In this document: positions 1-40,238 of the stretch, piece by piece
How positions within the stretch are numbered: position 1 is the stretch's first letter
How the letters are laid out: every line of letters starts with the position of its first letter
Source: Candidatus Undinarchaeales archaeon
GTDB taxonomy: Archaea; SpSt-1190; JASMDC01
Assembly (NCBI GenBank): GCA_030753015.1
Contig: JASMDC010000032.1
Coordinates: 1-40,238 of the forward strand
Length of the DNA stretch: 40,238 nt
Direction: 5' to 3'
Notes under the pieces: generated by a model
The model's database searches: none
Told to the model about the DNA's origin: nothing
Seen by the model: only the letters and a program-made list of their open reading frames with translations
Program-made: the position numbers and the translations under genes

Positions 1-3000
1 GGATGCCGTGGGCGTGAAGTCGCACTCTCCCTCGCACGAGGTGTAGTCGATGTTGTCACCGGCCTCGCAGTTCCCGCGGAGGATGTTACACTCGGGGTCA
101 TCGCCTTCATAGGAGAACGTCTTCGTGTCCTTGTCGTCCCCGCCATGGAGCAGCTCGATCTTCCTGAGCTTGGTCGTGCATTGGCTCGTGAACGAGAAGT
201 GGAGCGGGTCGCCCTTTGAAGGACAGATATTGAGGTCGAGGTCGATGGGCGGATCATAGATCGCGATCTGCGGTTTCTGGACCTTGATATAGAACTCGTC
301 GCATTCGCACTGTTTCACATCGAACGCGCAGGTCGTGGGATCACAGGTGATCTCGCCATCGTTATTCACGTCCCGTGCGATGAGCACCTTGTGCTGGCCT
401 CTTGCGGTATCGGCCGGTATTTGGAAAGAGCAGGTCTGCTCGGTACGGTACTGGAGACCGACGCCCACGCTACATGTAGCTAACGGATCGCCAGCTATCT
501 TGTCCAAGTAGACATATGCCTCTCCTGCAGTACAGGTGACGCGATACTTGAACGATATGGTCGCTCCTGGGCAGAGCTCGGTTATCTCGGGCGAGTCGGT
601 GAGGTCGAGCTGCGGATCGACGACGTCGAAGGACTCGTCCCCCATACCGAGGCGCCATCCATCGGCGGATTTTGCAGAGTTGGCAGATCCGAACTTGCAG
701 ATGCTGGACATACGTGAATCGGAGTACTGGTTGCACCCCCATCCTCTGTCTCCCTCTCCGCCGCAATCGGGGCAAGCGTAGTGGCCGCCGCTGTCGCACA
801 CACGGGTAACGGAGTCGACGTACACCGTGTAAACGCCCGGAGCATTGGGGGCAGGATAGTTCGCCGGTGTCTCGATGTCCGAAGTAGCAGTGCTCCACAC
901 CATGCACTTCGCGCCGCTGCTCTTCCTCAGGAAAGCGATGACTCCTGGATTGCTCACCTTCTTCGTGCAGGAGCCGTCCTCGCACAGCATGCATTCCGTG
1001 TTGGAGAGGTGGCGTGACGATTTGCCTCCCATGTCGATGATGGGTGAGCGATGCATATCGCAGACAGGGTTGGTCCCGGCCTCAGGGATGTCACCGCACC
1101 GTGAGATGCGAGCGTACGTGCTGAAGTAGTGCTGGGTTCCGCCGTGTCGCGAACCGTCGCTGCAGACAACGTTGTACGCTTGAAGGGCCGCCTTGAAGTA
1201 GATGATGTCCCCGGGACAGATCTGTCGTCCGACCTTGTCAGGATCGATGTCGAAGTTCATGGTCACCGTCCCCTTGACACCTGTCGACTGTGCAGCACCC
1301 CAGGTATGGCCACAAGTATTCATCGTACCGCAAACGGCAGCGATGTTCACCTTGCAGGTCCCTGTCTTGCATGAAATGCTCTCATCGTCCCCGGTCCCCT
1401 TTACACGAACAGCGAAGCCTTGGGAGCCCGTGGACGTCTTCGGATCAACGGACAACCGGCACCACGGATTGGCATCCATGTCGTCGAGGAACACACCTCC
1501 GGTCTCCTCGGCCGTCGGTCCCGGACAGGTACCCTGCTTTTTACCGCCCATATGAATATCGAACTCAGAGCCCTTGGGGTAGCACTTGCTGTCGACCTTT
1601 ACGTAGATAGATGCTGCAAGGCATGTATCTGTCGGGAACACGTAGAAGTCGATGTTCCTTCCGGAGACCGGGAGGTTCAGGGCAGGCGACGTCCTGTAGT
1701 ACTTACCCGCGCCGTCCCCTTCAGCGACGATATTGATCGAATCGCCATCGAAGTCAGACGGGATGAGGAACTCGACATAGCCGTTCTCATCGGGATTCTT
1801 GACGTTCCCGATCACAGTGTCGCCGTTGAGCATCTTGACATTGACCCGGTTACCCCTTGTAACCCCCTGGCCCCATTCATCAACGACGCGTACCTTGAAG
1901 GACACACCACGGCACCCGCTGTCCGGTGTCTCGGCAACCGTGATGTCGCTCTTGAGCTTGACGGTCTTATCAGCGATGGACGAGCCCGTCTTGAAGGCAA
2001 CCACCTTGAGCTCGCCGACGAAATACACCATGTCCATGACGGCTTCGAGCTCGGAGTCCCAGTTCAGGATTCCATTCTCGTTCGTAACGCCATAGCTCAT
2101 GACGCGCTCATTGCCCTCGTTGTTGAGGGCCCGGACCTCTACAGAGGCCTCTGGGACACCGACGCCACCAGCGGTCACTTCGAACACGAGCTTGCTCTTG
2201 GGGTGGATCTCTGACACCTCTTCACTGGAGATGTCAAGGACGCGAAGCTCAATGAGTGGCACGTCGACAGCTATGAACTTCTCCCATTGGTAGAAAGCGC
2301 CGAACTCATCAGTCGCGTTCGCGACTAGGCGATAGTTACCTTGATCTATGTTGTGGAGCTCACAGTGGAGGGACGGATCACGTGACCAGCACTGGTGTAT
2401 CACAGCGCCCTCAATGTTGTGGAGGGCCATGTGCGTCTCCACGAGCTCGTCCCCCTCGGGGTCCTCCCATGTGAGGTCGATATCGAACTTGGTGAGCATA
2501 TCGCCCCCTGCTTGAGGGATCTGTTTCATGTGCTCTTCTTCGTTGCCCGCATCGATGATCTTGGGTGGATTGTTCTCGATCATCAACCGGACACCAGTAC
2601 TGTCCCACTGGTCCTCACCTGAGTCGATGAAGATGCCACAGCCTTCGATGGGAGTGCCATACGGATCGAACCTGAAGTAATGGTAATCGTGAGTGAGCTC
2701 TATCTCCTCCACGATCTTCTGGTCGCCCATGAGCGGTTCACATGTGTTGAGTATCTCTTCATCACCCCTGAATAGGACCCAGATGTCACCAAGTTCCTCC
2801 TTGCAGTCGAGGTTCTGGGTGTAGTTGTTGCTCTGGCAGAGGGCGACGGTGTAAGCGACGGGGTACTCACAGTTCGTGGAGGCATAGTACCACACTTCAG
2901 CCTTGTGGTTTCGGTACTTGGTGGTATTGAACATGACCCTGACTTTCTTGGGATTGCCCGAGGGATCGTGGTGCTGGGGGTCGTGGGTGATGCAAGCTTC

Positions 3001-3252
3001 GTTCTTGGTATAGCGTTTCCATGTACACGGATCCTCGGGTTCCCCTGGTTCAAGGGAACAAGCAGCATCGATTACGGCTCCAGTGATGTTGTTATCATCG
3101 GGATCGTTCTCATTGAGAAGGATGTAGGTACTTTTCTCCCGAATACCCGGTTCATCGCCGGCCGCAACGGCGTCGAATGTCGCCAATACGAACGTAACGA
3201 CCGCAAATACCATTAAAAATCTAGTAATATCTCTATTTTTCACTCTAGCCAA
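1..3252 (-). CDS. Giant Cys-rich secreted/surface protein with multiple Ig-like modules (partial, >=1,084 aa, C-terminus lies beyond the window start)
   Basis: Manual translation of the minus frame (codons ending at positions 3,6,...) shows no stop from 3252 to 1. It begins (TTG)ARVKNRDITRFLMVFAVVTFVLATFDAVAAGDEPG, which is signal peptide-like. A GGGGTGG SD-like motif precedes TTG 3252; alternative starts are GTG 3243 and ATG 3213. Absent from the ORF track because the window contains no stop codon for it. Confidence 0.88.
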   Translation of the reverse strand, partial: MARVKNRDITRFLMVFAVVTFVLATFDAVAAGDEPGIREKSTYILLNENDPDDNNITGAVIDAACSLEPGEPEDPCTWKRYTKNEACITHDPQHHDPSGNPKKVRVMFNTTKYRNHKAEVWYYASTNCEYPVAYTVALCQSNNYTQNLDCKEELGDIWVLFRGDEEILNTCEPLMGDQKIVEEIELTHDYHYFRFDPYGTPIEGCGIFIDSGEDQWDSTGVRLMIENNPPKIIDAGNEEEHMKQIPQAGGDMLTKFDIDLTWEDPEGDELVETHMALHNIEGAVIHQCWSRDPSLHCELHNIDQGNYRLVANATDEFGAFYQWEKFIAVDVPLIELRVLDISSEEVSEIHPKSKLVFEVTAGGVGVPEASVEVRALNNEGNERVMSYGVTNENGILNWDSELEAVMDMVYFVGELKVVAFKTGSSIADKTVKLKSDITVAETPDSGCRGVSFKVRVVDEWGQGVTRGNRVNVKMLNGDTVIGNVKNPDENGYVEFLIPSDFDGDSINIVAEGDGAGKYYRTSPALNLPVSGRNIDFYVFPTDTCLAASIYVKVDSKCYPKGSEFDIHMGGKKQGTCPGPTAEETGGVFLDDMDANPWCRLSVDPKTSTGSQGFAVRVKGTGDDESISCKTGTCKVNIAAVCGTMNTCGHTWGAAQSTGVKGTVTMNFDIDPDKVGRQICPGDIIYFKAALQAYNVVCSDGSRHGGTQHYFSTYARISRCGDIPEAGTNPVCDMHRSPIIDMGGKSSRHLSNTECMLCEDGSCTKKVSNPGVIAFLRKSSGAKCMVWSTATSDIETPANYPAPNAPGVYTVYVDSVTRVCDSGGHYACPDCGGEGDRGWGCNQYSDSRMSSICKFGSANSAKSADGWRLGMGDESFDVVDPQLDLTDSPEITELCPGATISFKYRVTCTAGEAYVYLDKIAGDPLATCSVGVGLQYRTEQTCSFQIPADTARGQHKVLIARDVNNDGEITCDPTTCAFDVKQCECDEFYIKVQKPQIAIYDPPIDLDLNICPSKGDPLHFSFTSQCTTKLRKIELLHGGDDKDTKTFSYEGDDPECNILRGNCEAGDNIDYTSCEGECDFTPTAS

Positions 3253-3280
3253 CAATACCACCCCCGAAGATTGGACTTCT

Positions 3281-3299
3281 CTTTTAAAAACTTTTAAAG
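3281..3299. promoter_or_regulatory. Divergent archaeal BRE/TATA promoter region
   Basis: AT-rich CTTTTAAAAACTTTTAAAG between divergent starts at 3252(-) and 3334(+). It reads as purine-rich BRE plus TTTTAAA on both strands. Confidence 0.6.
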
Positions 3300-3333
3300 C
3301 TTCGTAGTATTTATACCTTGCGGTGAGTGATTA

Positions 3334-5205
3334 ATGCCATTACAGCGGCGCCTTATCACGATTTTATTCGTGGTTTTTTGTCTTTCGTTCGCTAATTCTC
3401 CAAACTTCATCCGCGGCGAGATAGATGGAAGGATGGACAGGACGTCCTATGCTGCTGGTGATACGGCCATTATGAAAGTAGGTATCATGAACAAAGGTTC
3501 CGTACCGGTCGTGGACGGCTACCTGACCTTCATGCTCACCAGAGGGAACGACACTCCCGTCTATCCGAATTATGTCATTGACGAGAACGTGGTCGCTGAA
3601 AAGGTCGCCTATGAGATAAACATCCGACCTATCGACACGATCGAAGTCGAGACCACGTTCGATATCCCAGTGAATATCCCACCGGGAGAATACAGGATGG
3701 ATACATACTTCACAACTCCGAGAAATCCGATTTCAGGTCTTCCCTTCATCTACTTCACTCCGAAACCCATGATGATCCGATGTGGTGAGATCACGATCTG
3801 TCCAACGTTCAACATCACGAACGAAGGCACGTGGAAGGACCTGCGGATCGATCGGGAATCGATGCTCGTTGCCGGGATGCCCGGGCAGACCGGTCGGGTC
3901 GACCGAATGCCTGAGGAGGGCAAGACCGTATTGCCGCTCATAGTCCTCCGTGAGTCGGGTCTCGATCCCCGCACATGGGCGTGGGGCATCGGGAACGTGT
4001 TCGGTGTCAACGAGTGGCGTTTCACACCCAAGGTTGGTTCTGAACAGCCCGTTTCTTTCATGCTCGAGAACCGCGGGCCCACGGACACTACGAACGTATC
4101 GGTCACCGTCGAAGCCTATACATGGGACGACACTAAGCCGGAGTCCGGCCTGACTCCTGAGATCCATTCACGTCCCAAGACGAACAAAACGTATTATGTG
4201 GGCCCTATCAGGATAGGCGAGAAGGTCTGGGCTAACTCGACATTCATGCTCCCGGACCTCTCCACTGCTTACTCCATACTCATCACCGTGAAGGACGAGA
4301 ACGAGACCCTCACCATTTATCGGAGCCGCGTCGATGTATGGGGCGTCGGCAGCCGGATAACGAGCATCAAGCCCTCGAATTACAGGTATGAGTCCGGCGA
4401 TGTGGTCAACATCACAACAATGATCCTGTCAGCATCGGACGGTGTCAACAAGGGAGAGAATCTCTTCCTCAGTATAGAGATCAACGATCCTAAGGGCAAG
4501 GTCGGCTTCTTCGTCCATCCGGAGATGACCATAACAGCGGACGAGGCGTTCAGTTTGATCACGACCAGCATCCCTGCGCCACGCCGGCTGCGTAACTTCA
4601 CCATCCACGCGAACCTACGATCAGGGCCAAAGATCATCGATGACGTATTTATCCACATCGACAAGGACAAATTCCCGGCCAAGCTGGTCAGTGTCAATGT
4701 CACGACCATCAAGAATGGGAAGAATACAAGGGATTTCATGCCCGGGGACAAGATGAGAGTGAATATCGAGCTCATTGATGAGGACGGCGATCCAAAGGAC
4801 GGAACGATCGATGCGAAGCTCATCTTCTCGAGCGAGACGGACGACGAACAGCAGGAGGAGCTCATCGCGTTCGGTAGAAAGATAGATGGGACGTTTACCT
4901 CCGACCTATTGGTGCCACCATCCTGGCTCGGTATGCAGATCACTCTCTTCGTCAAGGAGCGGGAGACAAAGCTCACCGGTTATACCTCCATCTTCATGAA
5001 CGAGTGGAAGCCCCCACCCAAGCCATCAGGTGATGAGGACGAGGTGGATGTGACGATCGAACCAACTGTCGACATCGTCCCCATCATACCCACTGATCCG
5101 AAGGTGTACTATTTCTTCGGTGGCGCGGCCATCCTGGGCATCATACTCTTCGTCGTCATCTTTGCCCTCCCGCCAAAGAAGAAGGTCATCAAGGGCGTCG
5201 AGTGA
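3334..5205 (+). CDS. Membrane-anchored surface protein with tandem Ig/MG2-like beta-sandwich domains
   Basis: N-terminal signal peptide. Three 'D/N-x-x-Y/F-x-x-G-D-x-V' module starts (DRTSYAAGDTA, NYRYESGDVV, TRDFMPGDKM). C-terminal TM helix followed by PPKKK. GGTGA SD upstream. Confidence 0.85.
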   Translation: MPLQRRLITILFVVFCLSFANSPNFIRGEIDGRMDRTSYAAGDTAIMKVGIMNKGSVPVVDGYLTFMLTRGNDTPVYPNYVIDENVVAEKVAYEINIRPIDTIEVETTFDIPVNIPPGEYRMDTYFTTPRNPISGLPFIYFTPKPMMIRCGEITICPTFNITNEGTWKDLRIDRESMLVAGMPGQTGRVDRMPEEGKTVLPLIVLRESGLDPRTWAWGIGNVFGVNEWRFTPKVGSEQPVSFMLENRGPTDTTNVSVTVEAYTWDDTKPESGLTPEIHSRPKTNKTYYVGPIRIGEKVWANSTFMLPDLSTAYSILITVKDENETLTIYRSRVDVWGVGSRITSIKPSNYRYESGDVVNITTMILSASDGVNKGENLFLSIEINDPKGKVGFFVHPEMTITADEAFSLITTSIPAPRRLRNFTIHANLRSGPKIIDDVFIHIDKDKFPAKLVSVNVTTIKNGKNTRDFMPGDKMRVNIELIDEDGDPKDGTIDAKLIFSSETDDEQQEELIAFGRKIDGTFTSDLLVPPSWLGMQITLFVKERETKLTGYTSIFMNEWKPPPKPSGDEDEVDVTIEPTVDIVPIIPTDPKVYYFFGGAAILGIILFVVIFALPPKKKVIKGVE

Positions 5206-5217
5206 GCAGGGACGGAT

Positions 5218-8200
5218 ATGGGGTCGTTCGGACGAACCCTCGCGGTGGTCGTGGTCCTTGCGAGCATTATCGTCCTGCAAGTAAACGCCTTCGAGACCGA
5301 TCCTCCGTACCGTGAGATACTTCGTGGATTAGCAGCTTCGAAGAGCGATGATGACCTATGTGGACCACCTGACGCTTGGAGCTGCAACATGGGCTATTTC
5401 CAGGCGCGGATGATATCGGCTTACGCGGCTCTCTACCAACAGACCGGGAACACGACGCATCTTGTGTGGATGCGCAACTTCGTTGACACGAAATCCTCTG
5501 GCACTACTGGATGCGGACCTCCAGACGATTGGCAATCTGCAGAGAAGGACCATAGTTTCGTCATGGCGGCCTACGCGCATGCTCTCGAGGTGGAGGGTGA
5601 CGCTGCACGTCGTACACAGTATTCCGGATACCTTGAACAGTTCGCCTCACATGGATCACAGGATGCAGGGACTCCAGGCCCTCATCAGGTCGGTAACGAC
5701 CACAGCGCCATGGTGATAGGCTACCTCCGTGCTTTCGGCCAGACCGGGAGCCAGCCTATCAAGACCCACGTCGACAAGCTCGGTGTCAACGGGTGTTCAG
5801 GTTTGGGTCCGGACCCACAATCACCTGCTTTCTACAGGTGTGACCATACTCTCCTTCAGGCCGAGTATATCATCGGGTACGCGGACGGGTACGAGGCGAA
5901 GGGGGACGCGACCCACCTCAAGCGGCTCAACGCGCTCATGGCGGCCGGCTCGAACGACACGATCTACGGATGTAACGTGGTCGATGATTTCGACTGTGGG
6001 GACAACGAATATCAGGCGCTCATGATGCTCGCATCGGCCCGCGCCTATCAGGTAACACAGAATGTAAGCCATCGGGCAGCCTTGGACCATTTCGCCTCGA
6101 CTGCAGCCGCTGCAGGCGACTGTGGCCCCCCTGATGATTGGACGTGCATGGGTTCCTATTACCAGAACATCTATCTGATATCGTACGTGAACGCGTACCT
6201 CGTAACAGGGAACGATACCTATCTCGGTTGGGCGAACGATATCGCAGAGAAGCTCGTGACCTATTGTGACGGGTACAAGTGTGATACTAACCAGGGTATC
6301 GTCATCATGGCGGCCCAGGCGATCTCGACCCTCTATCCGGACATTAAGCCCATCAATGCAACGCTCAATGACACGGCGAGCGGTCGCGTCGTCCGTCTCG
6401 CTGCACGGGCAAGCGATCCAGCAAAGGGGACGTACCGTGCGCTGCACTATGCACGCCTTGACTATTCGGACATAGCTCACGGGCTCACCTCATGCACGTG
6501 CAAGGTTGACGGAGGGGCCGCATCGGACTGTCTTTCAGGGTCATTCGCATCGGTCGACCTACCACATCCTGGCAATGCGACGATGAACATCAACATCACA
6601 TGTACCAATGCTGCGGGACGCAAGACCTCACGTGTCAGTTCTGTGGTCGTGAAGGAGGATGTGCTCGATATATCCTTCGATAACGTAACCTCTCCCGTCA
6701 ATGAAGCGTTCAATGCCACTGGAACGGTGAACGATGTCGGTTCGCTCGCGTGCACGGCACATCTTGCTCACGAAGGTACTTCCAAGGAGAACACGATGCA
6801 TGCCGGGAGCGGAAAGTTCACCATCGAGGTCGCCCCCACCACGGACGGTGCGTATGAGCTGACCATCTCATGTTCCGCATCAGGGTTCACGACGACGAAC
6901 GTGTCGATCCCCTTCACGGTGGACATCACGCCTCCGGACTTCGACCTTTCTATCGTCGCCACCAACGACGATCCCTCCGTGAACATCACCATTTCTAACG
7001 CTGCGGACGCGACGTCAGCGGTTAATGCTTGCTGGACCACATTGAACGCCACCAACCTTGGTATCAAGGTCCCGTCACAGGGCACGGTCGCATGGAACGC
7101 CTCGGTAGCTTGGGGGTCTCACACGATCGTGGCAAAGTGCAACGACACGTCTGGGAACGTCGGAGCACGGAACTCCACGTTCTGGGTGAACAAGACCGAG
7201 GTCGCTCCAACCCCCACGCCGAACGTGACGGTCGTACCCAACGCCACTGCAACACCCACGCCGAACGCTACAGTGGTGCCCAACGCAACAGCGACTCCAG
7301 CACCCACCCCACCACCTGGCACCAAGACCATTATCATCAAAGCGGACCCGACATCGTTCTGTGGGTATACCGTCCACCTCAATGACATTGCACCAACGGG
7401 CGACACGGCCTTCCTCGAAGTATTGGAACCGGACGGCGCCACACACGTGTTCCTGGTCAACTATACGTCCGTGCAGTCCGGTATAGAGCCCAAGTCCCTT
7501 GAACTGGGTAACTTCTCGATCACTGTGTATCGGGACTGCGTAAACACGGACGCGACCGCGGAGGTCTATCTATCGATGGATGGAGGATGCTCAACGCCCA
7601 CGCCGTCAGCATCACCCACGCCAACTCCCGAGGCAACAAGCACAGCAACACCTTCACCCACTCCAGAAACGAGCATGACCCCAATACCCATCACGGTCGC
7701 AACACCGGTACCGACAGCCACCCCGTTACCTACTCTCGAACCACCAGAACCTGAAGGGACACCGACCCCGACGCCCGTTCCCGACCTGTCCACGTCGCCT
7801 ACGCCCGAGCCCACGATGCGGACGGAGGTCGTAGAACTCGAACTCCATCTTACTCCCACTCCCGCCCCCATACCCGAACGGTACGAAGAACTTGTCTTTC
7901 AGCTCAGCACAGTGGAGCGTGAGAAGCTCGATGCCAAGGGGAGGGCTATCATAGAGATGGCCCAAGAGGCTCTGGATGAAGCACGACAGTTCGAGGCCGA
8001 GGGCGATATCCAGATGGCACGGATAAGATATGGGCGTGCAGAAGTCCTGATCGAAGGTCTAAAGGACAGCCCGGAGGATGATTGGTCCAACCTCGGTTAT
8101 CTCCTTCTGTTCATCTGCCTCCTTACGATGGTGGGTATCGGTCTCCTCTACAAGTCCACGATAAATACCATTGAGACCGAGGGGGATGCGTACGAGTACA

Positions 8201-8550
8201 GCTCGTATTACGCTAACAGTACCGGCTCACCGTTCGTGTGGACCGAGCGTGGTTGGGAGATGGCAGAAGAGGGCGGGGAGCAGACTGCTGAAGCGACCGT
8301 CGTGAGCGAGGATGCGGCCGGACAGGAGCAATCAGTTCAGTCGACGGACCAGACAACTGATGTGGCCACGGAGGCGGTCGTAGCGACCGATGCCGGGTCA
8401 CCTTATGGTACATCCACCTACGACTCATATTACGCTGCACAGTACGGCTACTACTATGCGTACCGTGACACGGGCGAGGTCCAGGCCACTGCTGAAGCGG
8501 ACCAGGAAAACGGTGACCAGACGCCCGCGGAGCAATCCCAACAAATATAA
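5218..8550 (+). CDS. Large membrane-anchored glycoprotein A: helical-hairpin repeat head, Ig domains, Pro/Thr stalk, helical bundle, TM, acidic Tyr-rich tail
   Basis: Signal peptide; about 7 repeats of C-G-P-P-x-x-W-x-C...Q/H-x3-(I/M)-x-(A/G)Y...Y-x-x-TG; Ig-like 'VDITPP' ends; many N-x-S/T sequons; PT-rich linkers; TM LGYLLLFICLLTMVGIGLLY. Confidence 0.88.
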   Translation: MGSFGRTLAVVVVLASIIVLQVNAFETDPPYREILRGLAASKSDDDLCGPPDAWSCNMGYFQARMISAYAALYQQTGNTTHLVWMRNFVDTKSSGTTGCGPPDDWQSAEKDHSFVMAAYAHALEVEGDAARRTQYSGYLEQFASHGSQDAGTPGPHQVGNDHSAMVIGYLRAFGQTGSQPIKTHVDKLGVNGCSGLGPDPQSPAFYRCDHTLLQAEYIIGYADGYEAKGDATHLKRLNALMAAGSNDTIYGCNVVDDFDCGDNEYQALMMLASARAYQVTQNVSHRAALDHFASTAAAAGDCGPPDDWTCMGSYYQNIYLISYVNAYLVTGNDTYLGWANDIAEKLVTYCDGYKCDTNQGIVIMAAQAISTLYPDIKPINATLNDTASGRVVRLAARASDPAKGTYRALHYARLDYSDIAHGLTSCTCKVDGGAASDCLSGSFASVDLPHPGNATMNINITCTNAAGRKTSRVSSVVVKEDVLDISFDNVTSPVNEAFNATGTVNDVGSLACTAHLAHEGTSKENTMHAGSGKFTIEVAPTTDGAYELTISCSASGFTTTNVSIPFTVDITPPDFDLSIVATNDDPSVNITISNAADATSAVNACWTTLNATNLGIKVPSQGTVAWNASVAWGSHTIVAKCNDTSGNVGARNSTFWVNKTEVAPTPTPNVTVVPNATATPTPNATVVPNATATPAPTPPPGTKTIIIKADPTSFCGYTVHLNDIAPTGDTAFLEVLEPDGATHVFLVNYTSVQSGIEPKSLELGNFSITVYRDCVNTDATAEVYLSMDGGCSTPTPSASPTPTPEATSTATPSPTPETSMTPIPITVATPVPTATPLPTLEPPEPEGTPTPTPVPDLSTSPTPEPTMRTEVVELELHLTPTPAPIPERYEELVFQLSTVEREKLDAKGRAIIEMAQEALDEARQFEAEGDIQMARIRYGRAEVLIEGLKDSPEDDWSNLGYLLLFICLLTMVGIGLLYKSTINTIETEGDAYEYSSYYANSTGSPFVWTERGWEMAEEGGEQTAEATVVSEDAAGQEQSVQSTDQTTDVATEAVVATDAGSPYGTSTYDSYYAAQYGYYYAYRDTGEVQATAEADQENGDQTPAEQSQQI
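7210..7300 (+). repeat. Imperfect ~42-bp coding tandem repeat (TPTPNVTVVPNATA / TPTPNATVVPNATA)
   Basis: A 14-aa unit occurs twice in the stalk of glycoprotein A, and each unit has two N-x-T sequons. Confidence 0.6.
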
Positions 8551-8573
8551 ATGCCCCAGACCAATATGTGGCT

Positions 8574-11500
8574 ATGAAGAGGGTGTGGTATCTTCTTGTT
8601 CTAGCGATTCTGTTCGTGGTTGTAATACCTCTGGCCACCTCAGGACAGGAGGTGACACACGATTATAAGCCATTCATGGAGCGGGTGGCTGCTTCTCGTA
8701 CAGGATCAAACTCATGCGGTCCGCCGTCCTCTTGGGACTGTAGTCACGGGAACGTCCAAGCGGACCTCATCATGGCACACTCGAGCCTTTACAGGCAGAC
8801 GGGTGAGCAGAAGTACCTCGATTGGATGCACGCTTACGCCGACCATAGTTCGACCAATGAGCAGACGGGTGCAGGCCCCGGGGACTACCGTAGCGGGGAG
8901 AAGGACCATGGGTGGTACATGGTCGGATACGCTATGGCCTACCTCGCTGAACCCGACTCCAGTAAGAAATCGACCTACAGCTCCTACCTCGATAATTTCG
9001 CGAACCAGGGTTCGATCGACGCTGGTCCGGTCAGCGGTGGCCAGGTAGGGAACGACCACGTGGCCATGGTCATCGGCTATTCCATGGCCTATGGTGCTGC
9101 AAAGAGCTCGACGGTCAAGGGGCACTTCAGTGGATTCGGCACACAGGAATCGGGCATCGGGTCCCGTACCCATGGTGAGTACATGCTAGGGTACGCTGAA
9201 GCGTATCTCGCTTCGGGTGAGAGCGGGTACAAGTCGACCCTCATCAGCCTGGCGAACACACGGCCCGCCGATCCCAACATCGGGTGCACGACCGGCCATG
9301 ACTGCCACAACGATGAATGGCAGGACCTCATGATCCTCGGTCTCGCCAAGACCTATGAGATAACCGGGACCGCCACTTACAAGGACGAGATGGTAGCGTA
9401 CGCCAACGTCAGGCCGCCCGATTCCTGCGGACCTCCCGACCATTGGGACTGCGGCGACAGCACCCTCCATGCGAACTCTATATTCGCCTATTCCAAGGTA
9501 TACCTCACAACGAACGACCAGACCTATCTCGGCTACCTCGACCAGCTGGGCGACCGTGCCATTAACGGCGCCCCGTGCGAGGTCGTGGGAGATGAGGTTC
9601 ATTGCTCGAGCGGTACGGGCCGGTTACTCATGGGCCTCCAGATCCTTGCCACCATCTACCCATACTTCGGTGAGATCTCGGTATCTCCGGAGACCGCCTC
9701 GACGGACCTGACCCTCTCGGTATCGGTACCTGTCGGTGACCTACCCAAGGTAGAGATCACCGCAGGATACTTCGGTCGATATGACTTCTCCGGCTGGCAG
9801 CAAGGGGTCGCATCCTGTGACTGCTGGCTCGGCGAAACGAGTTATGCAAGCTGCCTGAGCGGTTCTTCCGCAGGATTCCAGGTGGCCACGCCACAGGCCG
9901 GGAACCACACGATCCGAATCGCCTGTACGAACAAGGCGGGTTATACGAACACGCTCACATCCTGGGTCGTCGTATACCCCGATGGGATCCACATCGAACA
10001 TGACGACCTATCCTATGTGAACACGACGACCCATCAGGTCGAGCTCAACTACACCTCTGCCTACGAGGTGGACTGCTCGGCGACATTGATCGGTCCTTCC
10101 GGCACGACGAACCCCCCTATCTCCGGGGACGGAAAGAACGTCGGTACAGCCGCCATAGTCCTCACGCTCTCGCCCGACGGTGAGTACTCGCTCGACGTCG
10201 CCTGCCAGAACAGCCAAGGGAAACAGGCGTCCTTCAACCTCGCGTTCACCGCCGATATTGTCGCACCCGCGACCACGATCGCAGTATTGGAGGAGTACAA
10301 CGTCCAGCCCATCACGGTCGGCGCCACTCAGATAGGTGATGCAACGGCGGGGATCGATACCTGCCGAATCTTCGTTGACGGGGACCTGAGTGGTACGAAG
10401 GCGCCAACTGACGGTTCCGTATCTTGGGATCTCGACCTACCGGAGGCCAGCTACCATTTCAAGATATGCTGCTACGATAAGGCCGGGAACGAGGGATGCA
10501 CGGAGAAGATCTCACAGATCGACCTCACACCTTCGGCAACGCCCCACTCGACCTCTATCGGATTCACGACAGCCACACCATCTGCGACACCTCCGCCTTC
10601 AGGGACACCCTATCCGACCCTCACCCCTCCGCCCGACGTGGTCGTCACGGCCACGCCGGCACCGACACCCGCAGGCCCCTGCGAGCCACCGAGCGAGGAT
10701 GCCATCATCACAAGATGGAACGAGACACATGGAAGAGATTTAACCGATCTCGTCACCGCCAACAAGGCGGCGACGGTGACCCTCCCGTCACGTGATGCAG
10801 AAGGATTCGCATCCGCCCGGGAAGAGGCTGCAGCGCTCATGCGCGTAATGAACGACGAGTACCTCAAGCATTCGTGTGATGTGGGTGTTTTCACCGTTGT
10901 GTTCACAGATGCGGAGACCTCGTACACATCGACACGTGGAGCGGTCGAGTATCTCGAAGCAGGATACATAACCGATGAGCAGTTCATCAACGCCATGCAG
11001 GAGGCGGGCCCAACACCCTTGCCCCCTGAGGAGGTGACCACACCCACCCCGCCACCGGGCGTATCGATCGCACCCACACCGACGATCGGTGTAGTGATAC
11101 CTACAGAGGGTCCGAGCCCTACACCACGAGAAACGGGCGGACTTAGCGGGCTTTCGACACCGACACCAGAACCGTCCGCGACAGCAGAGCCAACAAAGGT
11201 ACCCACATCAGCACCGACCGATACACCGACAGCCACCGCGAAGCCAGGACCCACGGAGCAGGGGAGCTATGTGGCGACCATAACCCCCGGTGCAACAGCA
11301 GGGCCTACGAGCAAGACTGGTGGCGACTCGACCCCACCTCCAACACCCACGGTAGAGCCCATCAAGATCGACGAGGTGGATGTCGACTTCGATCCTGAGA
11401 TGGATGATGTTCGAAAGGAGGATACTGCTAAGGACAGCGTCGCCGAGGCGCTCGAATCCATCGCAGCGACCCGTGGTGAAGGTCTCGATACTAACGAGGC

Positions 11501-12008
11501 CGAGGAATACATCAAACTCGCGGAGGATCGTATCGCCTCAGGGCAGTACGAGGAAGCCGTGAAGTATGCATGGGTGGCCAAGCGTCGTGCGGACGAGGTG
11601 GCCGGCAGGATCTCAGAGCCCTGGAGCTATGTCAACGAGAAACAGCGCTCATCGTTCCCTTTCCAGATCGACTCGACGCTCGCGGCCCTTCTTGGCGGTG
11701 CGCTGATAGTGATGATCGCGGGTCTTGCGTTCTTCGTGAGAGCACAGGCCGGTGGTGTCGACAGCGAGCTCATGGATTACATAGACGGACGACGTGAAGA
11801 CGGGTTCGATGACGATGAGATCGTTAGCGCTCTTCTCGATGCGGGCTATGATAAGGAGGAGATATACGCTGCTTTCGGTCTCGATGTGCCCATAGAGATC
11901 GGAGAGGAGGCCGAGGTGGTCACAGAGGAAGAAGGGGCCGAGGTCACGGAGAGCGTAGAAGAAGTGGATAGCGAGGACTATGTCAGTGGCGAGCCAAAAG
12001 AAGAGTGA
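8574..12008 (+). CDS. Large membrane-anchored glycoprotein B, paralog of 5218-8550
   Basis: Same architecture as A, with shared motifs (CGPPxxWxC, EKDH, QVGNDHxAMVIGY, YDxS...SCxC...CLSGS, CTNxAG, DIxxP, CxDxxGN). ATG 8574 lies about 25 nt after AAATATAAAT (8543-8552); GTG 8568 is the alternative start. The cytoplasmic tail carries a small helical motif, LMDYI...GFDDDEIVSALLDAGYDKEEI. Confidence 0.88.
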   Translation: MKRVWYLLVLAILFVVVIPLATSGQEVTHDYKPFMERVAASRTGSNSCGPPSSWDCSHGNVQADLIMAHSSLYRQTGEQKYLDWMHAYADHSSTNEQTGAGPGDYRSGEKDHGWYMVGYAMAYLAEPDSSKKSTYSSYLDNFANQGSIDAGPVSGGQVGNDHVAMVIGYSMAYGAAKSSTVKGHFSGFGTQESGIGSRTHGEYMLGYAEAYLASGESGYKSTLISLANTRPADPNIGCTTGHDCHNDEWQDLMILGLAKTYEITGTATYKDEMVAYANVRPPDSCGPPDHWDCGDSTLHANSIFAYSKVYLTTNDQTYLGYLDQLGDRAINGAPCEVVGDEVHCSSGTGRLLMGLQILATIYPYFGEISVSPETASTDLTLSVSVPVGDLPKVEITAGYFGRYDFSGWQQGVASCDCWLGETSYASCLSGSSAGFQVATPQAGNHTIRIACTNKAGYTNTLTSWVVVYPDGIHIEHDDLSYVNTTTHQVELNYTSAYEVDCSATLIGPSGTTNPPISGDGKNVGTAAIVLTLSPDGEYSLDVACQNSQGKQASFNLAFTADIVAPATTIAVLEEYNVQPITVGATQIGDATAGIDTCRIFVDGDLSGTKAPTDGSVSWDLDLPEASYHFKICCYDKAGNEGCTEKISQIDLTPSATPHSTSIGFTTATPSATPPPSGTPYPTLTPPPDVVVTATPAPTPAGPCEPPSEDAIITRWNETHGRDLTDLVTANKAATVTLPSRDAEGFASAREEAAALMRVMNDEYLKHSCDVGVFTVVFTDAETSYTSTRGAVEYLEAGYITDEQFINAMQEAGPTPLPPEEVTTPTPPPGVSIAPTPTIGVVIPTEGPSPTPRETGGLSGLSTPTPEPSATAEPTKVPTSAPTDTPTATAKPGPTEQGSYVATITPGATAGPTSKTGGDSTPPPTPTVEPIKIDEVDVDFDPEMDDVRKEDTAKDSVAEALESIAATRGEGLDTNEAEEYIKLAEDRIASGQYEEAVKYAWVAKRRADEVAGRISEPWSYVNEKQRSSFPFQIDSTLAALLGGALIVMIAGLAFFVRAQAGGVDSELMDYIDGRREDGFDDDEIVSALLDAGYDKEEIYAAFGLDVPIEIGEEAEVVTEEEGAEVTESVEEVDSEDYVSGEPKEE

Positions 12009-13245
12009 CAAGGTCGTCCGAGACCCCATCCATGGGAACATCTCCGTACATCCGGAGGAGCTCAGGCTCATCGACACACCCGTGTTCCAACGACTTCGCC
12101 GAATAAAGCAGCTCGGCTTCGCGTACCTTGTGTTCCCGACGGCCGTGCACACACGTTTCGAGCATAGCCTCGGTACGATGCACATCGCCTCACGCATAGC
12201 CGAGCATCTCGCTCTTGACACGGTCCCGCTCCTGCGCACCGCTGCCCTTCTCCACGATATCGGCCACGGGCCGTTCTCCCACTCGTCCGAGCTCATCGTC
12301 GAGACCTACTTCAAGGAGCATCATGAGGCAATCACCGGTGACAAGATACGACAGCCCGACGTCGCCGGCGCCATCGAACTTGCCGGGCTCGATGTCGAGG
12401 AGGTCGTTTCCCTGGCCACGGGAGCTGGATCGACCTACCAGAACAAGATCATCTCGAGCGAGATGGATGCCGATATTCTCGACTACATGCTACGCGACTC
12501 GTATTATACGGGCGTCGCGTTCGGGACCGTCGATCTCGATCGGATCATTTCGAGCCTCGAGGTATGGAACGACCGGCTCGTGATATCGGGCAAGAGCCAG
12601 TACAATGCAGAGAGTCTGCTCGTTGCACGCTACCTCATGTGGCCTGTCGTGTACCTTCATAGGACCGAATGCATCGCCGACTGCATGCTCGTCAGGGCCA
12701 TGGTTCGCGCGGTCGAGGACGGCTCGCTCTCCGCTCAGGAGATCTATCGCATGGACGACTACGAGGTCACCGCATACCTCCTGTCTCTGGATGGATATCC
12801 GGCGGACATCATGGGGCGCCTCAACGACCGCAAGCTCTTCGTCCAGCTGGACACCAAGGGCAGGAGCGACCTCACTCCTGAAACACTAGCTCGGCTCATC
12901 GCCCTGCGGGAGGATCCGCAACGAAGCCTTGCTATGGAGAACGCCCTTGCCGACGAGCTCGATGTTCCCAGAGGGTACCTGACAGTCGACGTGCTCAAGC
13001 CTCCTCAGAAGTCGGTCCGCGATTCACCACGTGTCATCCCCGATATCCTCGTGCGGCACGGAGAGGAGGTCGTCCGCATCGACCGGCTCTCGCGTCTTGC
13101 ACGCGCGCTTACAGCAGGGACGTGGGACCACTGGTTCTGTTCTGTGTACGTCGCGGACGAGCACGCGGACAGCGCCAAGGACACGATAGTAAAGAAGGCC
13201 ATTAACTCCCCGCTGCAATATTTAAGTGATTGCATCCTCTCGTGA
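11980..13245 (+). CDS. HD-superfamily phosphohydrolase, SAMHD1-like dNTP triphosphohydrolase family
   Basis: Motifs RDPIHG, FQRLRRIKQLG, HTRFEHSLG, ALLHDIGHGPFSH, DADxLDY..RD, VYxH. The start (ATG 11980 or GTG 11986, after GAGGA) overlaps the end of the upstream gene. Confidence 0.92.
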   Translation: MSVASQKKSDKVVRDPIHGNISVHPEELRLIDTPVFQRLRRIKQLGFAYLVFPTAVHTRFEHSLGTMHIASRIAEHLALDTVPLLRTAALLHDIGHGPFSHSSELIVETYFKEHHEAITGDKIRQPDVAGAIELAGLDVEEVVSLATGAGSTYQNKIISSEMDADILDYMLRDSYYTGVAFGTVDLDRIISSLEVWNDRLVISGKSQYNAESLLVARYLMWPVVYLHRTECIADCMLVRAMVRAVEDGSLSAQEIYRMDDYEVTAYLLSLDGYPADIMGRLNDRKLFVQLDTKGRSDLTPETLARLIALREDPQRSLAMENALADELDVPRGYLTVDVLKPPQKSVRDSPRVIPDILVRHGEEVVRIDRLSRLARALTAGTWDHWFCSVYVADEHADSAKDTIVKKAINSPLQYLSDCILS

Positions 13246-13248
13246 GCC

Positions 13249-14184
13249 GTGACCACTCGCGCTGCTATCGGTCTCGCGATCGTCATTATCAGTATCGGGT
13301 GCATGATCATGCTCGCCCCAGGGCCCGAGGAGCCCACCGGCCCCGCACCCACACAACCACCCGGACCATCACCCACTCCCTACATCGATCCCTTCACCCT
13401 CGCGATCACCGAGTGTACTCTCCTTGGCGGAGAAGCGGCGGACCGGTGCCTTCTCAACCGTACCATGGTGATCGGCAACGCATCCATGTGCGGCCTTATC
13501 AACACGACCCTGGTCCATGACTGGTGCGAGCGTGACATGGCGAAGCTACGCCACGAACCTGAGAGGTGTGATGCCGTCGAGACCGAACTCGTCCGAAATG
13601 AGTGCTTCGTAGAGCTTTCCGACCTCACCAAGGATCCGGCCCTTTGTGCCAACATCACGGGCGGCGGTTACAAGGACGTCTGCCTCCAGCGAGCGGTGAC
13701 CATTACCCAGAACGTCTCTCTCTGTAGTGAGATCGTTCGCCAGCGTATGCGTGACGGGTGCTGGTACGACGTGGCGCTTAACACCAAGGAGCCCGGCCTC
13801 TGTGACAATATCAGCGATCCTGCGATCAAGGACGGGTGTATCAATTATGTGGCGACCGTCAGCCTCAACGCCACCCGATGCGTGGGTATCCAGAACGCGA
13901 CCTACAAGGACACCTGTTATGAGTCGCTCGCAAAGCTAACGAAGGTCGGAACGGTCTGTCTCGACATCGGGGATGGCGTGCAGCGTGAGGGATGTCTCGT
14001 GGAAGTCGGGACCAAGACGAACGACGCCGATACGTGCCTTCATGTGACGGACCAGGGGACAAGGGAACGGTGCGTCTACACCGTTGCTCGTGCAATCGGC
14101 GACGGGAGCCTGTGCGAGCACATCACCGATCCTGAGCTTAAAGTTACCTGCACGAGCAGACTTGGCTCCGGGACCGGATCGTGA
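13249..14184 (+). CDS. N-terminally anchored Cys-repeat protein (10 x ~26-aa C-x11-C-x13 units)
   Basis: N-terminal hydrophobic helix and Pro-rich linker, then repeats such as CGLINTTLVHDWC, CDNISDPAIKDGC and CEHITDPELKVTC. Confidence 0.85.
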   Translation: MTTRAAIGLAIVIISIGCMIMLAPGPEEPTGPAPTQPPGPSPTPYIDPFTLAITECTLLGGEAADRCLLNRTMVIGNASMCGLINTTLVHDWCERDMAKLRHEPERCDAVETELVRNECFVELSDLTKDPALCANITGGGYKDVCLQRAVTITQNVSLCSEIVRQRMRDGCWYDVALNTKEPGLCDNISDPAIKDGCINYVATVSLNATRCVGIQNATYKDTCYESLAKLTKVGTVCLDIGDGVQREGCLVEVGTKTNDADTCLHVTDQGTRERCVYTVARAIGDGSLCEHITDPELKVTCTSRLGSGTGS

Positions 14185-14190
14185 TACCCC

Positions 14191-15735
14191 TCAGCCACCT
14201 TTTACCTTGAAGAGCCATACATCGGCCCGGATGAACGAATGATGCTCGACCTCGTCGAATCTTTCGTGGAGGAGCGTCATGAAATCGGTCTCAGGCTCAC
14301 GATGGGAACGGACGAACCACACGTACCGCGGAGAGCGCTCGTCAAGCGCAGTGGAAATCCGCTCGACATCTTCGCGAGTGCCTCCCATGAGCTCCACGCG
14401 TCGCGATGAGCCGTGTTGACGGAAGTAGTAATCGAACGAGGTGGCGCTCCAGGTGTGGCCGATGATGAGAGCGTCTGGGTACCGACGGTCGTTGGTGACG
14501 ATGTGTCCGATCGCCTCGCGCACCTGCTCCTTGTAAGGGGTGCCGTAGAAGTCCATACGAAGGACGAGGTCACCGAGGAAGAACGCACATAGCACGGTGG
14601 CGACCAGTGCGAACCTACGTGGATCTGGTACGAGCCTGTCCACGGCTCTGGCCAGAAGGAGGTAAGCTGCCGGGAGGGAGATAATGAGGTTACGGTGCAC
14701 GAGGACCGGATTCGAGACGACGGACACCGTGTACGTGACAAGGAAGGGCAACACCAACCATGCGAGGACGATACCGTCTGGTGACCATGCGAACAGTTTT
14801 ACGGTTCTTAGGTCAATGGGGCCATCGTTCTCTCGAAAGATGACTGCAGCCAGTGATGCGTAGAGGATGCCTACGAGCACCAAGAGATATCGGGAGCGGT
14901 TGAAGAGGAAGTAAAGAAAGGCCGCGAAAGCGAACACAGGCTCACCGGGCCTCTCGATCCAGCTGATGTTCGTCCTTGCACCGAACTGGGCCAGCATGGT
15001 AGGTATCCACGGTGCGAATCCCAAGAACACGATCAGGTACATGGTCATGCTCCTGTGGAGGACCCGTCGGTCCCCGATCGACTTCAAGAACGCCCCGGCG
15101 GCCTGAAGACCCACCATGAGGAGACCGAAATAGTGCGTGTATGCGGCCAGGAGCGCGTATCCACTGTATCCTACTATGTACGCGTTATGTATGTGGCGGT
15201 CCATATCACGCGTCGTCATCAGCTCGAACCAGAACCAGTGGGCCATAGAGACGAACAAGAGCATGAGCGCGTTCCCGCGGGCCTCCTGGCTGAAGTACAC
15301 TGGGCACCAGCATACTGCCGTGAGCCCGGCCGCGAGCAGACCGGAACGACGACCGTAGGTCCTCGAACCGATGGCGTACACGACGAGGACGGTCAACACT
15401 CCGGCCACGGCGGACGGCATCCGCAGATGCCACTCAGTATCACCTACATCCAGAACAACGTAATGGACGAGTACGAGATAGAAGGGTGGATGGACATCAC
15501 GGTACATGGCCTCATCGATGACGGTATCGACATCAGCGAACGATGTACGACGCCAGGTCGCGAGCTCGTCGGACCAAAGGGACTGTGCATCAAGTCCATA
15601 GAAACGAAGGCCGACTCCCAGGAGGAGTATCGCCAGAAGTACTACGCGAGCGGTCGCTGCATTAGTATCACTGGCAGTTCTTTCATCACGTTCGACCAGA
15701 CATTGAACCTCCCGTAAGCATGGGTGACCAAGCAC
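14191..15735 (-). CDS. GT-C fold polytopic glycosyltransferase (PMT/ArnT-like; uses a lipid-phosphate sugar donor); start codon uncertain
   Basis: LR...QSLWSDE, DVHPPFY, LRMPS, YFSQEAR, YTHYF motifs; many TM segments; C-terminal extracellular domain. Confidence 0.88.
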   Translation of the reverse strand: MLGHPCLREVQCLVERDERTASDTNAATARVVLLAILLLGVGLRFYGLDAQSLWSDELATWRRTSFADVDTVIDEAMYRDVHPPFYLVLVHYVVLDVGDTEWHLRMPSAVAGVLTVLVVYAIGSRTYGRRSGLLAAGLTAVCWCPVYFSQEARGNALMLLFVSMAHWFWFELMTTRDMDRHIHNAYIVGYSGYALLAAYTHYFGLLMVGLQAAGAFLKSIGDRRVLHRSMTMYLIVFLGFAPWIPTMLAQFGARTNISWIERPGEPVFAFAAFLYFLFNRSRYLLVLVGILYASLAAVIFRENDGPIDLRTVKLFAWSPDGIVLAWLVLPFLVTYTVSVVSNPVLVHRNLIISLPAAYLLLARAVDRLVPDPRRFALVATVLCAFFLGDLVLRMDFYGTPYKEQVREAIGHIVTNDRRYPDALIIGHTWSATSFDYYFRQHGSSRRVELMGGTREDVERISTALDERSPRYVWFVRSHREPETDFMTLLHERFDEVEHHSFIRADVWLFKVKGG

Positions 15736-15764
15736 TTTTATTCTTTCGCGCAGGAGATGAAGAC

Positions 15765-16481
15765 ATGTCCGCTGATTGGACGACGCTGTCCATCGTGCTC
15801 CCGACCTTCAACGAGCGCGAGAACATCGTTGGGCTAATCGAGCAGCTAAGAGAGCTCTTCGAGGAGCGGGGCTATCGAGGAGAGGTCATCGTTGTTGACG
15901 ACGACAGTCCCGATGGTACCGGACAAGCGGTCGAGGAACTAGCGTCCGGCTGGAAGAACGTTCGGCTCGAGACCCGTCGCAACGAGCGCGGCATCGGCTC
16001 TGCGCATGCAAGGGGGTACGACCTCTCAAAGGGCGATGTCATCATCACCATGGACGTTGACGGTTCCCATGACGTCGCCGACATCCCACGGCTCCTCGAC
16101 CGGCTATCGGACGGGTACGACGTGGTCATCGGCTCTCGGTACGTTCGTGGCGGTGGGACGGACAAGCCGTTCGCCAACCGGCTCATCAGCCTCCTGGGCG
16201 GGCAGTACGCCAGGCTAACTCTGCGTCTGGGCGTCGTCGACAGCACCAACGGGTTCAGGGCGTTCCGACGCAAGGTCTGGGAGCGCATCCGTCATCACCG
16301 GTACAGCGAGCGCAACGTCTTTCTAATAGAGTTCCTCTATCATGCACGAAGGTCGAGAGCACTGATGACCGAGGTGCCCGTGTTCTTCCGAGAGAGGACC
16401 TTGGGCGAATCAAAGACACCCGTGCTTCAAGAGAGCGTGAAGGCATTGATGCTGCCGATACGGCTGCGCCTGGGAGGATAG
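15765..16481 (+). CDS. GT2 polyprenol/dolichol-phosphate glycosyltransferase (DPM1-like)
   Basis: SIVLPTFNE, VVDDDSPDGT, MDVDGSH (DxD), IGSRY, DSTNGFRAF, EVP..F.ER..GESK. ATG 15765 follows GGAG. Confidence 0.92.
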   Translation: MSADWTTLSIVLPTFNERENIVGLIEQLRELFEERGYRGEVIVVDDDSPDGTGQAVEELASGWKNVRLETRRNERGIGSAHARGYDLSKGDVIITMDVDGSHDVADIPRLLDRLSDGYDVVIGSRYVRGGGTDKPFANRLISLLGGQYARLTLRLGVVDSTNGFRAFRRKVWERIRHHRYSERNVFLIEFLYHARRSRALMTEVPVFFRERTLGESKTPVLQESVKALMLPIRLRLGG

Positions 16482-16492
16482 ACGGTGAGGTT

Positions 16493-17689
16493 ATGGATCC
16501 CATTCGCGTAGGTGACCTGATACTCGGTGACGAGGAACGTGAGGCGATCGGCAAGATCATCGATTCGGGCCGGATCTCGGAAGGTCCGTTCGTACGTAGG
16601 TTCGAGCGCGAGTGGGCCAAGTACGTGGGTACCCGTGAGTGCGTTCTGCTCAACTCGGGGACATCGGCCCTTATCGCAGGTATCGCAGCCCTCAAGGTAG
16701 GAGAGTATATCGACGGTACGAGGGTAGTGACCACTCCTCTCACTTATGTGGCGACCTCAAACGCCATCATCCTCAACGGTCTAGAACCGGTGTACGTTGA
16801 CGTGGACCCAGAGACATTCATCATAACTCCTCAGACAGTTAGTGCCCTGCTCGAGGAAGAGGACGATCCCTCATCCTTCGCCATGCTGCTCCCGGTACAT
16901 CTCATGGGCTACCCGTGCGACATGGACGGGATGGACGCTGTTGTCAAGAAGTACGGTCTGGTGACCTTCGAGGACTCGGCACAGGCCCACGGTTCACGAT
17001 ACAAAGGTAAGCGGACGGGATCCCTTTCGCTCCTATCTGACTTCTCTTTCTACATCGCACATAACATCCAGGCGGGCGAGCTCGGAGCGTTAGTGACCGA
17101 CGATCCCAACATCGCACGGCTCGTACGCAAGATAAAGGCGAACGGGCGGGTATGCGACTGCTCCGTATGCGTTCGGTCCACGGGCGAATGCCCGCACCTC
17201 CGGGATGAGGACGATCCTGATCCGCGGTTCACCCACGACCTCATCGGCTACAACTTCAAGACAATGGAGTTCCAGGCCGCGATAGCGCTCTGCCAGCTGC
17301 AGAAGGCTGATTGGATACTCGAGCGACGCCAGGAGAACGTCAGACGTCTTAACGAAGCCCTCGAACCGCTGGCCGACGTGCTGGCGACACCGCCCTTCTC
17401 TCCTGACGTGAGCTACCTTGCCTACACACTCGTGATAAAGGATCCAAAGAGGTTCCCACGTGCCCGAATTTGTCGTGAAATGGAGCATGCAGGCATCGAG
17501 ACGCGTCCTCTTTTCGGGTGCATACCGACCCAGCAGCCTGCTTATGCATCATACCGCGATCGGTACAAGGGGCGGCTCCCCGTGGCTGAACGGCTCGGGT
17601 CCGACGCCTTCTACGTGGGTTGCCATCAGTACCTTTCCGAAGAGCAACTGGACCATATGGCCTCCACCCTGCGAAAGGTGTTCCGGTGA
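16493..17689 (+). CDS. DegT/DnrJ/EryC1/StrS-fold PLP/PMP enzyme, His-for-Lys subtype (E1/RfbH/ColD-like NDP-4-keto-6-deoxyhexose 3-dehydrase)
   Basis: NSGTSAL, PVHLMG, EDSAQAHG, FSFYIAHN (H where aminotransferases have K), GRVCDCSVC-x6-C, GYNFK. Confidence 0.85.
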   Translation: MDPIRVGDLILGDEEREAIGKIIDSGRISEGPFVRRFEREWAKYVGTRECVLLNSGTSALIAGIAALKVGEYIDGTRVVTTPLTYVATSNAIILNGLEPVYVDVDPETFIITPQTVSALLEEEDDPSSFAMLLPVHLMGYPCDMDGMDAVVKKYGLVTFEDSAQAHGSRYKGKRTGSLSLLSDFSFYIAHNIQAGELGALVTDDPNIARLVRKIKANGRVCDCSVCVRSTGECPHLRDEDDPDPRFTHDLIGYNFKTMEFQAAIALCQLQKADWILERRQENVRRLNEALEPLADVLATPPFSPDVSYLAYTLVIKDPKRFPRARICREMEHAGIETRPLFGCIPTQQPAYASYRDRYKGRLPVAERLGSDAFYVGCHQYLSEEQLDHMASTLRKVFR

Positions 17690-18582
17690 GCGGACAGCGT
17701 GTGCTCGTCACAGGGGCCGACGGGCTCGTCGGTACACATCTATCCCTCGTGCTCGAGGAGAGCGGTCACGAAGTGGTCCGCTGGGTCTTTGCGAAGGATA
17801 TTCCAGGTCATTCCAGAGTGGACGTCCGCGACCGGGAAACCGTCATTGATGCCTTGCAGGACATCGATGCGGTCGTCCACCTCGCCGCCATAACCGTTGA
17901 GTCCGAAATGGCACGTGATCACTCATTGGGCTTCGATGTCAACATAGGTGGTACCGCGAACGTACTCGAGGCCATGCGCCGTCGTGACGTCCAACGGATC
18001 GTGTACCTTTCCTCTCAGGTCGTGTACGGTAACCGGCCGGGTATCGATGAGGATGACCTGTCAAGCATCGAGCCCCTCTCACCCTATGCAGAGAGCAAGT
18101 ACCTCGCCGAGGAACTGGTCCGTGGCTACGGCCGGGCCTATGGGATAGATATCACCGTGCTCCGCTCATCACACATCTACGGACCGGGGCAACGATCGGG
18201 GGCGCTCGTCCCGCTCTTTCTCCATCGGGTACTCGAGGGTTCAGAAGTAAGGTACGGGAACGACGTGACAAGAGACCTCATATACGTCGTTGACGTCGCA
18301 CGTGCGATCTCAGCGATTCTCCCCGGAGCTCCATCCGGATTGTACAACGTCGGAACGGGCATCGAGACGCGGATCAGTGACCTCATAGATACACTGGCGA
18401 AGGTTAGTGGCAAGCAGGTCTCACGGGTCCATGATCGATCATTAATCCGTGACAATGCGCTGGAGCGCTGGCGCGAGCTAGCTAAGATCGATCGTATCAC
18501 CGATGAGGTGGGATGGAAACCGCAGACTTCGCTCGAGGACGGCCTCCGACGGTTGCTCAAGCACATCAATGATGACGCCTGA
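17686..18582 (+). CDS. NAD(P)-dependent extended SDR, nucleotide-sugar epimerase/4-reductase
   Basis: TGADGLVG, HLAA, YLSS, YAESK (YxxxK), YGPG. The GTG start overlaps the upstream TGA (GTGA), with an AAGGTG SD. Confidence 0.9.
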   Translation: MSGQRVLVTGADGLVGTHLSLVLEESGHEVVRWVFAKDIPGHSRVDVRDRETVIDALQDIDAVVHLAAITVESEMARDHSLGFDVNIGGTANVLEAMRRRDVQRIVYLSSQVVYGNRPGIDEDDLSSIEPLSPYAESKYLAEELVRGYGRAYGIDITVLRSSHIYGPGQRSGALVPLFLHRVLEGSEVRYGNDVTRDLIYVVDVARAISAILPGAPSGLYNVGTGIETRISDLIDTLAKVSGKQVSRVHDRSLIRDNALERWRELAKIDRITDEVGWKPQTSLEDGLRRLLKHINDDA

Positions 18583-18623
18583 CAGCCATTACGCTCTCGG
18601 TTGAGTGGATCACCGGTTCAATG

Positions 18624-19391
18624 TTATTTCAGCGCCGAGTGGAACACGCTCCACGTCGTTCCCGTCATTGGCGTAGAGACGTTGTTGTCGAACCAATCCT
18701 GGACCTCGTCGATACGTTCCCGGTCGACACCGCCGAGCAGTCCGAACATGCGCACGTAATCATTGACCTCAATGCTGACATTATCGCGAGTAATGACCAC
18801 GTAATCCGACAGACCGTGGTATTCGCAGATGTCACCCTTGGCCTTGAAGATATTGGGATCGAGGTCCTCCTCACAGATCTCACGGTAGGCTTGGGTCACC
18901 GTGCTCGCGTCCATCTGCTTGCTCCATTGAATATTTCGGGGCCGATCTTCATCACGTATCCCGAGCGTGCCTCGTATCCCCTCCATCAGGACCTTGCCAT
19001 CCTCTCGGGTCCCCTCATTGTATCTAATGTCCTTGCTGGACAAGCTGAAGGGCAGCCCACGACCTGACGACGACACTTCGAACACCCGATTGATGCCTAA
19101 AGGCTTCACACCGGCACGTACCGAAAGGTAGTTCCCGTCGTCAGCAAACCGCTGGAGCGCATCCTCGACCATCTTGTATGGCACATGGTCCTCATCCTGC
19201 TCGATGTGGGATGATAGGTTGCAGCTCTCGATCAATCCCTTGTCGAAGTGTTCCGAGTAGGCCTCGACTGTGACATCGCCCGACTTGATTATGATCTTAT
19301 AGGGCTCGCCCTCGGCCTCCCTGATCTGTTCATACGCATCGAAAATGACATCATAGAGGGATCCGCCCTCCTCTAATTGTACATCGTACAT
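18624..19391 (-). CDS. Hypothetical acidic protein
   Basis: Long ORF with normal codon usage. ATG 19391 is preferred over TTG 19436 because a TATA-like TTATTAATA lies at 19444-19452. Confidence 0.7.
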   Translation of the reverse strand: MYDVQLEEGGSLYDVIFDAYEQIREAEGEPYKIIIKSGDVTVEAYSEHFDKGLIESCNLSSHIEQDEDHVPYKMVEDALQRFADDGNYLSVRAGVKPLGINRVFEVSSSGRGLPFSLSSKDIRYNEGTREDGKVLMEGIRGTLGIRDEDRPRNIQWSKQMDASTVTQAYREICEEDLDPNIFKAKGDICEYHGLSDYVVITRDNVSIEVNDYVRMFGLLGGVDRERIDEVQDWFDNNVSTPMTGTTWSVFHSALK

Positions 19392-19488
19392 TCTTTCAAC
19401 CCCTGCCCTGGGAATGGGCTTGAGACGGTGTGCCAACTAGCGCTATTAATAAGGACTTGGAACCACTCCGGAGGTGGTCGTCCGTGAG

Positions 19489-20541
19489 CTAGTCGACGCT
19501 CACGTCCTGGTTGGTCCGCCCGTACGTGATGAAGAGAACACGTGCGGAGTCACCCGTCATGAGGGTATTGAAGACCTCGTGATTGAAGAATGAAGGGAGA
19601 CCCCGAGCTTTTGGGACCTGTCTTCCTAGTCGTTCGAGCGCTTTGGTCATCTCCTTTGTCTTGTCCTCCATATCAGGGAACCTGGAGTAGTAAAAGTAAG
19701 CATGCGTGAAAGCATCTGCTGCTCGCTCGTTGTCATCGATGGACTCCCATTCCCCGGCCTCGTTGTTATACCTGGCGCCGAGCTCCACGATGATGTTCGC
19801 CCTTGTCATGGAATCGGCCGACGGCCACTTCCTCTCGATGATCGTCTCCACGAGCTCGGTGGTCCTATTCGGACGGTCCACCTTGTCCCAAATCTCCTTT
19901 GCCGTACTCTCGGCCGATGTCACATCGTCGAGCGAGCTCTTGAGCAGTTGCGTCTCGAAGATCTCTGCGGACCTGGGGAGGAGCTCTTTTACTCTCTCGG
20001 GTTCACCCGCCTGTTCCCACATCCGGATGGCGAACTCCCAGGCACCCTTCATTTCAAAGGCAAGAGCCGCCCGCTCAAACTCGTCAGCAAGGCTCCAGAC
20101 GATACCCGCTCTGAACCAATCACTATTTCTTTCATAGAGCTCGGCAGTGGTCCTGCAGAGCCGCTTCTGCTCGTTCCGTGCAGCAACCGCTTCAGAATTC
20201 TTATCTGCGTCAGTGTAGGCGTCCACGGCCTCACGCCATGTTTCGATGGCCGCATCGAACCTCTCCTGCTTCTCCAAAGCTCGGGCTTTCTTCTCAGAGA
20301 TGACGGCCAGGCCCTCGGGCTCACGGATCTTTGCTAGCACTTCGGCGGCATTGATCCACTCTTCGATGGCCTTCTCGATCTCTCCGTCTGCATCGAAGCT
20401 GTCACCGGCATTCTCGTACGCTTTCGCTGCACGCTGCCAGTCACCGTGCTCCCTCCAAGCCTTTGCAGCGTCAACCCATGCCTCCATCGCCTCTCGTTCC
20501 GATGCGATCTGCTTCCAACTCTTGAGGAAATCGAACACCAT
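19489..20541 (-). CDS. Alpha-solenoid (TPR/SNAP-like) repeat protein
   Basis: Recurrent W-x-x-A-A-x-x-Y/W-E-x-A-G helical repeats (WQRAAKAYENAG, WFRAGIVW, WEFAIRMWEQAG). Confidence 0.8.
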   Translation of the reverse strand: MVFDFLKSWKQIASEREAMEAWVDAAKAWREHGDWQRAAKAYENAGDSFDADGEIEKAIEEWINAAEVLAKIREPEGLAVISEKKARALEKQERFDAAIETWREAVDAYTDADKNSEAVAARNEQKRLCRTTAELYERNSDWFRAGIVWSLADEFERAALAFEMKGAWEFAIRMWEQAGEPERVKELLPRSAEIFETQLLKSSLDDVTSAESTAKEIWDKVDRPNRTTELVETIIERKWPSADSMTRANIIVELGARYNNEAGEWESIDDNERAADAFTHAYFYYSRFPDMEDKTKEMTKALERLGRQVPKARGLPSFFNHEVFNTLMTGDSARVLFITYGRTNQDVSVD

Positions 20542-20604
20542 GATGTGATCCCGTCTCTGTTCACGTACCGATGTAATAAAAAGCTGAGTGACTCTGTCAT
20601 CTGT

Positions 20605-22137
20605 CTATTCTCCGATAACATGCTCGGCATGTTTCATGATATGGTCGAAGTCCTCATTGTTCGTTCGGTACTTTGCGAACGATACAAGAGAGCAGATGTC
20701 AAGACATTCCGCGATATAGACATGGTCACGACCACGGTCCTTCAGCTCACGAACGACGTCGTCGCGAGTGCATTCGCAATCAATGCTCAGCTCATGGCTG
20801 AAGTAGTACCGTACCGCCTCGCTCACGAGCATGTAAGCCTCCTTCTCACGGTCTTCCTCGAACGATCTCTGGGCTTCCTCCAGCATCTCTCGGGTCCGGG
20901 CTCGCCAATCCACGGATGGCTTGGATAAATCAATAGCATCTCGTTCCAAGTCCCGTTCGGCCTTTCGTTGCCGTAGCCACCACCAACCGACAATCAGGAG
21001 CATCAGGATGAGAAGTGAGGCTATCAGTATCCGCCTGGAACGCTCTTCGTCATCAGGATTCATGCGCACGTCCTCGACCGTCTCGTTGAGATCGACCGAG
21101 CCGGTGATCGACTTCGTTTCGTTGGTCTGTGGATTTCGGAGAGTGCGGTTGAACCTGCTCGTACCGTTGGTGGGAAAAGGAACATCGGTCCCTTCTGGCT
21201 TGAATCCCTGCTCCATCGCTTTCTGATCCCGGTCCTGCACCTGCGGATCGGCCTCCACTGCACGTCGCATGCGGTCCAGGTCGTCCTGGACGACGGCCTG
21301 CATCTGCGATACATCGCCGTCCTCCATCGAGCCCTCTATCCGTGCCTGTTGGTCCTTTCTCTGGTAATCGTACTGGAAATCACCGTCGAGACCTTCCCCG
21401 TTCCCGGGATCGATGTTGCTCTCCGAACGCCGGTAGCCTTGTCGTGATAGCTCTCTCTCGGCCTGACGGAACTCCTCGTTCGACTCCAGGGCCTGTTCCA
21501 TGGCCTGCCGACGTGCCTGCTCCTGTGCGATCTGCTGTGCTAGCTCCTGCATGTCGGACTCCATGCCCTGTTGCACCTGATCGATGCGGTCCTGCGTGTC
21601 CTGCGGGCTCGGCGGTTGCTGCTGTTGCCCCTGCTGACCAGAGCTTGAACGCGAGATCGATGTGGACTGGATACGCTGGCCACCGCACTGGAATAGCGTC
21701 GTTATCTTGGACATCTGCCCCTGTGCGGGGCCCGTTACATTGATGGTAAGGGAGTTAGACCGTACCGTTGTCTCGCTCCCCGTCTCAGGGTCCCTGAACG
21801 TGACCTCGGCCGGAGCTATCTCATGCTCCCCGGGCTCGAACGCCTGGATCCCTTCGGTGCCCGTGAGGTCTCCATAATCGAGCGACGCCGCCCCAGGTGG
21901 CGCTTGTCCTTCGAGGCACTCGATATCGATACCGCTCTCACCGATGACGTTCTTATCGACGATGAGCACATCAACAGGTTCGTCGTTCGGGTTGATTATC
22001 TCAAGCCAGACTCGTAGGACGTCCCCTGATTCAACGTTCGTGTTCTCCACGACCTTCTTGATCGTGAGCTCCTTTGCCGAGACGAGGCCGGTGACGAGGG
22101 CAACAAGCACGAGCATAGTGAGGATTCTTCTTTTCAT
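20605..22137 (-). CDS. BatD-like membrane protein: signal peptide, Ig-like domain, Gln-rich coiled coil, duplicated domain, TM, cytoplasmic helical domain
   Basis: Signal peptide; 'AFEPGEHEIAPAEVTF...VRSNSLTINV' BatD-like strand; TM ILIASLLILMLLIVGWWWL; C-terminal 'LVSFAKY' motif typical of Bat-operon accessory proteins; last gene of the MoxR operon. Confidence 0.7.
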   Translation of the reverse strand: MKRRILTMLVLVALVTGLVSAKELTIKKVVENTNVESGDVLRVWLEIINPNDEPVDVLIVDKNVIGESGIDIECLEGQAPPGAASLDYGDLTGTEGIQAFEPGEHEIAPAEVTFRDPETGSETTVRSNSLTINVTGPAQGQMSKITTLFQCGGQRIQSTSISRSSSGQQGQQQQPPSPQDTQDRIDQVQQGMESDMQELAQQIAQEQARRQAMEQALESNEEFRQAERELSRQGYRRSESNIDPGNGEGLDGDFQYDYQRKDQQARIEGSMEDGDVSQMQAVVQDDLDRMRRAVEADPQVQDRDQKAMEQGFKPEGTDVPFPTNGTSRFNRTLRNPQTNETKSITGSVDLNETVEDVRMNPDDEERSRRILIASLLILMLLIVGWWWLRQRKAERDLERDAIDLSKPSVDWRARTREMLEEAQRSFEEDREKEAYMLVSEAVRYYFSHELSIDCECTRDDVVRELKDRGRDHVYIAECLDICSLVSFAKYRTNNEDFDHIMKHAEHVIGE

Positions 22138-22146
22138 CGTTCCACC

Positions 22147-23109
22147 TCACGGGATGATGCGTCCGCCACCGTACCGCAACCACTGCTCGGCGAGGATGAG
22201 GAGCACGGCCATACCCACGAACCAGGGAGCCGTCGAGACATCCTCATTCTCATGTTCTATCTTCTCTGAGAGCGTCTCGTAGATTTGTTCCAGGGTTGTC
22301 ACATCGATGGCGCGAAAGTACTCGCCCCCTGTGGTTTTGGCAATGTGTCGCAATGTCTCCTCGTCCAGACGTGCGTATTGCGCCCGACCGAACCAGTCGT
22401 ACCCGAGCACGACCGGCTTCACGCTGCCTACTCCAACGGTGTAAACCTGCACACCCTCGCGCTTGGCGAAGGCTGCGGCTTCTGCGGGCGGGATGACGCC
22501 TGCATTGTTCTCCCCGTCTGAGAGTAGTATGACCACTTTGCGACGGTTCGGGATAGATGTGATCATGTCCACGGCAAGCGACAGGCCGTCCCCGATAGCC
22601 GTCCGACCTTCCCGGGGCCTTATCGCATCGAGCTTCTGGATCGTCCGGTCCTTGAGCCTGGTGAGGTAGGATCCAGCCGTTGCCCCCTCAGAGAACACGA
22701 TGATGCCGCAATGGTCCACCGGTTTTAGTGATTCTATGAGCACACGAGCGCTCTGCTTGGCCGCCTCCAGACGGGAGGGCTCAAAATCAGTTGCTTGCAT
22801 GCTCCCCGAAACGTCAATGACAAGTACGACGTTGACACCCTTGTGGGTAGCCGTCCACGGGATGTGCAGGTCGGCCAGCGACAGGAAGAGGCATGTAAGG
22901 GCAAGAGCGGACATTAAGAACCCTGCGCTCCTCCGCCACGCGAGCTCGCGGCCACCCGCAGCCTCCCGGACGACCTTGAGACGTGAGAATATGAGGGCGG
23001 CCCGACGCTTGTGCCCCTCGGCCCGGCGGGCCATGTACACGAGCACTAAGAGTACGACGATGCCAGCTGTAAGCCATTCTGGATTGAGAAAGAACCACTC
23101 GTCGACCAT
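22147..23109 (-). CDS. BatA-like VWA domain membrane protein
   Basis: N-terminal F.NP.WL plus TM segments; MIDAS DVSGSM...TAIGD...LSDGE; LDEETL..IA..TGG.YF; C-terminal TM. Confidence 0.92.
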   Translation of the reverse strand: MVDEWFFLNPEWLTAGIVVLLVLVYMARRAEGHKRRAALIFSRLKVVREAAGGRELAWRRSAGFLMSALALTCLFLSLADLHIPWTATHKGVNVVLVIDVSGSMQATDFEPSRLEAAKQSARVLIESLKPVDHCGIIVFSEGATAGSYLTRLKDRTIQKLDAIRPREGRTAIGDGLSLAVDMITSIPNRRKVVILLSDGENNAGVIPPAEAAAFAKREGVQVYTVGVGSVKPVVLGYDWFGRAQYARLDEETLRHIAKTTGGEYFRAIDVTTLEQIYETLSEKIEHENEDVSTAPWFVGMAVLLILAEQWLRYGGGRIIP

Positions 23110-24080
23110 CAGTGACGCCTCCTCTCACGTCGCGCAAAGAACTTACGCAGCGGCTCTTCGAAAGGTTCTTCGGTGGATACCTCGACGAGCTGACCATTCG
23201 AGCGACCGACTACCGACACGAGACCTTGTACCTCTTCATCAGCGATATGTGAGAATGCTTCCCTGACCTCGCGATCACTGGTGTCCACGAGCATGTGCTC
23301 ACCCGTCTCTGCGTCCTCGAGCTCCATGAGCCCAGCATCGGGCAGCTCTACTTCGCGCGGGTCCCGGACGCGTACGGCGACGAGGTCGTGACGTGATCCG
23401 AGCACCCTGAGCGGACGCACGAGGCCTTCTTGTTCGGGAAAATCCGAGATGACGAACACGATACCACGCTTCTTTGCCACCTTCGCTAGGAATGCAAGAG
23501 CACCCGGAACATCGGTCCGAGCACCACGAGGACGGTGAGCCACCAGTTCGCGCACGCAACGCAACACATGCTTCCGTCCTCCCCTGGGGGGAAGGTACGT
23601 CACCACCGTGTCGGTGAAGAGGATGAGCCCGACCCGGTCATTGTTACGCATCGCACAGAACATCAACGATGCGGCGATCTCCCGGGCAGCAGCTCCCTTC
23701 TCACGGCCCGAGCCGAAGGCGAATGATCCTGAGACATCTACCACGAGATGTACGTCGATGTTCCGCTCCTCGATATACTCTTTGACGTACGGTGCGTTCA
23801 TGCGCGCGGTCACGTTCCAGTCGATGGTCCGTACGTCGTCACCAGGCACGTACTCCCGCACCTCGGCGAACTCGATTCCCCGGCCCTTGAACGATGAGTG
23901 GAAAGCGCCTTGGAGAAGCCCGGTCACCTTGCCACGGACCCTCAGCTCGAGCCGCTTGACCCGCCGGACTATCTCAGCTGGGGTTTGATGCTCTTCTTCC
24001 TCCAGCTCATCTTCATCTGGGAACGGTCTTATCAGTGAGAGGAACCGGGAAAGAACACCGCCGTCTTCGTTACCCGTCAA
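23109..24080 (-). CDS. DUF58 family protein (MoxR-associated, VWA-like)
   Basis: GRGIEFAEVREYVPGDDVRTIDWNVTAR, VDVSGS, DRVGL, ISDF. Confidence 0.93.
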   Translation of the reverse strand: MTGNEDGGVLSRFLSLIRPFPDEDELEEEEHQTPAEIVRRVKRLELRVRGKVTGLLQGAFHSSFKGRGIEFAEVREYVPGDDVRTIDWNVTARMNAPYVKEYIEERNIDVHLVVDVSGSFAFGSGREKGAAAREIAASLMFCAMRNNDRVGLILFTDTVVTYLPPRGGRKHVLRCVRELVAHRPRGARTDVPGALAFLAKVAKKRGIVFVISDFPEQEGLVRPLRVLGSRHDLVAVRVRDPREVELPDAGLMELEDAETGEHMLVDTSDREVREAFSHIADEEVQGLVSVVGRSNGQLVEVSTEEPFEEPLRKFFARRERRRH

Positions 24081-24091
24081 CGGGCCATCAC

Positions 24092-25081
24092 CTACGGGAT
24101 CTCCACTACGTTGAGGACCTGCTGAACGATATCGTCGGTGGTCACGTCCTCGGCCTCTGCTTCGTATGTGAGGATTATGCGATGCCGTAGGACCGACATG
24201 GCCACGGCCTGGATATCCTCCGGGATGACATATCCTCTGCCGTTGAGGAGGGCGTTCGCCCGAGCACCCATAACAAGCCAGATGCTCGCCCGTGGGCTTG
24301 CACCGAACTCTATGAGCCCCTCCATGTCAAGCCCGTATGACGCGGGATCTCTCGTGGCATCCACGAGCTGTGTCGAATAGTCCACAACGCTCTCCTCGAC
24401 GTGGAGCTTTCGCACTGACAGTTGCATCTTCGTCACCGCATCGGCGTCGAGCACCGGCGAGGCGGACGCTTCTGTATCCCGGGTGAATCGGTCCACTATC
24501 GCCCGTTCTTCTTCGATCGATGGGTAGTCGACGAGGACCTTTAGCATGAAACGGTCAACCTGGGCCTCTGGAAGACGGTAGGTGCCCTCGGTCTCGAGCG
24601 GATTCTGTGTGGCGAGCACTAGGAAAGGCTTTGGAAGGGGGAACGTCTCCCCCCCGATCGAGACCTGTCGCTCTTGCATTGCCTCGAGCAGAGCGGACTG
24701 CACCTTGGGCGGTGCACGGTTGATCTCGTCCGCCAGCACGAGGTTAGCGAACACAGGACCCTTGCGGGTAGTGAATGTGGCCTTCCTCTGGTCGTATATG
24801 GTCGTACCGACGATGTCAGCGGGAAGAAGGTCTGGTGTGAACTGTATGCGCACGAACGAGGCGCGAAGTGTGTCTGCCAGTGAATGCACCATGAGCGTCT
24901 TGGCCAGACCGGGCACGCCCTCGAGGAGGACATGTCCATTGGCCAATAGCGCTATGAGGAGCTTGTGGAGCACTTTATCCTGCCCCACGATGACGTTGCC
25001 AATTTCTCCGAGGACCTTGTCGATAGATTTCGTGTGCTTCTCGCTCTGTTTGTTTAGCTTCTGGATAGTCTTGTCCATCAT
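24092..25081 (-). CDS. moxR: MoxR-family AAA+ ATPase
   Basis: GHVLLEGVPGLAKT, RIQFTPDLLPADI, LADEINRAPPKVQSALLEAMQE, ATQNP.E.EGTY.LPEAQ.DRF, GASPRAS. Confidence 0.95.
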   Translation of the reverse strand: MMDKTIQKLNKQSEKHTKSIDKVLGEIGNVIVGQDKVLHKLLIALLANGHVLLEGVPGLAKTLMVHSLADTLRASFVRIQFTPDLLPADIVGTTIYDQRKATFTTRKGPVFANLVLADEINRAPPKVQSALLEAMQERQVSIGGETFPLPKPFLVLATQNPLETEGTYRLPEAQVDRFMLKVLVDYPSIEEERAIVDRFTRDTEASASPVLDADAVTKMQLSVRKLHVEESVVDYSTQLVDATRDPASYGLDMEGLIEFGASPRASIWLVMGARANALLNGRGYVIPEDIQAVAMSVLRHRIILTYEAEAEDVTTDDIVQQVLNVVEIP

Positions 25082-25099
25082 GGTGAGGACACCTCCCTG

Positions 25100-25123
25100 G
25101 GCGGCCCCCTTTCGGGGACCGCC
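25100..25123 (-). other. GC-rich RNA hairpin with GAAA tetraloop between thermosome and moxR
   Basis: Minus strand GGCGGUCCCC-GAAA-GGGGGCCGCC forms a 10-bp stem with one G-U pair. It pairs fully only on the transcribed strand. Confidence 0.7.
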
Positions 25124-25165
25124 GTTCGCGTTTTCCGCTGGGAAGAAAAGTGGTAGGGGGATGGA

Positions 25166-26821
25166 CTAGAAGTCCATGCCTCCCATACCGCCCATACCCG
25201 GAGGCATACCGGGGGGCATGCCACCGCCATCGCCCTTGGAGAGCTCCTTGGCGACGACGATGTCATCGATGCGAAGCACCATCTCAGCGACCTCGGAGGC
25301 GCTCTTGATGGCCTGCGACTTGAGCAGGGTAGGCTCGATGACGCCCACCTTGTACATATCTATGACCTTACCCCGGAGGATCTCAAGGCCATGCCACTTA
25401 CCGCCCTTCTTCTCATGGGCAGCGCGGATGGACACGAGCTTGTCGATCGGGTCGAGCCCTGCGTTCTCGGCAAGGGCACGGGGGACCACATCGATGGCGT
25501 CGGCGAAGGCGTTGATGGCCAGCTGCTCCTTCCCGCCGACGGTGTCGGCGAAGTGGCGCAGCGTCTTTGACATCTCGACCTCGATTGCACCGCCGCCAGC
25601 GACGACCTTGCCGCCCTTGATGGTAGCGATGACGTCGTCGAGGGCGTCCTCGACAGCGCGTTCGAGCTCGTTGACCACATGCTCGGTGCCGCCCCTCACG
25701 AGGAGGGTGACCGCCTTGGCGCCCTTGCACCCGCGGACGAAGGTCATCTCGTCCCCGGCGATCTTCTGCTGCTCGACGATGTCCGAGTGACCCAGGTCCT
25801 TCTTCTCGAGGTCGTCGAGGTTGGTGACCAACCTGGCTCCCGTGGCCTTGGCCAGCTTGTCCATGTCGGACTTCTTGACCCGGCGGACGGCAAAGATGCC
25901 CTCCTTGGCAAGGTAGTGCTGAGCAAGGTCGTCGATGCCCTTCTGACACATGAGGACGTTTGCGCCGACCTTCTTTATCTTGTCGACCATACCCTTGAGG
26001 ATCTTCTCCTCCTGGTGTAGGAAGGCGTCCAGCTGGTTGGGATCGTTGATGTTGATCTTGGCATCGGTCTCGGTCTTCTTGATCTCGATGGCCGAGTTGA
26101 TCAGGGCGATCTTGGACTTCTTGATACCCCGGGGCATACCGGAGTGCACGCGCTCCTTGTCGATGATGATACCCTCGATGAGCTCGGTGTCCTCAAGGGA
26201 CCCGCCCTGCTTCTTATCGATCTTGACGTTGTCCTTGTCGACGGTGACGGTCTTGCCGTCCTTCTCCACGACCTGGAGCACGGATTTTACGACGAGCTCG
26301 GCAAGGAATTCCTTACCGCCCTCGGCGTTCTTGCCGGTCATAGCGGTCTTGGCCACATTGAGCAGGACTGTCCTGTCCTTGGTGGTGACCTTCTTGGAGA
26401 TCTTTTCGAGGATCTCTTGCGACTTGGACGCGGCAAGGCGGTATCCCTTGACGATGATGGTGGGGTGGATGTGCTGGTCGAGGAGCGCCTCGGCGTTCTT
26501 GAGGAGCTCACCGGCAACCATAACGGCAGTGGTGGTCCCGTCGCCGATCTCCTCGCCCTGCACCTTGGCGACCTCGATCATCATCTTGGCGGTGGGGTGC
26601 TCGATCTCCATCTCGCCGAGGATGGTCACACCGTCGTTGGTGACGATCACATCGCCGAGAGTGTCCACGAGCATCTTGTCCATGCCCTTGGGGCCGAGCG
26701 TGGTGCGCACGACCTCGGCTACAGTGCGCGCAGCAAGGATGTTCATCCGCTGGGCGTCGCGTCCCTTGGTCCTCAGTGCTCCCTCGGGGAGGAGCATGAC
26801 CTGCATTGGTTGTTGAGCCAT
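25166..26821 (-). CDS. ths: Thermosome subunit (group II chaperonin)
   Basis: [43 protein letters not shown] and a GGMPPGM tail. ATG 26821 lies 7 nt after AGGTGA. Confidence 0.98.
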
Positions 26822-26949
26822 TTTCATATCACCTTTCGTCAAATGGGCTGTGTTATGACCATGATGGTCTCGGCAATCACGGGAAGTGTCGGTTATTTCT
26901 CCCTCATGAACACCTTCTAGCCTTTACGGACCGCCTTTTTATCGTAGAA

Positions 26950-26963
26950 ATTATAAACCTTTC
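26950..26963 (-). promoter_or_regulatory. BRE-TATA promoter of thermosome
   Basis: Minus strand GAAAGG-TTTATAAT about 130 nt upstream of the ATG, implying a roughly 100-nt leader. Confidence 0.6.
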
Positions 26964-27052
26964 CAAATAAAGCGGGGAAAAATCGCCCCCAGTCACCCGT
27001 TTTTCTGTAGTCACGATGCTTGTGAGTCAAAAATGATACTGCTCAGGAGACA

Positions 27053-27262
27053 TCAAATGTAGGGTTTGTTCCGGGTAAAGGCGTCAGGCACCTTGTACTG
27101 CTTTGCTGCACCCTGTCCGTCCGGGGCCGGGTGGACCTTCTGCGTCGAGGTCATGAACTGGAGAAAACCGTAATGGCGAATGACGTTCATGAACCGTTCG
27201 AACATCTCTCCTGACGGTAATTCGAACGTGATGGAGTACATATACGTCTCAGGTTCGCCCAC
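27053..27262 (-). CDS. Small hypothetical protein (69 aa)
   Basis: GTG start about 36 nt downstream of a TTTAAAT TATA box shared with the divergent peptidase; fills the intergenic gap. Confidence 0.5.
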   Translation of the reverse strand: MGEPETYMYSITFELPSGEMFERFMNVIRHYGFLQFMTSTQKVHPAPDGQGAAKQYKVPDAFTRNKPYI

Positions 27263-27290
27263 ATCTATTTATGTCTGGCGCGGCCCGGTG

Positions 27291-27305
27291 AATAAGCATT
27301 TAAAG
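27291..27305. promoter_or_regulatory. Divergent TATA box
   Basis: AATAAGCATTTAAAG, about 22-28 nt before ATG 27327 (leaderless-like spacing). Confidence 0.5.
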
Positions 27306-27326
27306 CTCGTGGCGCGTCCTGCACTC

Positions 27327-28400
27327 ATGATCGATCAATTCTCGCTCTTGAAGGATCTCTCCGAAACGCCAGCAGTATCGGGTGATGAGTTCCGTGTCCG
27401 TGACATCCTTGCCAAGGAGCTTCGTCCTCTGGTCGATGAGGTGCGCTTCGACAAGATCGGGAACATCATAGCCACCAAACATGGGAAGCCTAACGCCCCG
27501 CGCATAATGATCACGGCCCACATGGACGAGATCGGGCTACTGGTCAAGTACATCACCGACGATGGCTTCATCTCCTTCACAAGGATCGGCGCCATCAATG
27601 ACAGGACCCTCATCAACCGCCGTGTCGTTCTCCACGCGAAGAAGGGCGACCTCCATGGGGTCATCGGGACCAAACCACCCCATCTGCGGAAGAAGGGTGA
27701 TGACGACGAAAAAGTGGCCGCGCTCTTCATCGACGTCGGGGCAAAGGACCGTAAGGGTGTGGAAAAGCTCGGTATCGCTATCGGCACATACGTTAGCTTC
27801 GACCAGCGGTTCGAGAACCTTGGCGGAAATAACATCATCACGGGCAAGGCGCTCGATGGGCGGCTCGGCTGCTATGTTATGATAGAGGCAATGCGAAAGC
27901 TCCGTAAGGCTGGATGTACTGTGTACGCAGTAGGGACCGTCCAGGAGGCGGTCGGGCTCAAGGGCGCACGTGTAGCGGCCTTCAGCCTCAATCCGGACGC
28001 TGCTCTTGTTCTCGATGTCGCGGTGGCGGGTGACTTCCCGGCCATGCTCCTGCATGAATCACCGGTCAACATCGGTGACGGTCCGGTCATCATGCTCGTC
28101 GAAGGTGCAGGACGCGGTCTCATCACGCACCCGATCATCCGCGATCTCCTCGTCGCTGCTGCCGATAAGCTCAAGATCAAACATCAGATCAGGGTATCGG
28201 ATGCCGGTATCACGGACGCCGGTAGCATATACCTCACCCGCGAGGGCATCCCGTCAGGCGTGATCAGCATACCATGCCGCTACATCCACAGCCCCATCGA
28301 AGTGGCCAGCATGAAGGACGTGGACGGAGCTGTGAAACTCCTGGTGGCGACAATAAAGGCTGCTGAAAAGGTCACGGACTGGGTCCACAAGGCCAGCTGA
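27327..28400 (+). CDS. M42 family (TET) metallo-aminopeptidase
   Basis: SGDE, DKIGN, AHMDEIG, DVGA, GKALDGR, TVQEAVG.KGA, VLDV, TDAG, RYIHSP.E. ATG 27327 (MIDQFSLLKDL) is the likely start. Confidence 0.93.
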   Translation: MIDQFSLLKDLSETPAVSGDEFRVRDILAKELRPLVDEVRFDKIGNIIATKHGKPNAPRIMITAHMDEIGLLVKYITDDGFISFTRIGAINDRTLINRRVVLHAKKGDLHGVIGTKPPHLRKKGDDDEKVAALFIDVGAKDRKGVEKLGIAIGTYVSFDQRFENLGGNNIITGKALDGRLGCYVMIEAMRKLRKAGCTVYAVGTVQEAVGLKGARVAAFSLNPDAALVLDVAVAGDFPAMLLHESPVNIGDGPVIMLVEGAGRGLITHPIIRDLLVAAADKLKIKHQIRVSDAGITDAGSIYLTREGIPSGVISIPCRYIHSPIEVASMKDVDGAVKLLVATIKAAEKVTDWVHKAS

Positions 28401-28439
28401 TATGCCGTGTAAGGCACATTTCATATCTGGGCGACGAAC

Positions 28440-28640
28440 TTACTGTTGTTCGTTCTCGGCCTGGATGGCGCGCTGAACACGGGCGTTCTTTTTTGCCCTG
28501 AGCAGCTCATCGATCTCTGTGTCAACTTCCTCGTAGCTCTTGCTCGCAAGCTCGCCGTACACCTTCTTGAGAAGGGTTATGATGACGTCGTTCTGAATCT
28601 TGAAGTGGCGTAGCATCCTCTTGTGCTCTTCGTCCATCAT
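28440..28640 (-). CDS. Small helical hypothetical protein (66 aa)
   Basis: GGTGAG SD before the ATG; TTTAAA box overlapping the upstream stop; amphipathic helical sequence. Confidence 0.65.
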   Translation of the reverse strand: MMDEEHKRMLRHFKIQNDVIITLLKKVYGELASKSYEEVDTEIDELLRAKKNARVQRAIQAENEQQ

Positions 28641-28690
28641 GATCTCACCGTGTCGGCCGAGGCCTTCGAGCTCGGATGGTCGGGAAACCT

Positions 28691-29629
28691 TTAAATCTCC
28701 ACCTCACGGGCGAGGAGGGCTTCAACCCGTTTTCGGTGAGGGAAGGTATGACCGGCCAGATGAAGTGCTGCCGCAGCGTTCGCGAACCTTAGCATGTCCT
28801 CGGTGGACAGACCTTCATGGTGAGCGTATATGAAGGCCGCGTTGAACACGTCACCCGTACCGGTGGGATCGCGCACGCCACCGGCCCGGACCACGGGGAC
28901 CGTGATGTCCTCATCCCGGGATATGAACCGGGATCCGTTCTCACCAAGATGGAGAACGACTGCCTTGACACCATGTCCGAGGATCGCCCTGGCGGCCTCC
29001 GCAGGATCACGGTCCGGCATCTGTGCGATGTGTACGGCCTCGAGCTCGTTCACGAACAGCACGTCTGTATTCTCAAGCACTCCGAACAGCCCATCGAGTC
29101 GTTCCTCGGTCCATCCCAGATGGTCCCAACCAACATCGAGGAGCGTAACAGCGCCGTTAGCTTGCGCTCTCGAGAAGATCCGTGCAGTCGGTTCTCCCAT
29201 GATGGCCGGTGTGTACCAGTACCCCGCTCTCATTACATACCGGCCCCGTAATGCCTCTTCGGGTACGTCCTCAGCAGCGACGGTTTCGTTCGTCTCTCCC
29301 TGGTCACCCAGGAACGAGCGCTTCCCACCCGTGAACGTCACTGCAACGGTGAGAGCGGTCCGTCCCTTGATGCTCCTGAGTGCAGTGGCCACGTCGTAAT
29401 CGTCAAGCATCTCCTTGAGACGTACGCCCCAGTGATCGCTCCCTATCCTACCGACAAGGAGGGATTCGAGACCGAGTCGCGAGCACGCTACTGCGGTGTT
29501 GGCAGCGTTCCCACCGACGCGTTCGGTGAACACGACTTCCTCCGACACCTCGGGTACGATCGATTCGACGGGAGTCGAGACGAGATCGATGTTCACATCA
29601 CCGATGCAAACGATCTGCGGTACGCTCAT
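28691..29629 (-). CDS. PfkB/ribokinase-family carbohydrate kinase
   Basis: GDVNID, GGNAANTA, GRIGSDHWG, FVNELEA, DPTGTGDVFNAAF, ANAAAA. Confidence 0.93.
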   Translation of the reverse strand: MSVPQIVCIGDVNIDLVSTPVESIVPEVSEEVVFTERVGGNAANTAVACSRLGLESLLVGRIGSDHWGVRLKEMLDDYDVATALRSIKGRTALTVAVTFTGGKRSFLGDQGETNETVAAEDVPEEALRGRYVMRAGYWYTPAIMGEPTARIFSRAQANGAVTLLDVGWDHLGWTEERLDGLFGVLENTDVLFVNELEAVHIAQMPDRDPAEAARAILGHGVKAVVLHLGENGSRFISRDEDITVPVVRAGGVRDPTGTGDVFNAAFIYAHHEGLSTEDMLRFANAAAALHLAGHTFPHRKRVEALLAREVEI

Positions 29630-30339
29630 TGTATGTCACCTCGCACGAGTTCGCTCGGATCGCTGGCGATTCGCGTGTACGACCGTGATGTCCTGAAGGC
29701 CTCGGCAAAGTCCGAGTTGGCAAGGAAACCTCGGCTCCGGCCCAGTGACTCGGCGTACTCGACGAGTCCGGGAAGCACCTCGAGCTGGCTGTCGAAACAG
29801 CGGAGAGCCTCTAGCTTACGTTCGAAGGCCTCTGTCACGTCCACGACGATGGTGGGTCGCGGGAAGAGGTTGAGCACCTCGTACCACAACACCTCCTGTA
29901 CGCGCCAAGGCTCCCCATCCTCTGGATAGACGTTGTTACCGGCCTGCCAGCATGCCTGTTCGACTAGACGGGAGACGGCACTATGCTTGCGGTGCCAATC
30001 TCGCGGCGCATGACAGAACACAAGGGCAGGACGCAGCTCCCGTATATAGGCGATGGCCTGCCTGAGGAGTACATCATCGCTCCGCAGTTGGGGGAGGGAG
30101 GCATCAAGGAGGAAGCGACGTTCGATACCGAGCACCTTGTCAGCCCGCTCGGTCTCCTTCTGGCGGACATCAATGATAGAGGAGGTGTCATCCACTGATG
30201 GAGAGCCGCCGATACCTGCCGTGAACGTGACAGCGGACACAGATCCCTTCTTAGTCAAGGAGGCGATTGTTGCCCCACATCCGATGACGATATCATCCGG
30301 ATGGGCCCCGAAACAGAGCGCTGTGGCATCCACGGACAT
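29626..30339 (-). CDS. PIG-L/LmbE family N-acetylhexosamine deacetylase
   Basis: AHPDD..IGCG, R..E...A..LG, HRKH (HxDH position), VDVT...K..AL.CF.SQ, AEAF. Confidence 0.88.
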   Translation of the reverse strand: MSVDATALCFGAHPDDIVIGCGATIASLTKKGSVSAVTFTAGIGGSPSVDDTSSIIDVRQKETERADKVLGIERRFLLDASLPQLRSDDVLLRQAIAYIRELRPALVFCHAPRDWHRKHSAVSRLVEQACWQAGNNVYPEDGEPWRVQEVLWYEVLNLFPRPTIVVDVTEAFERKLEALRCFDSQLEVLPGLVEYAESLGRSRGFLANSDFAEAFRTSRSYTRIASDPSELVRGDIQ

Positions 30340-30348
30340 GTTCCCCGT

Positions 30349-30687
30349 TCAGTCCTTCTCCTTTCCTTTATGGTCCTCGACGATGGTACGTAGGTCATCG
30401 GCGATGGCTCGTAGGATATTGTTGCTCGTATCCTGGCGCTCAAAGAACTCCTCTTCGATCGTGTCGATGCGGAAGAACAGGAAAGCGAATCCGAGAGCAA
30501 CGGCTGATATGAGCAGGATGAAGAACAGGTAGGTGATTACGATCGTGTTGGCCGATTGGAGTGTAAGGAAATCCTGCCATCCCCCTTTCTCGATGTCCAC
30601 GAACCGTGAGGCGATAAGAAATGTGAGGATGAATATCGAGACCATTAGCATACTGTACACGAACGATAGCTTCGTCCCCCCGGCCAT
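30349..30687 (-). CDS. Two-TM membrane protein (112 aa)
   Basis: ATG 30687 (MAGGTKLSF) lies about 22 nt after TATATAAAA; two hydrophobic helices followed by an acidic helical tail. The ORF-track extension to 30990 overlaps the KaiC gene. Confidence 0.75.
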   Translation of the reverse strand: MAGGTKLSFVYSMLMVSIFILTFLIASRFVDIEKGGWQDFLTLQSANTIVITYLFFILLISAVALGFAFLFFRIDTIEEEFFERQDTSNNILRAIADDLRTIVEDHKGKEKD

Positions 30688-30708
30688 GGATGCGGTGAGG
30701 GTTGCATG

Positions 30709-30718
30709 TTTTATATAT
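30709..30718. promoter_or_regulatory. Bidirectional TATA box
   Basis: TTTTATATAT between divergent starts at 30687(-) and 30754(+). Confidence 0.6.
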
Positions 30719-30753
30719 CTTGCATCCCCATGCCGTGCAAAGGTGTAAGCCTC

Positions 30754-31470
30754 ATGGATCGCATTTCTTCTGGAGTCCCTGGCCTCGATAAGCTCATCGT
30801 CGGGGGCATCCCCCGTGGTTACTCGATGTCGCTCAAGGGACCCCCCGGTTCCGGAAAGACCACCATGGCCCTCCAGTTCCTCATTGAGGGTGCCAGCAAG
30901 GGTGAAACAGGTCTCTATATATCGTTCAAGGAGCCCCTCTCGCGAGTACAGCACATCGCGGACGGCTATGGTTGGAACATTGAAAAGCATCTCGACAATA
31001 ACCTCTTCCTGGAGACACTCTCCACGGACGACGTGTTCGAGCGTTCCATCCCGTCCCTCCTAGCACTCATCGAGCGCTATGAGGCCAAGCGTGTTGTGTT
31101 CGATTCGTTGAAGAAGGTCGTGACGGGCGCAAAGCCGTTCATGAAGGGCGAGGTCGAGTTCGACTTCGACACATTCCTCCGGAAGCTGGAGCAGATGGGA
31201 GTGACCACCATCTTCGTTACCAACCGTGAGAACATCCAGCCCGAGAAGATCGTGTTCGATGCTCTGGACTTCATCTTCGATGGCATACTCATCCTGGACA
31301 TCCGCATCGTGGGCGGCGAGGCCCGTAACTACGTCTACGTCCAGAAAATGCGTGCCACTGCCATCGACCACGGGTTCAGGCCGCTCATCTTCGGTAAGCA
31401 CGGCCTCGAAATCCGCTCCAAGGAATCGGTCTCGGCCAGGGTCAAGGGCTTCTTCGGCGACGAGGAGTAG
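30754..31470 (+). CDS. Single-domain KaiC/RAD55/GvpD-family RecA-like ATPase
   Basis: MDRISSGVPGLDKLI.GGIP, Walker A GPPGSGKT, Walker B RVVFDS, DG.L.L, QKMR.T. AAGGTG SD. Confidence 0.92.
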   Translation: MDRISSGVPGLDKLIVGGIPRGYSMSLKGPPGSGKTTMALQFLIEGASKGETGLYISFKEPLSRVQHIADGYGWNIEKHLDNNLFLETLSTDDVFERSIPSLLALIERYEAKRVVFDSLKKVVTGAKPFMKGEVEFDFDTFLRKLEQMGVTTIFVTNRENIQPEKIVFDALDFIFDGILILDIRIVGGEARNYVYVQKMRATAIDHGFRPLIFGKHGLEIRSKESVSARVKGFFGDEE

Positions 31471-31475
31471 CCTGG

Positions 31476-32123
31476 ATGGAGCTCGACGTACCTCTGTACG
31501 GGCTTGCCGTCATTGCATCCGTCATCCCTATAGGCATGCTCCTCTCCCGTGGGATTCGCCGTCTTGATAGGATGCTGTTCGCGGGATTCGTCGGCACTCT
31601 TGGACTGGCATCCCTATTCAGTATCCCTTTGCATTTGGAATCATATGTATCGCTCCATCCCTACCTTACTATCGTGTTCAACGCATTCATGCTTTCCTCG
31701 GCCTGCTTTGCCCTGTTCTCGACTACCGCCCTGCGACGAAATCTCGATGGCCAGGATCTCGTGCTCGCGTTCCCCGTCATGCTCGTGGTCCTCTACTCCC
31801 TCATCATGCCGAGCCAGGATACCGACCTTCTTGGAACGCACCTCCATATGACCATGCCGCTCTTGGTAGTGTCCCTGGTGTGCTACATGAGCATGATGGG
31901 TGCTGCCGTGTACAATCTCACATGGGTGTACCATCATATGGACGTGGGGCCCCGCCAGGAGCGCATGCTCGTGGTCCTCTTGGGATTGACCATCCTTACA
32001 GGATCCGAGCTCGTCACGGCCTTCGAGGTCTTCATGAGACTTGAAGCGCCGGCGTTCCGGCCCGTGGGCATCGTTCTCTGTGCCATCATGGTCACTTATG
32101 CCTTCACATCTAACCACTCTTGA
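31476..32123 (+). CDS. Polytopic (~7 TM) membrane protein, possible sensor
   Basis: About seven hydrophobic segments; starts 5 nt after the KaiC-like stop with a GAGGAG SD. Confidence 0.75.
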   Translation: MELDVPLYGLAVIASVIPIGMLLSRGIRRLDRMLFAGFVGTLGLASLFSIPLHLESYVSLHPYLTIVFNAFMLSSACFALFSTTALRRNLDGQDLVLAFPVMLVVLYSLIMPSQDTDLLGTHLHMTMPLLVVSLVCYMSMMGAAVYNLTWVYHHMDVGPRQERMLVVLLGLTILTGSELVTAFEVFMRLEAPAFRPVGIVLCAIMVTYAFTSNHS

Positions 32124-32209
32124 TGTACTGGGCTCTGTTGTCCTTGTGAGAGGATCCGTAGAGCCTAAGGTGATTCTTTATAACGAAAGAAAGGACTTCT
32201 AACTACCCA

Positions 32210-33004
32210 ATGTGTGACCTTATGGGCGTGAGCGCCTCGAGCGAGGCCCATATAACCCCGTCGATCGAGCGATTCATGATGGGGTGGCGAGACAATCCCC
32301 ATGGCTGGGGGGTGGGTGTGTATGGCGGACGTGCTGTTTCCATCTTCAAGGAAGCAGCCGCATCGAGAACTAGTTCGCTCCTATCCACCCTCACAAGCTC
32401 GGGTATCTTTGCATCGCGCTTGCTGGTATCCCATATCCGTAACATGACCGTTGGAGGCCAGAGCCTTGCCAACACTCATCCTTTCACGCGAGAGCTCAAT
32501 GGTCAAGACCATTTGTTCGCGCACAACGGCACCTTGCGCCGGGTGCGCGACATCACAACCGAGCACTATCACCCCGTTGGCACCACGGACTCTGAGCATG
32601 CGTTCTGTGTAATCATGGACTCCCTTCGTCTGGCAGGACGACATGCCACACAGGAGGAGCGTATCGAGGCCGTGTCGGATGCAGTTGACACGATTATCAC
32701 TCGTGAGCTCGAGGTCCCACACCCCCTTGGTAGATCGTCGGCGAAGTTGAACGTCCTCTTCTCGGACGGCGAGCTCCTCATCGCGTACAACAGCGGATTC
32801 CGCCCCATGTCCCGGGCACACCATACATTCGATGACGGCACGACCATCGGTATGGTCGCCTCCGAGCCCCTTGATGATGAGTTCGAATGGGAGGTCATGG
32901 ACATCGGCGAGTTCATCGTACTGGACCAGGGCACCATCATCGACCACCGCTGCATCAACGGCTGCCCCCCTGAACTGGGTGGGATCCCCGCTCGCTCGTC
33001 GTAG
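32210..33004 (+). CDS. Class II (Ntn) glutamine amidotransferase, YafJ/EgtC-like
   Basis: N-terminal MC nucleophile, NPHGWG, SHIR, NTHPF, FAHNG, GTTDSE, VASEPL. A TTTATAA box lies about 27 nt upstream. Confidence 0.9.
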   Translation: MCDLMGVSASSEAHITPSIERFMMGWRDNPHGWGVGVYGGRAVSIFKEAAASRTSSLLSTLTSSGIFASRLLVSHIRNMTVGGQSLANTHPFTRELNGQDHLFAHNGTLRRVRDITTEHYHPVGTTDSEHAFCVIMDSLRLAGRHATQEERIEAVSDAVDTIITRELEVPHPLGRSSAKLNVLFSDGELLIAYNSGFRPMSRAHHTFDDGTTIGMVASEPLDDEFEWEVMDIGEFIVLDQGTIIDHRCINGCPPELGGIPARSS

Positions 33005-33056
33005 GTGCGAACGCCTCATTGAATTGCTAATTTTCTAGCTAGTAAAAGAACGCTGA

Positions 33057-33079
33057 GGGGCCCGCAGTAAACAGGCCCC
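33057..33079 (-). terminator. Hairpin downstream of acs copy 1 (convergent with the GATase gene)
   Basis: Minus strand GGGGCCUGU-UUACU-GCGGGCCCC, followed within about 10 nt by TTCTTTT. Confidence 0.55.
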
Positions 33080-33103
33080 CTGTTCTCCTCTTTTAGTATA
33101 TCT

Positions 33104-35092
33104 CTATCTCCCCTTCTCTTCGAGGAGGTGCTCCTTGAGGAGACGGTCGACAACGCTCGGATCTGCGAGTGTTGAGGTGTCGCCCACGTTCTCGTGCCCC
33201 TCGGCCACGGCCTTGAGTATCCGCCGCATGATCTTGCCCGAGCGGGTCTTGGGCAGAGCATCGGCGAAGTGGATGTATTCGGGCGTGGCGATGGGGCCCA
33301 TGGCCTTCCTTACCTCCTTCACGAGTTCCTTCTTGAGGCCGTCGGATGTATCGACGCCGGTCTTGACGGTCACGTAGGCATAGATCCCCTCGCCCTTGAT
33401 ATCGTGCGGGATGGGCACAACGGCGGCCTCGGCCACACTAGTGTGGCCCACCAAGGCCGACTCCACCTCGGCGGTACCGATGCGGTGGCCGGACACGTTC
33501 ATCACGTCGTCCACACGGCCCATGATCCAGAAGTATCCGTCCTCGTCGAACCGGGCACCGTCTCCGCTGAAGTAGACACCGTCGAACCTGGACCAGTAGG
33601 TATCCTTGAACCGCTGGTGGTCCCCGTACAAGGTCCGCATCAGACCGGGCCACGGCTTCTTGATCACAAGGTAGCCGCCCTCGTTGGCCTTCGCTTCGGT
33701 GCCATCCTCCTTGAGGATGGCGGGTTCGATGCCGAAGAAGGGCATGATACACGAGCCGGGCTTGGTGGGGTGAGCACCGGGGAGCGGGGTGAGGAGCACG
33801 CCGCCGGTCTCGGTCTGCCACCAAGTGTCCACGATGGGGCACTTCTCTCCCCCGATCACCTTGTGGTACCACATCCATGCCTCGGGATTGATGGGTTCGC
33901 CAACGGTCCCCAGGAGGCGCAGGGAAGAGAGGTCGTGACGTTCTGGCCATGCCTCACCGGACTTGATGAGGGCGCGGATGGCAGTAGGGGCTGTGTAGAA
34001 TATGTTCACTCCGAATTTCTCCACAATCTTCCAAAACCGGTCGGGAGCGGGGTAAGTGGGCACTCCCTCGAACATGACGCTCGTAGCGCCGGCGCAGAGA
34101 GGACCGTAGAGGATGTAGGAGTGACCCGTTATCCACCCGATATCGGCAGTGCACCAGTAGGTGTCATCGTCCTGGTGGTCGAAGATGTAGTTGAAGGTCG
34201 TCGTGGTGTAGAGCATGTAGCCGCCAATCGTGTGCAGCACGCCCTTGGGCTTGCCCGTGCTCCCCGATGTGTAGAGGATGAAAAGCGGGTCCTCCGCGTC
34301 CATCTTCTCGGCGGGACATTCGGGCGAAGCGTTCTTCATGAGATGGTGATAGTAGTGGTCCCTGCCCTCCACCATATTAACATCCATCTTCCTGAGGCGC
34401 TTGACAACGACGACGTTATCGATGGTCGGACACTCGGCAACGGCCTCGTCCGCTTTGTCCTTGGACATGATCGTCTTACCGGCCCGGTAGTAGCCGTTGG
34501 AGCAGATTAGGAGCTTGCAACCGCTGTCGTTGATCCGGTCCCGAAGGGCGTTGGCAGAGAAGCCGCCGAAAACAACGGAGTGGACGGCGCCGATGCGGGC
34601 GCAGGCCAGCATGACCACGGGGAGCTCAAGGATCATGGGCATGTAGATGGCAATGCGATCACCCTTCTTCACGCCCAGGCTCTTTAGCACATTGGAGAAC
34701 TTGCATACCTCCTGGTGGAGCTTCCAGTAGGTATAGGTGTGCGTCTCGCCCTCGGGCTCGCCCTGCCAGATGAGAGCTGCCTTGTTCTTGCGCCAACCGG
34801 AAAGGTGCTTGTCGAGGCAGTTGGAGGAGGCGTTGAGCTTACCACCCTTGAACCAGCTGAACGTAGACTCCTTCTTGTCCCACTCGAACACCTTGTCCCA
34901 GCCGGTACTGAACCAGTCGAGGTTCTCCTTGGCCTGTTTCTCCCAGAAGGCCTCGGGATCCTTGATCGACTCGTCGTAGAGCTTCTTGTATTCCTTCAAG
35001 TTCTTGATGTGCGCCCGCTCAAGGAACTCATTGGGCGGTGGGAACTTGCGCTTCTCGTCCATCATTGAGGTTATGCTATTTGCATTTGCCAT
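33104..35092 (-). CDS. acs: Acetyl-CoA synthetase (AMP-forming), copy 1
   Basis: [61 protein letters not shown] 35092 follows AGGTGA. Confidence 0.97.
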
Positions 35093-35182
35093 CGGGATCT
35101 CACCTAAAGGACCGTTCTGTGGATGACCATGGAAGGCTTCGGTGCGACTACCATGATCACTGTGATGCACAACCAGGAAACA

Positions 35183-35198
35183 CCTTAAAAAACTTTTG
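35183..35198 (-). promoter_or_regulatory. BRE-TATA promoter of acs copy 1
   Basis: Minus strand CAAAAGTTTTTTAAGG, 91 nt upstream of the ATG; mirrors the copy 2 promoter. Confidence 0.6.
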
Positions 35199-35333
35199 AT
35201 ATTGCGCCCATTACAGATATCATTGATAAGATTACTGGGCTTATTAATTAGTAATTGAAAACAATAGACGACGTTTCAATAGAAATTGATCTGTAGGCGG
35301 ACATCCTCTCGAACGTACCAGAGATGCTCTCGT

Positions 35334-35480
35334 CTACGCAATCGTACCGGGTCTCACGGATAGGTCGATGGTGAACGACCTGTACAGCTTCGCGTTCCAG
35401 GTGAGGACGCTCTCCCCATAATCTCGGGTCCCCGAGCATCTCCCCGTGAACTCAAAGGCACCATGGAGCACGAGGTCCAT
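35334..35480 (-). other. Possible 48-aa ORF or gene remnant between the acs copies
   Basis: MDLVLHGAFEFTGRCSGTRDYGESVLTWNAKLYRSFTIDLSVRPGTIA*, with host-like GC3 codons. The frame stays open a further ~18 codons upstream to a TAG. Confidence 0.25.
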
Positions 35481-35566
35481 GATCTCTTGAAAGGTATCTT
35501 TCGCGGGATCGGGGACCGGAACGTCCCGTCGCCACTAATTACGACGATACACCCTGAAAGATAGGC

Positions 35567-35596
35567 GGAAGGGCCCGGACTCACCCGAACCCTTCC
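35567..35596 (-). terminator. Hairpin downstream of acs copy 2
   Basis: Minus strand GGAAGGGUUCGG-GUGAGU-CCGGGCCCUUCC, a 12-bp stem with G-U pairs, about 20 nt after the stop. Confidence 0.6.
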
Positions 35597-35615
35597 GATA
35601 GAGCTTGCTGTCCTA

Positions 35616-37604
35616 CTACTTACACTTCTCTGCGAGGAGGTACTCCTTGAGAAGGCGGTCGACAACGCTCGGGTCTGCGAGTGTTGAGGTGTCGCCCACG
35701 TTCTCGTGCCCCTCGGCCACGGCCTTGAGTATCCGCCGCATGATCTTGCCTGAGCGGGTCTTGGGCAGAGCATCGGCGAAGTGGATGCACTCGGGCGTGG
35801 CTATGGGGCCCATGGCCTTCCTTACCTCCTTCACGAGTTCCTTCTTGAGGTCGTCAGATGTATCGACGCCGGTCTTGACGGTCACGTACGCATAGATACC
35901 TTCGCCCTTGATATCGTGGGGGATGGGCACAACAGCGGCCTCGGCCACACTGGTGTGGCCCACCAAGGCCGACTCCACCTCGGCGGTACCGATGCGGTGG
36001 CCGGACACGTTCATCACGTCGTCCACACGGCCCATGATCCAGAAGTATCCGTCCTCGTCGAACCGGGCACCGTCTCCGCTGAAGTAGACACCGTCGAACC
36101 TGGACCAGTAGGTATCCTTGAACCGCTGGTGGTCCCCGTACAAGGTCCGCATCAGACCGGGCCACGGCTTCTTGATCACAAGGTAGCCGCCCTCGTTGGC
36201 CTTCGCTTCGGTGCCATCCTCCTTGAGGATGGCGGGTTCGATGCCGAAGAAGGGCATGATACACGAGCCGGGCTTGGTGGGGTGAGCACCGGGGAGCGGG
36301 GTGAGGAGCACGCCGCCGGTCTCGGTCTGCCACCAAGTGTCCACGATGGGGCACTTCTCTCCCCCGATCACCTTGTGGTACCACATCCATGCCTCGGGAT
36401 TGATGGGTTCGCCAACGGTCCCCAGGAGGCGCAGGGAAGAGAGGTCGTGACGTTCTGGCCATGCCTCACCGGACTTGATGAGGGCGCGGATGGCAGTAGG
36501 GGCTGTGTAGAATATGTTCACTCCGAATTTCTCCACAATCTTCCAAAACCGGTCGGGAGCGGGGTAAGTGGGCACTCCCTCGAACATGACGCTCGTAGCG
36601 CCGGCGCAGAGAGGACCGTAGAGGATGTAGGAGTGACCCGTTATCCACCCGATATCGGCAGTGCACCAGTAGGTGTCATCGTCCTGGTGGTCGAAGATGT
36701 AGTTGAAGGTCGTCGTGGTGTAGAGCATGTAGCCGCCAATCGTGTGCAGCACGCCCTTGGGCTTGCCCGTGCTCCCCGATGTGTAGAGGATGAAAAGCGG
36801 GTCCTCCGCGTCCATCTTCTCGGCGGGACATTCGGGCGAAGCGTTCTTCATGAGATGGTGATAGTAGTGGTCCCTGCCCTCCACCATATTAACATCCATC
36901 TTCCTGAGGCGCTTGACAACGACGACGTTATCGATGGTCGGACACTCGGCAACGGCCTCGTCCGCTTTGTCCTTGGACATGATCGTCTTACCGGCCCGGT
37001 AGTAGCCGTTGGAGCAGATTAGGAGCTTGCAACCGCTGTCGTTGATCCGGTCCCGAAGGGCGTTGGCAGAGAAGCCGCCGAAAACAACGGAGTGGACGGC
37101 GCCGATGCGGGCGCAGGCCAGCATGACCACGGGGAGCTCGATGATCATGGGCATGTAGATGGCAACGCGGTCGCCCTTCTTCACGCCCAGGCTCTTTAGC
37201 ACGTTGGCGAACTTGCATACCTCCTGGTGGAGCTTCCAGTAGGTATAGGTGTGCGTCTCGCCCTCGGGCTCGCCCTGCCAGATGAGAGCTGCCTTGTTCT
37301 TGCGCCAACCGGAAAGGTGCTTGTCGAGGCAGTTGGAGGAGGCGTTGAGCTTACCACCCTTGAACCAGCTGAACGTAGACTCCTTCTTGTCCCACTCGAA
37401 CACCTTGTCCCAGCCAGTACTGAACCAGGCGAGGTTCTCCTTGGCCTGTTTCTCCCAGAAGGCCTCGGGGTCCTTGATCGACTCGTCGTAGAGCTTCTTG
37501 TACTCTTCGAGGTTCTTGATGTGTGCCCGCTCAAGGAACTTCTTGGGCGGCAGGAACTTGCGCTTCTCGTCCATCATCGAGGTTATACTATTTGCATTAG
37601 CCAT
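35616..37604 (-). CDS. acs: Acetyl-CoA synthetase (AMP-forming), copy 2
   Basis: Same length (1,989 nt) and motifs as copy 1. ATG 37604 follows GGGTGA. Confidence 0.97.
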
Positions 37605-37695
37605 CGGAAGATCACCCTTTGGGCTCATTTACCATGCGACATGGAATGCGGATGTTATATCCGTCCTTTCCACGGCGTCCCATTCTTGGTTTGAG

Positions 37696-37712
37696 CCTTA
37701 AAAGTCTTTTGG
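37696..37712 (-). promoter_or_regulatory. BRE-TATA promoter of acs copy 2
   Basis: Minus strand CAAAAAGACTTTTAAGG, 92 nt upstream of the ATG. Confidence 0.6.
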
Positions 37713-37811
37713 TTAGAATCGATTCCCGTGTCGTGTTTTAACACGGCAGGGGACGCCCGACAATGAGCCAAGACGTATAAAATGTATGAGGCATTACCAT
37801 CCTACGGAAAG

Positions 37812-38486
37812 ATGGGACAATATACAGTCATAACCTTGGTCTTCGTCCTTCTCCTTGTCCCAGCCATTCCTTTCGATGCGGTCAACGTCGTTCTAGATCC
37901 TTCCGCGTATTCAATATGCGCCGGAGAGAGCGTCACCCTCAATCTCACTATAGAGAATCCAACAAACGACCAGCAGCTCTACGTGTTCGAGGTCGTGGAC
38001 GAGACGTTCGGATCCGTGTTCGAGGCCCCCGATCCCGAGAAACGGTCCCTGGGCCGCGGCATGTCGATGTCCACCGACCTCAATGTCCGTGTCCGCCCGG
38101 ACGCTCCGGTAGGGACACATACCCTCGTGGTACGTGCCTCGTTATCGATCGATCCGAACCAGGCCAGTACTACCGAGGGATCGATCACGATCAAGGAATG
38201 CGAGGGATCGACCGGGATAAAAGCTGACAGAGATTCATCTAAAAAGACCGGACTCCCGGTTCCACTCGTAGCAGGCGTCGTACTCATCTTCCCACTTCTA
38301 GCAGTCGTGATCCTAATAGCGAGCAGAATGCACCCGCCCGAGCCGGAACCTGTCCCCGTTGTTCAGATGACCGGCCAGGTTCAGGACTACAACGCGTACG
38401 GATATGCAATGCCAGGCTATTATGCGAATTATCAGTACCCAGGTGGATCGTACTACTACAACCGGTACGGCCAGATACAGCAATGA
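37812..38486 (+). CDS. Small membrane-anchored Ig-like protein with Tyr/Gln-rich cytoplasmic tail
   Basis: Signal peptide; Ig-like domain (SICAGESVTLNLTIENP...PDAPVGTHTLVV); TM; tail DYNAYGYAMPGYYANYQYPGGSYYYNRYGQIQQ. ATG 37812 lies about 30 nt after TATAAAA. Confidence 0.82.
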   Translation: MGQYTVITLVFVLLLVPAIPFDAVNVVLDPSAYSICAGESVTLNLTIENPTNDQQLYVFEVVDETFGSVFEAPDPEKRSLGRGMSMSTDLNVRVRPDAPVGTHTLVVRASLSIDPNQASTTEGSITIKECEGSTGIKADRDSSKKTGLPVPLVAGVVLIFPLLAVVILIASRMHPPEPEPVPVVQMTGQVQDYNAYGYAMPGYYANYQYPGGSYYYNRYGQIQQ

Positions 38487-38498
38487 TGAGCTAAGTGC

Positions 38499-40229
38499 TC
38501 AGTGCTTCCGCGTCTTATGATGTTCTTCGTGGTGCTGCGGGGGGTACTGTGGTTGATATTTCTGGGTGTCGTACTGCTCGTTGTGCCCTTGCGCTGAACC
38601 CGCCACGGCCATCCTGTGAAGCTCGTTCGCTGCATTCTTGCCATGCATCTCATTCTGGGCCAGTCGATGGAGCTCTTCCGCCGTGTCAACGTGCCCTTTA
38701 CGTCCCCCGTCCTCGGTCCCGGACTCTGACCCTGGGGGAGGCGGGGGCGGGGGCATCCCGACAGAAGGTTGAACGGTGTGATGCTCCTTGGCGAATATGT
38801 CATGTCCTTCGTCATGGTGATCGTCGAGCACGTCCTTATTTTCGGACCCATTTCCCTCATCTTTCTTACCATTTCTTGAGATGAACCATACACCGATAGT
38901 GCAGAACAGGATGGTCAGGATGATCACGGTGAACGCGATGTCCGAGAACAGTTCGATCCCCGAGAACGCTTCCATCTTAGTCAGGCCATAGCTCGCTGGC
39001 AGTTGCGCGAGGACGGCGGGCGCCAATCCACGCGGCAACATGGTCGTGATGAGCCTGATCTCGTTCTCGAACTCGCTCCGCTTCGTAGAGATGAGCACCG
39101 AGATGTAGCGGACGACGATGATCGCGAGGGAAATGACAAAGCCGAGGATGAAGGGTTTGAGCTCGGTCATCAGGTCCGGCGCGTTCAGGTTCGGAACGCT
39201 GATGAGAACTCCAAGGTACACGAAGAAGAATACCTTGACGAAGAAGGAGATCTCCCGATGGAAGAGCTTGACGTCCTTGTCGATATAGAGCACGTCCTTG
39301 AGCCGGAATATCTTTGCGAACTCGCGCCCATTGCCAAGCACGAGCCCGTACATGAGCACGCCGATCGCACCGGTCCCTTGAAGGATCTCCGTTATAGAAT
39401 AGACGATGAAGATGAGAGAGACGACAAGCAGGTACACGAAGTCGTGGCCTGCGAAGTGCTTGGAAATCACCAGCCACAGGACGCCGAAGAGCAGGCCGAT
39501 CATACCACCGATGGAGAACCCGGACGCCACGTCGTGCGCTGCCTCCATGACGGGTCCCCGGTCCTGGGGCCCGGCCGCCATCGGCTGGACGCTCATGAGC
39601 ATGAAGTTCATGATCGCGATCGCTGTTACCACCGTAAGACCATCAGTGATTGCCGACTCGAGGTTGAGGAGGGTCACGGTCTTCTCCCCCGTCTTCACCT
39701 TGCCCATGAGGGGGATGACGATGGCCGAGCTCGTCCCTCCGAGCATCGCTCCCAAGAGCCCGCCCAGCAGGGGTGGCATGCCCCAGGCATAGAGGACCAG
39801 CGTCACGGCTATGACGGAGAAGATCAGGTTCATGATGGCCAGCAGGGTCGCCCTGGGGATGCCCTCGAGCAGCTCTGCGAACTTGATGTTGAGCCCGCCG
39901 TCGAACAGGATGACGGCGAGCGCCAGCGAGGCGAAGTACGGTGCAAGGCTCTGGAAGATAACGGGATCCACGATGTTCGTTGCCGGGCCGAGGATGACGC
40001 CAACGGCTATGAGGATGAGCGGATCGGGGATCATGGTCGTCTCGAATATAAGGTTCGAGAAGAAGCCGATGATGATGATGCCTCCGAAGATGAGGAAGGC
40101 GATCGGGATGGCCAATGTGCTCGCGCCCTCTGATTCCGATGTTGATACCACCGTCGCGTTGGCATCCTGGCCGACCACGAAGGAGAGGGCGATAAGGAGA
40201 ACGAGGATTGCAGCGATCCTACGGGGCAT
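38499..40229 (-). CDS. CPA1 (NhaP-type) cation/H+ antiporter with N-terminal extension and His-rich C-terminal tail
   Basis: IPD...LI..G.ILGP, ILFDGG, GGTSSAIVIP, LESAITD, FFFVYLG, PRGLAPAVLA; about 13 TM segments. Confidence 0.92.
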   Translation of the reverse strand: MPRRIAAILVLLIALSFVVGQDANATVVSTSESEGASTLAIPIAFLIFGGIIIIGFFSNLIFETTMIPDPLILIAVGVILGPATNIVDPVIFQSLAPYFASLALAVILFDGGLNIKFAELLEGIPRATLLAIMNLIFSVIAVTLVLYAWGMPPLLGGLLGAMLGGTSSAIVIPLMGKVKTGEKTVTLLNLESAITDGLTVVTAIAIMNFMLMSVQPMAAGPQDRGPVMEAAHDVASGFSIGGMIGLLFGVLWLVISKHFAGHDFVYLLVVSLIFIVYSITEILQGTGAIGVLMYGLVLGNGREFAKIFRLKDVLYIDKDVKLFHREISFFVKVFFFVYLGVLISVPNLNAPDLMTELKPFILGFVISLAIIVVRYISVLISTKRSEFENEIRLITTMLPRGLAPAVLAQLPASYGLTKMEAFSGIELFSDIAFTVIILTILFCTIGVWFISRNGKKDEGNGSENKDVLDDHHDEGHDIFAKEHHTVQPSVGMPPPPPPPGSESGTEDGGRKGHVDTAEELHRLAQNEMHGKNAANELHRMAVAGSAQGHNEQYDTQKYQPQYPPQHHEEHHKTRKH

Positions 40230-40238
40230 GGGGTAAGG

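Follow-up and report, generated by a model that had tools for sequence, protein, structure and literature searches.

LanC-like domains (NisC, MadC, the CuvL cyclase domain, LanCL1/2 and GCR2) are seven-hairpin alpha/alpha toroids; these proteins are cytoplasmic and have a Cys-Cys-His zinc site. The class I alpha-1,2-mannosidases of family GH47 are (alpha/alpha)7 barrels with catalytic acids and a Ca site, and are secretory-pathway or extracellular proteins. GH76 alpha-1,6-mannanases form a six-hairpin barrel with a catalytic Asp-Asp pair. Prenyltransferase/squalene-cyclase 'QW' toroids are also alpha/alpha, with a repeated motif linking the helices. Two adjacent genes, p1 and p2, lie in a 40,238-nt stretch of archaeal DNA, the whole of which is called the window here. 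They encode surface proteins whose N-terminal heads are predicted to adopt a fold of this class.

Architecture of the p1 and p2 proteins

p1 (5218..8550, on the plus strand like every feature whose coordinates are given below) encodes a 1110-aa type-I membrane surface protein. A signal peptide with a hydrophobic N-terminus (5218..5286) is followed by the head (5287..6342), an Ig-like domain, Pro/Thr stalks, a helical juxtamembrane part, a transmembrane helix (8083..8163) and a tail rich in Tyr, Gln and acidic residues. The best Ig-like stretch (6670..6924) matched the Big_13 profile at 30 bits (cut-off 27) when aa 386-661 were scanned alone. The Pro/Thr/Ser-rich segments comprise a main stalk (7588..7872) and a shorter one (7198-7317). 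The original prediction had placed the head on an Ig plus Pro/Thr stalk, which the profile match and topology signals uphold, and a membrane anchor can be added. There are 24 N-x-S/T sequons in p1.

p2 (8568..12008) repeats the architecture of its paralog p1, including a head (8643..9662) and a transmembrane helix (11667..11759). Its start codon is GTG 8568 or ATG 8574; the ortholog P0005 begins at ATG. The two proteins are 28% identical across 902 aligned residues (E 3e-100). We propose that the two paralogs are type-I membrane glycoproteins and that the marine archaeon encoding them is uncultured.

Sequence alignment revealed a cytoplasmic motif of ~40 aa in p2 (11763..11882) that is common to the distant relative P0012 (45% identity over 47 aa, E 4e-13). 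UBA_2 matched this motif weakly, under its cut-off (E 0.018). Upstream of p1, on the same strand and ending 13 nt before it, p0 (3334..5205) encodes a 623-aa beta-sandwich-like surface protein with a signal peptide and a transmembrane anchor; its MG2 and Arrestin_C matches are sub-threshold. p0 and p1 are probably co-transcribed.

Predicted fold of the heads

The heads were modelled with AlphaFold using input alignments of only 8 rows, 4 of which are 88-92% identical. Both models contain 14 helices, with pLDDT 72.4 and pTM 0.78 for p1 and pLDDT 77.2 and pTM 0.82 for p2. Several loops have pLDDT <50, and the least confident stretches (head residues 127-140 and 171-182 in p1, 128-137 and 166-171 in p2) are in both cases loops around the unit that contains GNDH.

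LanC-like cyclases and GH47 were the top structural matches of both models (Z 19-22.5, 300-327 residues). LanC-like domains matched best (Z 19.5-22.5), their alignments covering 300-313 residues at 3.4-4.6 A. Cyclase domains of this kind occupy the first VIA rows, with 8car (Z 21.1 and 22.5 over 301 residues), 3t33 (Z 20.2 and 21.1) and 8byk (Z 19.5 and 21.3). GH47 gave whole-domain matches (Z 18.1-20.7), among them 4ayo (Z 20.3 and 20.7) and 1hcu (Z 19.1 and 20.5). Its 306-327 aligned residues are the longest alignment among all structural hits, although GH47 is ~100 residues larger than the head. Six-hairpin families reached Z <=18.9 over ~264-288 residues, fewer than the seven-hairpin toroids; GH76 aligned over 269-287 residues (Z 15.6-18.1). 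The 'QW' repeat toroid OSC matched at Z 15.3-15.4. Pfam repeats of the 'QW' type were not found on p1 or p2, whose own motif, W-x-C-x5-Q with a disulfide-type loop, is unlike the 'QW' motif in order and content.

The models thus predict that the head is a closed (alpha/alpha)7 toroid with seven inner and seven outer helices. The original prediction of a closed barrel related to (alpha/alpha)6 enzymes is supported as to the closed ring, but the predicted ring has seven hairpins and LanC-like domains and GH47 match it best. The fold belongs to an established class, and for the sequence family there is no name in curated collections. That the head is really an open alpha-solenoid, or that the ring reflects an AlphaFold prior acting on a shallow alignment, seems very unlikely. 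Eight sequences per alignment, mean pLDDT of 72-77 with poorly modelled loops, and Foldseek TM-scores of only 0.40-0.55 are consistent with such an error. Against it, two independent models concur on the 14 helices and the top matches, with pTM 0.78 and 0.82. Relatives consistently have seven units, the seventh of them truncated, which together with a helix before unit 1 in p1 and p2 provides what a closing ring requires.

LanC-like cyclase domains are the top fold matches, and one further reading is that the heads use zinc to add thiols to peptides as LanC enzymes do, or capture targets through a covalent bond in the manner of the alpha-2-macroglobulin TED. The TED domains of A2M and TEP1 matched at Z 14.6 and 13.9, and the upstream p0 has weak MG2 and bMG6-type matches. 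Such chemistry is nonetheless highly improbable. The LANC_like Pfam row is absent for p1 and p2 at E up to 1, and LanCL2 matched the family profile only at E 0.011. LanC enzymes are cytoplasmic whereas the heads are extracellular, with strong internal sequence repeats unlike LanC-like domains and with Cys in short-range pairs typical of disulfides rather than in a zinc site. The loop reads CGPP, not the thioester motif CGEQ.

The repeat unit

A unit HMM was built from 101 units of relatives only; p1, p2 and their four orthologs were excluded. Against this HMM, 200 shuffled heads reached at most 5.0 bits. Six units of p1 scored 10.4-49.1 bits, all above the shuffle maximum, and p2 has five units at 6.4-48.1 bits and one more at 3.3 bits. 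The seventh unit was not significant by sequence (p1, -2.6 bits; p2, none). We accept it as a half-unit because the models contain a last Cys loop and a last inner helix and because the seventh units of relatives are truncated. Tandem paralogs sharing a repeat-built head had been noticed earlier, and the paralogy and the HMM bear this out. Of the roughly seven units claimed for each, sequence supports six for p1 and five to six for p2.

The consensus of 143 unit hits is DCGPPDDWDCGTGEDQGLMILAYAKAYEVTGNETYLDYAENLA. At the C-x5-Q/H position Q accounts for 73% and H for 16% of hits, and Y-x-x-T-G-x3-Y-L is present, which bears out both patterns read earlier from p1 and p2. All the loop and polar motifs quoted at that time were also found. 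The strict form CGPPxxWxC occurs only twice in each protein, as CGPPDAWSC (residue 48) and CGPPDDWTC (302) in p1 and CGPPSSWDC (50) and CGPPDHWDC (287) in p2; the remaining loops are degenerate.

In the p1 model an N-terminal helix (5308..5334, model H8-16) would serve unit 7 as its outer helix and so complete the ring. Unit 1 (5359..5484, 49.1 bits) has the CGPPDAWSC loop and Gln at position 16. Unit 2 (5509..5646, 10.4 bits) has the degenerate loop CGPPDDWQS at residue 99, without the second Cys, followed by EKDH (109) with His at position 16. Unit 3 (5686..5784, 13.7 bits) has no Cys loop and carries QVGNDH (GNDH at 159), again with His at position 16. A long C193-x14-C208 loop and Gln at position 16 mark unit 4 (5794..5940, 21.6 bits). 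Unit 5 (5968..6096, 41.7 bits) has CNVVDDFDC (252), unit 6 (6118..6246, 44.1 bits) has CGPPDDWTC, and the half-unit 7 (6265..6330) consists of the CDGYKC loop (350) and the last inner helix (model H333-347).

In p2, unit 1 (8715..8840, 48.1 bits) contains CGPPSSWDC and is followed by three units without Cys. These are unit 2 (8871..9002, 6.4 bits) with EKDH (111), unit 3 (9042..9140) with QVGNDH (GNDH at 161), whose 3.3 bits are within the shuffle range and which was aligned to p1 unit 3, and unit 4 (9159..9254, 16.1 bits) with His at position 16. Unit 5 (9282..9404, 27.3 bits) has CTTGHDC (240) and unit 6 (9426..9551, 43.9 bits) has CGPPDHWDC and His at position 16. In the half-unit 7 (9576..9656) CEVVGDEVHC (337) is modelled as a beta-hairpin (E312-321) before the last inner helix (H325-338).

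Within the 23 residues preceding the Gln/His, 102/135 units have two Cys, 8 have four, 11 have none and 14 have an odd number. The p1 and p2 models place beta-bridges within the Cys loops, suggesting that these loops are disulfide-stapled. The p1 head has an odd total of 11 Cys, and by spacing C99 is unpaired. EKDH and GNDH align with canonical unit positions 13-16 (x-E-D-Q). By this alignment they are where a unit normally begins its inner helix, except that His has taken the place of Gln, and do not represent extra catalytic segments. The polar motifs described earlier are therefore present in both paralogs as ordinary unit positions and not as added active-site motifs.

Proposed function of the heads

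The most likely reading, which we hold with middling confidence, is that the p1 and p2 heads are extracellular ligand-recognition modules. The ~350 residues after the signal peptide would form a closed (alpha/alpha)7 ring of seven tandem 43-aa units, with the N-terminal helix supplying the seventh outer helix. Each unit would run from a 9-residue Cys-bracketed loop (consensus CGPPDDWDC) through an inner helix whose first turn holds Gln or His and a Y-x-x-T-G turn to an outer helix, and may be a regularised, amplified form of the six-hairpin-superfamily hairpin (GH76, GH127, GH88). The Cys loops would share one ring face, the proposed ligand-binding face, with the first turn of each of the seven inner helices. 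The putative staple is lost in consecutive units (2-3 in p1, 2-4 in p2), and His replaces Gln in units 2-3 (2-4 in p2), preceded by Asp in units 2-3; together these changes would break the sevenfold symmetry and create a His/Asp patch. The ligand would most likely be a glycan, bound possibly with the help of a metal, and the head would sit at the tip of an Ig-like and Pro/Thr stalk of roughly 600 residues.

A glycan-processing role is raised by similarity to known enzymes. The original suggestion of an enzyme or lectin with a His/Asp/Gln-lined pocket that acts on a host or prey cell is conjectural. The heads may be six-hairpin-superfamily glycoside hydrolases, lyases or epimerases that remodel surface glycans of the cell itself or its neighbours, with the Asp-His of units 2-3 catalytic. 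Partial Pfam or PDB-profile similarity to GH76, GH127, GH88 and C5-epimerase leaves catalysis possible. At the sequence level the A3 family profile matched GH76 and its relative BT_3782 (4mu9) best (E 4.6e-8 to 1e-4, spanning 1-3 hairpins), and these have in common with the family a Q-G...L-Y-x-x-T-G-x-x-x-Y-L hairpin. The GH127 beta-L-arabinofuranosidase catalytic domain (PF07944, formerly DUF1680) is the Pfam model matched by relatives: 8/17 pass the GH127_cat cut-off with partial matches covering <=146/376 profile positions, and relative P0007 is named 'glycoside hydrolase family 127 protein' by its source. D111-H112 and D161 are invariant in 8/8 rows of alignment A1.

These matches, however, reach generic hairpins only. 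No curated Pfam or NCBIfam family reached its cut-off on p1 or p2, as expected if the CGPP repeat belongs to no named family. The GH127 and GH88 rows are sub-threshold (GH127_cat, 18.0 bits for p1 and 14.3 for p2; cut-off 24.9). Family-profile matches to GH127 structures fall only at chain residues 142-220, which is presumably not the catalytic Cys/Zn region. GH76 has no Cys loops, unlike the heads, and its Asp-Asp pair is not alignable to the family. GH47 (PF01532) gave no row for p1 or p2, and one relative scored 19 bits (cut-off 22.9). The sequence affinity is that of the generic GH76, GH127 and GH88 hairpin, in line with the early assignment of YxxTGxxxYL to six-hairpin enzymes; for p1 and p2 it lies under the curated cut-offs and does not extend to catalytic regions.

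Relatives of the heads are few: 1.84 billion representatives include 17 clusters of the family, the names seen come only from uncultured-archaeon MAGs, and one genome has five paralogs. Where the seven units are regular, as in P0006, the C84 paralog and P0008, mean inter-unit identity is 34-37%. Such relatives, with units nearly equal, have no asymmetric site, which disfavours an ancestral head with one asymmetric active site. The Asp-His pairs occupy the unit's own x-E-D-Q positions.

Within the window, genes for PMT_2, GT2, DegT and NAD-epimerase are found 2-6 kb downstream, and the same four families flank a distant low-GC relative. Nearby glycosylation genes, here and in L020/L015, would suit an enzyme. 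A scan at E 1e-5 found no glycosyltransferase in 27 ORFs neighbouring three other same-genome paralogs, so the glycan context is not general and the neighbourhood link to glycans is weak. The enzyme reading is possible but unsupported, and we regard it as rather unlikely; a non-catalytic head seems to us likelier than a glycosidase.

A rigid repeat-built ring, probably disulfide-stapled, on a long stalk could also be a purely structural or adhesive cap with no small-ligand pocket, serving as a canopy, an S-layer-like element or a protein-protein contact, possibly in a p1-p2 heteromer. The five paralogs in one genome fit this, as does the distant tandem pair P0011/P0012 on one 17,464-nt contig, which repeats the p1/p2 tail split in that one tail is Tyr/Gln-rich and the other bears the ~40-aa motif. 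Two observations make a purely structural cap improbable. His replaces Gln in the same units across paralogs, and the head is better conserved than the stalk. Across six orthologs of p1, variable positions make up 18% of the head and 29-39% of every other region; this constraint on the head would also suit an enzyme. The two x positions of loop 1 (aa 52 and 53) belong to the 10 sites of the head that vary most in the p1 orthologs.

Tandem surface proteins with heads built from a repeated hairpin

The stretch singled out in the original prediction (5290–9670) begins where mature p1 begins and ends with the p2 head, the head being the ~350-residue N-terminal domain. The p1 gene occupies 5218–8550 on the forward strand and encodes 1110 aa. 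The p2 ORF was called on the same strand from 8568 (GTG) or 8574 (ATG) to 12008, and its ortholog P0005 starts at ATG. The two proteins are paralogous: 902 residues align at 28% identity (E 3e-100), and the heads alone share 33%. Both have a hydrophobic N-terminal signal sequence, then a single C-terminal TM helix (aa 956–982 in p1, aa 1034–1064 in p2). An Ig-like region lies C-terminal of each head, both proteins contain Pro/Thr/Ser-rich stretches, and N-x-S/T sequons number 24 in p1 and 4 in p2. Scanned alone, the p1 Ig-like region (aa 386–661) scored 30 bits for Big_13, whose cut-off is 27; the corresponding p2 region reached 24 bits.

The upstream ORF p0 (3334–5205, +) encodes 623 aa with a signal peptide and a C-terminal TM helix and stops 13 nt 5' of p1. 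Its Pfam matches were to beta-sandwich families (MG2, Arrestin_C), sub-threshold only. In the p2 cytoplasmic tail a ~40-aa motif (11763–11882, +), …Y-I-x6-G-F-x3-E-I-x3-L-x2-A-G-Y-x2-E-E-I-Y-A-A-F-G, stands right after the TM helix. The distant relative P0012 shares this motif (45% identity over 47 aa, E 4e-13) and seems to have two copies of it. The motif matches UBA_2 weakly (E 0.018, under cut-off). P0011 and P0012 lie on one 17,464-nt contig and mirror the p1/p2 pair, one having a Tyr/Gln-rich, p1-like tail and the other the p2-type motif. Their heads are 75% identical, compared with 33% for p1 and p2, which may reflect concerted evolution, or independent duplication with tail exchange.

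All motifs quoted in the original prediction were found in the p1 and p2 translations. The CGPPxxWxC repeat occurs in its exact form only twice per protein, and the remaining loops are degenerate. The repeating unit spans 43 aa (Cys loop, inner helix, Y-x-x-T-G turn and outer helix). A unit HMM was built from the regular repeats of relatives and retrained without p1, p2 and their four orthologs (101 units). It detected six units in p1 (10.4–49.1 bits) and five in p2 (6.4–48.1 bits), with one more in p2 at 3.3 bits; the top score among 200 shuffled heads was 5.0 bits. The seventh of the roughly seven units predicted per protein is a half unit, consisting of Cys loop and inner helix, for which neither p1 nor p2 gives a significant sequence score. 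A truncated seventh unit is present in the relatives P0006, P0008, P0014 and P0017 and in a paralog on another contig of the same genome, C84.

The consensus of 143 unit matches is DCGPPDDWDCGTGEDQGLMILAYAKAYEVTGNETYLDYAENLA. Position 2 is Cys in 100% of units and position 10 in 94%; position 16 is Gln in 73% and His in 16%. The turn and outer helix are marked by Tyr27 (76%), Thr30 (75%) and Tyr35 (64%). We define the Cys-loop hairpin toroid family by the unit HMM and A3, an alignment of eight family heads. The features found were at least six tandem 43-aa units, C2, C10, Q/H16, Y-x-x-T-G-x3-Y-L and an extracytoplasmic location.

Paired cysteines dominate in the 23 residues N-terminal to position 16: of 135 units, 102 have two Cys there, 8 have four, 11 have none and 14 have an odd number. 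The Cys of the p1 and p2 heads fall into short-range pairs. By spacing, every Cys in the p2 head is paired and C99 of p1 is a single Cys lacking a partner. Some units of P0006, P0007, P0009, P0010 and the paralog on contig C95 (L006) have two extra Cys ahead of the loop (C-x2-C-x-C-G-P-P-D-D-W/F-D-C; four Cys). This extra pair may bond as an additional disulfide or hold a metal in a small knuckle.

Predicted fold and kinship of the head

AlphaFold2 was run on both heads with shallow input, 8-row alignments. The p1 model (mean pLDDT 72.4, pTM 0.78) has 14 helices, and the p2 model (mean pLDDT 77.2, pTM 0.82) has 14 helices and a beta-hairpin in the last loop. Confidence drops below a pLDDT of 50 in the loops around unit 3. 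In chain order come one helix at the N terminus, six inner/outer hairpins and one last inner helix, which gives seven inner and seven outer helices. Foldseek returned 34 PDB matches at E ≤0.001, to AGE-type epimerases, GH76, LanCL1 and GCR2, with low TM-scores of 0.40–0.55. In an exhaustive VIA search seven-hairpin families ranked first for both models. Z was 21.1 and 22.5 for the LanC-like cyclase domain 8car, 20.2 and 21.1 for LanC-like 3t33, and 19.5 and 21.3 for LanC-like 8byk. The GH47 mannosidases gave Z of 20.3 and 20.7 (4ayo), 19.1 and 20.5 (1hcu), 19.0 and 19.8 (1fo2), and 18.1 and 19.2 (1dl2). These alignments covered 300–327 residues, from model residue 1 to ~350. Six-hairpin families (GH76, AGE, GH88, GH105) reached Z ≤18.9 over ~264–288 residues, and a designed barrel with seven inner helices gave 17.0 and 16.2.

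Because of the helix count and the ranking of seven-hairpin families, the modelled heads are read as a closed (alpha/alpha)7 toroid. The toroid of the original prediction is thereby retained with seven hairpins in place of (alpha/alpha)6. An open solenoid was rejected, as the models fit a closed seven-hairpin ring. That the predicted fold is itself wrong would accord with the shallow input and the low TM-scores and conflict with the pTM values and the VIA ranking; we regard it as very improbable.

No curated Pfam or NCBIfam cut-off is reached by the repeat in p1 or p2, in agreement with the earlier statement that it belongs to no named family, and the NCBIfam scan of both proteins gave nothing relevant. 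GH127 (PF07944, Beta-AFase-like_GH127_cat) scored 18.0 bits in p1 and 14.3 in p2, short of the gathering score of 24.9. Eight of 17 relatives pass this cut-off with partial matches, the best stretches covering at most 146 of 376 profile positions, and one source calls P0007 GH127 on such partial matches only. In GH127 enzymes (HypBA1) a Cys acts as the catalytic nucleophile and is accompanied by a Cys3-Glu zinc site. Since the A3 profile aligns only to chain residues 142–220 of GH127 structures, the catalytic region is unaligned. GH88 reached 15.3 bits against a cut-off of 26.6. For GH76 (PF03663) p1 and p2 gave no row at E up to 1, and the best relative, P0010, scored 25.6 bits against a gathering score of 25.9. 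GH76 is a six-hairpin (alpha/alpha)6 barrel with an adjacent catalytic Asp-Asp pair, whereas the head models have seven inner and seven outer helices. GH76 chains were structurally aligned to the models over 269–287 residues, compared with 300–327 for seven-hairpin families, and the A3 alignments to GH76 are at single-hairpin level with ambiguous register.

A single-sequence search of PDB sequences with the p1 head gave 0 matches at E up to 10. The A3 profile matched GH76 mannanases and 4mu9 (E 4.6e-8 to 1e-4), GH127 (1.4e-3) and LanCL2 (0.011); each of these matches spans one to three Q-G...L-Y-x-x-T-G-x-x-x-Y-L hairpins. The unit is therefore read as a regularised form of the six-hairpin superfamily's generic hairpin, and the ring size fits the seven-hairpin members. 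In the ESM Atlas the best matches (0.90) were unnamed Bacteroidota clusters of ~200 aa, with toroid families at 0.86–0.87; recognition falls short of what counts as reliable, and the matches serve only as leads.

The predicted fold is that of LanC-like proteins (PF05147; Z 19.5–22.5 over 300–313 residues for 8car, 8byk and 3t33), but p1 and p2 lack sequence membership, with no LANC_like row at E up to 1. It is likewise the (alpha/alpha)7 barrel of GH47 (PF01532; Z 18.1–20.7 over 306–327 residues for 4ayo, 1hcu, 1fo2 and 1dl2); in Pfam, GH47 gave no row for p1 or p2, and 19 bits for the relative P0007 against a gathering score of 22.9. LanC-like proteins have a Cys-Cys-His zinc site at the barrel mouth, and A2M/complement thioester domains have a CGEQ thioester motif. 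The thioester-domain reading was rejected, the p1 and p2 loops being CGPP, CNVV and CTTG with no CGEQ; A2M/complement TED chains matched the models at only Z 13.9–14.6. Chemistry of the LanC or thioester-domain kind, for all the fold likeness to LanC, has very little probability.

With a known fold class and a hairpin that can be recognised as the one of the six-hairpin superfamily, the family is no categorical novelty. Its novelty lies in bringing together a clear tandem repeat, paired-Cys loops, seven-hairpin closure, an extracellular, stalk-borne setting and an occurrence confined so far to a few uncultured archaea. Alpha/alpha toroids are mostly known as enzymes, with hairpins diverged beyond recognition. 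In the p1/p2 family the hairpin is still a clear tandem repeat (up to 64% unit-unit identity in one paralog), and the rings have a probable paired-Cys staple, a predicted seven rather than six hairpins, and cell-surface display. The family thus offers a natural example for studying the evolution of closed helical rings out of one unit.

Polar positions, constraint and candidate function

EKDH (p1 109, p2 111) and QVGNDH, with its GNDH at p1 159 and p2 161, were described in the original prediction as polar motifs conserved between the paralogs. With the units placed in register, EKDH and GNDH fall on unit positions 13–16 (consensus x-E-D-Q). By this register both motifs belong to the unit itself, as the beginning of its inner helix, and carry His where the consensus has Gln. 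In the models p1 E109–H112 (head residues 86–89) forms the first turn of inner helix 2. From unit 1 to unit 6, position 16 reads Q, H, H, Q, Q, Q in p1 and Q, H, H, H, Q, H in p2; in p1 unit 7, outside this register alignment and read by eye, it is Gln. D111-H112 and D161 (p1 numbering) are invariant across the 8-row head alignment, including the distant pair P0011/P0012. Folds of the alpha/alpha toroid class place the N-termini of their inner helices around the axis, on the face with the long loops. By analogy, a Gln/His ring flanked by Cys loops is therefore likely at the mouth.

The head is under tighter constraint than any other part of p1: among six orthologs 18% of its positions vary, compared with 29–39% for the signal peptide, Ig region, stalks, helical part, TM helix and tail. 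The ten most variable head sites include both free positions of loop 1. We give an even chance to the head being a ligand-recognition module, probably for a glycan and possibly metal-assisted. Relatives with seven near-equal units have a mean inter-unit identity of 34–37% (maximum 64%). Near-equal units without an obvious asymmetric active site argue that the ancestral role of the head was binding or structural. Units 2–4 are desymmetrised in p1, p2 and P0011/P0012 and could be a specialised site. A true glycan-active enzyme, which the invariant Asp and His and the partial similarity to glycosidase families would suit and the near-equal units of relatives would not, is a distinctly less probable reading. 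Still less probable is a purely structural or adhesive cap, possibly a p1–p2 heteromer; the strong constraint on the head and the His-for-Gln change shared by the paralogs fit it poorly.

A bolder version of the recognition-module reading, which we consider doubtful, is a near-sevenfold-symmetric toroid 'crown' in which each disulfide-stapled aromatic/Asp loop (C-G-P-P-D-D-W-D-C) would be its own sugar or cation site, making a multivalent archaeal lectin or adhesin. Part of the ring in p1 and p2 would have become a His/Asp metal site, the tandem p1 and p2 would signal as a heteromer via their different tails, and toroid enzymes would have arisen from one amplified hairpin. To our knowledge, an archaeal lectin or adhesin of this kind has not been described before. 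The head may serve as a recognition module in a marine archaeal lineage, and a ligand, if found, would make it a new type of archaeal surface receptor.

Gene context gives mixed evidence for a glycan link. PMT_2, GT2, DegT and NAD-epimerase genes lie at 14.2–18.6 kb in the window, and the same four families flank a distant low-GC relative in the metagenome loci L020/L015. Among 27 ORFs near the other three paralogs of the genome no glycosyltransferase was found at E 1e-5. The genes p0, p1, p2 and those that follow are co-directional with gaps of 13–18 nt. Contigs from two metatranscriptome runs matched p0, p2 and the start of the HD gene with no differing letters, in the p2 head at 8707–9064, 8995–9145 and 9321–9471; depth was low and DNA carry-over is possible, so this is not proof of transcription. 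No contig from these runs mapped to p1, a gap that at low depth proves nothing. The p0 contigs came from RNA libraries of two studies.

Distribution and neighboring genes

An exhaustive HMMER scan of 1,835,955,588 cluster representatives found 17 proteins at E ≤0.001, 7 at ≤1e-10 and 2 at ≤1e-30. The A3 profile added 12 short forms (356–419 aa, with an N-terminal anchor) and, in the longer length class, matched five proteins, four of them p1 and its orthologs and one a new long form. A word-index search with p1 found four proteins only, all p1 orthologs. A genome contig scan gave one locus, in the same genus, and a degenerate DNA pattern for CGPPDDWDC matched six stretches in metagenome contigs. 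All members examined have a signal or anchor sequence, and long forms also have a TM helix.

The genome (3.85 Mb, 117 contigs) has five domain genes: p1, p2 and one each on C62 (the protein P0006), C84 and C95. Among 41 genomes of relatives, only this one and its genus-mate have a domain match. The genome is 98.9% complete with 5% contamination and the genus-mate is 3.6 Mb; the 15 other same-class genomes searched are all 0.6–1.2 Mb. Named family members come from Aenigmarchaeota and 'Methanopyri' MAGs. Source labels of close relatives disagree: a 90%-identical ortholog is on a MAG contig titled 'Candidatus Undinarchaeota archaeon', and a same-genus member is filed as 'Methanopyri archaeon'. 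The window itself is archaeal, with a thermosome gene at 25166–26842, and its DNA was detected in marine and seawater runs from 13 studies. So far the family is restricted to a handful of uncultured archaea and lacks a covering curated family. The domain was previously unannotated or mis-annotated, the GH127 name given by one source to a relative reflecting partial matches. No description of a Cys-loop hairpin toroid repeat family was found in the literature at the level of titles and abstract openings.

Loci L020 (1–11765), L015 and L016 have short N-anchored members (376–383 aa) amid sulfatase, polysaccharide deacetylase, GT2, PMT_2, DegT and epimerase genes. At the latter two loci they lie close to large multi-pass membrane proteins that are homologous to one another, lack a Pfam match and have in common an N-terminal H-Y-Y-S-D-K-x-P-G. 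The C84 paralog adjoins Mch and formylmethanofuran-dehydrogenase-type genes (MCH, Amidohydro_3, GXGXG, Molybdopterin).

Elsewhere in the window, 13249–14184 (+) encodes a 311-aa N-terminally anchored protein with 8 N-x-S/T sequons and no Pfam match at E up to 1. Of its 21 Cys, 20 are spaced by 11–14 residues in strict alternation, giving about ten 26-aa repeats. The product of an open-ended ORF of >1087 aa at 1–3261 (−) contains 46 Cys and a hydrophobic segment at its N terminus, and it matches no Pfam family at E 1e-5. A gene trio encoding a MoxR-type AAA ATPase, a DUF58 protein and a VWA protein lies at 22147–25081 (−), and two tandem acetyl-CoA-synthetase-type genes lie at 33104–37628 (−).
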